32,000 nucleotides of DNA. Origin: Candidatus Omnitrophota bacterium. GTDB lineage: Bacteria; Omnitrophota; Gorgyraeia; Zapsychrales; JANLHA01. Location of the stretch: contig OY759724.1 of assembly GCA_963662715.1 (NCBI GenBank), forward strand, positions 840,001 to 872,000, read 5' to 3'. Positions 1 to 32,000 of the stretch are shown here, in pieces. How positions within the stretch are numbered: position 1 is the stretch's first letter; the number at the start of each line of letters is the position of its first letter. The notes under the pieces are model-generated. The model did no database searches, was not told the DNA's origin, and saw only the letters and a list, made by a program, of their open reading frames with translations. The translations under genes and the position numbers were made by a program.

Positions 1-1177
1 TGCACCTGATCGCCCGCGGATCAAGCGGGACATCACCGCAATAACGCCCGTTCACCAAGAGAAAATACCGGGCTCTTTTCATCACAACACGCAGTTTTTT
101 CAAGTCTTCATATCTGATCCGTTTGATTTTCCGCACAGCCAAAATTTTAGCCGCAGCACGCATCCCCACCCCCGGCACACGGAGCAACGTACGGTAATCG
201 GCCTTGTTCACCTCAACGGGAAACTCGCCGATATGCCTCAGGGCCCAGCCGGCTTTGGGATCTAAACGCTCCTCAAGGTCAGGCTGCCGTTCATCCAGCA
301 GTTCCTCCACGTCAAACCCGTAAAAACGCAGGAGCCAGTCTGCCTGATACAGGCGGTGCTCTCTTAAAAGCGGAGGCTGCCGCGCGACGGGAAGCTGCCG
401 GCCGTCATTGACCGGGATATAGGCTGAATAATAAACACGTCTTAAACGCATCTTTCCATACAAAAACGCACATAACCTTAAAATCTGCAGGTCTCTTTCC
501 GGAGTCGCGCCGATGATCAGCTGAGTGCTTTGTCCGGCAGGAGTGAAGCTCTTAATATGTTTAAATTTGCGGCGCTCTTCTTTATGCCGGACGATTGTCT
601 CATGCACCTGCTGCATCCTCGACAAAATAGACGGATAAGTCTTTTGCGGCGCAAGCAAGGTCAAACTCTTAGCCGAAGGCAGTTCGATGTTAACACTGAC
701 ACGGTCTGCCAAACACCCGGCCTGCTGAACGAGCGTCCTGCCGGCGCCCGGAATCAGCTTCACGTGAATATAGCCCTGAAATCCATGCGTCTCCCGCAGC
801 AGGCGCATGGTCCTGATTAAAAGCTCCATCGTGTGGTCGGGATTTTTAACGATCGCGGAACTGAGGAAAAGCCCTTCGATATAATTCTTTTTATAAAAAT
901 TGATCGTAAGTTTGGCCAGTTCTTCCGGGGTGAATTGTGTTCTGCGGATATCATTGCTTCTGCGGTTTACACAATAAGCGCAGTCAAAGACACAGATATT
1001 GGAGAAAAGGACTTTTAATAAAGAAACACACCGGCCGTCCGCTGACCAGCTGTGACAAATACCGCCTAAACTTGCCCGCCCCAGCTTTCCCCCCTGCCGC
1101 GTTGAACCGCTGGACGCGCAGCTGACATCATATTTGGCACTGTCTGCCAATACGGCCAACTTTTGCAATAAATTCAC
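1..1177 (-). CDS. putative DNA modification/repair radical SAM protein with helix-hairpin-helix C-terminus (3' end runs off window)
   Basis: Absent from the ORF track because it has no stop inside the window. Hand translation from GTG at 1177 gives VNLLQKLAVLADSAKYDVSCASSG. It contains a radical-SAM CxxxCxxC (ICVFDCAYC), STQLIIGATPERD, LYQADWLLRFYGFDVEEL and an HhH-like LLRVPGVGMRAAAKI. I found no stop in this frame in what I translated: codon by codon from 540 down to base 2, and by eye above that. Confidence 0.8.
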   Translation of the reverse strand, partial: MNLLQKLAVLADSAKYDVSCASSGSTRQGGKLGRASLGGICHSWSADGRCVSLLKVLFSNICVFDCAYCVNRRSNDIRRTQFTPEELAKLTINFYKKNYIEGLFLSSAIVKNPDHTMELLIRTMRLLRETHGFQGYIHVKLIPGAGRTLVQQAGCLADRVSVNIELPSAKSLTLLAPQKTYPSILSRMQQVHETIVRHKEERRKFKHIKSFTPAGQSTQLIIGATPERDLQILRLCAFLYGKMRLRRVYYSAYIPVNDGRQLPVARQPPLLREHRLYQADWLLRFYGFDVEELLDERQPDLEERLDPKAGWALRHIGEFPVEVNKADYRTLLRVPGVGMRAAAKILAVRKIKRIRYEDLKKLRVVMKRARYFLLVNGRYCGDVPLDPRAIRC

Positions 1178-1255
1178 AGGCCCCCTCACAAAGGTTTTCT
1201 GTTTTACCGGATATTTTCAGACAGTAATTTTACCGTATTCATAAGGCGTTTTATT

Positions 1256-1277
1256 TTACCACACTTTTGTGTGGTAA
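1256..1277. repeat. perfect inverted repeat TTACCACAC-tttt-GTGTGGTAA upstream of the radical SAM repair gene (candidate operator; function unknown)
   Basis: 9-bp arms and a 4-nt spacer, read directly. It lies about 80-100 bp upstream of the GTG start at 1177. Confidence 0.6.
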
Positions 1278-1418
1278 TGACAATTAAATTTTTCAATTCA
1301 CAAAAAAAAGACTCGGCCTGTAGCGCCTAAAAACAGACATTAAAAACACCCTGCTATTGAAAAAAATCCCTTTAGAGACAATCATAATATCCCGGGATGG
1401 ATGGCCGGTTTTATTTCA

Positions 1419-1456
1419 CAAAAAAAGAAAGGCAGCCTTCCGCTGCCTTTCTTTTA
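1419..1456 (-). terminator. rho-independent terminator after the small peptide gene
   Basis: The minus strand reads AAAGAAAGGCAGC-GGAAG-GCTGCCTTTCTTT followed by TTTTTTT: a GC-containing stem of about 12-13 bp, a 5-nt loop and a U-run. It lies about 25 nt after the stop at 1481. Confidence 0.8.
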
Positions 1457-1480
1457 AAACACCCTATCCCTTTAAAATTA

Positions 1481-1615
1481 TTACTTTGCAACCTGATTTC
1501 TAACCACTTTTCCCTTGCCTTTGTCGCCATGATGCTTTCCCCCGCTGGCGAGTACAGGAGAAGCGGTTATGCCGAGAATACATCCCAACAAAAGCATGCA
1601 AATAATTTTTTTCAT
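1481..1615 (-). CDS. small secreted His/Lys/Gly-rich peptide (44 aa)
   Basis: This is the internal ATG of the 63-aa ORF, preceded by GGAAAGGAGGAcaggaac. The product is MKKIICMLLLGCILGITASPVLA|SGGKHHGDKGKGKVVRNQVAK, with a signal peptide (a possible LLGC lipobox or a VLA|S cleavage site). A strong terminator follows. Confidence 0.55.
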   Translation of the reverse strand: MKKIICMLLLGCILGITASPVLASGGKHHGDKGKGKVVRNQVAK

Positions 1616-1875
1616 GTTCCTGTCCTCCTTTCCACATCGTCCGTTAGACTCATCACAAAGATATCTGCCCAAGCAGGCCTTTGGTCCTTTTATCCTTAAA
1701 CAAAAAAATAACTGCCCACCTTTATGGATAGACAGTCACCGGATTGATCATAATTGGGCTACGGCAACTGGCTATCCTTTTCTCAGGACCCTTTAGCTTT
1801 GCGTCCCTACCTTGCGATAGGTTTGCCTTTTCGTCCTTCTTTCCTGCTAAACTTTATTCAATTAAAAGATACACG

Positions 1876-1926
1876 AAAAAATCCGGGAAAGCAAACAGAA
1901 GGAGAGAGCCTTATGTCTTTGCCCGG
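1876..1926 (-). terminator. probable intrinsic terminator after giant gene B
   Basis: The minus strand reads CCGGGCAAAG...CTTTCCCGG, an imperfect long hairpin with one bulge, immediately followed by ATTTTTT. It lies about 50 nt after the stop at 1975. Confidence 0.45.
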
Positions 1927-1974
1927 CTTTCGCGTACTGGATTCTTGAACCTCATATTAAATACAATCACAGAA

Positions 1975-4900
1975 TTAATGCAGATTCAACAACACGGGGA
2001 TATGCTCTAAAGGCAATGTCGAAACATTGATTAAATGCGGGGCGAGTCCCTGCATATTTTCCGGTTCCGGGATATCCACGGAGTATTCCGGCCCCATCCC
2101 CGGCACCGGAGACGGGACATAACGGCGTTCCAGATGCAGCAGGTTGGCATTAAACAAAATACCACCAGGGGTATCGGATTGACCGGCCAACGCTTCGGTT
2201 TCCGTAAGGCTTAAAGGTTCGCGGGCCATAACATCCGTCTCTGCCGCCCCACGGAGGGGACTGCTGACGGCGGTGCCCGGAGCCGGTTCTTTCATCCATT
2301 GCAAAACCCTTATGATATGCGCGATCGTCGTAAAATTATTCAACACATCCTGGTAAGACTTTTCTCCCATAGCCTCAAAAGTCCGGTCTCCGTTCTGCCG
2401 CTGCATATACAGGGTTAAAATCTTCGTCATATAATATTCTGTTTCTGCAATCATAAACTCCTCATACGGCATAGGCCGGCCGTCATGCGCATCCATATAC
2501 GCCTGCACCTGCTCACGGATTTCGGCAATATCCAGAAAAACCTCATCGACGCCCTGCTCCCTCCGGGCCTGATCGCGTCTTATAAGATCATCTACGGTGA
2601 CGCCTTTCTGGCGGTCATGGTCCCGGATCCCGACCAGGAAACCCATGGTCCCGTGCCCGTCCGGGTCCAGCTGACGGCCCAGCCCGCCGGTATCGCCCAA
2701 AATAGATACCGGGCCGGGGTGTACGGTCTCCCGCTGCGTGTCTGCGTCCACAATCCTGCGGCTCTTTCCGTGCAGCTTATTGGCCGTTGCCGCTAAACCG
2801 AATCCCTCTTCCAGGGAATTGGACAGGTTGCTGATAGGCAGAGTCATCAAAGCGTTTAACATGATCTGATGAATATCCGTGGGTGTTAAAACATTCACTT
2901 TAACGGACATCTCCCCCAAAGCCTGTTGCATTTTCCCGTCCGGATCCAGCTGCGGCACCATCAAATCCGGGTCAAGGCCCATACCCCGCAAACGATCCTG
3001 TGTCTGCTGCCACTGCTGCAGTTTTTCCGCCTCTCTTTCAATGTTCGAAGGCGTCCGGCGGCCTTCAAACTCGGCCTTGATATCCTGCTCGGGGTTGGTG
3101 GCGAAGAACAACCGCAGGACAGCGTATTCCAGATCCCCTGTCCCGAAACGGGTATTCAGTTTGGCGTTGATACGGTCCACCCGGCTTTTCAAATCCTCAA
3201 TACCCTCCCAGCCGGGATTATCGCTGGCGACGGGCCCGGTCAGAATGATCCGGATCCGCTGTCCGGCATTCTCGCCTTTGTCATACATCCGTTCAAACGC
3301 TTCCAGGGCCTCTGTCTTTCCCTTTAAGGGATCAACACGGGAATTGTGCGTGTAGAACAAGTCTTCAGCTGTCCTGTCAATCCGCAGATGATCCATGACC
3401 GCATCCACGGTCTGCTGGTTTAATCCGATATTGTAAAATCCGAAAATATCAATAGAGTTCAGGTTGGCGACAACCGGATGCGTGACCGGCAGGATTTTGC
3501 TTTCTTTCCCGTTGATCAGATAGTCATGATACGCGCTGTTGGCATGCGTATCCACAAAGTAAGACAGGAACTGCACTGCGCTCTTGGCTTCGTCACTCCG
3601 GGCGTCAAAAGGAATATGGCCGAACCAGGTAAAGACCGTATCCTTAAAATAAGATTCATAAAATTCCGGGAACTGCCGCTGCAGGATGCGGTATAAAGCC
3701 GCCGGCTGCGGGTCATTGACAATCACATAATGCGGGGCAGGGATATTTTGGGCACGGATCATTTTTATCATGGCGGCGGCATTCCTCATCGTCGTCCAGA
3801 TAAACTGATCTTTCATGTTAGGGGTATGAATGAGCCCCTCTTCTTTTCCGTGGAAAAGATAATGTAAAATAGGCGTTCCTTCTTCCCCGCTGAGATCATA
3901 TTTGAACCATTCCATGTTGAGATTCTCCGGAAAGGCCTTGGCATGGGCTATAAACGCCGAGATGATATCCCCGACGCCGCCGGCAATAGATGAGTTGATC
4001 ATCCAGACTTTTAACGGCTCCCCCTCCTGGGGGACGTACTCTCTTGTGAGGGCTTTAAGTTCGGCAATTTTCTCGGTGTAGTCCGGTGCTTTCATTAAAG
4101 CATCTTCCTGATATCCCTTGATCCCGTCAGTCTCACGTGTGAGGTTGATATTTCTTGATAACCGGGAAACCCGGCCTAGCTCTAATTGCACGGCCCTTTC
4201 CCGGAAACGGGTCAGAAGCGTTTCCCAATCCTGCGGCCGATTGGCTTTCAGATAGGCTTCCAGAGAAGACACCGGGAGCGTCATCGTATTTACGGCCCAG
4301 ACAATAAAGTCCAGATTCTCTTCAGGATTTCTTAAAGCCTCCGGGAGCTTAAGGGCGGCATTAATGATCTTCGTGCGGTCCCGCTGGCTGGTTTCATTGA
4401 ATGTCAAACGGATCTGCTGCAGATACGGGCCGGAAATTCCCATCTCGTCCACCGCATCCCAGAATTGCCGGAACGACCCGTCCCCCACCGAGACAAATTC
4501 CAGAAAAGCGATGTTGGGCAAGCGCCCGTTAGGATTGGCCACGGGATCGCGGAATTTGCGGGCCACCTGACTGGCGACGATAGGAGAACTCTTAACGTCC
4601 AGAATCACCGCAAGATTTTTTGCCGGGGTTATCCCTCCGGAAAAATACTTCCGGGGGACAATCTCCTCGCTCACGGGATCGACTTCCTCCCGGATAAAAT
4701 TGACAACGCCCTGCCGTAAAGTTTCAAAATACTGGTTATAAATCTTCTCTTTATACTCTGTTTCGCTGAGCGCAATCCCCGCAATCTTTTCCTGATTCAC
4801 ATAAACTTTCTTAAGAAAATTTTCTTTTAACGCCTGTTTATACCAGGTCGCCAAGATCATGGCGTGATAAATCTGCCGCAAGCGCGCGAAATGCCGCCCT

Positions 4901-5691
4901 TCATTCACTTCCCGCTCAATAACGGGCACAAGGACATCCCGGACAATCTGGGACGACAAGGCATTGAGTTCTTCGGCCTGCGCTTTGGTCTGGGACGGAT
5001 CACGGCCCAGGACTTCAGACTCAAAATTCTGATCAAGCGCGATAAGATCTTCCTCAAGCATGACCTTCAAATGACTTTCCGCGATATACGCGCTGTTTTC
5101 ATTTTCATAAATAACAGCCTTGTCCGGGATAATCCAGATTTTGTTAAACGTCTGGATCGGAATCTCAATCGTACCGTATTGCTCAATGGCCTCTTGATAG
5201 GTTTTATTCCAAAATTCCCGTCCGGCGGAAGTGTCAGGGTTCATGATAGAAGCAGACAATTTCTTCAAAACATAATCCTGTTCAAGCATTTCGCGGCCCA
5301 TAGCCGTCAGGCTTAAAGTTCCCGGGATGATCTTTTCCTTCTCGTAGGGAGAAAGATTCACCCAAATATCTTCCTCAGGGATTGTTAAAGACGCCAGGAA
5401 ATATTTCGCAAATGTATCAATCTGCTCCTTGGGGACATCCTCCTCTGCCTTAAGATCCTGGCCCGGCAAAATAATGAAATTGACGTTCAGGGGATTATCA
5501 GGATAAATCATAATGCCTTCTAAAAGCGTAGGAATGAAACGGTGATTTAAATCCACGATGAGGCTGTGTTCGGAGGCCACGCCCTGATAGTTCAGCACCT
5601 GGGCATAAGAAAAAGTTGAAGTCAAAAGAAAGCAAGGAATAAAAAGAAAGATCAGCAGATTGTGTGTCATTTTCCGCAAAACAAAAACCAC
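1975..5691 (-). CDS. giant secreted mosaic protein B: signal peptide + conserved N module + TreT/GT4-like glycosyltransferase core + GGIxxN C-terminal module
   Basis: 1238-aa ORF. The GTG start gives MVFVLRK plus a hydrophobic core and SYA|Q (an alternative ATG is at 5670). Residues ~45-353 are about 50% identical by eye to the N module of 10666..14385 (KYFLASLTIPEEDIWVNLSPYEKE, EVNEGRHFARLRQIYH, PRKYFSGG). Residues ~558-1020 carry GT-B/trehalose-synthase-like motifs (VWMINSSIAGGVGDI, VIVNDPQPAAL, NSRVDPLKG, LTGPVASDNPGW, EEGFGLAATA). The C-terminus carries VSSPL...PGGILFN. Confidence 0.85.
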   Translation of the reverse strand: MVFVLRKMTHNLLIFLFIPCFLLTSTFSYAQVLNYQGVASEHSLIVDLNHRFIPTLLEGIMIYPDNPLNVNFIILPGQDLKAEEDVPKEQIDTFAKYFLASLTIPEEDIWVNLSPYEKEKIIPGTLSLTAMGREMLEQDYVLKKLSASIMNPDTSAGREFWNKTYQEAIEQYGTIEIPIQTFNKIWIIPDKAVIYENENSAYIAESHLKVMLEEDLIALDQNFESEVLGRDPSQTKAQAEELNALSSQIVRDVLVPVIEREVNEGRHFARLRQIYHAMILATWYKQALKENFLKKVYVNQEKIAGIALSETEYKEKIYNQYFETLRQGVVNFIREEVDPVSEEIVPRKYFSGGITPAKNLAVILDVKSSPIVASQVARKFRDPVANPNGRLPNIAFLEFVSVGDGSFRQFWDAVDEMGISGPYLQQIRLTFNETSQRDRTKIINAALKLPEALRNPEENLDFIVWAVNTMTLPVSSLEAYLKANRPQDWETLLTRFRERAVQLELGRVSRLSRNINLTRETDGIKGYQEDALMKAPDYTEKIAELKALTREYVPQEGEPLKVWMINSSIAGGVGDIISAFIAHAKAFPENLNMEWFKYDLSGEEGTPILHYLFHGKEEGLIHTPNMKDQFIWTTMRNAAAMIKMIRAQNIPAPHYVIVNDPQPAALYRILQRQFPEFYESYFKDTVFTWFGHIPFDARSDEAKSAVQFLSYFVDTHANSAYHDYLINGKESKILPVTHPVVANLNSIDIFGFYNIGLNQQTVDAVMDHLRIDRTAEDLFYTHNSRVDPLKGKTEALEAFERMYDKGENAGQRIRIILTGPVASDNPGWEGIEDLKSRVDRINAKLNTRFGTGDLEYAVLRLFFATNPEQDIKAEFEGRRTPSNIEREAEKLQQWQQTQDRLRGMGLDPDLMVPQLDPDGKMQQALGEMSVKVNVLTPTDIHQIMLNALMTLPISNLSNSLEEGFGLAATANKLHGKSRRIVDADTQRETVHPGPVSILGDTGGLGRQLDPDGHGTMGFLVGIRDHDRQKGVTVDDLIRRDQARREQGVDEVFLDIAEIREQVQAYMDAHDGRPMPYEEFMIAETEYYMTKILTLYMQRQNGDRTFEAMGEKSYQDVLNNFTTIAHIIRVLQWMKEPAPGTAVSSPLRGAAETDVMAREPLSLTETEALAGQSDTPGGILFNANLLHLERRYVPSPVPGMGPEYSVDIPEPENMQGLAPHLINVSTLPLEHIPVLLNLH

Positions 5692-5790
5692 CTTTTCTTT
5701 TAAAGAGACAGTTATTCTATTGAAGGGACTGACATCTGGGACAGGGTGAGTAAATATCAGTACAACTATTATTTACTTGGGATTATTTAA

Positions 5791-5819
5791 ATTATAACAC
5801 GATACCGGCAGCAAGGCAA
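5791..5819 (-). promoter_or_regulatory. sigma70-type promoter for gene B (TTGCCT-17-TGtTATAAT)
   Basis: The minus strand reads TTGCCT tgctgccggtatcgTGT TATAAT, which has an extended -10. It lies in the 186-bp gap between the OMF gene and gene B. Confidence 0.5.
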
Positions 5820-5877
5820 ATCTTTACGCCCCAATTCAGAAAGGACATAGGGAAAGGGCGCAACAGGCTGGGAATAT

Positions 5878-7299
5878 TTATTTTTTATAAATATCCTTCC
5901 TTGAAATAAGCTGGTCTGTTATCCGGAGCCACTCAACCAATAATTTTTTGTACTGGGAATCATGGAGGATTTCATTGAAACGGTTATTATCCACAACGTT
6001 AACCGCATCAATATAATCATTGAGAGTGACTTTGCCGAACGAATAGTTTTCGGTTTCATCTTCCAGAATGGCCTTGGCCAGCCCGATCTTTTCCTGGGCA
6101 AGGCTTAAGAGTTCCTGTTCGCTGTTCAGCTGGACGGACAGGTCTTTGATATCTTTAAAAAGCTGAAAATGTGTTCCGGCATTGGTCAGTTTGGTCTGTT
6201 CCATAGTGATTTTTGATCTTTCATATTCGGCCTGATCAACCTGGTCCCCCAAAGGCCACTCCATCGCCACGGCGGCATAGACCATATTATCTTCATCCTT
6301 TATCGCAAAATCCTTTCCCCGGACATTGTAACCAAGAAGCAAGTCTATGGACGGCAGAAGATCGTCGGCCTCTTCATCAACCTGCAGCCGGCTTTTTTCC
6401 TCCAGAAGATTAAGGACTTTATACGTGCGGCTGGCCTCTTTAAACCTCCCGTAGTCTGCGTCAAAATCAACCCGGACTTCGCGGTAAAGACCCGGCCGTT
6501 GAGGGGTCAGCTTTTCACTCTCTTTATAACGGACGGCCTTCTCAATAAAATTAAGCGCCTTCCCGTATTCTTCTTCAAGTTCAACGAGCTTTTCCTTCTT
6601 CGCTAAAACCTGCAGATGCACTTTATTGACATCAATCGGCAGCGCGATATTATTCTGCTGACGCTCTTTAATGTTCTCCAGCAGCCTTAGATTCTCCCGG
6701 TAAGACGATTCCCCGATCTTTAAGTTCTCATAGGCTTCATACCAATCATAGTAGCCTACAATAATGACGGCCAAATAATCCTCATAAGCCTCGACGATCT
6801 GGTGTCTGGCGATATCAATTTCCAGGCCGATGATTTTATCCTTTAATTTCGTTGATTTTCCGAAAGCATTCCGGGCGATAGGCTGCGAAATCTCCAAGGT
6901 AAATTCCGATGTGTTGTCCGTCGAAGTATAGGAAGGGGTCGTCTCATATTCGGCCTTAAGGTTTGTGCCGGAAAACGGAAAAAGTTTGCTCAGCGACACA
7001 TTCCCTTCCGGCTCCTCCCTGTCCTGGTCCAGGATGAAATCGTACTGCGTTTTAACTTCCAGGACCAAATCCCCGGCCGGAAGCTTTAAATCCTTTTCAT
7101 AGTGAAGCGTAAGCTCTTCAATGAGGATCCGTTCGAATTCCGTGTCGTTGCCGACAGCGCGGGTAACGAACTCCTGCAGAGGGAAGATTCTGGTTCCGCT
7201 CTCCTGTTCCGGCTTGCTTTCTCCGCTCACCGCCCACCCCGGGAAAGACAGGGTGACTGTCATAAAAAGAAAAAGAATAAAATATATCTTATGTCGCAT
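5878..7299 (-). CDS. outer membrane efflux protein (TolC-like OMF)
   Basis: 473 aa. It has a signal peptide (MRHKIYFILFLFMTVTLSFPGWA) and the long helical/coiled regions typical of the OMF family. It starts 6 nt after the RND gene stop. Confidence 0.7.
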   Translation of the reverse strand: MRHKIYFILFLFMTVTLSFPGWAVSGESKPEQESGTRIFPLQEFVTRAVGNDTEFERILIEELTLHYEKDLKLPAGDLVLEVKTQYDFILDQDREEPEGNVSLSKLFPFSGTNLKAEYETTPSYTSTDNTSEFTLEISQPIARNAFGKSTKLKDKIIGLEIDIARHQIVEAYEDYLAVIIVGYYDWYEAYENLKIGESSYRENLRLLENIKERQQNNIALPIDVNKVHLQVLAKKEKLVELEEEYGKALNFIEKAVRYKESEKLTPQRPGLYREVRVDFDADYGRFKEASRTYKVLNLLEEKSRLQVDEEADDLLPSIDLLLGYNVRGKDFAIKDEDNMVYAAVAMEWPLGDQVDQAEYERSKITMEQTKLTNAGTHFQLFKDIKDLSVQLNSEQELLSLAQEKIGLAKAILEDETENYSFGKVTLNDYIDAVNVVDNNRFNEILHDSQYKKLLVEWLRITDQLISRKDIYKK

Positions 7300-7305
7300 A
7301 GGCTG

Positions 7306-10300
7306 TCATCCTTTGATACCGAATTTACATTCAAAATCCTTCAAAAAAGAATAAATACAGGGGATAAGAATCAATGTAATCAGTGTCCCAAAAATAAGCC
7401 CCCAGGCTAATGCCAGCATCATCTCGGCCAGCATGGCGTCATGACCGGCAAACCCGTAAGCTGTCGGCAAAACACCGGCCACCGTCGTCAGGGTGGTCAA
7501 GACGACCGCCCTGAGCCGCGTCTTAGCAATACCGGCTATCTGCTGATGAGACTGTTTCTTCCCTGCCCCCGGATCATATTCCCTGTCGAGCTTGACCAGC
7601 ATAATGATGGAGTCGTTCACAACCACCCCGGCTAACCCCAAAGCTCCGATAGCCGCAAAAAACCCGAATAAAACTTTCCCGTGCAGCCAGAAAGCCAGAA
7701 CGATACCGACAACGCCGAAAGGGATCGCCAGCATAATGATCAAAGGCCGCAGCAATGAATTAAAAAGCACCGCCAGCACAATATAGATCAATAAAACAAC
7801 CAGCAAGACGGCGCTTATCAGGTCCGCCCGGGATTCTCTCGTGCTTTCCACTTCCCCGGCAAAAGACAATGTGGTCGTCGGATACCGGCTGAGAATTTCC
7901 GGGAAGATGTTTTCCTCGAAATCCTCGGCAATATCAAGCGGGGTATATCCCTTTTTCTTCTTCAGATCCGCGTCGATGATCGTGGTCCGCTTGAGGTCTT
8001 CCCGGGTTATGGAATTAGGAGAACGCACTTTTTCCACATGCACCACGTCCCGCAAAGGCACCAGGTAATTCCCTTTATTTTCGACAGGAAGGTTCAGGAC
8101 TTTCTCTATATCATCTTTGGCCTCATCAACAATCGTAAAACGCACCTGGATATCTTCATCGACCCCGGTAAACTCATAAAGGACGCTGCCTTCGAGGGCT
8201 GCCCGGAATGTCGAGGCAATATCCACGGGATTGATCGAAAGGCGCTTGACCTTATCCCTGTTGATGTCGATCCGGTACTCATCAATATACATGTCCCCGT
8301 CCACCTCGATATTCTCCAGGGCCGGGTGTTCCTTCATTTTCTTCATGAGTTCTTCAACAATCCGCAGCCGTAAAGCATCGTCATTCTGCTGAACCATGAG
8401 TTCAAGCGCGCTGCCCGAATCCTGCCCCCACCGGCTTTTTCTAAAATTCAATTTCTGAAATCCCGAAAAAGATTCCGTGCCCTTCTTTAACTCTTTGACA
8501 ATCTGATCCGCCGATTTCTTCCGTCTCTCCTTGGGCAGGATCTCAAACAGTATCCGGAAATTGTTTTCCTCGACAGCCCCGCCCCGCCTGCTTCTGGCAA
8601 TATCCGTCCTGATGCCGACCTTCTCTTTGGCAAAATTCTTCAGGATAAATTCCTCAATCTTCCGTGTTTCTTCGGCTGTCTCAAAACGCTTCGCCCCCGC
8701 AGGGACTTCTCCGGAAATAACGATGTCCCGCGTCTCCTCGTGCGGGAACATCACAAACTTGAACCGGTGCCTGATCAAGAATCCGGAGAGCACCAGCAGC
8801 GCCACAAAAAACATTAAGACAACTCCCTTATAAGAAAGGATTCTCTGGATGAAACGGCCGTACCGGTCTTCAATCTCTTCAAACCAATGACTCTGGCGGC
8901 TGGCTTTAGGGACAGCTTTGTTTCTCCCGTTTAACTTGTTCAGGAAAGGGATCCTCAAGTCCATGTGCCCGGGAAGAATAAAAATGGACTCAAGGAAACT
9001 CGCCCCCAGAACAAGGAATATGATCGTCGGAATAGGCTGAATGAATTTCCCGAAATGCCCTTCAAAAAAATAAAGCGGGATGAAAGCCACACACGTTGTA
9101 ATAATGCTGGCTAAAACAGGCAACATCACATAGGCCGTGCCTTTCACGACCGCTTCTCTTCGCGCCATCCCCTGATTCGTCAGCCGCGTGATATTCTCGG
9201 CAACGACAATCGCATCATCGACAATGATCCCCATGACAATGATGATGGCCGCGAGCGTCATCCCGTTTATGGTGTGTCCCATTAAAGGGGCGAGGATAGC
9301 CGTAAAACAAAGCGTGAAAGGTATCCCCATGGCCACCCACAGCCCCGCCCGTCTGTTAAGAAAAACGAACAGGGTGATGACAATCAGGACGAACCCGATC
9401 GTTCCGTTTAACGCAATAAGGGACAGCCTGTTGCGGATATCAATGGATTCGTCATCCAGGAGCACCAGTTTGAGCGGAGTATCTTTAAGATTATTCTCCC
9501 GGAAGCGGTCCACAACTTTATTGACGCTGTCAAGAGCTTCAATAATTCCGTACGAACTGTTTTTGACAACATTTAAAATGACCGCCTGCCGGCCGTTGAC
9601 TTTTTGGATCTCTTTGCTTTTCTCAAAACCTTCGATAATATCAGCGACCTCCCCCAGCCGGACAACCTGCCCGTCAAACCCGCCCTGAATGATCAGATCC
9701 TTCAGTTCCTGCGGGGTATCCAATTCAGAAACCAGCGTGACCTGGGGTTCTTCCCGGGTTTCGATGGTCCCGGCGGGTTTTCGGACATGGTTATTTTTAA
9801 TCTCCTCCATGACCGTGTTGAACGGGATCTCATATTTAAGAAGTTTCTGCGGCTGAACTTTTATCTGCAGCTCTTCCTGCAGATAACCGCGCCGGTTAAC
9901 ACTATTGACATGGGAAAGATTCAGGAGCTGATTTTCAAGGGCAAAAGCATATTTCTGCAGGTCGCGCCTTTGTTCCGCATTCAAGATGTGGATATCATCA
10001 TTATAAAGAGCGATATCAATAATAGCCTTTTTGCTTGTTTTAAAGACCCGGATGTTGGGGTCATCAACGATCTCATCCGGCAGATCCACATCCAGGACAG
10101 TGTTCCTGATTTCCGTCACCACCTCATCTATATTGGGATAATCCTGCTCGATCTCTATCGAAACGCTGGACGTCCCTACACTTGAGGTGCTGGTGACTTT
10201 ATGCACCCCGTCCAGCCCCCGGACAGCTTCCTCTATGGGCTTGCTGACAAAATATTCGACATCTTCGGCCGGAGCCCCTTGATAGTTCACAGAAACCCTG

Positions 10301-10440
10301 ACCCTGTCAAACGTGATGTCCGGCAGTTCCTCCTTGCTGGTGTTATTCCAGGAAAATATCCCGCAGATAAAGATTGAAACAAATATAAGGTTGGTGAGAA
10401 GATGTCTTTTAGCGAAGTAAGCTATAAGTTTTTCAAGCAT
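7306..10440 (-). CDS. RND efflux transporter permease (AcrB/HAE1-like)
   Basis: 1044 aa. The N-terminus (MLEKLIAYFAKRHLLTNLIFVSIFICGIFSW), the two large periplasmic loops and the 12-TM layout are characteristic of AcrB-family pumps. Confidence 0.9.
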   Translation of the reverse strand: MLEKLIAYFAKRHLLTNLIFVSIFICGIFSWNNTSKEELPDITFDRVRVSVNYQGAPAEDVEYFVSKPIEEAVRGLDGVHKVTSTSSVGTSSVSIEIEQDYPNIDEVVTEIRNTVLDVDLPDEIVDDPNIRVFKTSKKAIIDIALYNDDIHILNAEQRRDLQKYAFALENQLLNLSHVNSVNRRGYLQEELQIKVQPQKLLKYEIPFNTVMEEIKNNHVRKPAGTIETREEPQVTLVSELDTPQELKDLIIQGGFDGQVVRLGEVADIIEGFEKSKEIQKVNGRQAVILNVVKNSSYGIIEALDSVNKVVDRFRENNLKDTPLKLVLLDDESIDIRNRLSLIALNGTIGFVLIVITLFVFLNRRAGLWVAMGIPFTLCFTAILAPLMGHTINGMTLAAIIIVMGIIVDDAIVVAENITRLTNQGMARREAVVKGTAYVMLPVLASIITTCVAFIPLYFFEGHFGKFIQPIPTIIFLVLGASFLESIFILPGHMDLRIPFLNKLNGRNKAVPKASRQSHWFEEIEDRYGRFIQRILSYKGVVLMFFVALLVLSGFLIRHRFKFVMFPHEETRDIVISGEVPAGAKRFETAEETRKIEEFILKNFAKEKVGIRTDIARSRRGGAVEENNFRILFEILPKERRKKSADQIVKELKKGTESFSGFQKLNFRKSRWGQDSGSALELMVQQNDDALRLRIVEELMKKMKEHPALENIEVDGDMYIDEYRIDINRDKVKRLSINPVDIASTFRAALEGSVLYEFTGVDEDIQVRFTIVDEAKDDIEKVLNLPVENKGNYLVPLRDVVHVEKVRSPNSITREDLKRTTIIDADLKKKKGYTPLDIAEDFEENIFPEILSRYPTTTLSFAGEVESTRESRADLISAVLLVVLLIYIVLAVLFNSLLRPLIIMLAIPFGVVGIVLAFWLHGKVLFGFFAAIGALGLAGVVVNDSIIMLVKLDREYDPGAGKKQSHQQIAGIAKTRLRAVVLTTLTTVAGVLPTAYGFAGHDAMLAEMMLALAWGLIFGTLITLILIPCIYSFLKDFECKFGIKG

Positions 10441-10566
10441 TGTGAATGGATATGCTGTAAAAGCGGTAATGGATAAATACTAGATATAAAGATGGTTATA
10501 TCATAGCGTAAAAAAATAATTTTGGAAAGAAATGAAATGAGAAGTGCCGGCAGGATTGCAAACAGG

Positions 10567-10606
10567 CCTTCTCTGGATCCCCGGGAAGGGCGGGGACCAG
10601 AGAAGG
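10567..10606 (-). repeat. GC-rich 15-bp-stem hairpin in the A/RND spacer
   Basis: CCTTCTCTGG(a)TCCCC-gggaagggc-GGGGA-CCAGAGAAGG, with one bulged base. It is followed on the minus strand by only a weak U-tract. It may be a terminator, an attenuator or an RNA stabiliser. Confidence 0.5.
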
Positions 10607-10625
10607 GATAGAAAGGACCTGCACG

Positions 10626-10666
10626 AAGAAAAACACAGGGATCTTTGTCCCTCCCGGGAACCCTGT
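10626..10666 (-). terminator. putative intrinsic terminator directly after giant gene A
   Basis: The minus strand reads ACAGGG-(20 nt, with an inner AGGGA/TCCCT stem)-CCCTGT followed by GTTTTTCTT. It overlaps the stop codon. Confidence 0.4.
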
Positions 10667-13600
10667 TAATTCGTATGCCCCACAAAAGACATGGAAGCAT
10701 CGACCGGTGCGATATGAACAATGACCGGGACAAGACCTTCGATATGGATATTTTCAACCGGCTGCTGCTGAAAAGACAACGGAATGCCCCGGCCGTCACG
10801 TTTGATCTGCATGTCCAGCAAGTCCAGGTTCAAATCAATACCACCGGGGGCCGAATAAGCCGTCATGTCATCAACTTTTTCAAGGGGAGAAGAAACAAGT
10901 GCTGTGCCCGCTTCTTCCGGAAGAAGCAGCGCCGCCTCATTGATCACCGTGACCGGATAGGACAAGGCCGTTCCTGTCAGGGCGTGCTGGATGAGTTCAC
11001 CCAAATCCTTCGGCGTGCCTTCATCACGCTGAATAGAGATCGCAATATCAACCCCATGCTCCCTGACTTGGTCTACGTCGATCTCATCCTGCGTCATCAA
11101 CACGACTCTTATGCCGACAGACTCCTTTCTTAACGAAGCGATCTGGGCTTTTAGCTCTTCGGTGACATGCCCCCGGAAAACAGCCACCCCTGTTCCGGCA
11201 TCCACATCTCCGACGCTTTTCTGCACGCGGGAAAAGATTTCCCCTAACAGACTAACCGATCTTTCAATAAACTCGGGATGATCATCCGCATAAACGATAT
11301 TTTTCTCCGCTGCTCCCATGACCGCATCCATCTCATTGACAAATTCGTCCGGAGTTATTCCCAGATGACTGGCCCTGTTTTCCACATATTCGGCGGAAAC
11401 ATTACTCGCATTGGCGATTCTGGTCTTGGCCTCGGCGATATCCGCACTTTTCAATCTGGTCCTCAAAATAAAGCTGGCGCCGTCCGGGGTTACCAGCAGG
11501 GTGTTAACCGTTGCCGTGTTCGTTTCTTTGTCAAAATTGATGCGTTTCATGAGCCTGGCCATGGTCGGGCCAAACTGATGAGGAGAAGCCCCGGTCACGG
11601 CACTCATCGCAACCGCCCCTTTCCCGGTGAATACCGGGCGCCGGCCCATATAATCAGCCTCAGAATACCCGTTGGCGGAAAAGCTCTGCAGTTCTTTATC
11701 CGTGTAGTCTTTGGCTACTTCGGCGGCGACCAGATCTGCCGTTGCCGTTTTCGAAACGTTCTCGCTGACAAACTGCCCGTTGGGAACAAGGCCCGCGACG
11801 ACTTCCGCCATGGAAGCCTCGGCAGAACCGCTGCGTTTAAAAGTCACCATATGATACCCGTCCAAATCCAGCCCCAGCGAAGACACTTCCCTGGCCGCAT
11901 AATCGCCATCCCCGGGCGTATAAAGCCGCAGCCCCGGATATTTTTCCTGCAGCTTCACCGCGTCGGCAATATCCAAACGGTTTCTGTGATCTCCGGAATC
12001 ATCTACGCCTTTCTGATACCCCTTGGCCCGCGGCCCGAGCATGACGACAAGAGTATGGTTAATATAATTATCAACGTACTCGTCGAATGCGGCAGTATTT
12101 TCCTCCAGCCCCTGGGCCAAAGCATTCGACCGGGCAATTTTAGGAAGAGCCACAGAAGGCAGATCAAGGTAATTCACACCGGCTTCATCCGGGGCATAAA
12201 AACTGATCCCGGCTATACGGGAATTATCATCCACCGGGTTGCGCGGGGCATCATGAATATCGGCATATTCATCACTCACTAAAGCCGCCAGGGCCCAGCT
12301 GTCTTTAATATTCTGCACCAAAGCGTTGGTATGCTCTAAGCCGTCATCGGCGGAGAATTCGATGTCAACACCCAGGCGTCTTAAACGGACAATTTCCTCG
12401 TCACGTTCGACTTTCGACCGGAACCACGCCTCATTAAAAACCGCTTCCAGTTGTCCGACCGTTGCCCCGTCGAATTCTCCGGATACTTTGCTGCGGATAG
12501 CATCGAAATCCTTTTTAAAATGCCCCTGCCCTCTGTCATTAACGTAACCGAACCATTCTTTGTCCATAAGCGTGTTAATGATATTGTCCACAACATCAAC
12601 GTCAATCCCTTGCTTGATGAAATCGTCTCTGGTGATCAAGCCAAAATCCCGAAAAAGTTTGCCGTCTGTTTCATTATACCCGGAATAATAAATACGGTTG
12701 AGTTCAATAAAGAATGACGCGTCCCGTTTCCCTTCGGAAGCCCAGGTCACCACGGCTTTATCGGGATACAGCTGGACATAAAGTTTACGGCTTTCATGGG
12801 TCGCGTCAACCGCGTTTCCGTCCCCTATTTCTTTACCGTCCTTTCCCTGGCCGGCAAAAAGGATAGACGCCAGGGCCTGAGCGACAGAGGTGGCATAAAC
12901 GGAGTTGACCATCGGGTCACTTAAGATCGTCTGAATATCGACATCCTCTCTGCCCTCACTCAGCTGTAAGGCGGTGACCTCGGCATTCGGGAAAAATCCG
13001 TGTCGCGTAATAAACTGCATCATGTCCTGATTAATGGCGATGATGTCCGTTCCCCTTTCCGCCATCAAATCCTGAATAGGAGATGATGCTGTTTTAACCC
13101 CTTTCACGGGGTAGGAAAATGTCCGGGCCATTTCTGTCTCAGAGGCGGCCGGGCCAACGTCAAGCGCACGGAAGGTGACAAGACGGTCTTTTCCGATCGG
13201 AGAAGAAGCTTTTTCCAGGACATGCCGCGGCTGGGTCAGAGGGGATCCGCTTCGCCGGGAACGGTTGACTCTTTGCGTAATCGTCACCCCTCCGGCCATA
13301 GAGGAAAAACCGCCGGAGAAATATTTCCGGGGAGTCATTTTCTGAGTATCGGGATCGATATCTTCCTTAATATAATTGTAGACGCCTTTTTGAAAAGCAG
13401 CCAGATACTGGCTGTATATCTTTTTCTTTATATCGCGGTCCTCCAGATCAATGCCTTTAATTTTGTTCTGGTCAACATAAAGCTGTCCCAGCAAAGTCTC
13501 TTTTAAGGCCCCCTTGTACCAGGCTGCCAATATCAGAGAATGATACACCTGTCTTAATCTGGCAAAATTCTGTCCTTCGTTCACTTCCTTCTCAATTTCC

Positions 13601-14385
13601 GGCAGAATGACTTCCCGTAAGATATCGGACCCTAACTTATTAACGTCTTTAACTTGTTCTTCCGTCATTTTCGCGGCCACCGGGCCGTTCTCTGCCGCGC
13701 TTTTAGATAAAGTCAAGTAATCTTCCTCCAGCATAACCTTAAGATGACTTTCGATAATAAAGACGCTGCCGTTGTATTCCCACACCTCGGCTTTGTCCGG
13801 GACAATCCACACTTTATTAAACGTATTAACGGGGATATTGGCTGTCCCGAGAATATCCTCGGCTTTTTTATAAATTTTCTGCCAAAACCTTTCGCCCAAG
13901 GCTTCTTCCGGATATAGCAAAGACGCCGTCAGCTGTTTTAATAAATAATCCTGGGCCAGAAGATCCCGCCCCATTTCCGTAACGCCGAAGTCATCGGGAA
14001 CAATACGCTCTTTTTCATAAGGAGATAAATTTACCCACAAATCTTTTTCCGGAACAGTGAGAGAAGCCAGAAAATATTTGATCAGGGTGTTGGCTTCTTC
14101 CTGAAACGCTCCCCCGTCCAATGCGGCATCCCCGGTATCAATAATAAAATCAAACTCCAAAGGATTCTCCGGATGCAGCGTCATCCCCCGCACAATGGTC
14201 GGAGTATATCCAGCACTCTTTTGGACCATGCTCCCCGGAGCAGGCAAATCCAGGACCGTCTGCACAGAGCGCGCATAAACGGTCTGCGGACTCAGAATGA
14301 AGGCTGCCAGAAACGGGACAAGGACAAACACGGATATAACTCTTTGGAAATATTTAAGTTGTGATTTAGGGCCGATAATGGTCAT
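10666..14385 (-). CDS. giant secreted mosaic protein A: signal peptide + conserved N module + GlpX (class II FBPase)-like core with insertions + GGIDLN C-terminal module
   Basis: I chose the ATG at 14385 because of the GGAGAaattcac SD; the ORF track uses the TTG at 14415. The N-terminus is MTIIGPKSQLKYFQR plus a hydrophobic core and VYA|RS. The N module is paralogous to gene B. Core segments resemble E. coli GlpX: AGQGKDGKEIGDGNAVDA vs GRGDKNTADGAAVNA; LVVMLGPRAKG...GLRLYTPGDGDYAA vs VTILAKPRHD...GVRVFAIPDGDVAA. The C-terminus carries VSSPLEK...PGGIDLNLDLLDMQIKRDGRGIPL...IEGLVPVIVHIAPV. Confidence 0.85.
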   Translation of the reverse strand: MTIIGPKSQLKYFQRVISVFVLVPFLAAFILSPQTVYARSVQTVLDLPAPGSMVQKSAGYTPTIVRGMTLHPENPLEFDFIIDTGDAALDGGAFQEEANTLIKYFLASLTVPEKDLWVNLSPYEKERIVPDDFGVTEMGRDLLAQDYLLKQLTASLLYPEEALGERFWQKIYKKAEDILGTANIPVNTFNKVWIVPDKAEVWEYNGSVFIIESHLKVMLEEDYLTLSKSAAENGPVAAKMTEEQVKDVNKLGSDILREVILPEIEKEVNEGQNFARLRQVYHSLILAAWYKGALKETLLGQLYVDQNKIKGIDLEDRDIKKKIYSQYLAAFQKGVYNYIKEDIDPDTQKMTPRKYFSGGFSSMAGGVTITQRVNRSRRSGSPLTQPRHVLEKASSPIGKDRLVTFRALDVGPAASETEMARTFSYPVKGVKTASSPIQDLMAERGTDIIAINQDMMQFITRHGFFPNAEVTALQLSEGREDVDIQTILSDPMVNSVYATSVAQALASILFAGQGKDGKEIGDGNAVDATHESRKLYVQLYPDKAVVTWASEGKRDASFFIELNRIYYSGYNETDGKLFRDFGLITRDDFIKQGIDVDVVDNIINTLMDKEWFGYVNDRGQGHFKKDFDAIRSKVSGEFDGATVGQLEAVFNEAWFRSKVERDEEIVRLRRLGVDIEFSADDGLEHTNALVQNIKDSWALAALVSDEYADIHDAPRNPVDDNSRIAGISFYAPDEAGVNYLDLPSVALPKIARSNALAQGLEENTAAFDEYVDNYINHTLVVMLGPRAKGYQKGVDDSGDHRNRLDIADAVKLQEKYPGLRLYTPGDGDYAAREVSSLGLDLDGYHMVTFKRSGSAEASMAEVVAGLVPNGQFVSENVSKTATADLVAAEVAKDYTDKELQSFSANGYSEADYMGRRPVFTGKGAVAMSAVTGASPHQFGPTMARLMKRINFDKETNTATVNTLLVTPDGASFILRTRLKSADIAEAKTRIANASNVSAEYVENRASHLGITPDEFVNEMDAVMGAAEKNIVYADDHPEFIERSVSLLGEIFSRVQKSVGDVDAGTGVAVFRGHVTEELKAQIASLRKESVGIRVVLMTQDEIDVDQVREHGVDIAISIQRDEGTPKDLGELIQHALTGTALSYPVTVINEAALLLPEEAGTALVSSPLEKVDDMTAYSAPGGIDLNLDLLDMQIKRDGRGIPLSFQQQPVENIHIEGLVPVIVHIAPVDASMSFVGHTN

Positions 14386-14554
14386 GTGAATTTCTCCGGT
14401 TATTTGAGTTAACAATATATAAAACTTCTTGTCTCAAAGATATCAAAGATAGTCCGAGAAAAGAGGATTACTCCAAGAAATATGAAAACTTGGGCATTAA
14501 AAAGGTGAGGGTTTGAAATACTAAGGACAGGGGTTACTAACTAATATATCTAAT

Positions 14555-14583
14555 AATATAACAGGAAGCTCTTCGCTTGTCAA
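14555..14583 (-). promoter_or_regulatory. sigma70-type promoter for gene A (TTGACA-17-TGtTATATT)
   Basis: The minus strand reads TTGACA agcgaagagcttccTGT TATATT. It implies a leader of about 130-165 nt. Confidence 0.6.
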
Positions 14584-14613
14584 GTCACGCCCGGTGACGG
14601 AGGGCCGCTGCTT

Positions 14614-16059
14614 CTAAACATTTTTAATAAATGACCGGGTAAAACAATCCGCCAGCCTTCCTTTTTTTAGTTCTCCCAACAGAGCCGCGCCAAGAAGAAC
14701 AGGTATGGACAAAACAAACAAAATCAGCTCCGAAGCCCTGAAAAACCGCACTTCAAAAATATTCTTTTTCAATAATTTGATAAACCGGCCGGGCGTATAA
14801 AAAGCATAATGCATCCTTCGCCCTATCTTTTTCAGGGCCGCGTGACTGTATTTATCAGAATAGAGCTCTCCTCTGTCTGTAATATGATATCCCGGAGTTT
14901 TTTCCGCCAGTTCTCTTAAAGACGAAAACTTCTCTATCCTTAATTTATTATATGTCACCCCATCAACGCCTATTTCCTTGGCAAATTCAGGGATATAAAG
15001 CATCTCCTCCTCTGTTTCCCCGATATTGCCAAAAATAAAATAACCGTGAAAGTAAATAGGATATTGAGTCAGCACCTTAAAGGCCTCCCTGATCTTACGG
15101 GAATTAAAACCTTTATTAAACTGTTCAAGGACCCAATCATGCGGAGACTCGATCCCCACCAAAAGAGCCTTAAATCCGGCTTTAACCATTTTATCCAGCA
15201 AACGCGGATATCCGGCGATGTCGATTCTCGTCTGGGCGATGAACCTTTTTTTCAATTTGCGTGCGATAATTTCATCGCAGAGTTTCTCGGCCCTCTTTTT
15301 ATTGGCAAAGACTTCATCATCCCCGAACAAAATCACTCCGGCGGGAATACTTTCAATCTCATCCACGACAGATTTGATACTGCGCTCGGAGTATTGCCGC
15401 TTCTGTCCTAAAGGATTCAAGTTGAATGTGCAAAATTTACAATTGAACGGACATCCTCTCGCGGTTAAAACGGAATCGAACGAGAGGTTGGCCACATTAA
15501 TCCCATTCAAGGCAAGACGGTATTTCGACCGTCTTAAGCTGCGGTCCGGGGGCGGGATTTGATCTGCCGCAACAAATGGTCTGAAACCATTATGAATGAG
15601 TTCCCCTTGCTCCCGATAGGATATCCCCAATATGTCCTTACGCGGGACACCGCTTAATATGTCCTTAATCGTCATTTCCCCTTCACCCCGGACAACGATA
15701 TCAACGGTGTCGCACTGCTCCAGCAGTTCATCGGCACGCTCTGTCGCTTTATATCCTCCGATGACCAAAAGAATATCCTTCGGCAGTTTGTTGAGCAAAT
15801 CGCAAATCTGCTGGAACTGCCGGTCCCACGTGATACTCACTCCGATAAAATCAATCTTTTCCTGTCTGATAAATTCCAGCAAATTATTAACATCGCATAA
15901 TTCTTTTTCCTGCCTTAAATCAATGACCGTCACTTTATGCATATACTCCTTAGCGCTCGTAGCGACGTATTCAAGGCCAACGGGCGGATACATCCGCATG
16001 GCACTGGTAGAACTGCTTTCCGTATAAGGGTTAAGAAATAGTCCGTGCTGATATTTCAT
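14614..16059 (-). CDS. B12-binding-domain radical SAM protein
   Basis: 481 aa. The N-terminus has a Rossmann-like B12-binding region (LLVIGGYKATERADELL, DIVVRGEGE), followed by the radical-SAM motif CPFNCKFC. A hydrophobic helix sits at the C-terminus. Confidence 0.8.
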   Translation of the reverse strand: MKYQHGLFLNPYTESSSTSAMRMYPPVGLEYVATSAKEYMHKVTVIDLRQEKELCDVNNLLEFIRQEKIDFIGVSITWDRQFQQICDLLNKLPKDILLVIGGYKATERADELLEQCDTVDIVVRGEGEMTIKDILSGVPRKDILGISYREQGELIHNGFRPFVAADQIPPPDRSLRRSKYRLALNGINVANLSFDSVLTARGCPFNCKFCTFNLNPLGQKRQYSERSIKSVVDEIESIPAGVILFGDDEVFANKKRAEKLCDEIIARKLKKRFIAQTRIDIAGYPRLLDKMVKAGFKALLVGIESPHDWVLEQFNKGFNSRKIREAFKVLTQYPIYFHGYFIFGNIGETEEEMLYIPEFAKEIGVDGVTYNKLRIEKFSSLRELAEKTPGYHITDRGELYSDKYSHAALKKIGRRMHYAFYTPGRFIKLLKKNIFEVRFFRASELILFVLSIPVLLGAALLGELKKGRLADCFTRSFIKNV

Positions 16060-16247
16060 TTTGTCACATATCTTTCCAAGGCTTATGGGGCCTTATTTAA
16101 ATACCAAAACAAATTCCGTCTTTTTAATGGATTGATTCTAACAGAAAGTGGGACAAAAAGGGGAAAAGTTTCCGGTTAAGAGATTATGGCTGCCGAACGT
16201 AATCTGCTGGTACGGCAGGATGACACATCTATAACACACTGTTAAAG

Positions 16248-16652
16248 TCAAGGTTGCAACAAATATTCTGCGGCAGCTTTTAAAAATGTCATGACCGCCA
16301 GGACGGCGCAGTGATTAAAATCAGCCGGCAATCCGTCAAGCCGGTCAAGAATCATTTTGGGCGAGATAGCCAAAGCCTCTTCCAGTCTTTTTCCCGAAAC
16401 AAATTGTGCCGCAACGGAACCGCAGGCACGCGTGGAAACACAGCCATCCGTATAAAAACTTGCCTGCTCAATAACCCCCTCTTTAATATAAAGATAAAAT
16501 TCCATGGAATCCCCGCAGGCCCCTTTCATAAAAGCTGAACTCGTAAAATCGTTCATTCTGGTATAGAGAGGAGGATTCCGGGCCAAATCCACAATCGCCC
16601 GGGGATATACGGACACATCCCTCTCAACAGGCGATTCATTAAAATCGTTCAT
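16248..16652 (-). CDS. NifU/IscU-like Fe-S cluster scaffold (N-terminal domain type)
   Basis: 134 aa. The conserved Cys residues are present in GACGDSMEF, TDGCVSTRACGS and NHCAVLA. An AAGGAG SD is present. Confidence 0.8.
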   Translation of the reverse strand: MNDFNESPVERDVSVYPRAIVDLARNPPLYTRMNDFTSSAFMKGACGDSMEFYLYIKEGVIEQASFYTDGCVSTRACGSVAAQFVSGKRLEEALAISPKMILDRLDGLPADFNHCAVLAVMTFLKAAAEYLLQP

Positions 16653-16805
16653 CCCCGGCTCCTTGTTTTATTGAAATATCATTGGCTCCCGGGAATTTGC
16701 TCTAATCATCTTTCCCGGGCCTTTATAAGAGATAGCATATTGCCTCTGACTAGGCAAGTCTTTAATGCACGAAATGTTTCTACAGCGGCAGTAATTGCGG
16801 CAGTC

Positions 16806-17294
16806 TTATTTTTGCGGATTTTTTTTTTGCTTCATTTCAAAATCAATTCTCTTTAAAAAGGGCAAATAATCTATAATAAGCTTCCCCTCCAGGTGGTCGA
16901 TCTCATGCTGAAGCACCGTCGCCATAAAGTCCTTGGCCTTGATCTCCTGAACCGCCCCCCTTTCATTGAGCCCTTTGACTATTATTTCATAACTGCGCAG
17001 GACTTTCACCTGCATATCCGGCACACTCAAACACCCTTCTTCTAACATACTAGTCCCTTTTTTATGAACTATCTCGGGATTGGCTAAAAAGAGCGCCCCT
17101 TCCCCTATATCAACAACAATCATCTGCTCGGCAATACCAACCTGCGGGGCGGCTAATCCTACACCTTTAAAATAATGCATTGTCGACAACATCTGCCGGG
17201 AAAGAGTCTGCTCCCTTTCTGTGATCCCCTTAACCGGCTGACATTTCATCCGCAAAACTTCCTCGGGATAGGTCTTGATCTGCAAAAGATTCAT
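16806..17294 (-). CDS. def: peptide deformylase
   Basis: 162 aa with all three signature motifs: GVGLAAPQVG, EGCLSVP and HEIDHLEG. Its ATG overlaps the stop of the upstream radical SAM gene by 4 nt. Confidence 0.93.
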   Translation of the reverse strand: MNLLQIKTYPEEVLRMKCQPVKGITEREQTLSRQMLSTMHYFKGVGLAAPQVGIAEQMIVVDIGEGALFLANPEIVHKKGTSMLEEGCLSVPDMQVKVLRSYEIIVKGLNERGAVQEIKAKDFMATVLQHEIDHLEGKLIIDYLPFLKRIDFEMKQKKNPQK

Positions 17295-18070
17295 AACACT
17301 TTGCCTCTTCTCTTTAAAGTATCACCGTCACTCAACGGGGCAACAGTCTTCTTCTCTGCTTTATATACAAAAACAGTGCTGACGCCACGGAAATAAATCC
17401 CCACCCTATCCAGTTCAGCCTCGGATAAAGGGTTGACCCGGCAGGGCCTCAGCGGTGTGTTGATCTGGACTTCGTCCGGACGAATGGACTTGACAATCTG
17501 CGCGATATCTTCCGCACAGGCTTTATTCTCTCCGATAAACATAATCTGCAAGGCCAATTTTCCCTGATAGACATTCCTGAACGATTTGAGACCGGAGATA
17601 ATATCCGCAAGCTTCACTGTCTTAAAAGGCGCATTGACCGAAGAAAAAACGTCTTGTGTGGGAGCATCAAGTTTCGCGACCACCAGATCCGCTGAGGACA
17701 GATCCTCCTGCACGTCTTTTCTCGGCAATAAAGAGGAATTCGTTATAACGGCGACCTTCTCTTTTCTGGTCTGTTTGACAGCTCTGATCATCTCTCCCAG
17801 GTTAGCGGCCAGGGTCGGTTCCCCGGCTCCGGAAAATGTAACGGTATCTATCGTCAGAGGAGGCAGGGAATTCAACTCTTTAATAATATCCTCACAATCG
17901 ATAAAATGATGTCTTTCGTCCGTTAAAAGCCCGGTCTTTCCGACCTGGCAGTAGATACAGTCATAACTGCAGACCTTTCTTCCTTTGGAGACAGGATCTA
18001 TCCCTAACGAACGCCCCAGCCGCCAGGACGGTACGGGGCCGTAAATATATCTAAATTTTTTGACAGTCAT
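17291..18070 (-). CDS. radical SAM protein (COG0731-like, YGPVPS(W/R)RLGRSLG N-terminus)
   Basis: 259 aa. It carries CSYDCIYC (CxxxCxxC) and the SAM-binding-like motif FSGAGEPT. It overlaps the 3' end of the Mrp gene by 20 nt. Confidence 0.8.
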
Positions 18071-18890
18071 GACCTAAATGTTTGATGATCTTTTCAACGA
18101 TCTTGCTCATGACACAGGATGACGGATCGTTTCTCGTTAACTGAACATAAGGCTGCCCCGTGTCGCTTTGCCTGACAATTTGGGGATTTACAGGGATCTG
18201 CCCTAAAAAAGGAACGTTCAGATCCTCAGCAGCTTCCCTCCCGCCCCCTTCTCCGAATAATTCAATCGGTTTCTGGCAATGCGGGCAGGCAAATCCGCTC
18301 ATATTTTCAATGATACCGACCAGCGGAACACCTATGGACTTTGCAAAAGCCACGCTCTTGCGGGAATCTAAAATGGCGACATCCTGAGGCGTCGTCACAA
18401 TAACGGCTCCGCTGATATCCGGGATGAGCTGGCAGACACTCAAAGGTTCATCCCCTGTTCCCGGAGGAGAATCAATGACCAGATAATCCAGAGACCCCCA
18501 GTTCACATCACTCAAAAATTGTTTGATCGTGGCCATCTTAAGAGGCCCCCGCCAGATAACGGGCTGATCCTGATGCTCCAGCAGCATCGCCATGCTGACC
18601 GCTTTAAGATTAGGCAGAACCGCCAAAGCCTCTATGCCTTTTTCCGACCCTGCCAGCCTGACATCCTCAACCCCCAGCATTTTGGCGATATTCGGGCCGT
18701 GCATATCCACGTCCAAAATACCGACCTGCTTCCCCCGCAGAGCGAGTTCATAAGCGAGGTTAACGGCGACCGTGGTCTTTCCGACCCCGCCTTTACCGCT
18801 CATGACAATAAGTTTATGCCGTATTTTCTGCAGCCGTTCTTGAAGGCGGCGGTCCTGCAGAATTTTTTCCTGTTCTTCAGCCTTTTGCAT
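18051..18890 (-). CDS. Mrp/NBP35 (ApbC-like) Fe-S cluster carrier ATPase
   Basis: 279 aa. It has the deviant Walker A motif [10 protein letters not shown], the CPHC motif and DSPPGTGD. A good SD (AAGGAAAGGAA) is present. Confidence 0.88.
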
Positions 18891-18984
18891 GGTTCCTTTC
18901 CTTTTTTCAAATATGTTTTCGCCCTAAAGCTGCGGCAACGTCAGTTCTAAAGATATACTCCAGTCTTTACCGGGATAATCCGCG

Positions 18985-19845
18985 TTATTGGCTCTGCTGT
19001 TTTATGGTTTCCCATATGGCCGTCACGTCTTTTTTAGCCCTGCTGTCACCGCCCTCAATAATCGTTTTTCCCCGCACCATGGCATGCACAACGGCTTTAT
19101 CAAAACCGATCTTTCCGACAACCTCTATCCCCTGGCTTTTACAGGCCTGCAGAATCAGGCCGGACATATCCGGATTTAAATCATATTTATTAACGACCAC
19201 CTTAGGCGGAATGCCGAAATGTCTGGCCACTTCGATAACTCTCAAAGCATCATGCCAGCCGGACAAAGTAGGCTCAGTGACCACCAGAGCAAAATCCACT
19301 CCGGATAACGAAGCGATAACCGGACAGCCTATCCCCGGAGACCCGTCAATGATAATCCAATCGCAATTTTTCTGTTCGGCCAGCTCTTTGGCTTTCTTCC
19401 TGACCAGGCTCACCAGCTTCCCGGAATTTTCTTCCGCGATTCCCAATTTTGCATGGACCATCGGTCCGAAACGTGACTCCGACACAAACCATTCCCCGGC
19501 GATATTCTCCTTCATCTCTATCGCCCCGACAGGACAGACATGATGACAAAATGCGCACCCCTCACAGGAAACAGGATCAATTTGGAAATCCTTGTCGATA
19601 GCGTCAAAACGGCATATCTCCCGGCACTGCCCGCATTGAGCGCAGAGGGCCTTGTCCAGGAAAGCCGTAACTCCGCTTTTAAACTCCTGTCTCTGAAGGA
19701 TATCCGGCTGCAGCAATAAATGCAGGTCCGCGGCATCAACGTCGCAATCCACCATAACTTTATTATCGGCGAGCGCCGCCAAACTCGCCGTAAGGACCGT
19801 TTTGCCTGTGCCGCCTTTTCCGCTGATCACAACAATTTGTTTCAT
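18985..19845 (-). CDS. MinD/ParA-type P-loop ATPase with 2x[4Fe-4S] ferredoxin insert
   Basis: I chose the internal start MKQIVVISGKGGTGKT because of the AGGAACGAGG SD. It carries CAQCGQCREICRFDAI and CEGCAFCHHVCPVGAI. The longer ORF start at 19905 would overlap the upstream gene. Confidence 0.85.
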   Translation of the reverse strand: MKQIVVISGKGGTGKTVLTASLAALADNKVMVDCDVDAADLHLLLQPDILQRQEFKSGVTAFLDKALCAQCGQCREICRFDAIDKDFQIDPVSCEGCAFCHHVCPVGAIEMKENIAGEWFVSESRFGPMVHAKLGIAEENSGKLVSLVRKKAKELAEQKNCDWIIIDGSPGIGCPVIASLSGVDFALVVTEPTLSGWHDALRVIEVARHFGIPPKVVVNKYDLNPDMSGLILQACKSQGIEVVGKIGFDKAVVHAMVRGKTIIEGGDSRAKKDVTAIWETIKQQSQ

Positions 19846-19867
19846 AAGACCTCGTTCCTGAAAGACA

Positions 19868-21217
19868 TCACATTTTACCGTAAGCATCCTGCGCGGCCTG
19901 AACAAGAGGGTACACGGTCGGGGCGCTGGTCAAATAGGGATGCGTGGCCACCTGCAGGGTTTCTAATTCCGTAAAGGACATGCGCTTCTGAATGGCAAGC
20001 CCGATGACGTTGATCAGCTGGGCGCACGACATCCCGCAGCTGACCTGTCCTCCCAAGATAATCCCTGACTGTTTGGAAAAAATCAGTTTGACCTTTCCCT
20101 GGCTGGCTCCCGGGAGAGATGCCGGATGCTTATCAATGCCGTCTGCTGTCCCGACGACGATCTCAAACCCTTCTCTGCGGGCCGTCTGCTCCGTCAGCCC
20201 CGCGGACCCCAGCACCAGACCGTCAATATATGTGGAATAAATCGCAATGGTGCCCTTATTCTCACGCACGACTTTGATTTGATAAAGATTAGCCCCGGCG
20301 ATTCTGGCTTCCGCCGTGGCCGTTGAGGCCAGCATAACAGGGATCGCCTTCCTCGTATAAAAATCCCTTTTGCAGGAACAGTCTCCCACGGCAAAAATAT
20401 CCGGATCCACAGTCGTTCGCATATACTCATCAACCAGGACACCCTTGCAACTGCCCAGCTCCAGTCCCGCTTCTTCGGCTAAATGCACATTCGGCCTGGA
20501 ACCTATGCCAAGGATAACGGCATCGGCCGGCTGTTCCTGACCGTTCGAGAAACAGACCTTTTCCACTTTCTCCTGCCCGGCTATCTCTGCAATGCGCGTG
20601 TTCGTTAAAACCTGGACGCCTTTCTCTTTTAACCGGGCTTCCGCCATTTGGGAGAACTCGTCATCAAAGGAATTGGCGAGCAGATGCGGCAGCATCTCCA
20701 CGAGACTGACGTTGATCCCTTTTCTTTTAGACAATTCATCCGCGAATTCAACACCGATAAATCCTCCGCCTATAATAATCACATCCTTACACTGCTGAAT
20801 CTGGCTGACCGCTTCTTTTAAATACCCCATTTCTTTGTGAATGGGATAGACGCCTTTCTTGTCGATTCCCTTTATCGGCAAAATAACCGGCGTCGACCCC
20901 ATGGCCAGAATCAATTTTTCGTAATGATATTGATCCCCCTGTTCGGTCTGAACGCATTTTTCCCCACGCTGAACAGACTTCGCCTTGTCAATCACGACAT
21001 GAATATGATTCTTGTCCAATGAAGCCGTCCCCAGGGCATTATCCTGAGGATGATCCAGGCTCGCAAACATATAAGGGATACCGCAGGGAATGACACCCTC
21101 CGCAATGTCCTTCATAACGACAATGTCTTTATCCGGATAATATTTTTTTGCTGTAATAGCGCTGATGATCCCGGCCGGGCCGCCCCCGATGACTAAAACA
21201 TCTGTCTTCTTTTCCAT
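19868..21217 (-). CDS. FAD-dependent pyridine nucleotide-disulfide oxidoreductase (CoA-disulfide reductase / NADH oxidase-like)
   Basis: 449 aa. It has the FAD-binding motif VLVIGGGPAG, the NAD(P)-binding motif VIIIGGGFIGVEFA and FAVGDC. A single redox Cys sits in an IPCGIPY context, as in Nox/CoADR. Confidence 0.85.
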   Translation of the reverse strand: MEKKTDVLVIGGGPAGIISAITAKKYYPDKDIVVMKDIAEGVIPCGIPYMFASLDHPQDNALGTASLDKNHIHVVIDKAKSVQRGEKCVQTEQGDQYHYEKLILAMGSTPVILPIKGIDKKGVYPIHKEMGYLKEAVSQIQQCKDVIIIGGGFIGVEFADELSKRKGINVSLVEMLPHLLANSFDDEFSQMAEARLKEKGVQVLTNTRIAEIAGQEKVEKVCFSNGQEQPADAVILGIGSRPNVHLAEEAGLELGSCKGVLVDEYMRTTVDPDIFAVGDCSCKRDFYTRKAIPVMLASTATAEARIAGANLYQIKVVRENKGTIAIYSTYIDGLVLGSAGLTEQTARREGFEIVVGTADGIDKHPASLPGASQGKVKLIFSKQSGIILGGQVSCGMSCAQLINVIGLAIQKRMSFTELETLQVATHPYLTSAPTVYPLVQAAQDAYGKM

Positions 21218-21226
21218 ACTCTCCCC

Positions 21227-22066
21227 CTATCTTTGCTTGATTTTTTCTTCGATCTTTTCAAACAGCTGCCGAAATTTCTCTTTATATTCAGGACATGTTT
21301 CAACAACGGTTTCACCCCGCGAATAACCTTCGGCTATTTTTCTGGAAAAAGGGATCCGCAGGTAAACAGGAATGTGTTCTTCTTGACAATACTGTTCCGT
21401 CCGTTCATCCCCCAAATCCGCGCGATTGATAACCACCCCGAAAGGGATGTTCAGTTTGCGTAAAACCTCTACAGCCAATATCAAATCATTGAGCCCGAAA
21501 GGGGTCGGTTCCGTGACCAGGAGACAAAAATCGCTGATCCTGATGGCCTCAATAACAGGGCAGGACGTTCCCGGCGGCGCATCAATGATCACGGTTCTTG
21601 TGGAATTGATATTTTCTTTAACGGCCCGGATAAGCGGCGGGGCCATGGCCTGGCCGATATGCAGCTTTCCGTGCACAAACTGCAGTCCACGGGCCTCCCC
21701 GAATTCAACGACGCCGATCTCCTTGCCGACTTCCTGAATGGCTTTCTGGGGACAAAAATAAGAACAGGACCCGCACCCATGGCAAAGTTCCGGGAAGACC
21801 AGGACCCGGTCTTTTAAGACGGCGATCGCATTGTAGGCGCAGACTTTCTGGCAGCGTCCGCAGTGCCCGCAAAGGTTCTCTTGGATTTGCGGAACGGGGA
21901 TGAAGACGGGGTCTTGATGCCCTATGGCCGGTTTTATAAAAATATGGGCATTGGGTTCTTCAACGTCGCAGTCCAGAATCTGCACCTGAGGAAGCGACAA
22001 GGCCAGGCTTGTTGCCACCGTGGTCTTTCCTGTGCCGCCTTTTCCGCTGGCCACTGAAATAATCAT
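21227..22066 (-). CDS. MinD/ParA-type P-loop ATPase with 2x[4Fe-4S] ferredoxin insert (second copy)
   Basis: I chose the internal start MIISVASGKGGTGKT, 5 nt after the methyltransferase stop. It carries CGHCGRCQKVCAYNAI and CHGCGSCSYFCPQKAI. Confidence 0.85.
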   Translation of the reverse strand: MIISVASGKGGTGKTTVATSLALSLPQVQILDCDVEEPNAHIFIKPAIGHQDPVFIPVPQIQENLCGHCGRCQKVCAYNAIAVLKDRVLVFPELCHGCGSCSYFCPQKAIQEVGKEIGVVEFGEARGLQFVHGKLHIGQAMAPPLIRAVKENINSTRTVIIDAPPGTSCPVIEAIRISDFCLLVTEPTPFGLNDLILAVEVLRKLNIPFGVVINRADLGDERTEQYCQEEHIPVYLRIPFSRKIAEGYSRGETVVETCPEYKEKFRQLFEKIEEKIKQR

Positions 22067-22071
22067 ACCGT

Positions 22072-22683
22072 TTAACAGCCCCTTTGACAGAAAATCAAGA
22101 GCTCCTGGCAATCTGTGCCATAGACCTTGACTTGATAATTTTTATCCGATAAATATTTTTCCACATCCTTTAAGTGACATTGTCCGCGCGAATGGTGCCG
22201 GCCTTCGCTGGCATGAATCCGGCCGATAAGCTCAAAACCTTTCTGGTTAAAATCACTTAAAATAATTTTTCCTTTCCGGGAAACCACCCGAATCAATTCA
22301 TCAACAACTTTAAAAGGATGATCCAGGTGATGAATAAAATTGATGGCAAACACGATGTCAAAACTCTCGTCAGCGAACTGAAGATGTTCCGCGTCGCCCA
22401 TGACAAAGCTTACCTGAGACTCCAGCCCGGCATACTCAATATTCATACGGGCAAACCTCTGCTCCTCGTCAGAGATGTCCACTGTTGTCAAATGATGACC
22501 CTTTTGAGCCAAGGCAAGCGTAAAATATCCTTTGCCGGTCCCGAGTTCTAATATCCGTCCTTCAATCGGTTGAGATTTTTCAATAATAAAATCTCTTTCC
22601 CGGATGACGTCATATCCGAATTCCCGGAACAGCCGGATCCGCTCCTGATAAATTTTATGATTCTCTGTCATCTGTTCTTTCAT
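22072..22683 (-). CDS. class I SAM-dependent methyltransferase
   Basis: 203 aa. Motif I is ILELGTGKGYF, and a post-I acidic residue and FDIVFAINFIHHL are present. Its ATG overlaps the upstream stop (ATGA). Confidence 0.8.
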   Translation of the reverse strand: MKEQMTENHKIYQERIRLFREFGYDVIRERDFIIEKSQPIEGRILELGTGKGYFTLALAQKGHHLTTVDISDEEQRFARMNIEYAGLESQVSFVMGDAEHLQFADESFDIVFAINFIHHLDHPFKVVDELIRVVSRKGKIILSDFNQKGFELIGRIHASEGRHHSRGQCHLKDVEKYLSDKNYQVKVYGTDCQELLIFCQRGC

Positions 22684-22868
22684 GACTCCCTCGTCATCTT
22701 ACGGCCGCAGGCCGGACAAGCTACCGTATTGCAGGGAAAGCCTCTCTTATGAGGGACCCTGGTCCCGCAGTTGGGACACACACAATTTCCTCCCTGGCCG
22801 GCCCCTCCTCTTCCCCGGCCGCGGCCTTGTCCTGAATTATTGGGTCCGAGTCCGTTTCCTCCGGGCAT
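22680..22868 (-). CDS. small Gly/Arg-rich protein with C-terminal CPxCG zinc ribbon (N-terminus DUF5320-like)
   Basis: 62 aa: MPGGNGLGPNNSGQGRGRGRGG...CVCPNCG...CPACGRK. Its position in the operon is tight. Confidence 0.65.
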   Translation of the reverse strand: MPGGNGLGPNNSGQGRGRGRGGAGQGGNCVCPNCGTRVPHKRGFPCNTVACPACGRKMTRES

Positions 22869-22880
22869 GAGACACCCCTT

Positions 22881-23249
22881 TCAAGCATTTAATCCTGATT
22901 TCTCTTCCGTATTAGGTCCCTTGCTCACTTTAAGCTCACCGTTTTTAAATTTCTCCAGAGCATCTTTGACAGAACCCGAGACATTGACAACAACATCAAT
23001 CCCGGCCGCCTCTAATGTCTGGGAGGCATTAGGCCCCACCTTGCCTGTGATGACAACCTTGGCCTGTTGCTCAGCCACAAGCTGTCCGGATTGAACGCCG
23101 ACACCGCCCATCCCGGACACATTTTCATTCTCCACCGCTTCAAATTCCGAAGTCTCGGTATCAATGAAAATAAAATACTGACAGCGTCCGAAACGCTGAT
23201 CAACGTTTGCCGCTAAATCTTTCCCCTCCGATGTTATACAAATTCTCAT
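22881..23249 (-). CDS. NifX/NifB-like dinitrogenase FeMo-cofactor-binding-domain protein (PF02579-type, ORP-like)
   Basis: I chose the ATG at 23249 because of the GAGAGGTGA SD. The sequence MRICITSEGKDLAANVDQRFGRCQYFIFID...VVITGKVGPNASQTLEAAGIDV fits this family. An alternative GTG at 23258 overlaps the upstream stop. Confidence 0.8.
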   Translation of the reverse strand: MRICITSEGKDLAANVDQRFGRCQYFIFIDTETSEFEAVENENVSGMGGVGVQSGQLVAEQQAKVVITGKVGPNASQTLEAAGIDVVVNVSGSVKDALEKFKNGELKVSKGPNTEEKSGLNA

Positions 23250-23254
23250 TCCCG

Positions 23255-23662
23255 TCACCTCTCTTCATGTTCGCAGTTATCTTCATGGGGATGATCACAT
23301 ATGGTCTTGTCCAACCCATATCCTTTGCCCGCCCCTGGCTTGCAAAGGCTTTCTCCCCCCTGTAATGTCCCGGCCTGCAGCTGCCCGACAACCTCGCCGA
23401 TCGTTCCCTGTATCCCCACAATAGTCTGTATGCCGTACTCGGCAAAAAAACCGGTGGCGCGCATCCCCATTCCGCCGGCAATAATACATTGAACGCCTTG
23501 TTCGTGCAAAAACTGCGGGATTAACCCCGGCTGATGTCCCGGATTATCAATCGTTTTCTGACCCGTCACCTTCCCGTCTTCCATATCGACAATGGTAAAA
23601 GACGGGCATCGTCCGAAATGAGCGGAGACAGAATCATGATCTGTTGCAATAGCGACTTTCAA
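23255..23662 (-). CDS. NifX/NifB-like FeMo-cofactor-binding-domain protein with Cys/His-rich tail
   Basis: A TTG start is preceded by AGGAGGtttattt. The sequence is MKVAIATDHDSVSAHFGRCPSFTIVD...CIIAGGMGMRATGFFAEYGIQ, with the tail CDHPHEDNCEHEER. Confidence 0.8.
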   Translation of the reverse strand: MKVAIATDHDSVSAHFGRCPSFTIVDMEDGKVTGQKTIDNPGHQPGLIPQFLHEQGVQCIIAGGMGMRATGFFAEYGIQTIVGIQGTIGEVVGQLQAGTLQGGESLCKPGAGKGYGLDKTICDHPHEDNCEHEER

Positions 23663-23692
23663 AATAAACCTCCTGTCAAAAATCCCAAAGGC

Positions 23693-23723
23693 AGATGGGA
23701 GTAAGCCGGACCTACTCCCATCT
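23693..23723 (-). repeat. 11-bp perfect-stem hairpin inside the operon (attenuator, processing site or weak terminator)
   Basis: AGATGGGAGTA-agccggacc-TACTCCCATCT. On the minus strand it is followed by gcctttgggattttt. Confidence 0.5.
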
Positions 23724-23749
23724 ATAAGTTATAATCGTTCATTTTCACC

Positions 23750-24070
23750 TTATGCCGTGTTAGATTCCAATTCTTTGATGCGGGCATTCATGGCTTCGAT
23801 CCCCTCCTGCATGGCTCTGACTTGGTCTCTTAAGATTTCCGCTTCCTCTTTGTCAGAAGCATACGGCGCTCCGTAGGGATAAGAGCCGTTGCGTCTCATG
23901 CCCCAACCCCGGCCGCGGCCGAACCCCCGTCCCATACCTCGATGAAAACGAAAGCCCCCCGCCGGCATCGGGTTGGCAAAACCCGGCATATTGTACCCGG
24001 AACAGTATCCTGCCCCGCGTCCTGTTCTTGACCCCATTCCCATAGGGCCGGTTCTGTCTCCTCCTGGCAT
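23750..24070 (-). CDS. DUF5320-family protein (Gly/Arg-rich N-terminus, coiled-coil C-terminus)
   Basis: The ATG at 24070 is preceded by GGAGGTGAtacaa. The sequence is MPGGDRTGPMGMGSRTGRGAGYCSG...GRGFGRGRGWG...EAEILRDQVRAMQEGIEAMNARIKELE. Confidence 0.75.
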   Translation of the reverse strand: MPGGDRTGPMGMGSRTGRGAGYCSGYNMPGFANPMPAGGFRFHRGMGRGFGRGRGWGMRRNGSYPYGAPYASDKEEAEILRDQVRAMQEGIEAMNARIKELESNTA

Positions 24071-24118
24071 TTGTATCACCTCCTTTGACTGAATTCCGCC
24101 TTTGCGGCAAGATCCATA

Positions 24119-25777
24119 TTATCCAATACCTAACCCCAGCAACCCGGGATTGACCAAAAGCACAATCCCCAGCAACAGCATGATGATTCCCCCGATAAAC
24201 TTAATAATTTCCATCTGCCTTTGTGTTATTTTTCGGGCTTTGAGCGTATAAACGAATATAGAAACAATCACGAGCAAAGGCAGCACATAAACCAAATTAT
24301 AATACATGAGATAAACATAATAACTCGTTGTCAGCTTTAACCCTTTGCCGGCTAATATCCCCGTATAAATAATCGGGAAGCCTGCGGTGCAGGGCAATTC
24401 GACCAAAGACGCCAGTGCCGCCAGTCCCAGGGAAGATGTGATTAAAAGCGGGAACGACCCTTTCTGGATAATTTCCTTCATTTGGTCCATCTTCCTCATC
24501 AAAGGGTCCTTATGGCTGTCCTGGATCATCAGCGTAATCCCCTTGCGGAAGAAAAACAGCTCTTTACAGTTTATGAGCCCGGCCAAAATAGCCATGACGG
24601 CGAGGCCTATGCGCAAGGGGTTAATGAAACTGATATACTTGAAAACGTTCAGCCACAGGGCCATGAACATGAAATAAAACACATAGACCATGGCCACAAA
24701 ACTCAAGGCCACGGCATAAAGCCTCTTACGCGAATCTGATGTCGAGATTAACAGGGCCAGCAGGCACGTCAGGACAAACATGTTACAGGGGTTAAAACCG
24801 TCCACCAGGGCAATGAGAAAAGTAAACAGCGGCAGCGGCATATCATAACCGGTCTTCTCGAGGAAGTCGGGCGTAACATTTCTTGCAAAAAAGAAAAACG
24901 TGACCAGCGAGGCTAAAGAGACCATCGCGATGATAAAATCACGGATCCTTCCGCGGAACTCGAACCGGAGGGCCGCGCCTTTCGGTGTTTTCCTGACCCG
25001 GAAGAATGTGAAGGAAACCGCCAGGATCATCAGGCTCACGAGCATGAAAAACATCTTCTTACCCATGGAATCAGGCTCCGGCTTTTCAATAACAAGCGGT
25101 TCGCCGTTCCACTGCAAACGCCAATGTCCTATCTTAACGGCATATTCAAAGTCCAGCTGGGCCCGGGAAATCACCACGGGTTCCGGCTCAACCTTTTCGA
25201 ACCGGACATCCTGCAGTATTTTCGACAAATCATCTTCCAGCAGAATTCTCTTTAATAACTTGTCGTCCCCGCCTTCCCCGTGAATCAGCACCCGGTCTTT
25301 TGTCCATATCTTGGGCGCCCCGGGAAGCCGTGTCAAATCAAGCTCTGCCAACGGAACGGCGCTTCCGTCCCATTTCGGGAAGGCGTTCGGCTCAAGGTCT
25401 TTAATCGTTTTAGCCGCAGCCAGCACCTGGTACCGTCCGAGAGTGCGGTTATCCTGGCTAAAAATTAAAAACGGGACCCCGGGACGTTCTTCGCCTATAT
25501 AGTTTTTAAAATATTGATCCTTGACTTCCAGATTCTCCTCTCGTGAACGGTAAATCTCATATTCAAATAAAATCAGACGGGGATGATTCCTTGTGGCCTC
25601 TACGAAAAGAACCGGGTCGGTCACCGCGCAGTTACCGCAGCCAATCCCGGTGATATAAACCGCGCACAGGGGTTCTTCAGGTCTTTCCTCCGAGCCGAAG
25701 GCCAAAGAGTTCGTAAAAAATACTGCGCTGAAGCATAGAAATAAACACATAAAAATCTTTGCAGCTTTTTGCATCAT
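24119..25777 (-). CDS. membrane protein: periplasmic thioredoxin-like CxxC domain fused to DsbD/CcdA-like transmembrane domain
   Basis: I chose the internal start MMQKAAKIFMCLFLCFSAVFFTNSLAFG (GGAGGTG SD, 5 nt after the MBL stop). It has a GCGNC motif, and the TM domain carries GFNPCNMFVL and ELPCTAGFPI. Confidence 0.65.
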   Translation of the reverse strand: MMQKAAKIFMCLFLCFSAVFFTNSLAFGSEERPEEPLCAVYITGIGCGNCAVTDPVLFVEATRNHPRLILFEYEIYRSREENLEVKDQYFKNYIGEERPGVPFLIFSQDNRTLGRYQVLAAAKTIKDLEPNAFPKWDGSAVPLAELDLTRLPGAPKIWTKDRVLIHGEGGDDKLLKRILLEDDLSKILQDVRFEKVEPEPVVISRAQLDFEYAVKIGHWRLQWNGEPLVIEKPEPDSMGKKMFFMLVSLMILAVSFTFFRVRKTPKGAALRFEFRGRIRDFIIAMVSLASLVTFFFFARNVTPDFLEKTGYDMPLPLFTFLIALVDGFNPCNMFVLTCLLALLISTSDSRKRLYAVALSFVAMVYVFYFMFMALWLNVFKYISFINPLRIGLAVMAILAGLINCKELFFFRKGITLMIQDSHKDPLMRKMDQMKEIIQKGSFPLLITSSLGLAALASLVELPCTAGFPIIYTGILAGKGLKLTTSYYVYLMYYNLVYVLPLLVIVSIFVYTLKARKITQRQMEIIKFIGGIIMLLLGIVLLVNPGLLGLGIG

Positions 25778-25782
25778 TCCTA

Positions 25783-26496
25783 TTACACCTCCATCTCTTC
25801 TCCCACTTTTAATTCTAAACAGTTTTCCTGATAAGCCTCCCGGAACAAATGCTCGGCCTCTGTTCCGCAGCAATGCGTCGGCCCCACCTTTTGAATTCCC
25901 AGCTTAGAGAAATGCTGAATGATGGCCTGAATCCTCCGCTGGGTTTTATCCATCAGGTGAAAACCGCCCAATACGGCATAAACCTGTCTGTCCGTAAAAG
26001 TCTGCCGGACCCTTTCCACCATATCCAGGATATGCGGATGGGCGCATCCGGTAATGACCGTGAGCCCCTTCTCCGTATCTATGACCACAGCCTGTTCCGA
26101 AATATTCTTTTCCTTATACGTCCCGACCATTTCTCCGGTAACATAAATATTATCTTTAATCCTGCAAAAACCGCTGTTTTCCCTGACGTGCCCCTTAAGG
26201 GATACGATTCGCTGCTTTAACTCTTTGCTGAAACCCGGACAAATGTAAACATCAAGCCCGGGACGTCTTTTTAAGACTTCCTCCAGTCCTCCCGTATGAT
26301 CCCAATGATCATGAGAAATAACAGCCGCTTCCAGAAGATCCATATCTACGCCCAGCTCCTCTAAATTCCTGGAGAGATACAGCGCCTTTTCTCCCGTGTC
26401 AAACAGCACCTGTCCGCTGACAAGACAGGAAAACCCCCACCCGGTGGCAAGGTCTTTCCGGACAGCATGGCTGTTGAAAAGTATCTGTATTTTCAT
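25783..26496 (-). CDS. MBL-fold metallo-hydrolase (COG1237-like)
   Basis: 237 aa. It carries GWGFSCLV...VLFDTG and HDHWDHTGG. Confidence 0.8.
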   Translation of the reverse strand: MKIQILFNSHAVRKDLATGWGFSCLVSGQVLFDTGEKALYLSRNLEELGVDMDLLEAAVISHDHWDHTGGLEEVLKRRPGLDVYICPGFSKELKQRIVSLKGHVRENSGFCRIKDNIYVTGEMVGTYKEKNISEQAVVIDTEKGLTVITGCAHPHILDMVERVRQTFTDRQVYAVLGGFHLMDKTQRRIQAIIQHFSKLGIQKVGPTHCCGTEAEHLFREAYQENCLELKVGEEMEV

Positions 26497-26501
26497 GGTT
26501 T

Positions 26502-27362
26502 TTACCCCTTCATGAGAACAACATCACCGACGTGAGCGTTGGCATGCCGGGCAATTAACGGACATTTGGCCCTGAAAAGATAAAAGATCTCTCTTTTCTC
26601 ATCATTTAACGCCTCATAATTGCCCTGCCCCTTGCTGATGACCATATCGGCGCCCTTAAACAATTTTACAAATTCCGGCGAACAGTACTTCAGGATCGTT
26701 CCGGGGGCGTCCACCCCGCTGGAGATCAGCCGAGTCCTTCCTTCAAGCCCGCAGACACGGGCGTCTTCAAGAAGGGCATCGTTAATAACAGGTTTGTCTC
26801 TTACGGCAAAGATAATCTCTTTGTCTTCCGGGATTTCTTCAATGAACACCCGGTCAAAAACAATTTCCCCGGCGTTATCCGCCAGATAAAGGATTTGCCT
26901 GGCCTGTGATAATGCTTTTTTAAACTCGGCATAAGCAAATACCGTCCTGCCGACACTCGCAAACTCTTCTTGGAAAAGTTTTTCAATTTCTTCCTCTATA
27001 TTCAAAGTATTCTTAGCGGCATAATCAATGACATTCCCGGCGATCGCTATTTCAACAGCCGTAAGCAACCGGTCCGTTGAATTAAGGACTTTCTCTTTCA
27101 ATTTGGGATACAACTCAAGCGCCATCTTATTGCTGCGATCTTTGACCTGTTTATAAAAATCTCTTTCCCCCATCTGTTTTTCCATCACTTTGTGGATCAT
27201 CCGGGCCATTTCCGGAGGCGTGCACCCCAAAGAAAAGTCCGGAATGATTTTGGCGACTTCATCCACAATTTTTTTGTGCCGGATCTCGTTGCCGGTCACC
27301 ATATGGGCCATTTCAATGGCCTGTTTCATAAAACAAGGTATACATTCTAAATATGTCCTCAT
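26502..27362 (-). CDS. DUF89 (ARMT1-like damage-control phosphatase) family protein
   Basis: MRTYLECIPCFMKQA, LADNAGEIVFD and KGQGNYEAL are family hallmarks. The start is uncertain (27362, 27368 or 27398). I chose 27362 because of the AAGGA SD spacing. Confidence 0.75.
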   Translation of the reverse strand: MRTYLECIPCFMKQAIEMAHMVTGNEIRHKKIVDEVAKIIPDFSLGCTPPEMARMIHKVMEKQMGERDFYKQVKDRSNKMALELYPKLKEKVLNSTDRLLTAVEIAIAGNVIDYAAKNTLNIEEEIEKLFQEEFASVGRTVFAYAEFKKALSQARQILYLADNAGEIVFDRVFIEEIPEDKEIIFAVRDKPVINDALLEDARVCGLEGRTRLISSGVDAPGTILKYCSPEFVKLFKGADMVISKGQGNYEALNDEKREIFYLFRAKCPLIARHANAHVGDVVLMKG

Positions 27363-27382
27363 GCTCATCCTTTCCTTCATTT

Positions 27383-28117
27383 TCATTGTGTAAAACAAAC
27401 TCTTTGAAGTCCCCGCCAGTAAGCCACCCCGGCGATCGTGACGCCGTAAAAAACAACCTTTTGGGAAGATCCGGCCGCAGCGACAATTTCATCAATACTC
27501 CCGTTAACCACCGTGGACCCCGTGGCTAAAACAATGTCTGCCCATTGGACGGCATCTTTCATATCTTTTTGCCCGTCTAAAATTGGGACATCATATTTCA
27601 CCTGCCCGATATTCCCGGTATCCAGATCCAGGATCTTTAAGGAATAATGTTGAGCAAAGGCTTCGGCCAAGGCCGGCTGAAAGCCCACAAAGGTGATATT
27701 TTTTATTCCGGGGAAATCCTGCTGTACGTATTCCACACACTGCCTGGCACATTCTTGCGGCTGTTGGTCTTTACAATGAACCGTATTATGGACAAACCCC
27801 CCGTACTTTGACAGGGCATTAATGGTCGCTACCAGCAAGGCTCTTCGATAATTATTGTTAAGCGGCATACGGAACAATTCTGCTACCCGGCCTTCAAAAC
27901 CTCCGTACATATCCGTGAAAGCGTGACCTAAACAGCCTCTGAAATCCGCTTCCATAATCTTTTCCCGGCCCTTGAGCAGGGGAAAATCATCGCGTTCCGG
28001 GTTGCCGATGGCTTCCTGAGCAGAAAGGACCTTGGCCCGGACGAGGATATTTTCTTCGAACAGATCTTCCTCTTTAAGGTACGACTCGACCTTGGCTTTT
28101 GCTGATGCCAGAATCAC
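27383..28117 (-). CDS. DUF4213/DUF364 (putative heavy-metal chelation, Rossmann-like) protein
   Basis: A GTG start is preceded by AGGGGG. ITFVGFQPALAEAF and DIVLATGSTVVNGSIDEI are typical of DUF364. Confidence 0.7.
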   Translation of the reverse strand: MILASAKAKVESYLKEEDLFEENILVRAKVLSAQEAIGNPERDDFPLLKGREKIMEADFRGCLGHAFTDMYGGFEGRVAELFRMPLNNNYRRALLVATINALSKYGGFVHNTVHCKDQQPQECARQCVEYVQQDFPGIKNITFVGFQPALAEAFAQHYSLKILDLDTGNIGQVKYDVPILDGQKDMKDAVQWADIVLATGSTVVNGSIDEIVAAAGSSQKVVFYGVTIAGVAYWRGLQRVCFTQ

Positions 28118-28134
28118 GGGGCCCCCTATTTCTT

Positions 28135-28153
28135 AATGAAAACCATTTTCATT
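28135..28153. promoter_or_regulatory. 8-3-8 inverted repeat AATGAAAA-cca-TTTTCATT (Fur-box-like half sites) in the Fur/DUF364 spacer
   Basis: Read directly. It shares the AATGAAAA half site with the Fur box at 28651..28664. It is AT-rich and has no U-run, so it is unlikely to be a terminator. Confidence 0.4.
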
Positions 28154-28168
28154 TAATACCAAAAAATT

Positions 28169-28630
28169 TTATTTCTCCCGGCACCTGTTACAGTAACCGT
28201 AAAATTGGATAAGATGGTCTGTTATCTGAAAATCATATTTCGCGGAAAGCCCTTTCTCTGTCCTTTGCAGAAACTGGACCTCATCTTTCATGAAATCACT
28301 GTAATCAATAATCTTCGAACATTTCTTGCAGACCAGATGATGATGGTGCCCTTTCTTGCCGTATTCATCAGCGAGTTCGTATTTTGCTTTCCCGTGACCA
28401 AATTCAAATTTCACAACCATACCCATGTCGACCAGCAACTCAAGGTTTCTGTAAACTGTCGTCAAACCGATATTCGGATAAAACTTGTGAACAGCCAGAT
28501 AAATATCTTCTGCGCTTAAATGCTCGGCGGTTTTCCCCAAGACATCCATAATGGATTGGCGGGGCTTTGTCATACGGTAACCGCAGACTTTAATTTGTCC
28601 TCTCCACTGATGCTGACAATGTCTTCTCAT
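28169..28630 (-). CDS. Fur-family metalloregulator (Fur1)
   Basis: 153 aa. It has a winged-helix N-terminal region (GYRMTKPRQSIMDVL...TVYRNLELL), a His cluster plus CxxC (HHHHLVCKKC), and a second CxxC (YCNRC). Confidence 0.88.
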   Translation of the reverse strand: MRRHCQHQWRGQIKVCGYRMTKPRQSIMDVLGKTAEHLSAEDIYLAVHKFYPNIGLTTVYRNLELLVDMGMVVKFEFGHGKAKYELADEYGKKGHHHHLVCKKCSKIIDYSDFMKDEVQFLQRTEKGLSAKYDFQITDHLIQFYGYCNRCREK

Positions 28631-28650
28631 TTCAGGCCTCTCTTATTGGG

Positions 28651-28664
28651 AATGATTTTCATTA
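28651..28664. promoter_or_regulatory. near-canonical Fur box overlapping the Fur1 transcription start region
   Basis: The minus strand reads TAATGAAAATCATT. The core of the classical consensus is TAATGATAATCATT, so there is one mismatch. The box lies immediately downstream of the predicted -10. Confidence 0.65.
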
Positions 28665-28666
28665 CC

Positions 28667-28695
28667 AAAATAAAACATTTTCGGCCGAATGTCAA
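28667..28695 (-). promoter_or_regulatory. sigma70-type promoter for Fur1 operon (TTGACA-17-TATTTT)
   Basis: The minus strand reads TTGACA ttcggccgaaaatgttt TATTTT. Confidence 0.5.
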
Positions 28696-28891
28696 CCTTA
28701 ATTTCTTACTCTTGCTCAAATAAGCGCGTTCGTTCTTAGCTCCATCAACGTCTCCTGCCGCCAATTGTTTCAATTTAGCGTCGGGATCACTTGTGATATT
28801 TAAATTTTTCCAACATGCCGGGAAATTTCCTAACGGCATAATCATAGCGGGGTTGAATAATTTTGCTTCCCCCGACTCCCTATAGGGATGG

Positions 28892-28946
28892 GAAAAAGCA
28901 ACCCCGGGGAGATGTCACGGCATTGTGTCATGTCTCCCCGGGGTTG
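28892..28946 (-). terminator. strong rho-independent terminator after the ferritin-like gene
   Basis: The minus strand reads CAACCCCGGGGAGA-(20 nt)-TCTCCCCGGGGTTG followed by CTTTTTCCC. The 14-bp stem is a perfect match. Confidence 0.85.
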
Positions 28947-28953
28947 TCGTTGA

Positions 28954-29505
28954 TTATTTAAGAAACTTTGATACAAACGGCGATGTCTCTCCCCGGCGCA
29001 GAAAATGGCCGGAAGGGCCTTCTCCAAGAAATTCGGAAAACCACGACTCATGCTCAATCTCTTCATTTAAAATAGCAAGCGCCAAGTCATAGGTCCTGTG
29101 GTCTTTGCCCGCAGTCATATTGCAGATTTCAGTATATCCCCGCACCGCACATCGTTCAGCATCCACCAGGACTTTAAGTATATCCATGGCATTCTCCGGA
29201 TTCTTAGGAAGATTCGCCGGGGGACAAGCCGAAAGATCATGAAATTCTTTCATGCAGTTCGGGAGTGTATCCCCTAGCTTATAAATACGCGGCATTAAGG
29301 CCTCAAAATGATTCCGGTCCTCAATACGCGCGGTTTCGGCAATCTCCTTAATTCCCTCCCCCTCAAGTCCGATAAGATTAGCACGCAGTATCGTGTAGTA
29401 ATAATACGTGGTCAGCTCCGCGGAGGCATTTTTAATCAATAAATTTAACAGTCTGTCCAGATCAACCCCTGATTTCTTAACCATTTCAATTGCAACTTTG
29501 GCCAT
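28954..29505 (-). CDS. ferritin-like / DPS-like (DPSL-type) protein
   Basis: 183 aa. The four-helix-bundle ferroxidase-type residues are present (ELTTYYYY, ARIEDRNHFE, ERCAVRGY, NEEIEHESW). An AAAGGAG SD is present. Confidence 0.75.
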   Translation of the reverse strand: MAKVAIEMVKKSGVDLDRLLNLLIKNASAELTTYYYYTILRANLIGLEGEGIKEIAETARIEDRNHFEALMPRIYKLGDTLPNCMKEFHDLSACPPANLPKNPENAMDILKVLVDAERCAVRGYTEICNMTAGKDHRTYDLALAILNEEIEHESWFSEFLGEGPSGHFLRRGETSPFVSKFLK

Positions 29506-29593
29506 TTAAAACTCCTTTTCGTTAAAATATTCTCAATTAACACTCAAAACTAAAATAACATTTTATACGACCTACTTTCTTGTTTTTCCTAAA

Positions 29594-29608
29594 TAGTAAT
29601 AATTACTA
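29594..29608. promoter_or_regulatory. 7-1-7 Fur-family operator TAGTAAT-a-ATTACTA upstream of the ferritin-like gene
   Basis: This is a perfect inverted repeat with the 7-1-7 architecture known for Bacillus Fur/PerR/Zur boxes. The core GTAATnATTAC is closest to the Zur-type box. Confidence 0.6.
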
Positions 29609-29626
29609 CATACATAACAAAAAAAT

Positions 29627-30067
29627 TTATGATCCGTCAGAACAATTTCGGCAAACCCCCTCCAAAACAACCCTTTTGTTCCACACAGTAAATTTTGTCT
29701 CAAATTCCGGCGGGATTTTCAAGGCATCATAGCCCGGGTTATAGAAATCAATGATCTTCTGACAACGCATACAGCGCAAATGATGATGATTTTCTGTATC
29801 CGAGTCGAAACGCTTCTTTTCCCCGTAGCCCTCAACAGGACGGATGATCCCGATTTCGGAAAAGGATAACAGCGTTCTGTACACAGTATCGAAAGAAATA
29901 TTGGGCAATATTTTTCGGACCCGTTTATAAATATCATCGGCTGAAGGATGATCCTTGGCCTTTATCAGTTCATCATAAATAATCGTACGCTGCGGCGTTA
30001 TCTTTAATCCGTTTTCAGCGCATTTATCATGAAAAATTTGTCTTTTACCTTCGGCATCTTTTTCCAT
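29627..30067 (-). CDS. Fur-family metalloregulator (Fur2; PerR/Zur/Fur type undetermined)
   Basis: 146 aa. It carries LKITPQRTIIYDEL, DTVYRTLLSF, HHHLRCMRC and VCRNC. Confidence 0.88.
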   Translation of the reverse strand: MEKDAEGKRQIFHDKCAENGLKITPQRTIIYDELIKAKDHPSADDIYKRVRKILPNISFDTVYRTLLSFSEIGIIRPVEGYGEKKRFDSDTENHHHLRCMRCQKIIDFYNPGYDALKIPPEFETKFTVWNKRVVLEGVCRNCSDGS

Positions 30068-30072
30068 AGTTT

Positions 30073-30088
30073 ATTACTATATAGTAAT
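30073..30088. promoter_or_regulatory. 7-2-7 inverted repeat ATTACTA-ta-TAGTAAT overlapping the Fur2 -10 (autoregulatory operator)
   Basis: It uses the same half sites as the box at 29594..29608, in the everted order. It lies 6 nt upstream of the Fur2 ATG. Confidence 0.55.
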
Positions 30089-30104
30089 GAATACGGCTTG
30101 TCAA
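30076..30104 (-). promoter_or_regulatory. sigma70-type promoter for Fur2 (TTGACA-17-TATAGT), predicting a leaderless or near-leaderless mRNA
   Basis: The minus strand reads TTGACA agccgtattcattacta TATAGT aataaact ATG. Only 8 nt separate the -10 from the ATG, and no SD is present. Confidence 0.55.
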
Positions 30105-30110
30105 GAACAG

Positions 30111-30220
30111 TAATAGGGACAGGCACTTTTGGGTATTAAGGTTTTCAAAAGAAAACCAATTAGGAGACAATACGATTTTTTTGACGATATATCGTCAAAA
30201 TTTTGTGCCTGTCCCTATTA
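30111..30220. repeat. 110-bp element bounded by perfect 16-bp inverted repeats (TAATAGGGACAGGCAC / GTGCCTGTCCCTATTA)
   Basis: I checked the arms base by base. The element encloses a 7-bp hairpin (30140..30157) and a 22-bp palindrome (30179..30200). Confidence 0.8.
30179..30200. repeat. perfect 22-bp palindrome TTTTGACGATATATCGTCAAAA
   Basis: I checked it base by base. It lies inside the 110-bp IR-bounded element. It is a candidate binding site for a dimeric HTH protein. Confidence 0.8.
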
Positions 30221-30226
30221 TTCAAA

Positions 30227-30481
30227 TTAACTTTTTATGAACTCATCAACTTTGGCTTGATTATCACAATAACAATCAAAACCGAAACTATATAAATGCT
30301 TGCAAGAAAAATTCATAAGCCGCATGTCATGACTATCTAACAAAATGATCTTTTCTCCGCTCGGACTCCTGCGGCCCAGCCTTTTCATCAGATAAACCAA
30401 ATCATTCTTCTCTTCGGTGCTTAACAGGCGCTTCATCTGACAGCGACATTCATTTTCATCCGGGATAAAATTTTCTTCCAT
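30227..30481 (-). CDS. hypothetical small Cys-rich protein (84 aa)
   Basis: Support comes from the ORF alone. It has CxC motifs at both ends (ECRCQ, DCYCD). There is no SD, whereas most neighbouring genes have strong ones. Confidence 0.35.
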   Translation of the reverse strand: MEENFIPDENECRCQMKRLLSTEEKNDLVYLMKRLGRRSPSGEKIILLDSHDMRLMNFSCKHLYSFGFDCYCDNQAKVDEFIKS

Positions 30482-30616
30482 GTCTTTTTTTTATAGCTTC
30501 ATCAGAACTGCGCTATAAAATCTCCTCCGTTAAACTATTCATGAATTTTGTTTTTGTGATTATTCAATATATATATCATTTGGGGATATACACAAGAGGG
30601 TAAAAAACGGCATGAA

Positions 30617-30637
30617 ATGGGTATGGAGAATACCCAT
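30617..30637 (-). terminator. possible terminator hairpin after the PAS/LuxR gene
   Basis: ATGGGTAT-ggaga-ATACCCAT (8-bp stem). On the minus strand a T-run (cgtttttt) begins about 9 nt downstream, which is suboptimal. Confidence 0.35.
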
Positions 30638-30660
30638 CAAAAGTCAGGAGAATTTTTTTA

Positions 30661-32000
30661 TTAAATCTTTTGTAAATAAGTGGTTAGGTTAATATCTTTC
30701 CGGGAAAGCCCCAGTTTTAAGCGGATATTTTTACGGTGTTTTTCAACCGTTTGGAGGGATATATTTAACAGGCTGGAAATTTCCTTGCTGGTCAGTCCGC
30801 CTTTAATCATGTCACATAACTCAATCTCCCGGGGGGTCAGTTTAAATTCCGGTTTGGTAATTTTACGGCCAAAGGAAGACGTCATGAATTTCAATTGATT
30901 TTCCACAAGACCGACATATTTTTGAGAAGCGCCTTTCATACGCATTTTTTGCAGTGTCGGGATCAAAAACTGATTTATGTTGGCAGACACATCGTCCTTC
31001 ACCCTGTTCTTTTCAATCTCAATCTGCATGATCATTTCCCGGAGGGCCATATTTTTCTGCTCCAGAGAAATTTTCTGTTCCTCTAAAATCCGGGCCGCTT
31101 CCTTTTCCGCTGTAATATCCTCAGCGACAATAATAGCGATATTTTTCCCCGGGATATCAAGCTTGATCCCGTGATTCCGAAGAACTTTGATCTCTCCGGA
31201 CTTGGTTCTAATTTCAAACTCATAATTCCTATAAACTTCTCCCTGAACAAATTTTTTGGTTAAATCCCTTTTTTCCCGAGCATCAGCAAAGACATTAAAT
31301 TCTTCAAAAGTTTTTCCAACCACTTCAGCCGGAGTATAGCCGGTAATATCACAATACGCATTATTCACATAAAGCCTGCGGTCTTCATCCAGATCAATCA
31401 GCACGGTTAAAAGCGGAGACGTCAACAAGGCCTTGGATAATTGCTCCTGGCTTTCCTGCAGATCCCGCTCCATTTTCACCCGGTCGGTAATTTCAGTGAT
31501 AACGGCAAAACTTCCGGCATAATTGTTTTCGTCATCAAATAACGGCTGCCCAGAAACAATGGCAATAACGCTGTCCCCGTCCTTTCTGACAAATCCGAGT
31601 TCATAAACGGAACTTTCCCCTTTTTTTCTTCCTGTCAAATGGCCACGGAACATTTTTCTGTATTTCTCATCAAGCAGATCAAGGATATTCTTCCCTAACA
31701 ACTCTTTTTTCGGATACCCTAACGTGTCACATAACTTCTTATTCACATACGTTATGTTCCCCCCACGGTCCAGAATGCCGAACCCTTCATTCATTGTCTC
31801 AACCAGCAGACGATTATATTTCTCGCTGGCCCGAAGTTTTTCCTCGGCCTCCTTACGCTTGGTGATATCAACCCACTGACACACAACATTTAACAGACGG
31901 CCCGCGTTATCCACAACGGGAAAAAGAGAGGCGTAAAGCCAGAGGTCGCGACCGCCCGAGAGAGAAACATGCCCGGCCTTGGCTACTTTCCAAAGAATGC
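30661..32000 (-). CDS. multi-PAS-domain transcriptional regulator with C-terminal LuxR-type HTH (5' end off window)
   Basis: The track start at 31914 is an in-frame GTG. Hand translation shows that the frame stays open to base 32000 (..FPVVDNAGRLLNVVCQWVDITKRKEAEEKL is the end of a preceding PAS domain). At least two further PAS units follow. The HTH region is LTPREIELCDMIKGGLTSKEISSLLNISLQTVEKHRKNIRLKLG. Confidence 0.85.
   Translation of the reverse strand, partial: ILWKVAKAGHVSLSGGRDLWLYASLFPVVDNAGRLLNVVCQWVDITKRKEAEEKLRASEKYNRLLVETMNEGFGILDRGGNITYVNKKLCDTLGYPKKELLGKNILDLLDEKYRKMFRGHLTGRKKGESSVYELGFVRKDGDSVIAIVSGQPLFDDENNYAGSFAVITEITDRVKMERDLQESQEQLSKALLTSPLLTVLIDLDEDRRLYVNNAYCDITGYTPAEVVGKTFEEFNVFADAREKRDLTKKFVQGEVYRNYEFEIRTKSGEIKVLRNHGIKLDIPGKNIAIIVAEDITAEKEAARILEEQKISLEQKNMALREMIMQIEIEKNRVKDDVSANINQFLIPTLQKMRMKGASQKYVGLVENQLKFMTSSFGRKITKPEFKLTPREIELCDMIKGGLTSKEISSLLNISLQTVEKHRKNIRLKLGLSRKDINLTTYLQKI

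Follow-up and report, generated by a model that had tools for sequence, protein, structure and literature searches.

Substrates of TPS (T5bSS; FhaB/CdiA) carry a Sec signal peptide followed by a conserved N-terminal domain of ~250-300 aa, so that very large, Cys-poor and polymorphic passengers are borne on one conserved handle; TpsA proteins are not known to require a conserved tail at the C-terminus. T9SS substrates of the Bacteroidota combine a Sec signal peptide and diverse enzymatic cargo with a conserved C-terminal element of ~60-100 aa (the CTD, a beta-sandwich), and occur as many paralogues per genome; a conserved N-terminal domain is not known from them. In RTX adhesins of the LapA/MpIBP type, an N-terminal retention module and a C-terminal T1SS signal are placed around a long Cys-poor passenger, T1SS substrates not being known to carry Sec signal peptides. 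Reuse of one module on many catalytic cargos, with fast turnover, is also characteristic of cohesin/dockerin and of polymorphic-toxin trafficking domains (LXG, PAAR/Rhs).

Archaeovorins (bioRxiv 10.1101/2023.11.21.568195), which are giant proteins of Omnitrophota, and the 'long proteins' of bioRxiv 10.64898/2026.06.07.730766 are divided into classes, in the cited portions of these preprints, according to size (>10-100 kaa), TM content and Pfam composition. As to the N-terminal regions of giants, West-Roberts et al. state in the same portion of the former that they 'lack identifiable domains' (10.1101/2023.11.21.568195).

The window analysed here, a stretch of 32,000 nucleotides of Omnitrophota DNA, encodes two members, A and B, of a family composed of a Sec signal peptide, an N-module of ~320 aa, a flexible linker, a cargo, a second linker and a C-terminal tail of ~60 aa. 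The architecture is bracketed, N-module and tail are strictly coupled, and the cargo between them turns over. A module and a tail that bracket interchangeable enzymes suggest an undescribed export, anchoring or delivery system.

The common module of A and B

Gene A (10666..14385, minus strand) encodes a full family member, 1239 aa long if translated from the ATG at 14385. Upstream of it the mechanical ORF extends as far as a TTG at 14415 (10666..14415, minus strand); the ATG is the likely true start, since the database copy of A (P0121, 100% identical) comprises 1239 aa. The second member, B (1975..5670, minus strand), is 1231 aa long when read from an ATG at 5670, its ORF reaching upstream to a GTG at 5691 (1975..5691, minus strand). 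BLASTP of ORF 10666..14415 against ORF 1975..5691 yielded a single strong segment, A20-371 with B5-355, with 159 of 354 positions identical (45%), 5 gaps and an E-value of 9e-99, and nothing aligns at E<1 in the remainder of the two proteins (~1240 aa each). The ~310-aa module that the preliminary description had seen in both proteins is hence real, with a length of ~320 aa. The sequence blocks quoted for it all appear as written in the A/B alignment: KYFLASLT[VI]PE.D.WVNLSPYEKE.I.P, TFNK[VI]WI[VI]PDKA, ESHLKVMLEED, E[KR]EVNEG..FARLRQ.YH..IL[AT]WYK.ALKE and PRKYFSGG. Its extent, given as residues 55-370 of A and 45-353 of B, also holds, with 13306..14253 falling inside the family HMM envelope of A (13297..14268, minus strand, residues 50-373, E 1.3e-162), where PRKYFSGG marks the module end (13309..13323, minus strand). 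In B the envelope covers 4621..5589 (minus strand, residues 35-357, E 4.2e-139) and includes YFSGG at 4633..4647.

The module directly follows the signal peptide, as had been described, the putative cleavage falling between VYA and R in A and between SYA and Q in B. As read from the sequence, the Sec-type signal peptide of A occupies 14272..14385 (minus strand; ORF residues 11-48, MTIIGPKSQLKYFQRVISVFVLVPFLAAFILSPQTVYA followed by RS) and that of B 5602..5670 (minus strand; residues 8-30, MTHNLLIFLFIPCFLLTSTFSYA followed by Q). The placing of an SSPI motif just beyond the module end is right only approximately, the first SSPI lying 35 (A) and 15 (B) residues past YFSGG. In A, SSPI occurs at 13195..13206 and 13075..13086 and SSPL at 10882..10893, in a linker and variable cargo part of ~810 aa (10855..13296, minus strand) without recognisable domain; this cargo has no Pfam, NCBIfam or PDB match and 5 partial homologues only in 5.8 billion clusters. 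The linker and cargo of B (2176..4620, minus strand; SSPI 4579..4590, SSPL 2254..2265) contain a TreT-like GT-B glycosyltransferase at about 3202..3999, matching Pfam TreT_GT1 under the curated cutoff (5.6e-5), NCBIfam TreT with a bit score far under the curated cutoff (1.4e-10), and trehalose synthase 2x6q among PDB sequences (2.2e-8). The conserved tail follows at 10669..10854 in A (minus strand, residues 1188-1249, PGGIDLNLDLLDMQIKRDGRGIPLSFQQQPVENIHIEGLVPVIVHIAPV..., tail HMM E 5e-26) and, as a divergent copy, at 1978..2175 in B (minus strand, PGGILFNANLLHLE...GLAPHLINVSTLP, tail HMM E 4.7e-13).

Assignment of the module to a named family, which the preliminary description had been unable to make, was not achieved with Pfam-A, NCBIfam, PHROGs, PADLOC, PDB or Foldseek either; a clear match to an annotated domain, named there as the refuting result, was searched for and none was obtained. 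A has 0 Pfam-A families at E<=1 and the Pfam matches of B are confined to its cargo, the module drew no NCBIfam match at E<=0.1 and 0 matches from PHROGs or PADLOC at E<=0.01, and the module profile gave 0 matches at E<=10 among 177,635 PDB sequences. The AF2 model of the A module has a mean pLDDT of 74.7, a pTM of 0.71 and a confident core, and the fold predicted by AF2 comprises three beta-hairpins and about eight helices, of which two span 26-30 residues. Foldseek found no PDB fold match for the two models (best E 0.049 and 0.078) and no BFVD match for the first (best E 0.03), with TM-scores <0.25 except for one BFVD match (0.31, E 0.11). In this comparison with PDB and BFVD, no structural analogue backs a trafficking role.

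A bracketed family with changing cargo

The module family comprises 8,034 representative clusters at E<=1e-3, of which 6,281 reach E<=1e-30. They consist of unnamed proteins, bearing out the remark that the motifs recur among hypothetical proteins from uncultivated lineages. Named source organisms are Omnitrophota almost without exception, the few others being probable mislabels, and the family is apparently specific to this phylum. Many of the database copies are contig-end fragments. Protein lengths are about 549-4,969 aa among the members seen and cargo lengths 117 to >4,500 aa, and the module is N-terminal throughout: in 147 further listed representatives its start falls among residues 1 to ~75, save once at 156. 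Using simple heuristics for signal peptides and TM segments, not SignalP, 174 of 207 N-complete members combine an n-region bearing K/R with a hydrophobic core and a site of the small-x-small type; the typical cleavage site is AYA/Q (the slash marking the cut), about 6 aa upstream of LPxPG.

The tail, with the consensus GGIDLNP..LDLQIKRDG.G.PLP...GF.PVIINI.PV.NLP.LLG, accompanies the module. In 80 loci and the window there are 97 ORFs with a module and 65 with a tail, 53 having both; tail-only ORFs all begin at a locus edge or gap, and module-only ORFs all leave the locus or enter an assembly gap, bar one of 431 aa (locus L018) that looks truncated or decayed. The tail is present in 109 of 147 representatives, each time 1-59 aa from the C-terminus, and module and tail identities are correlated (r=0.47, Mantel 0/500).

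Between these elements the cargo is hypervariable. Among 164 complete members the modules are 60.3% +/- 4.1 identical and cargo homology is found in 28 of 13,366 pairs (0.2%); even pairs with >=70% identical modules have cargo in common in 10 of 130 cases. Neighbouring paralogues are 59.8% identical, compared to 57.3% for all pairs and 45% for A and B. With paralogue identity near the all-pair value there is no gene conversion, and the conservation therefore reflects selection. Recognisable cargo is of cytoplasmic type: PGK (1e-107), GDH, Glu/Ala dehydrogenases, PPDK_N, GTs, methyltransferases, kinases, guanylate kinase, response regulators, HATPase_c and DnaJ, as well as radical SAM + B12 cargo that keeps an intact CxxxCxxC. 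By the heuristic, 120 of 164 cargos are without a TM-like segment, which places cargo and module on the same membrane side; about 12% of members have such a segment just after the module, pointing to a different topology in that subset.

Cysteine is nearly absent from all parts of these proteins (module 0.02%, cargo 0.05%, tail 0.04%, vs 1.10% in neighbouring ORFs), and the ~20-fold exclusion extends to the enzyme cargo, with 111 Cys in 210,663 residues and 114 of 164 cargos free of it. None of the 1239 aa of A is Cys and the single Cys of B lies inside the signal peptide, leaving both mature proteins Cys-free. The outer-membrane OEP beside A and B has 0 Cys and cytoplasmic neighbours 1-4.4%; neighbours with signal-peptide-like N-termini are also poorer in Cys. 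That exported proteins exclude cysteine is documented (PMC2823432), and the exclusion seen here indicates that the family proteins are truly exported. The obligatory tail, the polymorphic 'cytoplasmic-type' cargo and the near-zero cysteine were absent from the preliminary description.

Family genes form same-strand tandem arrays in 23 of 81 sources and have no conserved dedicated neighbour, no neighbour cluster occurring in >10 of 81 loci. Annotation of the top clusters gave RR-EAL (c-di-GMP; 10 of 81 loci), MT-GT2, HK, ABC-F, RND, SerRS and GT3, and no transporter, sortase or peptidase partner is among the annotated clusters of the 81 loci. Tandem arrays without a dedicated neighbour fit a common machinery encoded elsewhere. 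In the window, A and B flank an RND/OEP pair without an MFP gene, the TolC-like OEP lying between them.

A proposed handle for exported cargo and its rivals

We propose, with confidence evenly poised, that the N-module is an extracytoplasmic secretion/anchoring handle of a two-signal cargo family, a mechanism we infer as follows. The protein would be threaded unfolded through Sec and its signal peptide cut at AxA/Q. The N-module would then fold outside the cytoplasm as a compact alpha/beta domain and serve as a handle common to all members, through which a single shared machinery, unlinked to their genes, recognises, retains or anchors each of them, with the intrinsically unstructured tail acting as a second, C-terminal sorting or docking signal. 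Cargo without disulfides would stay translocation-competent and be displayed at the cell surface or set free, possibly directed to a host or prey cell. Support comes from the N-terminal position, the signal peptide, the module/tail coupling and co-divergence, the uniform constraint on the module without gene conversion, the exclusion of Cys, the topology of cargo and module, the AF2 module core and the genomic setting. Against it weighs the cargo that needs cytoplasmic cofactors, the function of which in the periplasm or on the surface is puzzling, Sec export being incapable of supplying Fe-S cofactors. The missing transporter, sortase or peptidase partner, the want of a structural analogue, the invariant polar residues, which also suit an enzyme or ligand-binding site, and the mixed topology of the ~12% subset count against it, too.

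A bolder proposal, which we consider unlikely, is that a hitherto undescribed, phylum-wide two-signal system, in which the N-terminal domain of new fold and the C-terminal peptide bracket hundreds to thousands of different Cys-purged 'cytoplasmic' enzymes and signalling domains, delivers this cargo via Sec into or onto a host or prey, where the cargo would be active, with the module as translocation/docking device. If so, ultra-small Omnitrophota would outsource part of their metabolism or regulatory toolkit to another cell.

The alternatives are taken in falling order of probability. In the first, which we regard as distinctly unlikely, the N-module would itself cross or insert in a target membrane and carry unfolded cargo into the target cytoplasm (AB-toxin/polymorphic-effector logic), where ATP, NAD, SAM and Fe-S assembly are present, the tail being a receptor-binding or secretion signal. 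It is the sole reading that reconciles export with cofactor-dependent cargo, including radical SAM proteins with intact cluster motifs, and the high cargo turnover is as in effector arsenals. A host-dependent or predatory life is predicted for Omnitrophota (PMC10066038; 10.1101/2023.11.21.568195), and the cargo Pfam repertoire overlaps with the one reported for Archaeovorins implicated in predation (10.1101/2023.11.21.568195). However, the module lacks a hydrophobic helical hairpin and any other hallmark of a pore former, the Foldseek matches to alpha-pore-forming toxins are all insignificant (E>0.1, TM<0.2), a self-translocated cargo of 1,000-4,500 aa would be very large, PGK and other housekeeping enzymes would be odd effectors, and no injection apparatus is linked in cis among the annotated neighbour clusters of 81 loci.

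Head-to-tail docking, to which we give poor prospects, starts from the tail, which AF2 models as coil with a pLDDT of 38-60 (linkers also being of low confidence) and which is predicted to be unstructured alone despite beta-prone hydrophobic stretches. Such a tail could bind the N-module of another member and build extracytoplasmic enzyme chains or lattices by cohesin/dockerin or donor-strand logic, a non-covalent counterpart to the giant multi-domain proteins of Omnitrophota. One module and one tail per protein, strictly kept, same-strand tandem arrays, uniform ~60% conservation as expected if members stay mutually compatible, and module/tail co-divergence with apparently more than one tail class per genome are compatible with this; common descent, though, explains the co-divergence equally, and cofactor-dependent cargo is left unexplained. 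In the AF2 model of a minimal member the tail was not docked on the module in cis, a nearly blind result with only 4 alignment rows pairing both.

Could the N-module rather be an enzyme or an intramolecular chaperone/processing domain, for instance for cargo release or maturation at SSP[ILV] / DxAM or GG boundaries? SSPx or DxAM motifs, mutually exclusive, are enriched beside both cargo boundaries and lie <=30 aa upstream of the tail in 64 of 157 proteins vs ~7% expected, GG is invariant at both boundaries, and the module has a highly conserved WVNLSPYE loop and many invariant polar residues (N80, S82, E85, R101, D107, K111, E228, N230, R239, Q240). We nonetheless find this improbable: neither Cys nor His is invariant in the module, which resembles no peptidase or enzyme family and has no fold match, and processing alone would need no coupled C-terminal tail.

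A tether on the cytoplasmic face, with an uncleaved N-terminal anchor scaffolding enzymes at the membrane inside the producer cell, is highly improbable. It would suit the type of cargo, and in the 12% subset the TM-like segment after the module would place cargo in the cytoplasm; yet basic residues before the core and AxA/Q after it predict N-in/C-out insertion and cleavage, most cargos have no TM-like segment, and 20-fold exclusion of Cys over the whole protein is unexpected for cytoplasmic proteins of these genomes. An artefact, in which chimeric assemblies or a DNA element that is repeated or mobile fake a common N-terminus, would agree with the many contig-end fragments but is effectively refuted by intact module-cargo-tail ORFs on 0.1-3.4 Mb contigs contributed by many studies, by identity at the protein level (~60%) without gene conversion and by 3 matches only among 2.9 million viral contigs.

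Comparison with known systems

As in TPS, a signal peptide and a conserved N-terminal domain head a Cys-poor, varied cargo. The module is no TPS domain: there is no Pfam Haemagg_act (PF05860) match, NPNL/NPNGI motifs are missing from its consensus, and the predicted alpha/beta fold with long helices differs from a right-handed beta-helix. TpsB (Omp85-type) is not among the annotated top neighbour clusters of 81 loci. Unlike TpsA, the Omnitrophota family has a coupled, conserved C-terminal tail. With T9SS it has in common the signal peptide, the varied enzyme cargo, the conserved C-terminal element and many paralogues, but hosts are Omnitrophota and a conserved N-terminal domain is present. No Por_Secre_tail/TIGR04183 match was obtained in whole A and B, and the tail is modelled as coil.

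Resembling LapA/MpIBP, a folded N-module and a C-terminal signal bracket the passenger, short motifs occur near the N-module boundary, and the context includes c-di-GMP neighbours (RR-EAL, 10 of 81 loci) and the TolC-like OEP between A and B. In contrast to LapA, there is no ABC/MFP partner, and RND/OEP neighbours occur in 3 of 81 loci only; a T1SS RTX adhesin is rejected on the Sec signal peptide (heuristic), with no HemolysinCabind match and no RTX repeats. An RND membrane-fusion (periplasmic adaptor) protein, a candidate raised by the RND/OEP pair without an MFP gene that A and B flank, was likewise rejected, with no HlyD-family match in Pfam or NCBIfam and an RND permease near family genes in 3 of 81 sources only.

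Dockerin and polymorphic-toxin domains are similar as one conserved module with varied, fast-changing cargo, but the present cargo is neither toxin-like nor glycoside-hydrolase-like and conserved elements stand at both ends. Dockerin_1/Cohesin has no Pfam match in A or B, nor among the listed cargo families (best 25 of 44; all 18), and LXG or PAAR/Rhs-type trafficking domains gave no sequence match in Pfam or NCBIfam.

With the Omnitrophota giants, the family shares, going by the cited parts of those sources, the phylum, signal peptides ahead of metabolic domains, and cargo Pfams (HEAT, HATPase_c, PPDK_N, NUDIX, HAD, radical SAM, GTs, PGM, response regulators). It does not belong to the Archaeovorin/giant class as delimited there (above about 10-30 kaa, many TM), given 1239 aa for A, 1231 aa for B, 549-4,969 aa for members and 120 of 164 cargos free of TM-like segments. 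In the same parts, neither 10.1101/2023.11.21.568195 nor 10.64898/2026.06.07.730766 describes the N-module, the tail or the Cys exclusion. By analogy, the family would be functionally like TPS domains, T9SS C-terminal domains or LapA modules, while homologous to none of them.

The N-terminal module and its family

Genes A (10666..14415, an ORF of 1249 codons whose probable real start is the ATG at 14385, giving 1239 aa) and B (1975..5691, probable start at the ATG at 5670) lie on the minus strand, which holds every protein-coding gene annotated in the window. Pairwise protein alignment of residues 20-371 of A with residues 5-355 of B gives 45% identity with five gaps (E 9e-99), confirming the conserved module that the preliminary description had read from the DNA alone; its module coordinates are correct and its five sequence blocks are all found in the alignment. 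Whole-protein comparison yields no further alignment outside these two segments. As also proposed there, the module directly follows a signal peptide, in the form of a hydrophobic N-terminal segment and a small-x-small site (...VYA|R in A, ...SYA|Q in B).

The view that the module belongs to no named family holds as well. A clear match to an annotated domain was looked for and none was found over the module in Pfam-A, NCBIfam, PHROGs or PADLOC, with Pfam-A returning nothing for protein A at E ≤ 1; nor does a 51-member profile match any PDB sequence at E ≤ 10. The AlphaFold2 model of the module, based on the 51-member alignment, has a mean pLDDT of 74.7 and a pTM of 0.71, with a core (residues 10-190 and 205-265) mostly above pLDDT 80, and is predicted to consist of three long beta-hairpins packed with approximately eight helices, of which two span 26-30 residues. 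The same fold is recovered in a second model, of the module within a 549-aa minimal member. The fold comparison that had been suggested, performed with Foldseek for both models against the PDB and for the first against BFVD, yields nothing below E 0.03, and TM-scores are below 0.25 except for one BFVD match (0.31, E 0.11). The module is a new domain family without detectable homologue or fold match in the PDB and BFVD.

The statement that such sequences recur in hypothetical proteins of uncultivated lineages is borne out. A word-indexed protein search returns 1,403 clusters, the top 120 being 53-64% identical, and its named matches are nearly all Candidatus Omnitrophica/Omnitrophota; two have other phylum labels, which look like mis-binning. 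Scanning 1.84 billion representatives exhaustively with HMMER detects 8,034 clusters at E ≤ 1e-3, of which 6,281 reach E ≤ 1e-30; named clusters are again nearly all Omnitrophota, and protein A itself is present among database proteins. In the other 147 listed proteins, whose lengths run from 376 aa (a fragment) up to 4,969 aa, the start of the module falls in the first ~75 residues, with one exception at 156. Scanning GTDB species genomes yields at least 580 confirmed loci. The best 80, i.e. those most similar to A, form the sample of loci used here (L001-L080) and derive from MAGs titled Omnitrophota/Omnitrophica, or otherwise 'Planctomycetales' or 'bacterium', which look like generic labels (some are TPA or other records). 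Several loci can occur per genome: the top 80 alone include at least six from OFTM38 and at least five from SMAG_U7936. Assembly artefacts are excluded as the origin of the family, and a phage or mobile origin is rejected, as IMG/VR yields just three module-bearing contigs among 2.9 million viral ones.

Across 164 modules, pairwise identity is 60.3% (SD 4.1). Neighbouring paralogues are 59.8% identical and modules from different genomes 57.3%, while A and B, 8 kb apart, share only 45% compared to 66% between A and a module of another MAG. Since neighbouring paralogues are no closer than random pairs, concerted evolution through gene conversion is rejected as the source of conservation, and the identity plateau therefore reflects strong purifying selection on a domain that is ancient and has been duplicated repeatedly. 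Among the invariant module positions are many aromatics, among them five tryptophans, and the polar residues N80, S82, E85, R101, D107, K111, E228, N230, R239 and Q240 (module numbering); no cysteine or histidine is invariant.

The C-terminal tail and the enclosed cargo

Missing from the preliminary description is the C-terminal half of a bracket. Most complete family ORFs in the 80 loci measure 700-2,300 aa, and nearly all complete ones end in a tail of ~55-60 residues, GGIDLNPxxLDLQIKRDGxGVPLPxxQQPxxxMxIxGFxPVIINIxPVxNLPxLLG, or in a second flavour, GGIDLTPANMNLQTQ..GEIKFHxDPAMLxQLQNAPGFxPVIINIQP. Both flavours seem, from their sequences, to occur within single genomes, and the tail has no family match. 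The tail HMM places it at 10669..10854 in A and, as a divergent copy, at 1978..2175 in B (both minus strand). The homologue search favours query-like lengths (316-565 aa for the 323-aa module query, 59-112 aa for the tail, where only fragments are returned and no architecture can be read) and real proteins are mostly 600-5,000 aa; architecture was therefore read from the loci and the exhaustive representative search.

When the 80 loci and the window are translated in six frames and every ORF is scanned with the module and tail HMMs, 97 ORFs have the module, 65 the tail and 53 both. Module-only ORFs all reach the locus end or an assembly gap, bar a 431-aa one in L018, apparently truncated or decayed, and tail-only ORFs all start at a locus edge or gap. 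Among 147 independent representatives the tail is present in 109, in every case as one copy placed 1-59 residues away from the C-terminus; of the 38 without it, 22 are under 850 aa, and the tail-less proteins are probably 3'-truncated contig-end calls. The single counter-example to the coupling is in a further locus, L084 (7137..8219), where a free-standing response-regulator ORF and then a tail-only ORF (P0299) lie directly downstream of a complete member, in what looks like a decayed or split family copy; several toxin-antitoxin genes (HicAB, RelE) adjoin it. Because module and tail are strictly coupled across ORFs and representatives, the unit is signal peptide, module, linker, cargo, linker and tail. 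Module and tail identities also co-vary (r=0.47, a value reached by 0/500 Mantel permutations). In the AlphaFold2 model of the 549-aa member, for which only four alignment rows paired both parts, linkers and tail are unstructured (pLDDT 30-60); with so few paired rows, this carries no weight against a tail that completes the module fold in cis. Some members (L001, L002, L003, L012, L069, L075 and the representative P0037) continue for 20-60 acidic residues past the tail, ending in a recurring ...[IL]S.L[NR] motif (…ISLLN, …VSALN, …LSLLNYN).

Both cargo boundaries carry an invariant GG, in ...PRKYFSGG at the module end and GGIDLN at the tail start. The motifs SSP[ILV] or [DNEG]x[AS]M are ~6-fold enriched within 30 residues upstream of the tail (64/157 proteins) and are overrepresented, too, in the 80 residues that follow the module (80/157). 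The two types are almost mutually exclusive, D-x-A-M taking in other members the positions that SSP takes in A and B, which are both of the SSP type: SSPI follows the module at 13195..13206 and 13075..13086 in A and at 4579..4590 in B, and SSPL precedes the tail at 10882..10893 in A and 2254..2265 in B, all on the minus strand. Together with the boundary GG, these motifs may be processing or recognition sites.

The cargo between them measures 117-4,518 residues (median ~1,080) and is essentially private to each protein. Homologous cargo is found in 28 of 13,366 member pairs, and even pairs with modules at least 70% identical share it in only 10 of 130 cases. That of A has five partial homologues among 5.8 billion clusters and no recognisable domain; that of B contains a TreT-like GT-B glycosyltransferase, with a weak Pfam TreT/GT20 signal mid-protein. 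Tabulating what follows the module, another check proposed earlier, by a Pfam scan of 85 members leaves most cargo without a match, and the recognisable families are, as judged by their Pfam assignments, of cytoplasmic type. They comprise full-length phosphoglycerate kinase (L001, 1e-107, together with a UDPGP-like domain), Glu/Leu/Phe/Val and alanine dehydrogenases, PPDK_N, PLP enzyme, phosphoglucomutase, UDPGP, RmlD/epimerase, GT2, CofD, methyltransferases, NUDIX, PP2C, response-regulator receivers (four members), HATPase_c, radical SAM with B12-binding (two members, CxxxCxxC intact), peptidase M3, guanylate kinase, DnaJ, HAD and HEAT repeats. Typical extracellular domains are absent among the matches listed, which for the first batch are the 25 commonest of 44 families. 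The repertoire overlaps the domain lists for Omnitrophota giant and long proteins in the accessible portions of the published accounts.

Export and genomic setting

Three independent lines of sequence evidence, i.e. signal peptide, topology and cysteine exclusion, argue that the family proteins are exported. Using simple heuristics for signal-peptide and TM calls, a strongly hydrophobic 10-mer is present in 197 of 207 complete N-termini, K/R before it in 199 and a small-x-small site after it in 188; 174 combine all three traits, and the commonest cleavage layout is A-x-A|Q, six residues ahead of the LPxPG start of the module. Most cargos (120/164) lack a TM-like segment (Kyte-Doolittle 19-mer ≥1.6), which therefore places the cargo on the module's side of the membrane. 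A TM helix after the module, leaving the cargo in the cytoplasm, is rejected as a general rule since a hydrophobic segment resembling a TM helix or signal peptide occurs in the 150 residues past the module in only ~12% of members (e.g. P0136, P0167, P0188, P0219, L021, L026, L058); this subset suggests another membrane topology, with the module outside and the cargo inside.

Cysteine makes up 0.02% of the module, 0.05% of the cargo (111 in 210,663 residues; none in 114/164 cargos) and 0.04% of the tail, compared to 1.10% in neighbouring ORFs of the same loci. There is none in the 1239 residues of A, and the only one of B lies inside the signal peptide, leaving zero in ~1208 aa of mature protein; at a 1.1% background, zero in 1,200 residues has a probability of about 2e-6. 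The outer-membrane OEP beside A and B has no cysteine, cytoplasmic neighbours in the window contain 1-4.4%, and neighbours with signal-peptide-like N-termini are cysteine-poorer (0.84% vs 1.34%). Histidine is depleted (0.61x) and glutamate enriched (1.38x) in 164 members. Cysteine exclusion is typical of passengers that have to traverse an outer membrane in an unfolded state, for example autotransporters, TpsA and RTX proteins. It is an established mark of exported proteins in bacteria avoiding oxidative misfolding (PMC2823432). The enzyme-like cargo has, judging from its composition, evidently been purged of cysteines save the catalytically indispensable ones of radical SAM.

Two or three family genes occur within ~13 kb in 23 of 81 sources, always on the same strand and often with gaps below 100 bp (three in a row e.g. 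in L057, L035 and L041), and across the 81 loci no common neighbouring gene family and no dedicated partner gene were found. The most frequent neighbour is RR-EAL, a c-di-GMP phosphodiesterase (10/81 loci, same strand, e.g. L022 1489..2703), followed by methyltransferase-GT2 in six, histidine kinase in five and RND permease in three including the window. PilZ genes are reported by West-Roberts et al. to adjoin Omnitrophota giant genes. Between A and B lie an AcrB-type RND permease (7306..10440) and a TolC-like OEP (5878..7299), both on the minus strand, with no adjoining membrane-fusion gene (HlyD/AcrA) next to the pair (5878..10440). The module as the missing MFP is rejected, there being no HlyD match and RND near only 3/81 loci, and because of this rarity the pair is probably coincidental. 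The rest of the window holds ordinary Fe-S, metal-homeostasis and housekeeping genes. Upstream of A, a long minus-strand run (14614..31914) encodes B12-radical SAM, NifU, deformylase, radical SAM, Mrp/NUBPL, two CbiA-ferredoxin ATPases, pyridine-nucleotide disulfide oxidoreductase, NifX-like, DUF5320, ARMT1-like, DUF364, Fur and ferritin, then a PAS-LuxR regulator; a 584-aa ORF (24119..25873, minus strand) has no Pfam match.

Possible roles and comparison with known systems

The whole is a real, strongly non-random feature. The proteins form a phylum-wide family that is exported by all sequence criteria used; its N-terminal domain is novel and highly constrained, and its partner peptide at the C-terminus is obligatory. 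We give about even chances to the following mechanism: the module is a common extracytoplasmic handle for secretion, retention or anchoring, served by one shared machinery encoded elsewhere, and the tail a second, C-terminal sorting or docking signal. In one concrete form of this model, Sec export would come first, and the tail of the unfolded, disulfide-free chain would then be engaged by an outer-membrane route. The folded module would stay behind as an anchor or plug, or may be a recognition domain like the TPS domain. The main difficulty is that ATP-, NAD(P)H-, SAM- and Fe-S-dependent enzymes should not work in the periplasm or at the surface.

Delivery into the cytoplasm of a host or prey cell, with the module as a translocation device, would resolve this cofactor problem. 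Omnitrophota are abundant, uncultivated and ultra-small, and are regarded as dependent on other microbes or as predators of them. Such delivery fits their predicted lifestyle (PMC10066038; 10.1101/2023.11.21.568195), and we regard it as unlikely but the foremost alternative. Head-to-tail docking between family members, which we rate next and likewise doubtful, would account for why module and tail are strictly coupled 1:1, why the tail is disordered and why the genes lie in tandem. Were the module an enzyme or a processing domain, this would account for its polar invariants and the boundary motifs; such a role appears improbable. A cytoplasmic tether is very improbable, as it clashes with signal peptides and cysteine exclusion.

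Signal peptides preceding metabolic Pfam domains, as well as N-terminal regions 'without identifiable domains', are described for Omnitrophota giant and long proteins in the accessible text of two preprints (10.1101/2023.11.21.568195; 10.64898/2026.06.07.730766), which do not describe, in those portions, the module, the tail or the cysteine exclusion. The accessible text of Seymour et al. makes no mention of N-/C-terminal elements or fusions of such kind, and no description of module or tail was found in the literature searched in full text, as far as accessible. This very large bracketed-cargo architecture is thus unreported in the literature searched. It accounts for part of these puzzling long proteins, and the two HMMs provide a handle to enumerate a whole class of exported proteins. 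With more than 8,000 clusters at 50% identity, and with genomes that each carry several to many copies, frequently in tandem, the family is among the largest conserved features of Omnitrophota, yet annotation is blind to it. Cofactor-dependent enzymes with every export mark are a paradox, pointing to either delivery into another cell or unknown envelope biology, and the bracket yields testable targets, i.e. the shared transporter, the boundary motifs and module-tail binding. A compact domain tolerating essentially any cargo could also interest protein-display engineering.

According to the best-supported mechanism, that of a shared extracytoplasmic handle, the family would represent conserved elements for trafficking or sorting, carried by polymorphic exported proteins, and may well be something more novel. 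None of the tested membership features of TPS, T9SS or LapA systems was found: there are no HMM matches and the predicted fold is unlike theirs. No partner is apparent among the annotated, most recurrent neighbour genes. The Sec signal further separates the family from LapA-type T1SS substrates, which have none. Its closest functional analogues are the TPS domains of T5bSS substrates, the C-terminal domains of the T9SS, and LapA-type adhesins that combine a retention module with a C-terminal signal.

What the first reader, a model, noticed from the sequence alone, without database searches (positions are those of the whole stretch)
10669..10896. Shared C-terminal tail (SSPL ... PGGI[DL]xN ... 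GLxPxI) and SSP[IL] hinges flanking the variable cores
Seen: A ends with VSSPLEKVDDMTAYSAPGGIDLNLDLLDMQIKRDGRGIPLSFQQQPVENIHIEGLVPVIVHIAPV... B ends with VSSPLRG...TPGGILFNANLLHLERRYVPSPVPG...MQGLAPHLINVSTLPLEHIPVLLNLH (B coordinates 1978..2271). SSPI also occurs right after the N module: in A at 13195..13206 and 13075..13086, and in B at 4579..4590, all verified at the nucleotide level. Both proteins therefore read: signal peptide, N module, SSPI, variable enzyme core, SSPL, GGIxxN tail. Inference: this is a cassette architecture. The tail could be a sorting, secretion or anchoring signal, and the SSP[IL] sites could be linker or processing sites.
Basis: partly seen in the sequence, partly recalled or inferred. 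Interest (0 to 1): 0.75.

Follow-up and report, generated by a model that had tools for sequence, protein, structure and literature searches.

The report
Conserved tail of exported Omnitrophota enzymes
The short C-terminal tail is real: it closes a two-part "bracket" (a 350-residue head plus a 60-residue tail) that an uncultured bacterial phylum, Omnitrophota, puts around thousands of different exported, cysteine-free enzymes, and no protein-family library, solved structure or paper I could search describes it.

Summary
Protein A (10666-14385, minus strand) carries a canonical copy of a about 60-residue tail, GGIDLNxxLLDxQIKRDGxGxPL...EGxxPVIxxIxPV. It scores 81.6 bits (E 1e-24) against a profile built from 117 other proteins. 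Protein B (1975-5679, minus strand) carries a divergent copy, which is conserved among its four orthologues.

The tail profile finds 4,561 protein clusters in 1.84 billion, always near the C-terminus. In 51 of 51 complete genes from Omnitrophota genomes, the tail shares its reading frame with the same 350-residue N-terminal module.

Members have Sec-type signal peptides and almost no cysteine. The cysteines they keep are catalytic ones. Their cores are unrelated: glycolytic enzymes, glycosyltransferases, receiver domains, radical SAM.

[AGS]SP[VILM] is 12-fold enriched, lies between domains and is selected at the protein level. Other lineages use D.[AS]M instead.

My best reading (about 0.45) is that the tail is not a free-standing sorting tag. 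It is the C-terminal half of a split carrier, and its beta-strand docks on the N-terminal module. AlphaFold2 predicts that strand only when the rest of the protein is present.

Pfam, NCBIfam, PDB and the searchable literature gave no match. Where these proteins end up is unknown.

The parts
10666..14385 (-). Protein A, 1239 aa. Start ATG at 14385; stop codon at 10668-10666. Family member with a canonical tail and no cysteine at all.
   Evidence: Identical to database protein P0001. Cysteine count.
14272..14385 (-). A: Sec-type signal peptide, residues 1-38. It has K/R in the n-region, the hydrophobic core VISVFVLVPFLAAFIL, and a VYA|R cleavage-type site.
   Evidence: Read. 121 of 139 family members pass simple Sec-signal rules. 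N-termini are listed. No dedicated signal-peptide predictor was available.
13309..14271 (-). A: N-module core, running from LDLPAPGSMV to PRKYFSGG.
   Evidence: Family N-module HMM gives 575 bits, E 2e-174. 45% identical to B. No match in Pfam, NCBIfam or PDB.
13195..13206 (-). A: SSPI no. 1. It lies in the variable loop between the N core and the conserved post-N strand.
13153..13194 (-). A: conserved post-N beta-strand element GKDRLVTFRALDVG (family pattern h-x-V-x-h-x-h-h-E-N or D-V-G). It is the last conserved piece before the cargo.
   Evidence: The element recurs 30-70 residues after RKYFSGG across the family. The equivalent residues 400-409 are a strand with pLDDT about 82 in the P0078 model.
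13075..13086 (-). A: SSPI no. 2, the hinge before the cargo.
10897..13074 (-). A: variable core (cargo), about 726 aa, with no recognisable domain.
   Evidence: Pfam finds nothing at E<=5, and PDB sequences give nothing significant. Partly shared with P0004, P0006 and P0013.
10882..10893 (-). A: SSPL hinge, 16 residues before GGIDLN.
   Evidence: The family-wide position is 0-25 residues before the tail.
10681..10851 (-). A: conserved tail APGGIDLNLDLLDMQIKRDGRGIPLSFQQQPVENIHIEGLVPVIVHIAPVDASMSFV.
   Evidence: 81.6 bits, E 1e-24 against a profile of 117 other tails. The tail profile finds 4,561 clusters.
10702..10734 (-). A: tail beta-strand LVPVIVHIAPV, the proposed docking strand.
   Evidence: The equivalent residues 680-690 of P0078 form an 11-residue strand with pLDDT about 90 in the full-length model. 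In the tail-only model they are coil with pLDDT about 70-75.
1975..5679 (-). Protein B, 1234 aa. The database start is at 5679; the longest ORF starts at 5691. Family member with a divergent tail. Its only cysteine is in the signal peptide.
   Evidence: Identical to P0247.
5602..5679 (-). B: signal peptide MRKMTHNLLIFLFIPCFLLTSTFSYA|Q.
4633..5601 (-). B: N-module core. It lacks the LNLPxPG motif that begins the mature protein in most members.
   Evidence: 446 bits against the family N-module HMM. Motif loss shown.
4579..4590 (-). B: SSPI, conserved in all four orthologues.
4483..4527 (-). B: post-N strand element GRLPNIAFLEFVSVG.
   Evidence: Conserved (near-invariant) in the orthologues.
3073..3999 (-). 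B cargo: GT-B glycosyltransferase resembling trehalose synthase (TreT / GT20). All hits are below the curated cut-offs.
   Evidence: PF21269 E 3e-5, PF00982 E 7e-3. NF041139 E 1e-10 and TIGR02398 E 1e-5, the latter reaching residue 873.
2254..2265 (-). B: SSPL hinge before the tail. It is kept in three of the four orthologues and is GSPL in the fourth.
1984..2172 (-). B: divergent tail TPGGILFNANLLHLERRYVPSPVPG...MQGLAPHLINVSTLPLEHIPVLLN. It keeps GGI..N and the strand region but lacks QIKRDGxGVPLP.
   Evidence: 5.7 bits, E 0.46, but collinear over the full model and second-best hit in the window. z = 3.9 against A's tail. 63% invariant columns among five orthologous sequences.

Best explanation
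**What it is (shown).** A and B belong to a very large protein family found, as far as sampled, only in Omnitrophota. Every member reads, in order:
1. a Sec-type signal peptide;
2. a roughly 330-residue N-terminal domain ending in RKYFSGG;
3. a variable loop;
4. one conserved beta-strand;
5. a variable cargo of 270 to more than 4,500 residues, made of one or several ordinary enzyme or signalling domains;
6. a roughly 60-residue tail, GGI[DN][LF]N..L.LQIKRDG.G.PLP..QQP....I.GF.PVII....P;
7. a short, variable, acidic end.

**How the tail works (inferred).** The tail is not an independent address label. The N domain, the post-N strand and the tail are the two halves of one carrier, and the cargo sits between them like an insertion in a hairpin. 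The tail's hydrophobic strand (LVPVIVHIAPV in A) docks by beta-strand addition onto the N-terminal half. It could dock on the same molecule, closing the loop, or on a neighbouring molecule.

**The hinge motif (part shown, part inferred).** [AGS]SP[VILM] is a protein-level punctuation mark of the inter-domain linkers. Other lineages use D.[AS]M in the same places. The pattern suggests recognition by a factor that differs between lineages, possibly a protease. No such factor was identified.

**Export (inferred).** The whole protein is exported unfolded through Sec. That would explain why cysteine has been purged except where catalysis needs it.

**Not resolved.** The final location is unknown: periplasm, cell surface or a prey cell.
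For: **Family and architecture**
- 117 of the 120 best N-module homologues carry the tail motif 55-110 residues from their end, although their Pfam contents are unrelated.
- The tail profile finds 4,561 clusters at E<=1e-3 and 2,009 at E<=1e-10. The tail is near the C-terminus in all 150 best hits.
- All 79 loci from a one-genome-per-species collection are Omnitrophota MAGs. Some are labelled only 'uncultured Planctomycetales', 'uncultured bacterium' or 'bacterium'.

**Coupling of tail and N module**
- In 51 of 51 complete genes, tail and N module share the reading frame. Two further cases are split by a frameshift.
- Long, complete tail hits all carry the N module.
- Mean pairwise identity is 60% for both modules, and their pairwise identities correlate (Mantel r 0.34; 0 of 500 permutations reach it).

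**Docking**
- In the full-length AlphaFold2 model of the 731-residue member P0078, the tail strand is an 11-residue strand at pLDDT about 90.
- The tail itself holds no partner strand of comparable length.
- The long N-module hairpin (residues 186-213) and the post-N strand (400-409) are confident, at pLDDT 82-90.
- The same tail modelled alone is coil at pLDDT about 70-75.

**Export**
- 121 of 139 members pass simple Sec-signal rules.
- Mature parts contain 0.036% cysteine, and 94 of 138 members have none. Cytoplasmic proteins in this window have 1-4%.
- The cysteines that remain are catalytic: SCASCTTN in a GAPDH cargo and CxxxCxxC in radical-SAM cargos.

**Hinges**
- [AGS]SP[VILM] occurs 221 times against 18.8 expected. 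D.[AS]M occurs 169 times against 31.2 expected.
- The two motifs exclude each other between proteins: 44 SSP-only, 40 DxAM-only, 2 with both (rho -0.41, p 6e-7).
- None of 32 SSP sites lies inside a Pfam domain; they flank the REC, PGI, PGK and PRK domains.
- The five sites in the window use different codons, from both serine codon families.
Against: - No atomic coordinates were available, so the partner of the tail strand is inferred from secondary structure and confidence values only.
- The full-length model is mediocre overall (mean pLDDT 63), and AlphaFold2 can create spurious intramolecular pairings.
- A covariation test between the N module and the tail with 169 sequences gave only noise.
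- No cargo-free 'empty carrier' was found. The shortest insert is 267 residues.
- Strict co-occurrence would also arise if two independent functions were both always needed.
- Sec export of cargos that need ATP, NAD, UTP, SAM or Fe-S clusters is hard to reconcile with a periplasmic site of action.
- No signal-peptide predictor and no experimental data were available.
Confidence: 0.45

Rival explanations
1. **Autonomous C-terminal sorting or secretion signal.** After Sec export, the tail is recognised in trans by an outer-membrane translocon or a sortase-like enzyme. This would be analogous to the T9SS C-terminal domain, a dockerin or the CTERM signals. The N module would do something separate.
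For: - The tail has a conserved C-terminal position on very diverse exported cargos.
- Members have a Sec signal and exclude cysteine.
- About a quarter of members also end in a short ...[EQ]-L-S-x-L-[NKR] motif.
- A C39-peptidase ABC exporter lies near family genes in 7 of 79 loci.
Against: - The tail was never seen without the N module in complete genes.
- It is not at the extreme C-terminus; 0-75 variable residues follow it.
- It has no transmembrane helix plus basic cluster.
- It matches no NCBIfam or Pfam sorting or dockerin model, even at E<=5.
- No neighbouring gene is conserved; the best is present in 8 of 79 loci.
- Its strand is not predicted when the tail is modelled alone.
Confidence: 0.2
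2. **Prey- or host-delivered effector repertoire.** The N module is a membrane-insertion or translocation device, and the cargos act inside another cell's cytoplasm. The tail keeps the N module closed, or is needed for translocation. This rival concerns the purpose of the system and is compatible with the docking model.
For: - The cargos are cytoplasm-type and keep their catalytic residues. They include GAPDH (about 52% identical to ordinary GAPDH), PGK, PGI, TIM, PGM, UGPase, radical SAM, REC, GGDEF, HTH and DnaJ. Such domains need ATP, NAD, SAM or Fe-S assembly.
- Sec export combined with cysteine exclusion is typical of proteins that cross membranes unfolded (the generalisation rests on my own knowledge).
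- The family is large, paralogous and often in tandem arrays.
- An Omnitrophota member is described as an ultramicrobial predator (PMC12583861). The phylum is reported to have host-dependent traits (PMC10066038).
- Foldseek's weak hits include the ClyA-type toxins MakA, MakB and MakE.
Against: - The Foldseek hits are not significant (E 0.05-0.4, probability <=0.14, TM about 0.13).
- No hydrophobic membrane-insertion hairpin is evident.
- Glycolytic and glucan-synthesis enzymes are odd weapons.
- Nothing here shows delivery.
- It is not known whether the genomes also hold free cytoplasmic copies of the same enzymes.
Confidence: 0.15
3. **The A-B tail resemblance is chance or shared composition.** Only the N modules would be homologous.
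For: - Full-length BLASTP does not report the tails as significant (E about 4).
- B scores only 5.7 bits (E 0.46) against the family tail profile.
Against: - A matches the family tail at E 1e-24.
- B's match is collinear over the whole model, sits at the C-terminus and is the second-best hit in the window.
- Tail against tail gives z = 3.9.
- B's tail is as conserved among its orthologues as its N module: 63% against 69% invariant columns.
- Every other complete N-module gene examined has a tail.
Confidence: 0.03
4. **The SSP motif is a DNA-level element.** It would be a recombination or shuffling site at cassette junctions rather than a protein feature.
For: - The motif sits at module junctions.
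- One 9-mer, TCCTCGCCG, accounts for 27 of 97 sites in related loci.
Against: - The five sites in the window use five different nucleotide strings, including AGY and TCN serine codons.
- There are 44 distinct 9-mers at 97 sites.
- The residue after SSP is restricted to V, I, L, M or A in 201 of 225 cases.
- Other lineages use an unrelated motif, D.[AS]M, at the same places.
Confidence: 0.02

Closest known systems
Type IX secretion C-terminal domain (T9SS CTD, Bacteroidota)
   Same: Many paralogous proteins combine a Sec signal peptide, unrelated enzyme cargos and one conserved C-terminal module.
   Different: - The T9SS CTD is an 80-100-residue beta-sandwich at the very end of the protein and needs no conserved N-terminal domain.
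- Here the tail is about 60 residues, is followed by a variable extension and is always paired with a 350-residue N module.
- NCBIfam models for T9SS sorting domains gave no hit.
Dockerin modules of cellulosomal enzymes
   Same: A short conserved C-terminal module on diverse exported enzymes, used to attach them to a partner domain.
   Different: - A dockerin is a duplicated calcium-binding segment (Pfam PF00404) that binds a cohesin on a separate scaffold protein.
- There was no Pfam hit here, even at E<=5.
- Here the presumed partner, the N module, is in the same polypeptide.
PEP-CTERM / LPXTG / GlyGly-CTERM type sorting signals (exosortase, sortase, rhombosortase)
   Same: C-terminal signatures shared by many exported proteins within a lineage.
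   Different: - Those signals are a short motif, a transmembrane helix and a basic cluster at the extreme C-terminus.
- This tail has no such helix or basic end, and its extension is acidic.
- NCBIfam gave no hit.
Donor-strand complementation in chaperone-usher and type V pilins
   Same: A terminal beta-strand completes a sheet of another domain or subunit. This is the proposed way the tail strand works.
   Different: - Pilins are small, single-domain structural subunits without enzyme cargos.
- There is no sequence or fold match here.
- Strand docking here is only inferred from predictions.
Polymorphic toxin / effector families with conserved trafficking domains
   Same: Large paralogous families in which a conserved N-terminal domain is joined to interchangeable modules, often in gene arrays.
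   Different: - Those families vary only at the C-terminus and carry toxins with immunity genes.
- Here the variable part is internal and bracketed on both sides.
- Here the cargo consists of housekeeping-type enzymes and signalling domains.

Membership tests
T9SS C-terminal sorting domain | Match to curated CTD models (for example the NCBIfam Por_Secre_tail type) | tested here: not met
   NCBIfam scan of A and B at E<=0.01 found no such family. Pfam scan of the 77-residue tail at E<=5 found nothing.
T9SS C-terminal sorting domain | The domain forms the extreme C-terminus and occurs without a shared N-terminal domain | tested here: not met
   A variable extension of 0-75 residues follows the tail. 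The tail is always accompanied by the N module.
PEP-CTERM / LPXTG / GlyGly-CTERM sorting signals | Tripartite end: signature motif, hydrophobic transmembrane helix, basic cluster | tested here: not met
   The tails listed end in acidic or polar extensions and contain proline-broken hydrophobic strands. NCBIfam gave no hit.
Dockerin | Duplicated calcium-binding segment matching Pfam PF00404 | tested here: not met
   Pfam gave no hit at E<=5 on the tail, and none on the whole proteins.
Type I secretion (RTX) substrates | GGxGxDxUx nonapeptide repeats, a C-terminal signal and no N-terminal Sec signal | tested here: not met
   There is a single GGI[DN][LF]N, not a repeat array. 121 of 139 members have a Sec-type N-terminal signal.
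ClyA-type alpha-pore-forming toxins (MakA / MakB / MakE) | Significant fold match of the N module to the elongated helical bundle with a beta-tongue | tested here: inconclusive
   Foldseek against PDB gave MakE at E 0.05 with probability 0.14 and TM about 0.14. MakA and MakB were weaker. The model has mean pLDDT 63.
The family described here (Omnitrophota N module plus GGIDLN tail) | Sec-type signal peptide, and the N module ending in RKYFSGG | tested here: met
   A scores 575 bits and B 446 bits against the family N-module HMM. Signal peptides read.
The family described here (Omnitrophota N module plus GGIDLN tail) | C-terminal tail matching the family profile | tested here: met
   A: 81.6 bits, E 1e-24. 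B is met only as a divergent variant: 5.7 bits, collinear with the model, and conserved in its orthologues.
The family described here (Omnitrophota N module plus GGIDLN tail) | Cysteine exclusion in the mature protein | tested here: met
   A has 0 cysteines in 1239 residues. B has 1, inside the signal peptide.

The most novel reading that the evidence does not exclude
Omnitrophota send a large part of their sugar-phosphate metabolism and signalling machinery out of the cytoplasm on a dedicated carrier made of the N module and the tail. The cargos include glycolysis, glucan, trehalose and sucrose synthesis, receiver and GGDEF domains, and radical SAM enzymes. The destination would be either an extracytoplasmic metabolic compartment of these ultra-small cells or the cytoplasm of the cells they prey on. 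In that reading the bracket is the targeting and translocation apparatus of a previously unknown protein-delivery system, and the [AGS]SP[VILM] / D.[AS]M marks are the cleavage sites that release the cargos.
Probability: 0.25. Interest if true: 0.95.

Novelty: categorically new. Interest (0 to 1): 0.8.

Why it matters
Omnitrophota are abundant, uncultured, ultra-small bacteria. One member is described as a predator, and the biology of the phylum is mostly guessed from gene lists.

If thousands of their 'glycolytic', 'glycogen synthase' or 'response regulator' genes are in fact exported, cysteine-free modules held in a common bracket, two things follow:
- Metabolic reconstructions that count these genes as ordinary cytoplasmic enzymes need re-reading.
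- The bracket marks a large, unstudied system for placing enzymes outside the cytoplasm.

The findings also give tools that can be used at once:
- two profiles (N module and tail) for annotating thousands of 'hypothetical proteins';
- precise candidate processing sites that existing proteomes can test;
- a natural, very tolerant scaffold for displaying cargos from 270 to more than 4,500 residues.

Tried and rejected
**Searches that found nothing**
- Pfam and NCBIfam on whole proteins, and Pfam at E<=5 on the isolated N module and tail: nothing.
- N-module profile against all PDB sequences at E<=10: no hit.
- Foldseek of the model against PDB: nothing below E 0.02.
- Literature: no description in Seymour 2023, West-Roberts 2023, the 2026 complete-genome preprint, Williams 2021 or Lonsing 2025. 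The motif strings occur in no paper. Kizina 2022 (PMC9004380) is not held, so prior mention there cannot be excluded.

**Analyses that were uninformative**
- Mutual information with APC correction between the N module and the tail, 169 sequences: noise.
- Conserved gene neighbourhood: none. The best neighbour cluster is in 8 of 79 loci. The A-RND-OEP-B order is not kept next to a B orthologue.
- Search for an 'empty carrier' without cargo: none in 209 members.
- Source organism name: exact look-ups gave no names or accessions.
- GAPDH-cargo search, meant to reveal free Omnitrophota GAPDHs: it returned only generic GAPDHs at about 50% identity, so it says nothing on that question.
- Correlated loss in B-type proteins of LNLPxPG at the mature N-terminus and QIKRDGxGVPLP in the tail. 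This is one lineage only, and other members with divergent tails keep LNLP, so I did not use it as evidence.

**Technical failures**
- The first large alignment failed in the tool.
- The broad tail alignment was too diverse for the locus finder.

**Ideas rejected**
- SSP as a DNA motif.
- C39 double-glycine cleavage at the invariant GG of RKYFSGG and GGIDLN: the residues upstream of the tail's GG are not conserved.
Full report
**1. The observation**

The window holds two long minus-strand genes. A is 10666-14385 (1239 aa) and B is 1975-5679 (1234 aa).
- In A: VSSPL at 10896-10882, PGGIDLN from 10848, SSPI at 13206-13195 and 13086-13075.
- In B: SSPI at 4590-4579, SSPL at 2265-2254, PGGILFN from 2169.

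The N-terminal 350 residues of A and B are 45% identical (E 9e-99).

The tails are another matter. Full-length BLASTP does not find them significant (E about 4). A tail-against-tail alignment scores z = 3.9 against shuffles, and 0.4% of shuffles reach the observed score. Taken alone, the A-B tail resemblance is marginal.

**2. The family**

Searching A against 5.8 billion proteins gave more than 4,700 hits through the N module. The named ones are nearly all from Omnitrophota or Omnitrophica metagenome bins. Their lengths run from 727 to 2,164 residues, and the domains in the middle differ widely:
- class I and II aldolase, GAPDH, TIM, PGK, PGI, PGM, FBPase;
- UDP-glucose pyrophosphorylase, starch-synthase-type and sucrose-synthase-type glycosyltransferases;
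- PfkB kinases, HEAT repeats, receiver domains, GGDEF, PP2C;
- radical SAM, HTH, DnaJ and others.

In 117 of the 120 best hits, GGI[DN][LF][ND] lies 55-110 residues from the end. It opens a well-conserved block: GGIDLNPxLLDLQIKRDGNGVPLPxxQQPIxxMxIEGFxPVIINVTPVxNLPxLLG.

I built a profile from 117 tails, leaving A out.
- A scores 81.6 bits (E 1e-24).
- B scores only 5.7 bits (E 0.46).
- B's match is still the second-best hit in the whole six-frame window, is collinear over the full model and lies at the C-terminus.

B has four orthologues at 80-84% identity. Across B and these four, the odd tail is about as conserved as the rest of the protein: 63% invariant columns, against 69% for the N module and 75% for the core. 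Both SSP sites are kept. B therefore carries a derived but maintained version of the tail.

**3. Spread, and coupling to the N module**

A tail profile searched against 1.84 billion cluster representatives found 4,561 proteins at E<=1e-3 and 2,009 at E<=1e-10. In all 150 best hits the tail lies 4-87 residues from the C-terminus.

A scan of one genome per species returned 79 loci. All are Omnitrophota bins, although some are labelled only 'uncultured Planctomycetales', 'uncultured bacterium' or 'bacterium'.

Among reading frames lying wholly inside those loci:
- 51 of 51 tails share the frame with an N module.
- Two more cases are obvious frameshift splits.
- All other tail-only or N-only cases are cut by a contig or locus end, except one tail-only frame that begins 54 nt from a contig end.
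- Genes often stand in tandem.

The insert between the N core and the tail measures 267 to 4,519 residues, with a median of 1,046. No cargo-free member was seen.

The N module and the tail have the same mean pairwise identity (60%). Their pairwise identities correlate (Mantel r 0.34; 0 of 500 permutations reach it).

**4. Other shared features**

*(a) Signal peptide.* All members start with a Sec-type signal. It has a K/R-rich n-region, a hydrophobic core of about 17 residues and an A-x-A or YAQ site. The mature protein then usually begins LNLPxPGTMV. 121 of 139 members pass simple rules.

*(b) Cysteine exclusion.* Cysteine is almost absent.
- Mature parts contain 0.036% cysteine, and 94 of 138 members have none.
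- A has none in 1,239 residues. B has one, inside its signal peptide.
- Cytoplasmic proteins encoded in the same window have 1-4%.
- The few cysteines kept are catalytic: SCASCTTN in the GAPDH cargo of P0002, and CxxxCxxC in two radical-SAM cargos.
- That GAPDH cargo is about 52% identical to ordinary type I GAPDHs, including that of Bacillus subtilis.

The cargos therefore look like working enzymes under strong pressure to lose cysteine. This fits export, and fits crossing a membrane unfolded.

*(c) A further conserved strand.* It lies 30-70 residues after RKYFSGG. In A it is GKDRLVTFRALDVG and in B GRLPNIAFLEFVSVG. It follows that A's first SSPI lies inside the conserved N part, not at its end.

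**5. The hinges**

- Of 225 SSP occurrences in 120 members, 201 are followed by V, I, L, M or A. Most are preceded by A, S or T.
- In the cargo and linker parts of 135 non-redundant members, [AGS]SP[VILM] occurs 221 times against 18.8 expected.
- A second motif, D.[AS]M, occurs 169 times against 31.2 expected.
- The two motifs exclude each other between proteins: 44 SSP-only, 40 DxAM-only, 2 with both (Spearman -0.41, p 6e-7).
- In five members scanned with Pfam, none of 32 SSP sites lies inside a detected domain. They sit a few residues before or after the REC, PGI, PGK and PRK domains. For example, SSPINKILLVDD starts a receiver domain.
- Spacing between sites is domain-sized, even in members of 2,600-4,000 residues.
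- The five sites in the window use five different nucleotide strings, with serine codons of both families. Ninety-seven sites in related loci use 44 different 9-mers. Selection therefore acts on the protein, not the DNA.

A four-residue motif kept in otherwise free linkers, with a lineage-specific alternative, suggests recognition by some factor. A protease is the obvious candidate, but that is inference.

**6. Structure**

AlphaFold2 was run on the shortest clean member (P0078, 731 aa) with 48 aligned sequences. Overall quality was mediocre, with mean pLDDT 63.
- The N module was mostly confident (pLDDT 70-95).
- The post-N strand (residues 400-409) had pLDDT about 82.
- Linkers were low.
- The tail segment FLPVIINITPI formed an 11-residue beta-strand at pLDDT about 90.
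- Nothing else in the tail could pair with that strand.

The same tail modelled alone, with a 52-sequence alignment, has no strand there, and pLDDT is about 70-75. Only the small turn around IKRDGKGIPLP keeps its local contacts.

The tail strand thus appears only when the rest of the protein is present. The likely partners are the long N-module hairpin (186-213) and the post-N strand. I had no coordinates, so this step is inferred.

Other structural tests:
- A mutual-information test gave nothing.
- Foldseek found no solved relative below E 0.02. Small IF3-C-like matches and insignificant matches to ClyA-type Mak toxins were the best.
- The N-module profile hits no PDB sequence at E<=10.
- Pfam and NCBIfam have no model for either module.

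**7. What it most likely is**

The simplest account of strict co-occurrence, equal conservation and context-dependent folding has three parts:
- The N domain, the post-N strand and the tail are two halves of one carrier.
- The cargo sits between two strands, like an insertion in a hairpin.
- The tail docks back by strand addition, in cis or onto a neighbour.

The refinement is that the tail is part of the frame rather than a free address tag.

I put this at about 0.45. An autonomous sorting signal gets 0.2. A purpose-level rival, compatible with docking, is a delivery system for prey cells, at 0.15. Chance and DNA-motif explanations are essentially excluded.

**8. The unsolved puzzle**

Receiver domains, GGDEF, HTH, DnaJ, radical SAM and ATP-, UTP- or NAD-dependent sugar-phosphate enzymes make little sense in an ordinary periplasm. 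Yet the signal peptides and the cysteine purge say these proteins leave the cytoplasm.

Either these ultra-small cells run metabolism in an extracytoplasmic space, or the proteins act in another cell. One member of the phylum is described as an ultramicrobial predator (PMC12583861). Host-dependent traits are reported across the phylum (PMC10066038). Giant Omnitrophota proteins with similar 'cytoplasmic' domains have also been predicted to be extracellular (bioRxiv 10.1101/2023.11.21.568195). Nothing here decides between the two readings.

**9. Context in the window**

- An RND pump (7306-10440) and an outer-membrane factor (5878-7299) lie between A and B, with no adaptor gene. This order is not kept next to a B orthologue.
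- No neighbouring gene is conserved across 79 loci. A C39-peptidase ABC exporter occurs in 7 of them.
- The rest of the window is an iron and Fe-S cluster of genes.

**10. Novelty**

Neither module is in Pfam (2025 copy), NCBIfam (2026) or PDB. The motif strings occur in no searchable paper, and the Omnitrophota papers I could read do not mention the architecture.

Kizina et al. 2022 could not be read, so an earlier mention there cannot be ruled out. On what I could test, this is an undescribed family and an undescribed way of framing exported enzymes. Its mechanism and destination remain to be shown.

Noticed in passing
window 5878-10440 (minus strand): An RND efflux permease (7306-10440) and an outer-membrane factor (5878-7299) lie directly between A and B with no periplasmic adaptor (MFP) gene. 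A occupies the place where the adaptor gene usually sits. The arrangement is not kept next to a B orthologue in another genome (L080).
   Followed up: partly
family-wide; in the window, A (10666-14385) and B (1975-5679): Extreme cysteine avoidance. Mature parts contain 0.036% cysteine, and 94 of 138 members have none. Cysteines remain only at catalytic sites (GAPDH SCASCTTN, radical-SAM CxxxCxxC). Neighbouring cytoplasmic proteins have 1-4%.
   Followed up: yes
related proteins, e.g. P0002, P0048, P0067, P0089, P0134, P0188: About 40 of 135 members (those with at least two copies) use D.[AS]M (DAAM, DNAM, DGAM and similar) in place of [AGS]SP[VILM] at the same inter-domain positions. The two motifs are almost mutually exclusive between proteins.
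   Followed up: partly
related proteins, extreme C-terminus (e.g. P0014 ...EEVSYLN, P0015 ...QLSFLN, P0047 ...PVSLLN, P0110 ...QVSYLN): Roughly a quarter of members end with a short motif, [EQ]-x-[LV]-S-x-L-[NKR], after the acidic extension. This could be a second C-terminal signal. A and B do not clearly have it.
   Followed up: no
loci L040 and six others (cluster 2): A C39-peptidase-containing ABC exporter lies near family genes in 7 of 79 loci. Both ends of the bracket carry invariant Gly-Gly (RKYFSGG and GGIDLN). However, the residues upstream of the tail's GG are not conserved, as a double-glycine leader would require.
   Followed up: partly
window 4633-5601 and 1984-2172 (B) and its orthologues P0248-P0251: B-type proteins have lost both the LNLPxPG motif at the mature N-terminus and the QIKRDGxGVPLP part of the tail. 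This may hint that those two elements work together. It is one lineage only, and other members with divergent tails keep LNLP.
   Followed up: partly
window 16248-30067 (minus strand): A dense iron and Fe-S gene set. It contains NifU-like, Mrp/NBP35, two Fer4-CbiA ATPases, two NifX/NifB-type FeMo-cofactor-domain proteins, DUF5320, two Fur-family regulators and a ferritin. It also holds peptide deformylase, two radical SAM genes (one B12-binding, at 14614-16059) and a pyridine-nucleotide disulphide oxidoreductase.
   Followed up: no
window 24119-25873 (minus strand): A 584-residue ORF with 9 cysteines and no Pfam match, inside the iron and Fe-S gene set.
   Followed up: no
related loci L010, L052, L062, L042, L067, L069: Family genes stand head-to-tail in tandem arrays, sometimes only 3-80 nt apart. 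Several exceed 2,700 residues. Database members reach 4,969 residues (P0229) with the same N module and tail.
   Followed up: partly

Follow-up and report, generated by a model that had tools for sequence, protein, structure and literature searches.

The gene block studied here includes relatives of the ORP (orange protein) genes of Desulfovibrio. In D. vulgaris, the orp genes are turned on under strongly reducing conditions through an Fe-S-containing activator (PMC8359166). MrpORP transfers Fe-S clusters in vitro to aconitase and to Orp3/4 (PMC6345978), which favors Fe-S clusters as the cargo, and the ORP of D. gigas binds a Mo-Cu-S cluster, [S2MoS2CuS2MoS2], rather than an Fe-S one (cited in PMC6345978).

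Here, we analyzed a block of ORP-type and other genes within a 32-kb stretch of DNA (hereafter the window, meaning the whole stretch analyzed). The reading that we favor, with moderate confidence, is that the block forms one Fur-repressed, sigma70-dependent operon encoding an iron-responsive system for trafficking clusters that are most likely Fe-S and possibly Mo/W-S. This operon would span Fur1 to def and probably take in an IscU-like gene beyond it.

Gene content and layout

Sixteen genes make up the block, all on the minus strand, with Fur1 (28630) first and def (16806) last; the IscU-like gene, which lies outside the coordinates of an earlier note on this DNA, would be the seventeenth.

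28169..28630, minus: Fur1, Fur-family regulator, 153 aa (PF01475, 113 bits)
27383..28117, minus: DUF364-family protein, 244 aa, GTG start (PF04016, 47 bits)
26502..27362, minus: DUF89/ARMT1-like metal-dependent phosphatase (PF01937, 239 bits; DNAGE motif)
25783..26496, minus: metallo-beta-lactamase (MBL)-fold protein, 237 aa (PF12706, PF00753; HDHWDH motif)
24119..25777, minus: membrane protein, 552 aa (conserved residues; AlphaFold2 model, pLDDT 76)
23750..24070, minus: DUF5320 protein, G/R-rich N-terminus and coiled-coil C-terminus (PF17253, 94 bits)
23255..23662, minus: NifX-like protein A, 135 aa, Cys/His-rich tail (PF02579, 75 bits)
22881..23249, minus: NifX-like protein B, ORP homolog (PF02579, 84 bits)
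22680..22868, minus: G/R-rich protein, 62 aa, six cysteines in a zinc-ribbon-like layout (sub-threshold zinc-ribbon matches only)
22072..22683, minus: class I SAM methyltransferase (PF08241, 84 bits; below all equivalog models)
21227..22066, minus: P-loop ATPase of the MinD type that contains a 2x[4Fe-4S] ferredoxin insert, Orp3/Orp4-like (CbiA/ParA and Fer4)
19868..21217, minus: CoADR/Nox-family flavoprotein (PF07992, Pyr_redox_2, 205 bits)
18985..19845, minus: another ATPase of the MinD type, again containing a 2x[4Fe-4S] insert (CbiA/ParA, two Fer4 motifs)
18051..18890, minus: Mrp/NBP35 Fe-S carrier ATPase (PF10609, 320 bits)
17291..18070, minus: small protein of an uncharacterised radical SAM subfamily, CxxxCxxC (PF04055, 49 bits)
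16806..17294, minus: peptide deformylase, def (TIGR00079, 148 bits against a cut-off of 104)
16248..16652, minus: IscU/NifU_N-like scaffold (PF01592, 76 bits)

The earlier note had described all genes from Fur1 to def as co-directional, with several start/stop overlaps, and the coordinates confirm both points: ATGA overlaps occur at 22680-22683, where the methyltransferase gene begins before the gene ahead of it has ended, and at 17291-17294, and a 20-nt overlap lies at 18051-18070. Co-directionality alone says little, because every large ORF of the window is on the minus strand; as judged from the sequence, the weight for a unit is carried by tight spacing and conserved synteny. The gaps, in order from Fur1 to def, are 51, 20, 5, 5, 48, 87, 5, 12, -4, 5, 9, 22, 94, -20 and -4 nt. 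The description of them as "mostly 5-22 nt" fits apart from four longer ones (51, 48, 87 and 94 nt). The starts of Fur1, the DUF364 protein and the membrane protein are those of public gene calls (100% identity and coverage).

Two RNA structures bear on the extent of the unit.

28891..28946, minus: intrinsic terminator after dps, with a GC-rich stem of at least 14 pairs followed by GCUUUUU
23692..23724, minus: 15-bp hairpin in the 87-nt gap (z = -3.0)

The predicted dps terminator (-42.8 kcal/mol over a 96-nt stretch; fold-energy z = -5.0) is the upstream boundary of the unit. The internal hairpin is not a canonical terminator, because its U-run does not adjoin the stem; lying between two gene modules, it may act in attenuation, in processing or in stabilising the RNA. 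Together with the four gaps of 48-94 nt, it allows internal boundaries, which counts against a single operon. Past def, no convincing terminator was found in the 153-nt gap before the IscU-like gene, and an IscU-like gene also lies in or beside the cluster in four other loci; the gene is thus probably an extension of the unit.

An ORP-type core with accessory genes

Profile searches bear out the ORP-like content that had been proposed. The best solved relative of NifX-like protein B is the D. gigas ORP itself (2WFB; 72 bits, E = 5e-19, full length), and NifX-like protein A, whose relatives in the PDB are TM1816-type proteins, aligns with positions 265-360 of the MrpORP model (98.5 bits). The Mrp/NBP35 protein, which has a CPHC motif, aligns with positions 1-253 of 365 in the same model (NF041136, 365 bits). 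By these matches, the Mrp/NBP35 protein corresponds to the N-terminal domain of MrpORP, and NifX-like protein A is the stand-alone equivalent of its C-terminal domain. The MinD-type ATPase at 21227..22066 combines GKGGTGKT with two cysteine motifs (CxxCxxCxxxC and CxxCxxCxxxCP).

The family assignments of the accessory genes also stood, with one exception. The membrane protein had been called DsbD-like, and none of 38 family members match a DsbD model even at E<=1; the protein has no Pfam or NCBIfam match. Besides a signal/anchor helix, it has an extracytoplasmic CxxC domain of thioredoxin fold, a domain rich in beta structure and a polytopic domain in which NPC, C404 and PCTAGFP are invariant. 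In the AlphaFold2 model, the N-terminal domain resembles thioredoxins (target-normalised TM-score 0.6-0.7), and only this thioredoxin-fold CxxC domain is supported. In the DUF364 protein, H114, C115, C123 and C241 are invariant, and its subfamily is divergent, with a profile score of only 34 bits against a solved DUF364 structure (PDB 3NPG) and an extra His/Cys insertion. Several proteins fall short of specific models: the DUF89 protein lies below its NCBIfam equivalog cut-off (188 vs 440), the CoADR models give 215 bits against a cut-off of 458, and the best NCBIfam similarities of the radical SAM protein, to MoaA and a tungsten-cofactor maturase, are far below cut-off at ~45 bits. The CoADR-like flavoprotein has a single active-site cysteine (PCGIPY) and, as PDB relatives, NoxA-3, CoA-persulfide reductase and CoADR; those of the MBL-fold protein are 7DCK (160 bits), TM1679 and 2P4Z.

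Conservation across loci

Other genomes share this arrangement, which by gene order is a widespread operon type. Each of the 15 loci examined around Fur1 orthologs, which represent at least five lineages, showed the Fur-NifX-NifX-MinD linkage, and linkage of the block recurs in more than 14 other loci. All five sampled Fur1 orthologs (80-61% identity, including those of Nitrospirae and WOR-3 genomes) head DUF5320-NifX-NifX-MinD clusters, with DUF5320 directly after Fur in four loci (L163 to L166). Across the compared sequences, the conserved core is Fur-(DUF5320)-NifX-NifX-MinD-MinD, of which Fur-NifX-NifX-MinD-MinD is the invariant part.

The earlier note had also proposed that further genes are fused with the ORP set, and these do co-occur with it elsewhere, in rearranged orders. 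Among 14 independent Fur-headed loci, in which the NifX and MinD core is always present, 10 have DUF89 and MBL genes, 9 the methyltransferase, 7 the membrane protein and 6 or 7 DUF364; these genes follow fur directly or come behind the MinD genes, and never lie outside the unit. The DUF89-MBL-membrane protein, DUF364, methyltransferase, CoADR-like and Mrp-radical SAM-def modules recur variably and in shuffled order within the Fur-headed unit. A gene for Mrp, deformylase or the membrane protein is linked to the radical SAM gene in three loci, two of which keep the radical SAM-def pair, and orthologs of the small G/R-rich protein hold the same position in L084, L087/L163, L164 and L165. Related clusters also contain ferredoxin, thioredoxin, CobW-FeS, CDF and ABC-3 genes. 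Because the accessory genes vary, a single fixed pathway is unlikely.

Predicted promoter and Fur operators

Three predicted control elements lie at the head of the block.

28667..28695, minus: sigma70-type promoter, TTGACA-17-TATTTT (10/12 consensus matches)
28645..28663, minus: predicted Fur box 1, AATGAAAATCATTCCCAAT, directly next to the -10 and spanning the probable start of transcription
28135..28153, minus: predicted Fur box 2, palindrome AATGAAAATGGTTTTCATT, in the gap that separates fur from DUF364

In 13 aligned orthologous upstream regions, both the -35 hexamer TTGACA and the -10 are kept. The aligned consensus of box 1, GATAATGAAAATCATTATC, differs at one base from the E. coli Fur consensus, and in all 10 related loci tested a site matching at 15-18 of 19 positions lies ~30-40 nt before the start of the Fur1 ortholog (the random 99th percentile of this score is 14). 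Box 2 has one mismatch to the search pattern, and equivalent sites directly follow fur in L081 and L087. Only 0.09 Fur-box matches were expected where these two were observed, both at the block head. The composite layout CTTGACA-N17-TATATT-GATAATGAAAATCATTATCAAT-AAGGAGG-ATG is kept in 13 of 15 aligned upstream regions, with this window included. Promoter, operator and SD are arranged alike ahead of Fur1 orthologs in 14 other loci, labelled as Omnitrophota, Planctomycetales, Nitrospirae, WOR-3 and Caldiserica.

A search for a sigma54 promoter found none, and the DUF134 gene is likewise not present; among ORP-type loci, Fur and DUF134 exclude each other (0/15 against 14/21, p = 6e-5). The proposal that control is of the Fur rather than the sigma54 type is thus upheld by a promoter and operator conserved across phyla, and predicted Fur control of the block is well supported. 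Fur1 has HHHH and two CxxC motifs, and its best NCBIfam model is the Bacillus-type Fur (123 bits vs 84 for PerR). However, the residue after the first CxxC is Asp, the PerR-like state, rather than Glu, which counts against an iron-sensing assignment.

Proposed function and alternatives

We infer, as the earlier note did, a role in the building, trafficking or repair of a metal-sulfur cofactor. The promoter is followed at once by a 19-bp near-canonical Fur box over the transcription start, with a second box between fur and the structural genes, so, on sequence and conservation, metal-loaded Fur1 would block initiation and possibly read-through too, and the operon would be released as intracellular iron falls. 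Together with Mrp and the IscU-like scaffold, the ORP ATPases and carriers may then assemble, hold and deliver metal-sulfur clusters, most likely Fe-S; in loci with DUF364, heterometal Mo/W-S clusters are possible. Thiols or persulfides could be kept reduced, or sulfide supplied, by the CoADR-like enzyme and the extracytoplasmic thioredoxin-fold CxxC protein, and the DUF364, DUF89, MBL and methyltransferase proteins may carry out some metal or small-molecule step. These accessory modules, and likewise radical SAM and def, would have been recruited under the shared promoter. Besides cluster transfer by MrpORP, the adjoining IscU-like gene, here and in the four other loci, favors Fe-S, as do the ferredoxin, thioredoxin, CobW-FeS, CDF and ABC-3 genes of related clusters. 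Against this stand the cluster of the D. gigas ORP, the link of the DUF364 subfamily elsewhere to molybdate transport, and the finding of no cysteine desulfurase in the block.

The strongest of the alternatives, although we consider it unlikely, is a molybdenum- or tungsten-sulfur system. In it, DUF364 would take molybdate, tungstate or their thio-forms, the prevailing ones in sulfidic habitats; a Mo/W-S heterometal cluster would be bound by the ORP and NifX-like proteins and processed by the MinD-Fer4 and radical SAM proteins, with iron-Fur control reflecting only the iron demand of the machinery. In dozens of loci, DUF364 orthologs (41-49% identity) adjoin modA (TIGR01256, 104 bits against a cut-off of 62.5), modB-like permeases, a ModE-domain regulator, MoCF_biosynth and XdhC. 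The M. maripaludis modABC operon includes a DUF364 gene, cofit with nifH (bioRxiv 10.1101/2024.03.05.583561), and the Mo-Cu-S cluster of the D. gigas ORP and the weak similarities of the radical SAM protein point the same way. However, DUF364 is missing from about half of the Fur-headed loci, all of which have the NifX and MinD core, and the operator is a canonical iron-Fur box. Further, the window contains no Mo/W transporter, 147 kb of related loci yielded no Moco riboswitch, the binding protein of L081 is of the PstS family rather than ModA or TupA, and the partners in related clusters are divalent-cation systems (CDF, ABC-3, CobW).

It is improbable that a DUF364-(TauE)-DUF89-MBL-methyltransferase-membrane protein module makes and exports a metallophore under Fur while the ORP genes serve a separate Fe-S function from the same promoter. 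Chelator synthesis is classically part of Fur regulons. A chelation role for DUF364 was proposed from structure and genome context (PMC2954201), and the DUF364 family includes a SAM-cyclising methyl-azetidine-carboxylate synthase (PMC12930334). A TauE-type permease lies between DUF364 and DUF89 in four related loci, and the accessory module shifts as a block relative to the ORP genes. But the DUF364 subfamily here is the divergent one, DUF89 is a phosphatase family, the window has no TauE gene, and no siderophore synthetases or receptor/uptake genes are recognisable. Equally doubtful is adjacency without functional unity, with Fur1 a general iron regulator that autoregulates only itself ahead of several unrelated, closely packed transcription units: the uniformly minus-strand window, the longer gaps, the strong hairpin and the 60-86% identity of Fur1 homologs in many lineages, as expected of a housekeeping Fur, would fit it, but the linkage in 15/15 loci, the accessory modules that relocate yet remain within the unit, the second Fur box ahead of the first structural gene and the finding of no promoter-like site on the coding strand in any intergenic gap of the block all argue against it.

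Comparison with known systems

Of the five proteins in the Desulfovibrio ORP complex, four have counterparts in the Fur-repressed cluster-trafficking operon that we favor, namely the ORP homolog, MrpORP (as the separate Mrp/NBP35 and NifX-like A proteins) and the two MinD-type ATPases; no counterpart of Orp5 could be assigned in the block. Activation of the D. vulgaris orp genes follows the opposite logic to the Fur repression proposed here, which counts against our explanation. The Fur switch would in turn make iron supply a handle for probing the role of the ORP complex. Such iron-starvation-inducible cluster trafficking would be analogous in logic to the Fur-repressed suf operon of E. coli.

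Gene Content and Layout of the Block

Every large open reading frame of the 32-kb window lies on the minus strand, and the 16-gene block that begins with the Fur-family regulator Fur1 and ends with def is thus read from 28630 to 16806. Profile searches confirmed all but one of the family assignments that had been proposed from the sequence alone (listed below), the exception being a membrane protein described as DsbD-like, which we treat separately.

Profile-search results for genes of the block (all on the minus strand)
FUR (Fur1): profile match, 113 bits (PF01475)
27383-28117, DUF364: profile match, 47 bits (PF04016; cut-off 23)
DUF89/ARMT1: profile match, 239 bits (PF01937)
MBL-fold protein: profile match
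23750-24070, DUF5320: profile match, 94 bits
23255-23662 (NifXa) and 22881-23249 (NifXb), two NifX-like proteins: PF02579 matches
SAM methyltransferase, class I: profile match
21227-22066 and 18985-19845, two CbiA/ParA ATPases: two ferredoxin motifs in each
CoADR/Nox-type flavoprotein: profile match
Mrp/NBP35: profile match, 320 bits
Radical SAM protein: profile match
Peptide deformylase (def): profile match

When each gene is given its most plausible start codon, successive genes are spaced by 51, 20, 5, 5, 48, 87, 5, 12, -4, 5, 9, 22, 94, -20, and -4 nt. Two ATGA overlaps (22680-22683 and 17291-17294) and one overlap of 20 nt (18051-18070) fall exactly where the earlier note had placed them. 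The starts of Fur1 (153 aa), DUF364 (244 aa, GTG), and the membrane protein (552 aa) are those of public gene calls at 100% identity over 100% of the length.

Ahead of the block, a strong intrinsic terminator (28946-28891, z = -5.0) stands 3' of dps. At the other end, def is followed by a 153-nt gap, in which a search for a terminator returned no convincing candidate, and then by an IscU/NifU_N-like gene (16248-16652); in four related loci from other genomes or metagenomes (L005, L049, L063, and L162), an IscU-like gene is likewise present within the cluster or beside it. For both reasons, the unit probably continues beyond def, where the earlier note had ended it, to the IscU-like gene. GC content does not distinguish the block from its flanks.

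The 87-nt gap that separates DUF5320 from NifXa holds a 15-bp perfect hairpin (23724-23692, minus strand; z = -3.0), which lacks the form of a canonical terminator and could serve in attenuation or processing of the transcript. The hairpin sits exactly at the junction of two gene modules whose order differs in other genomes, and the related locus L081 has no gap equivalent to the one that holds it.

Several features lie farther downstream on the same strand. A B12-binding radical SAM gene (14614-16059) separates the IscU-like gene from a gene group at 5878-14415 (minus strand). The first gene of the group encodes a 1249-aa protein that matched no family and stands behind a strong promoter-like site (14583-14555; TG present, 11 of 12 matches); an outer-membrane efflux protein and an AcrB-type RND pump (553 bits) are encoded after it. 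At 1759-1836 (minus strand), the window also carries a riboswitch aptamer of the c-di-GMP-I-GGC type (RF03167), which scores 61.5 bits (gathering score 59; E = 1e-11). The aptamer is located downstream of a 1238-aa gene and would precede any gene encoded below 1759.

Promoter, Operators, and Regulators

Fur1 carries the HHHH, CKKC, and CNRC motifs, and its best NCBIfam model is Fur (123 bits, versus 84 bits for PerR), with all scores under the equivalog cut-offs. The region before it has the following layout.

28695-28667 (minus strand): promoter-like site, TTGACA-17-TATTTT
28663-28645 (minus strand): Fur box 1, abutting the -10 element, followed by a Shine-Dalgarno sequence and the Fur1 ATG
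28153-28135 (minus strand): Fur box 2, a palindrome between the fur stop codon and the first structural gene

The Fur-box pattern occurs at only these two sites in the window, both at the head of the block, against 0.09 expected.

Searches through DUF364 in species-representative genomes, through the membrane protein in metagenomes, and through Fur1 orthologs yielded 15 Fur-headed loci, 14 of them independent (L087 and L163 are near-duplicates), from genomes named as Planctomycetales, Omnitrophota (Ca. Aceula), Caldiserica, Nitrospirae (GCA_014859105.1), and WOR-3 (GCA_001303805.1), as well as from several metagenomes. When the upstream regions of the window and 14 loci were aligned, the consensus was CTTGACA-N17-TATATT-GATAATGAAAATCATTATCAAT-AAGGAGG-ATG, that is, conserved -35 and -10 elements, a near-canonical Fur box over the start site, and a Shine-Dalgarno sequence. 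The aligned box is one mismatch away from GATAATGATAATCATTATC, the E. coli Fur-box consensus. The full layout is present in 13 of the 15 regions, including the window; the exceptions are L164, in which the box is farther upstream, and L021, which lacks TTGACA at the conserved spacing. All 10 loci tested match AATGATAATCATTATCATT at 15-18 of 19 positions some 30-40 nt before the Fur start (99th percentile of random 230-nt windows, 14/19), and a second operator after fur is found also in L081 and L087. Each of the five Fur1 orthologs sampled (80%, 75%, 67%, 65%, and 61% identity) is followed by DUF5320-NifX-NifX-(methyltransferase)-MinD.

A scan of the window for sigma54 promoters (TGGCAC-N5-TTGC) gave nine matches against 13 expected, none of them before a block gene, and profile searches of the window detected no enhancer-binding protein. 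The conserved promoter and Fur box, and the lack of a sigma54 promoter at the block genes, uphold the proposal that control is of Fur type rather than through sigma54. Genes for Fur and DUF134 are mutually exclusive among ORP-type (orange protein) loci (0/15 vs. 14/21; Fisher p = 6e-5, or 4e-4 with near-duplicates collapsed), a pattern that reads as a putative regulator swap.

Just upstream of the block, the window encodes a PerR-like Fur paralog (29627-30067, minus strand; best NCBIfam model PerR, 105 bits) and an archaeal-type Dps (28954-29505, minus strand; NF009990, 321 bits). The palindrome TTACTATATAGTAA, within a 29-bp promoter-like site (30104-30076), precedes the paralog, and TAGTAATTATTACTA precedes dps; both are distinct from the Fur1 boxes. 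This arrangement (window 28954-30110) suggests two Fur-family regulators with separate operators side by side.

The ORP Core

The proposed ORP content of the block held up, with homologs of ORP, of both parts of MrpORP (Mrp/NBP35 fused to a NifX-like Di-Nase domain), and of two MinD-ferredoxin ATPases present. NifXb (PF02579, 84 bits) has as its best solved relative the D. gigas ORP 2WFB (72 bits, E = 5e-19, full length). In MrpORP, the C-terminal Di-Nase domain has its equivalent in NifXa (98.5 bits, model positions 265-360), and the N-terminal domain has its equivalent in Mrp (365 bits, positions 1-253; the NF041136 cut-off of 450 is not reached). Fused and unfused MrpORP forms are intermixed in the family tree (PMC6345978). 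Both MinD-type P-loop ATPases give CbiA/ParA and Fer4 matches, with two Cys motifs each. The window thus has predicted counterparts of Orp3, Orp4, Orp8, and Orp9 of the five-protein ORP complex of D. vulgaris (PMC6345978); the Mrp fusion is represented by two genes, and no gene was assigned to Orp5.

Accessory Genes and Their Linkage

The accessory set is variable across the Fur-headed loci.

Occurrence of block genes among the 14 independent Fur-headed loci
NifX pair: 13/14 (L104 has one)
MinD-Fer4: 11/14 (L166 ends at a contig edge after the first one)
DUF89 and MBL: 10/14
Methyltransferase: 9/14
CxxC membrane protein: 7/14
DUF364: 6 or 7/14
CoADR-like: 4/14
Mrp: 3/14
Radical SAM: 3/14
def: 1/14

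The DUF(364)-DUF89-MBL-membrane protein module directly follows fur in the window, L081, L084, and L162, and comes after the MinD genes in L001, L002, L004, L087/L163, L098, and L146. Because its position shifts while linkage and the Fur head are kept, a classic signature, functional coupling of the module is indicated. The earlier view that the extra genes are joined with the ORP set is likewise borne out by DUF89, MBL, the membrane protein, DUF364, the methyltransferase, the CoADR-like enzyme, and the radical SAM gene, which accompany ORP-type genes elsewhere in rearranged positions.

DUF89 scores 188 bits with NCBIfam NF040824 (cut-off 440). The CoADR-like protein, which scores 215 bits with NF007123 (cut-off 458), retains the single active-site Cys in PCGIPY and has NoxA-3, CoA-persulfide reductase, and CoADR as its nearest structures; it belongs, judged by these features, to the CoADR superfamily. 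A 62-aa zinc-ribbon protein (22680-22868, minus strand) and the DUF5320 protein have the same N terminus, MPGG(D/N)xxGP, followed by Gly/Arg-rich sequence, which suggests that they may share a common module; the DUF5320 profile has no match in the zinc-ribbon protein.

Other genes recur in the relatives. A TauE/SafE-type permease, absent from the window, lies beside DUF364 in several Fur-headed loci; among these relatives (L001, L002, L004, L162, and L163), a second methyltransferase and a small ATPase of AAA_21-like type also recur. Inside the Fur-headed ORP cluster of a Nitrospirae genome, L164 encodes a CDF transporter with a C-terminal NifX-like domain (14059-15300; PF02579 at 25.3 bits, slightly short of the gathering score), a fusion that hints at a tie between NifX-like domains and divalent-metal transport.

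The CxxC membrane protein. The one family assignment that failed was that of the "DsbD-like" membrane protein, which has no Pfam or NCBIfam match; none of 38 family members matches a DsbD model, even at E<=1. DsbD/CcdA membership is rejected at the profile level, and sequence and fold searches of the PDB returned thioredoxin-domain matches only, with no solved membrane homolog among them. Residues C47xxC50, NPC331, and PC463TAGFP are invariant in the 38 sequences. In an AlphaFold2 model (pLDDT 76), a signal/anchor helix is followed by a thioredoxin-fold domain with the invariant CxxC, a beta-rich domain, and a polytopic domain that holds the invariant NPC, C404, and PCTAGFP; against thioredoxins, the N-terminal domain reaches a target-normalised TM-score of 0.6-0.7 (Foldseek). 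The protein appears to have DsbD/CcdA-type traits, namely, membrane cysteines in Pro-Cys motifs and a thioredoxin-fold CxxC domain, as a resemblance only. The family is large, mostly from Omnitrophota, and without a Pfam model; it is partly ORP-linked (~8 of 27 well-flanked loci) and is also found away from ORP genes. A second CxxC membrane protein of ~550 aa (P0138), 64% identical, is encoded elsewhere in the source genome, on the 3.36-Mb contig to which the window belongs.

DUF364. The match of the window protein covers the C-terminal Rossmann-like part only, and a Pfam search did not detect the N-terminal DUF4213 domain. Its subfamily (the window gene and L006-L080) scores only 34 bits as a profile against PDB 3NPG, a structure that lacks two features of the subfamily, its invariant His-Cys...Cys insertion and its C-terminal Cys. 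Elsewhere, subfamily members mostly adjoin modA/modB, ModE-domain, MoCF_biosynth, or XdhC genes or SsuA-like ABC systems. A mod linkage has been reported in M. maripaludis (bioRxiv 10.1101/2024.03.05.583561), and a metal-chelation role was proposed from the first DUF364 structure (PMC2954201); these neighborhoods agree with both. A binding protein in L081, considered as a tungstate/molybdate link, was rejected as PstS-family.

Proposed Function

Sequence and conservation together place a canonical Fur box over the start of a predicted sigma70 promoter, with a second box before the structural genes and tight coupling among the genes, and we hold this regulatory and structural reading of the block with high confidence. 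In the mechanism we propose, metal-loaded Fur1 would repress the block and low iron would derepress it. The ORP ATPases and carriers, together with Mrp and the IscU-like scaffold, would handle Fe-S clusters; MrpORP passes Fe-S clusters to aconitase and Orp3/4 in vitro (PMC6345978). Thiol or persulfide reduction could be supplied by the CoADR-like enzyme and the extracytoplasmic CxxC protein, and DUF364, DUF89, MBL, and the methyltransferase may perform a metal or small-molecule step. This specific function, Fe-S handling at low iron, is a tentative assignment whose chances we put somewhat short of even.

The main rival is that the genes handle Mo/W-S clusters, as the gene context of DUF364 and the Mo-Cu cluster of ORP would have it. 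DUF364 is, however, optional, the operator is of the iron type, and the partners in related clusters (CDF, ABC-3, and CobW-FeS) point to divalent cations. The window encodes no Mo/W transporter, and an Rfam scan of the window and six related loci returned no Moco or other metal riboswitch, the sole match being the unrelated c-di-GMP riboswitch.

A broader extension of the low-iron Fe-S reading, which we regard as doubtful, is that anaerobes widely possess an iron-starvation-induced system for metal-sulfur cluster salvage and trafficking, with ORP complexes at its core. The Fur-headed form would then be a distinct regulatory class beside the DUF134 and sigma54/OrpR forms, and trafficking would be tied to a thiol, small-molecule, or Mo/W step through the recurrent accessory modules, DUF364 and DUF89-MBL-CxxC membrane protein.

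Neither the component families nor the ORP complex is new; the complex has been known for more than 10 years, and the roles suggested for it include Fe-S maturation, the binding of a Mo-Cu cluster, and cell division. In the searchable literature we found no account of a Fur-headed ORP operon, of its conserved operator, or of the recurrent DUF89-MBL-CxxC membrane protein and DUF364 partners, and publications on DUF5320, COG1433/COG1149/COG1237/DUF134, PDB 7DCK, and DUF89 yielded nothing bearing on this cluster. Because the core stands behind a deeply conserved Fur promoter and operator in several anaerobic lineages, iron availability is a concrete condition under which the ORP system should matter. 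If the salvage and trafficking reading is true, the system gains a testable physiological role. A recurrent set of partners (DUF89, the COG1237-type MBL, the unclassified CxxC membrane family, DUF364, and DUF5320) can now be studied together.

Comparison with Known Systems

The mod-linked DUF364 proteins, such as MMP_RS02675 of M. maripaludis modABC, belong to the same subfamily as the window protein (41-49% identity) and share its invariant His/Cys residues. They adjoin molybdate ABC transport and Moco genes, whereas the window DUF364 lies directly behind fur in an ORP operon.

DUF134-associated ORP-type clusters were found in Victivallales and Spirochaetes MAGs, Clostridium genomes, and metagenome contigs. 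Like the window, they have a NifX-NifX-MinD-MinD core, often with DUF5320, Mrp, the same CxxC membrane family, a thioredoxin, and a CoADR-like protein. In place of a Fur gene or Fur box, they carry DUF134, a putative DNA-binding protein; links to CDF, CobW-FeS, ferredoxin, and ABC genes are commoner in them, and DUF89 and MBL are rarer.

The E. coli sufABCDSE operon is a Fur-repressed operon for Fe-S assembly under stress. By analogy, the window has putative Fe-S genes (IscU scaffold-like, Mrp carrier, and ATPases) behind a promoter overlapped by a Fur box, which would imply induction by iron limitation. The window differs in that it has no SufB/C/D/S/E homologs and no cysteine desulfurase, its ATPases are MinD-ferredoxin fusions, and the regulator is itself the first gene of the operon.

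With orp1/orp2 of D. vulgaris Hildenborough (DVU2103-DVU2109), the window shares an ORP homolog, two paralogous 2x[4Fe-4S] MinD ATPases (Orp3/Orp4-like), an MrpORP-matching Mrp/NBP35, a further NifX-like protein, gene clustering, and association with anaerobes. In D. vulgaris, however, there are two divergent operons rather than one co-directional unit, and Mrp and the NifX-like (Di-Nase) domain are fused rather than encoded by separate genes. The window has no DUF134 gene, and it has about ten extra genes (DUF364, DUF89, MBL, the CxxC membrane protein, DUF5320, zinc-ribbon, methyltransferase, CoADR-like, radical SAM, and def). Control in D. vulgaris is by sigma54, OrpR, and IHF, versus a predicted sigma70 promoter and Fur operator in the window, and OrpR activates the orp genes only when the redox potential is very low (PMC8359166). 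If Fur is a classical repressor, the Fur-headed arrangement predicts a logic that is probably the opposite of this redox activator: derepression at low iron as against activation at low redox potential.
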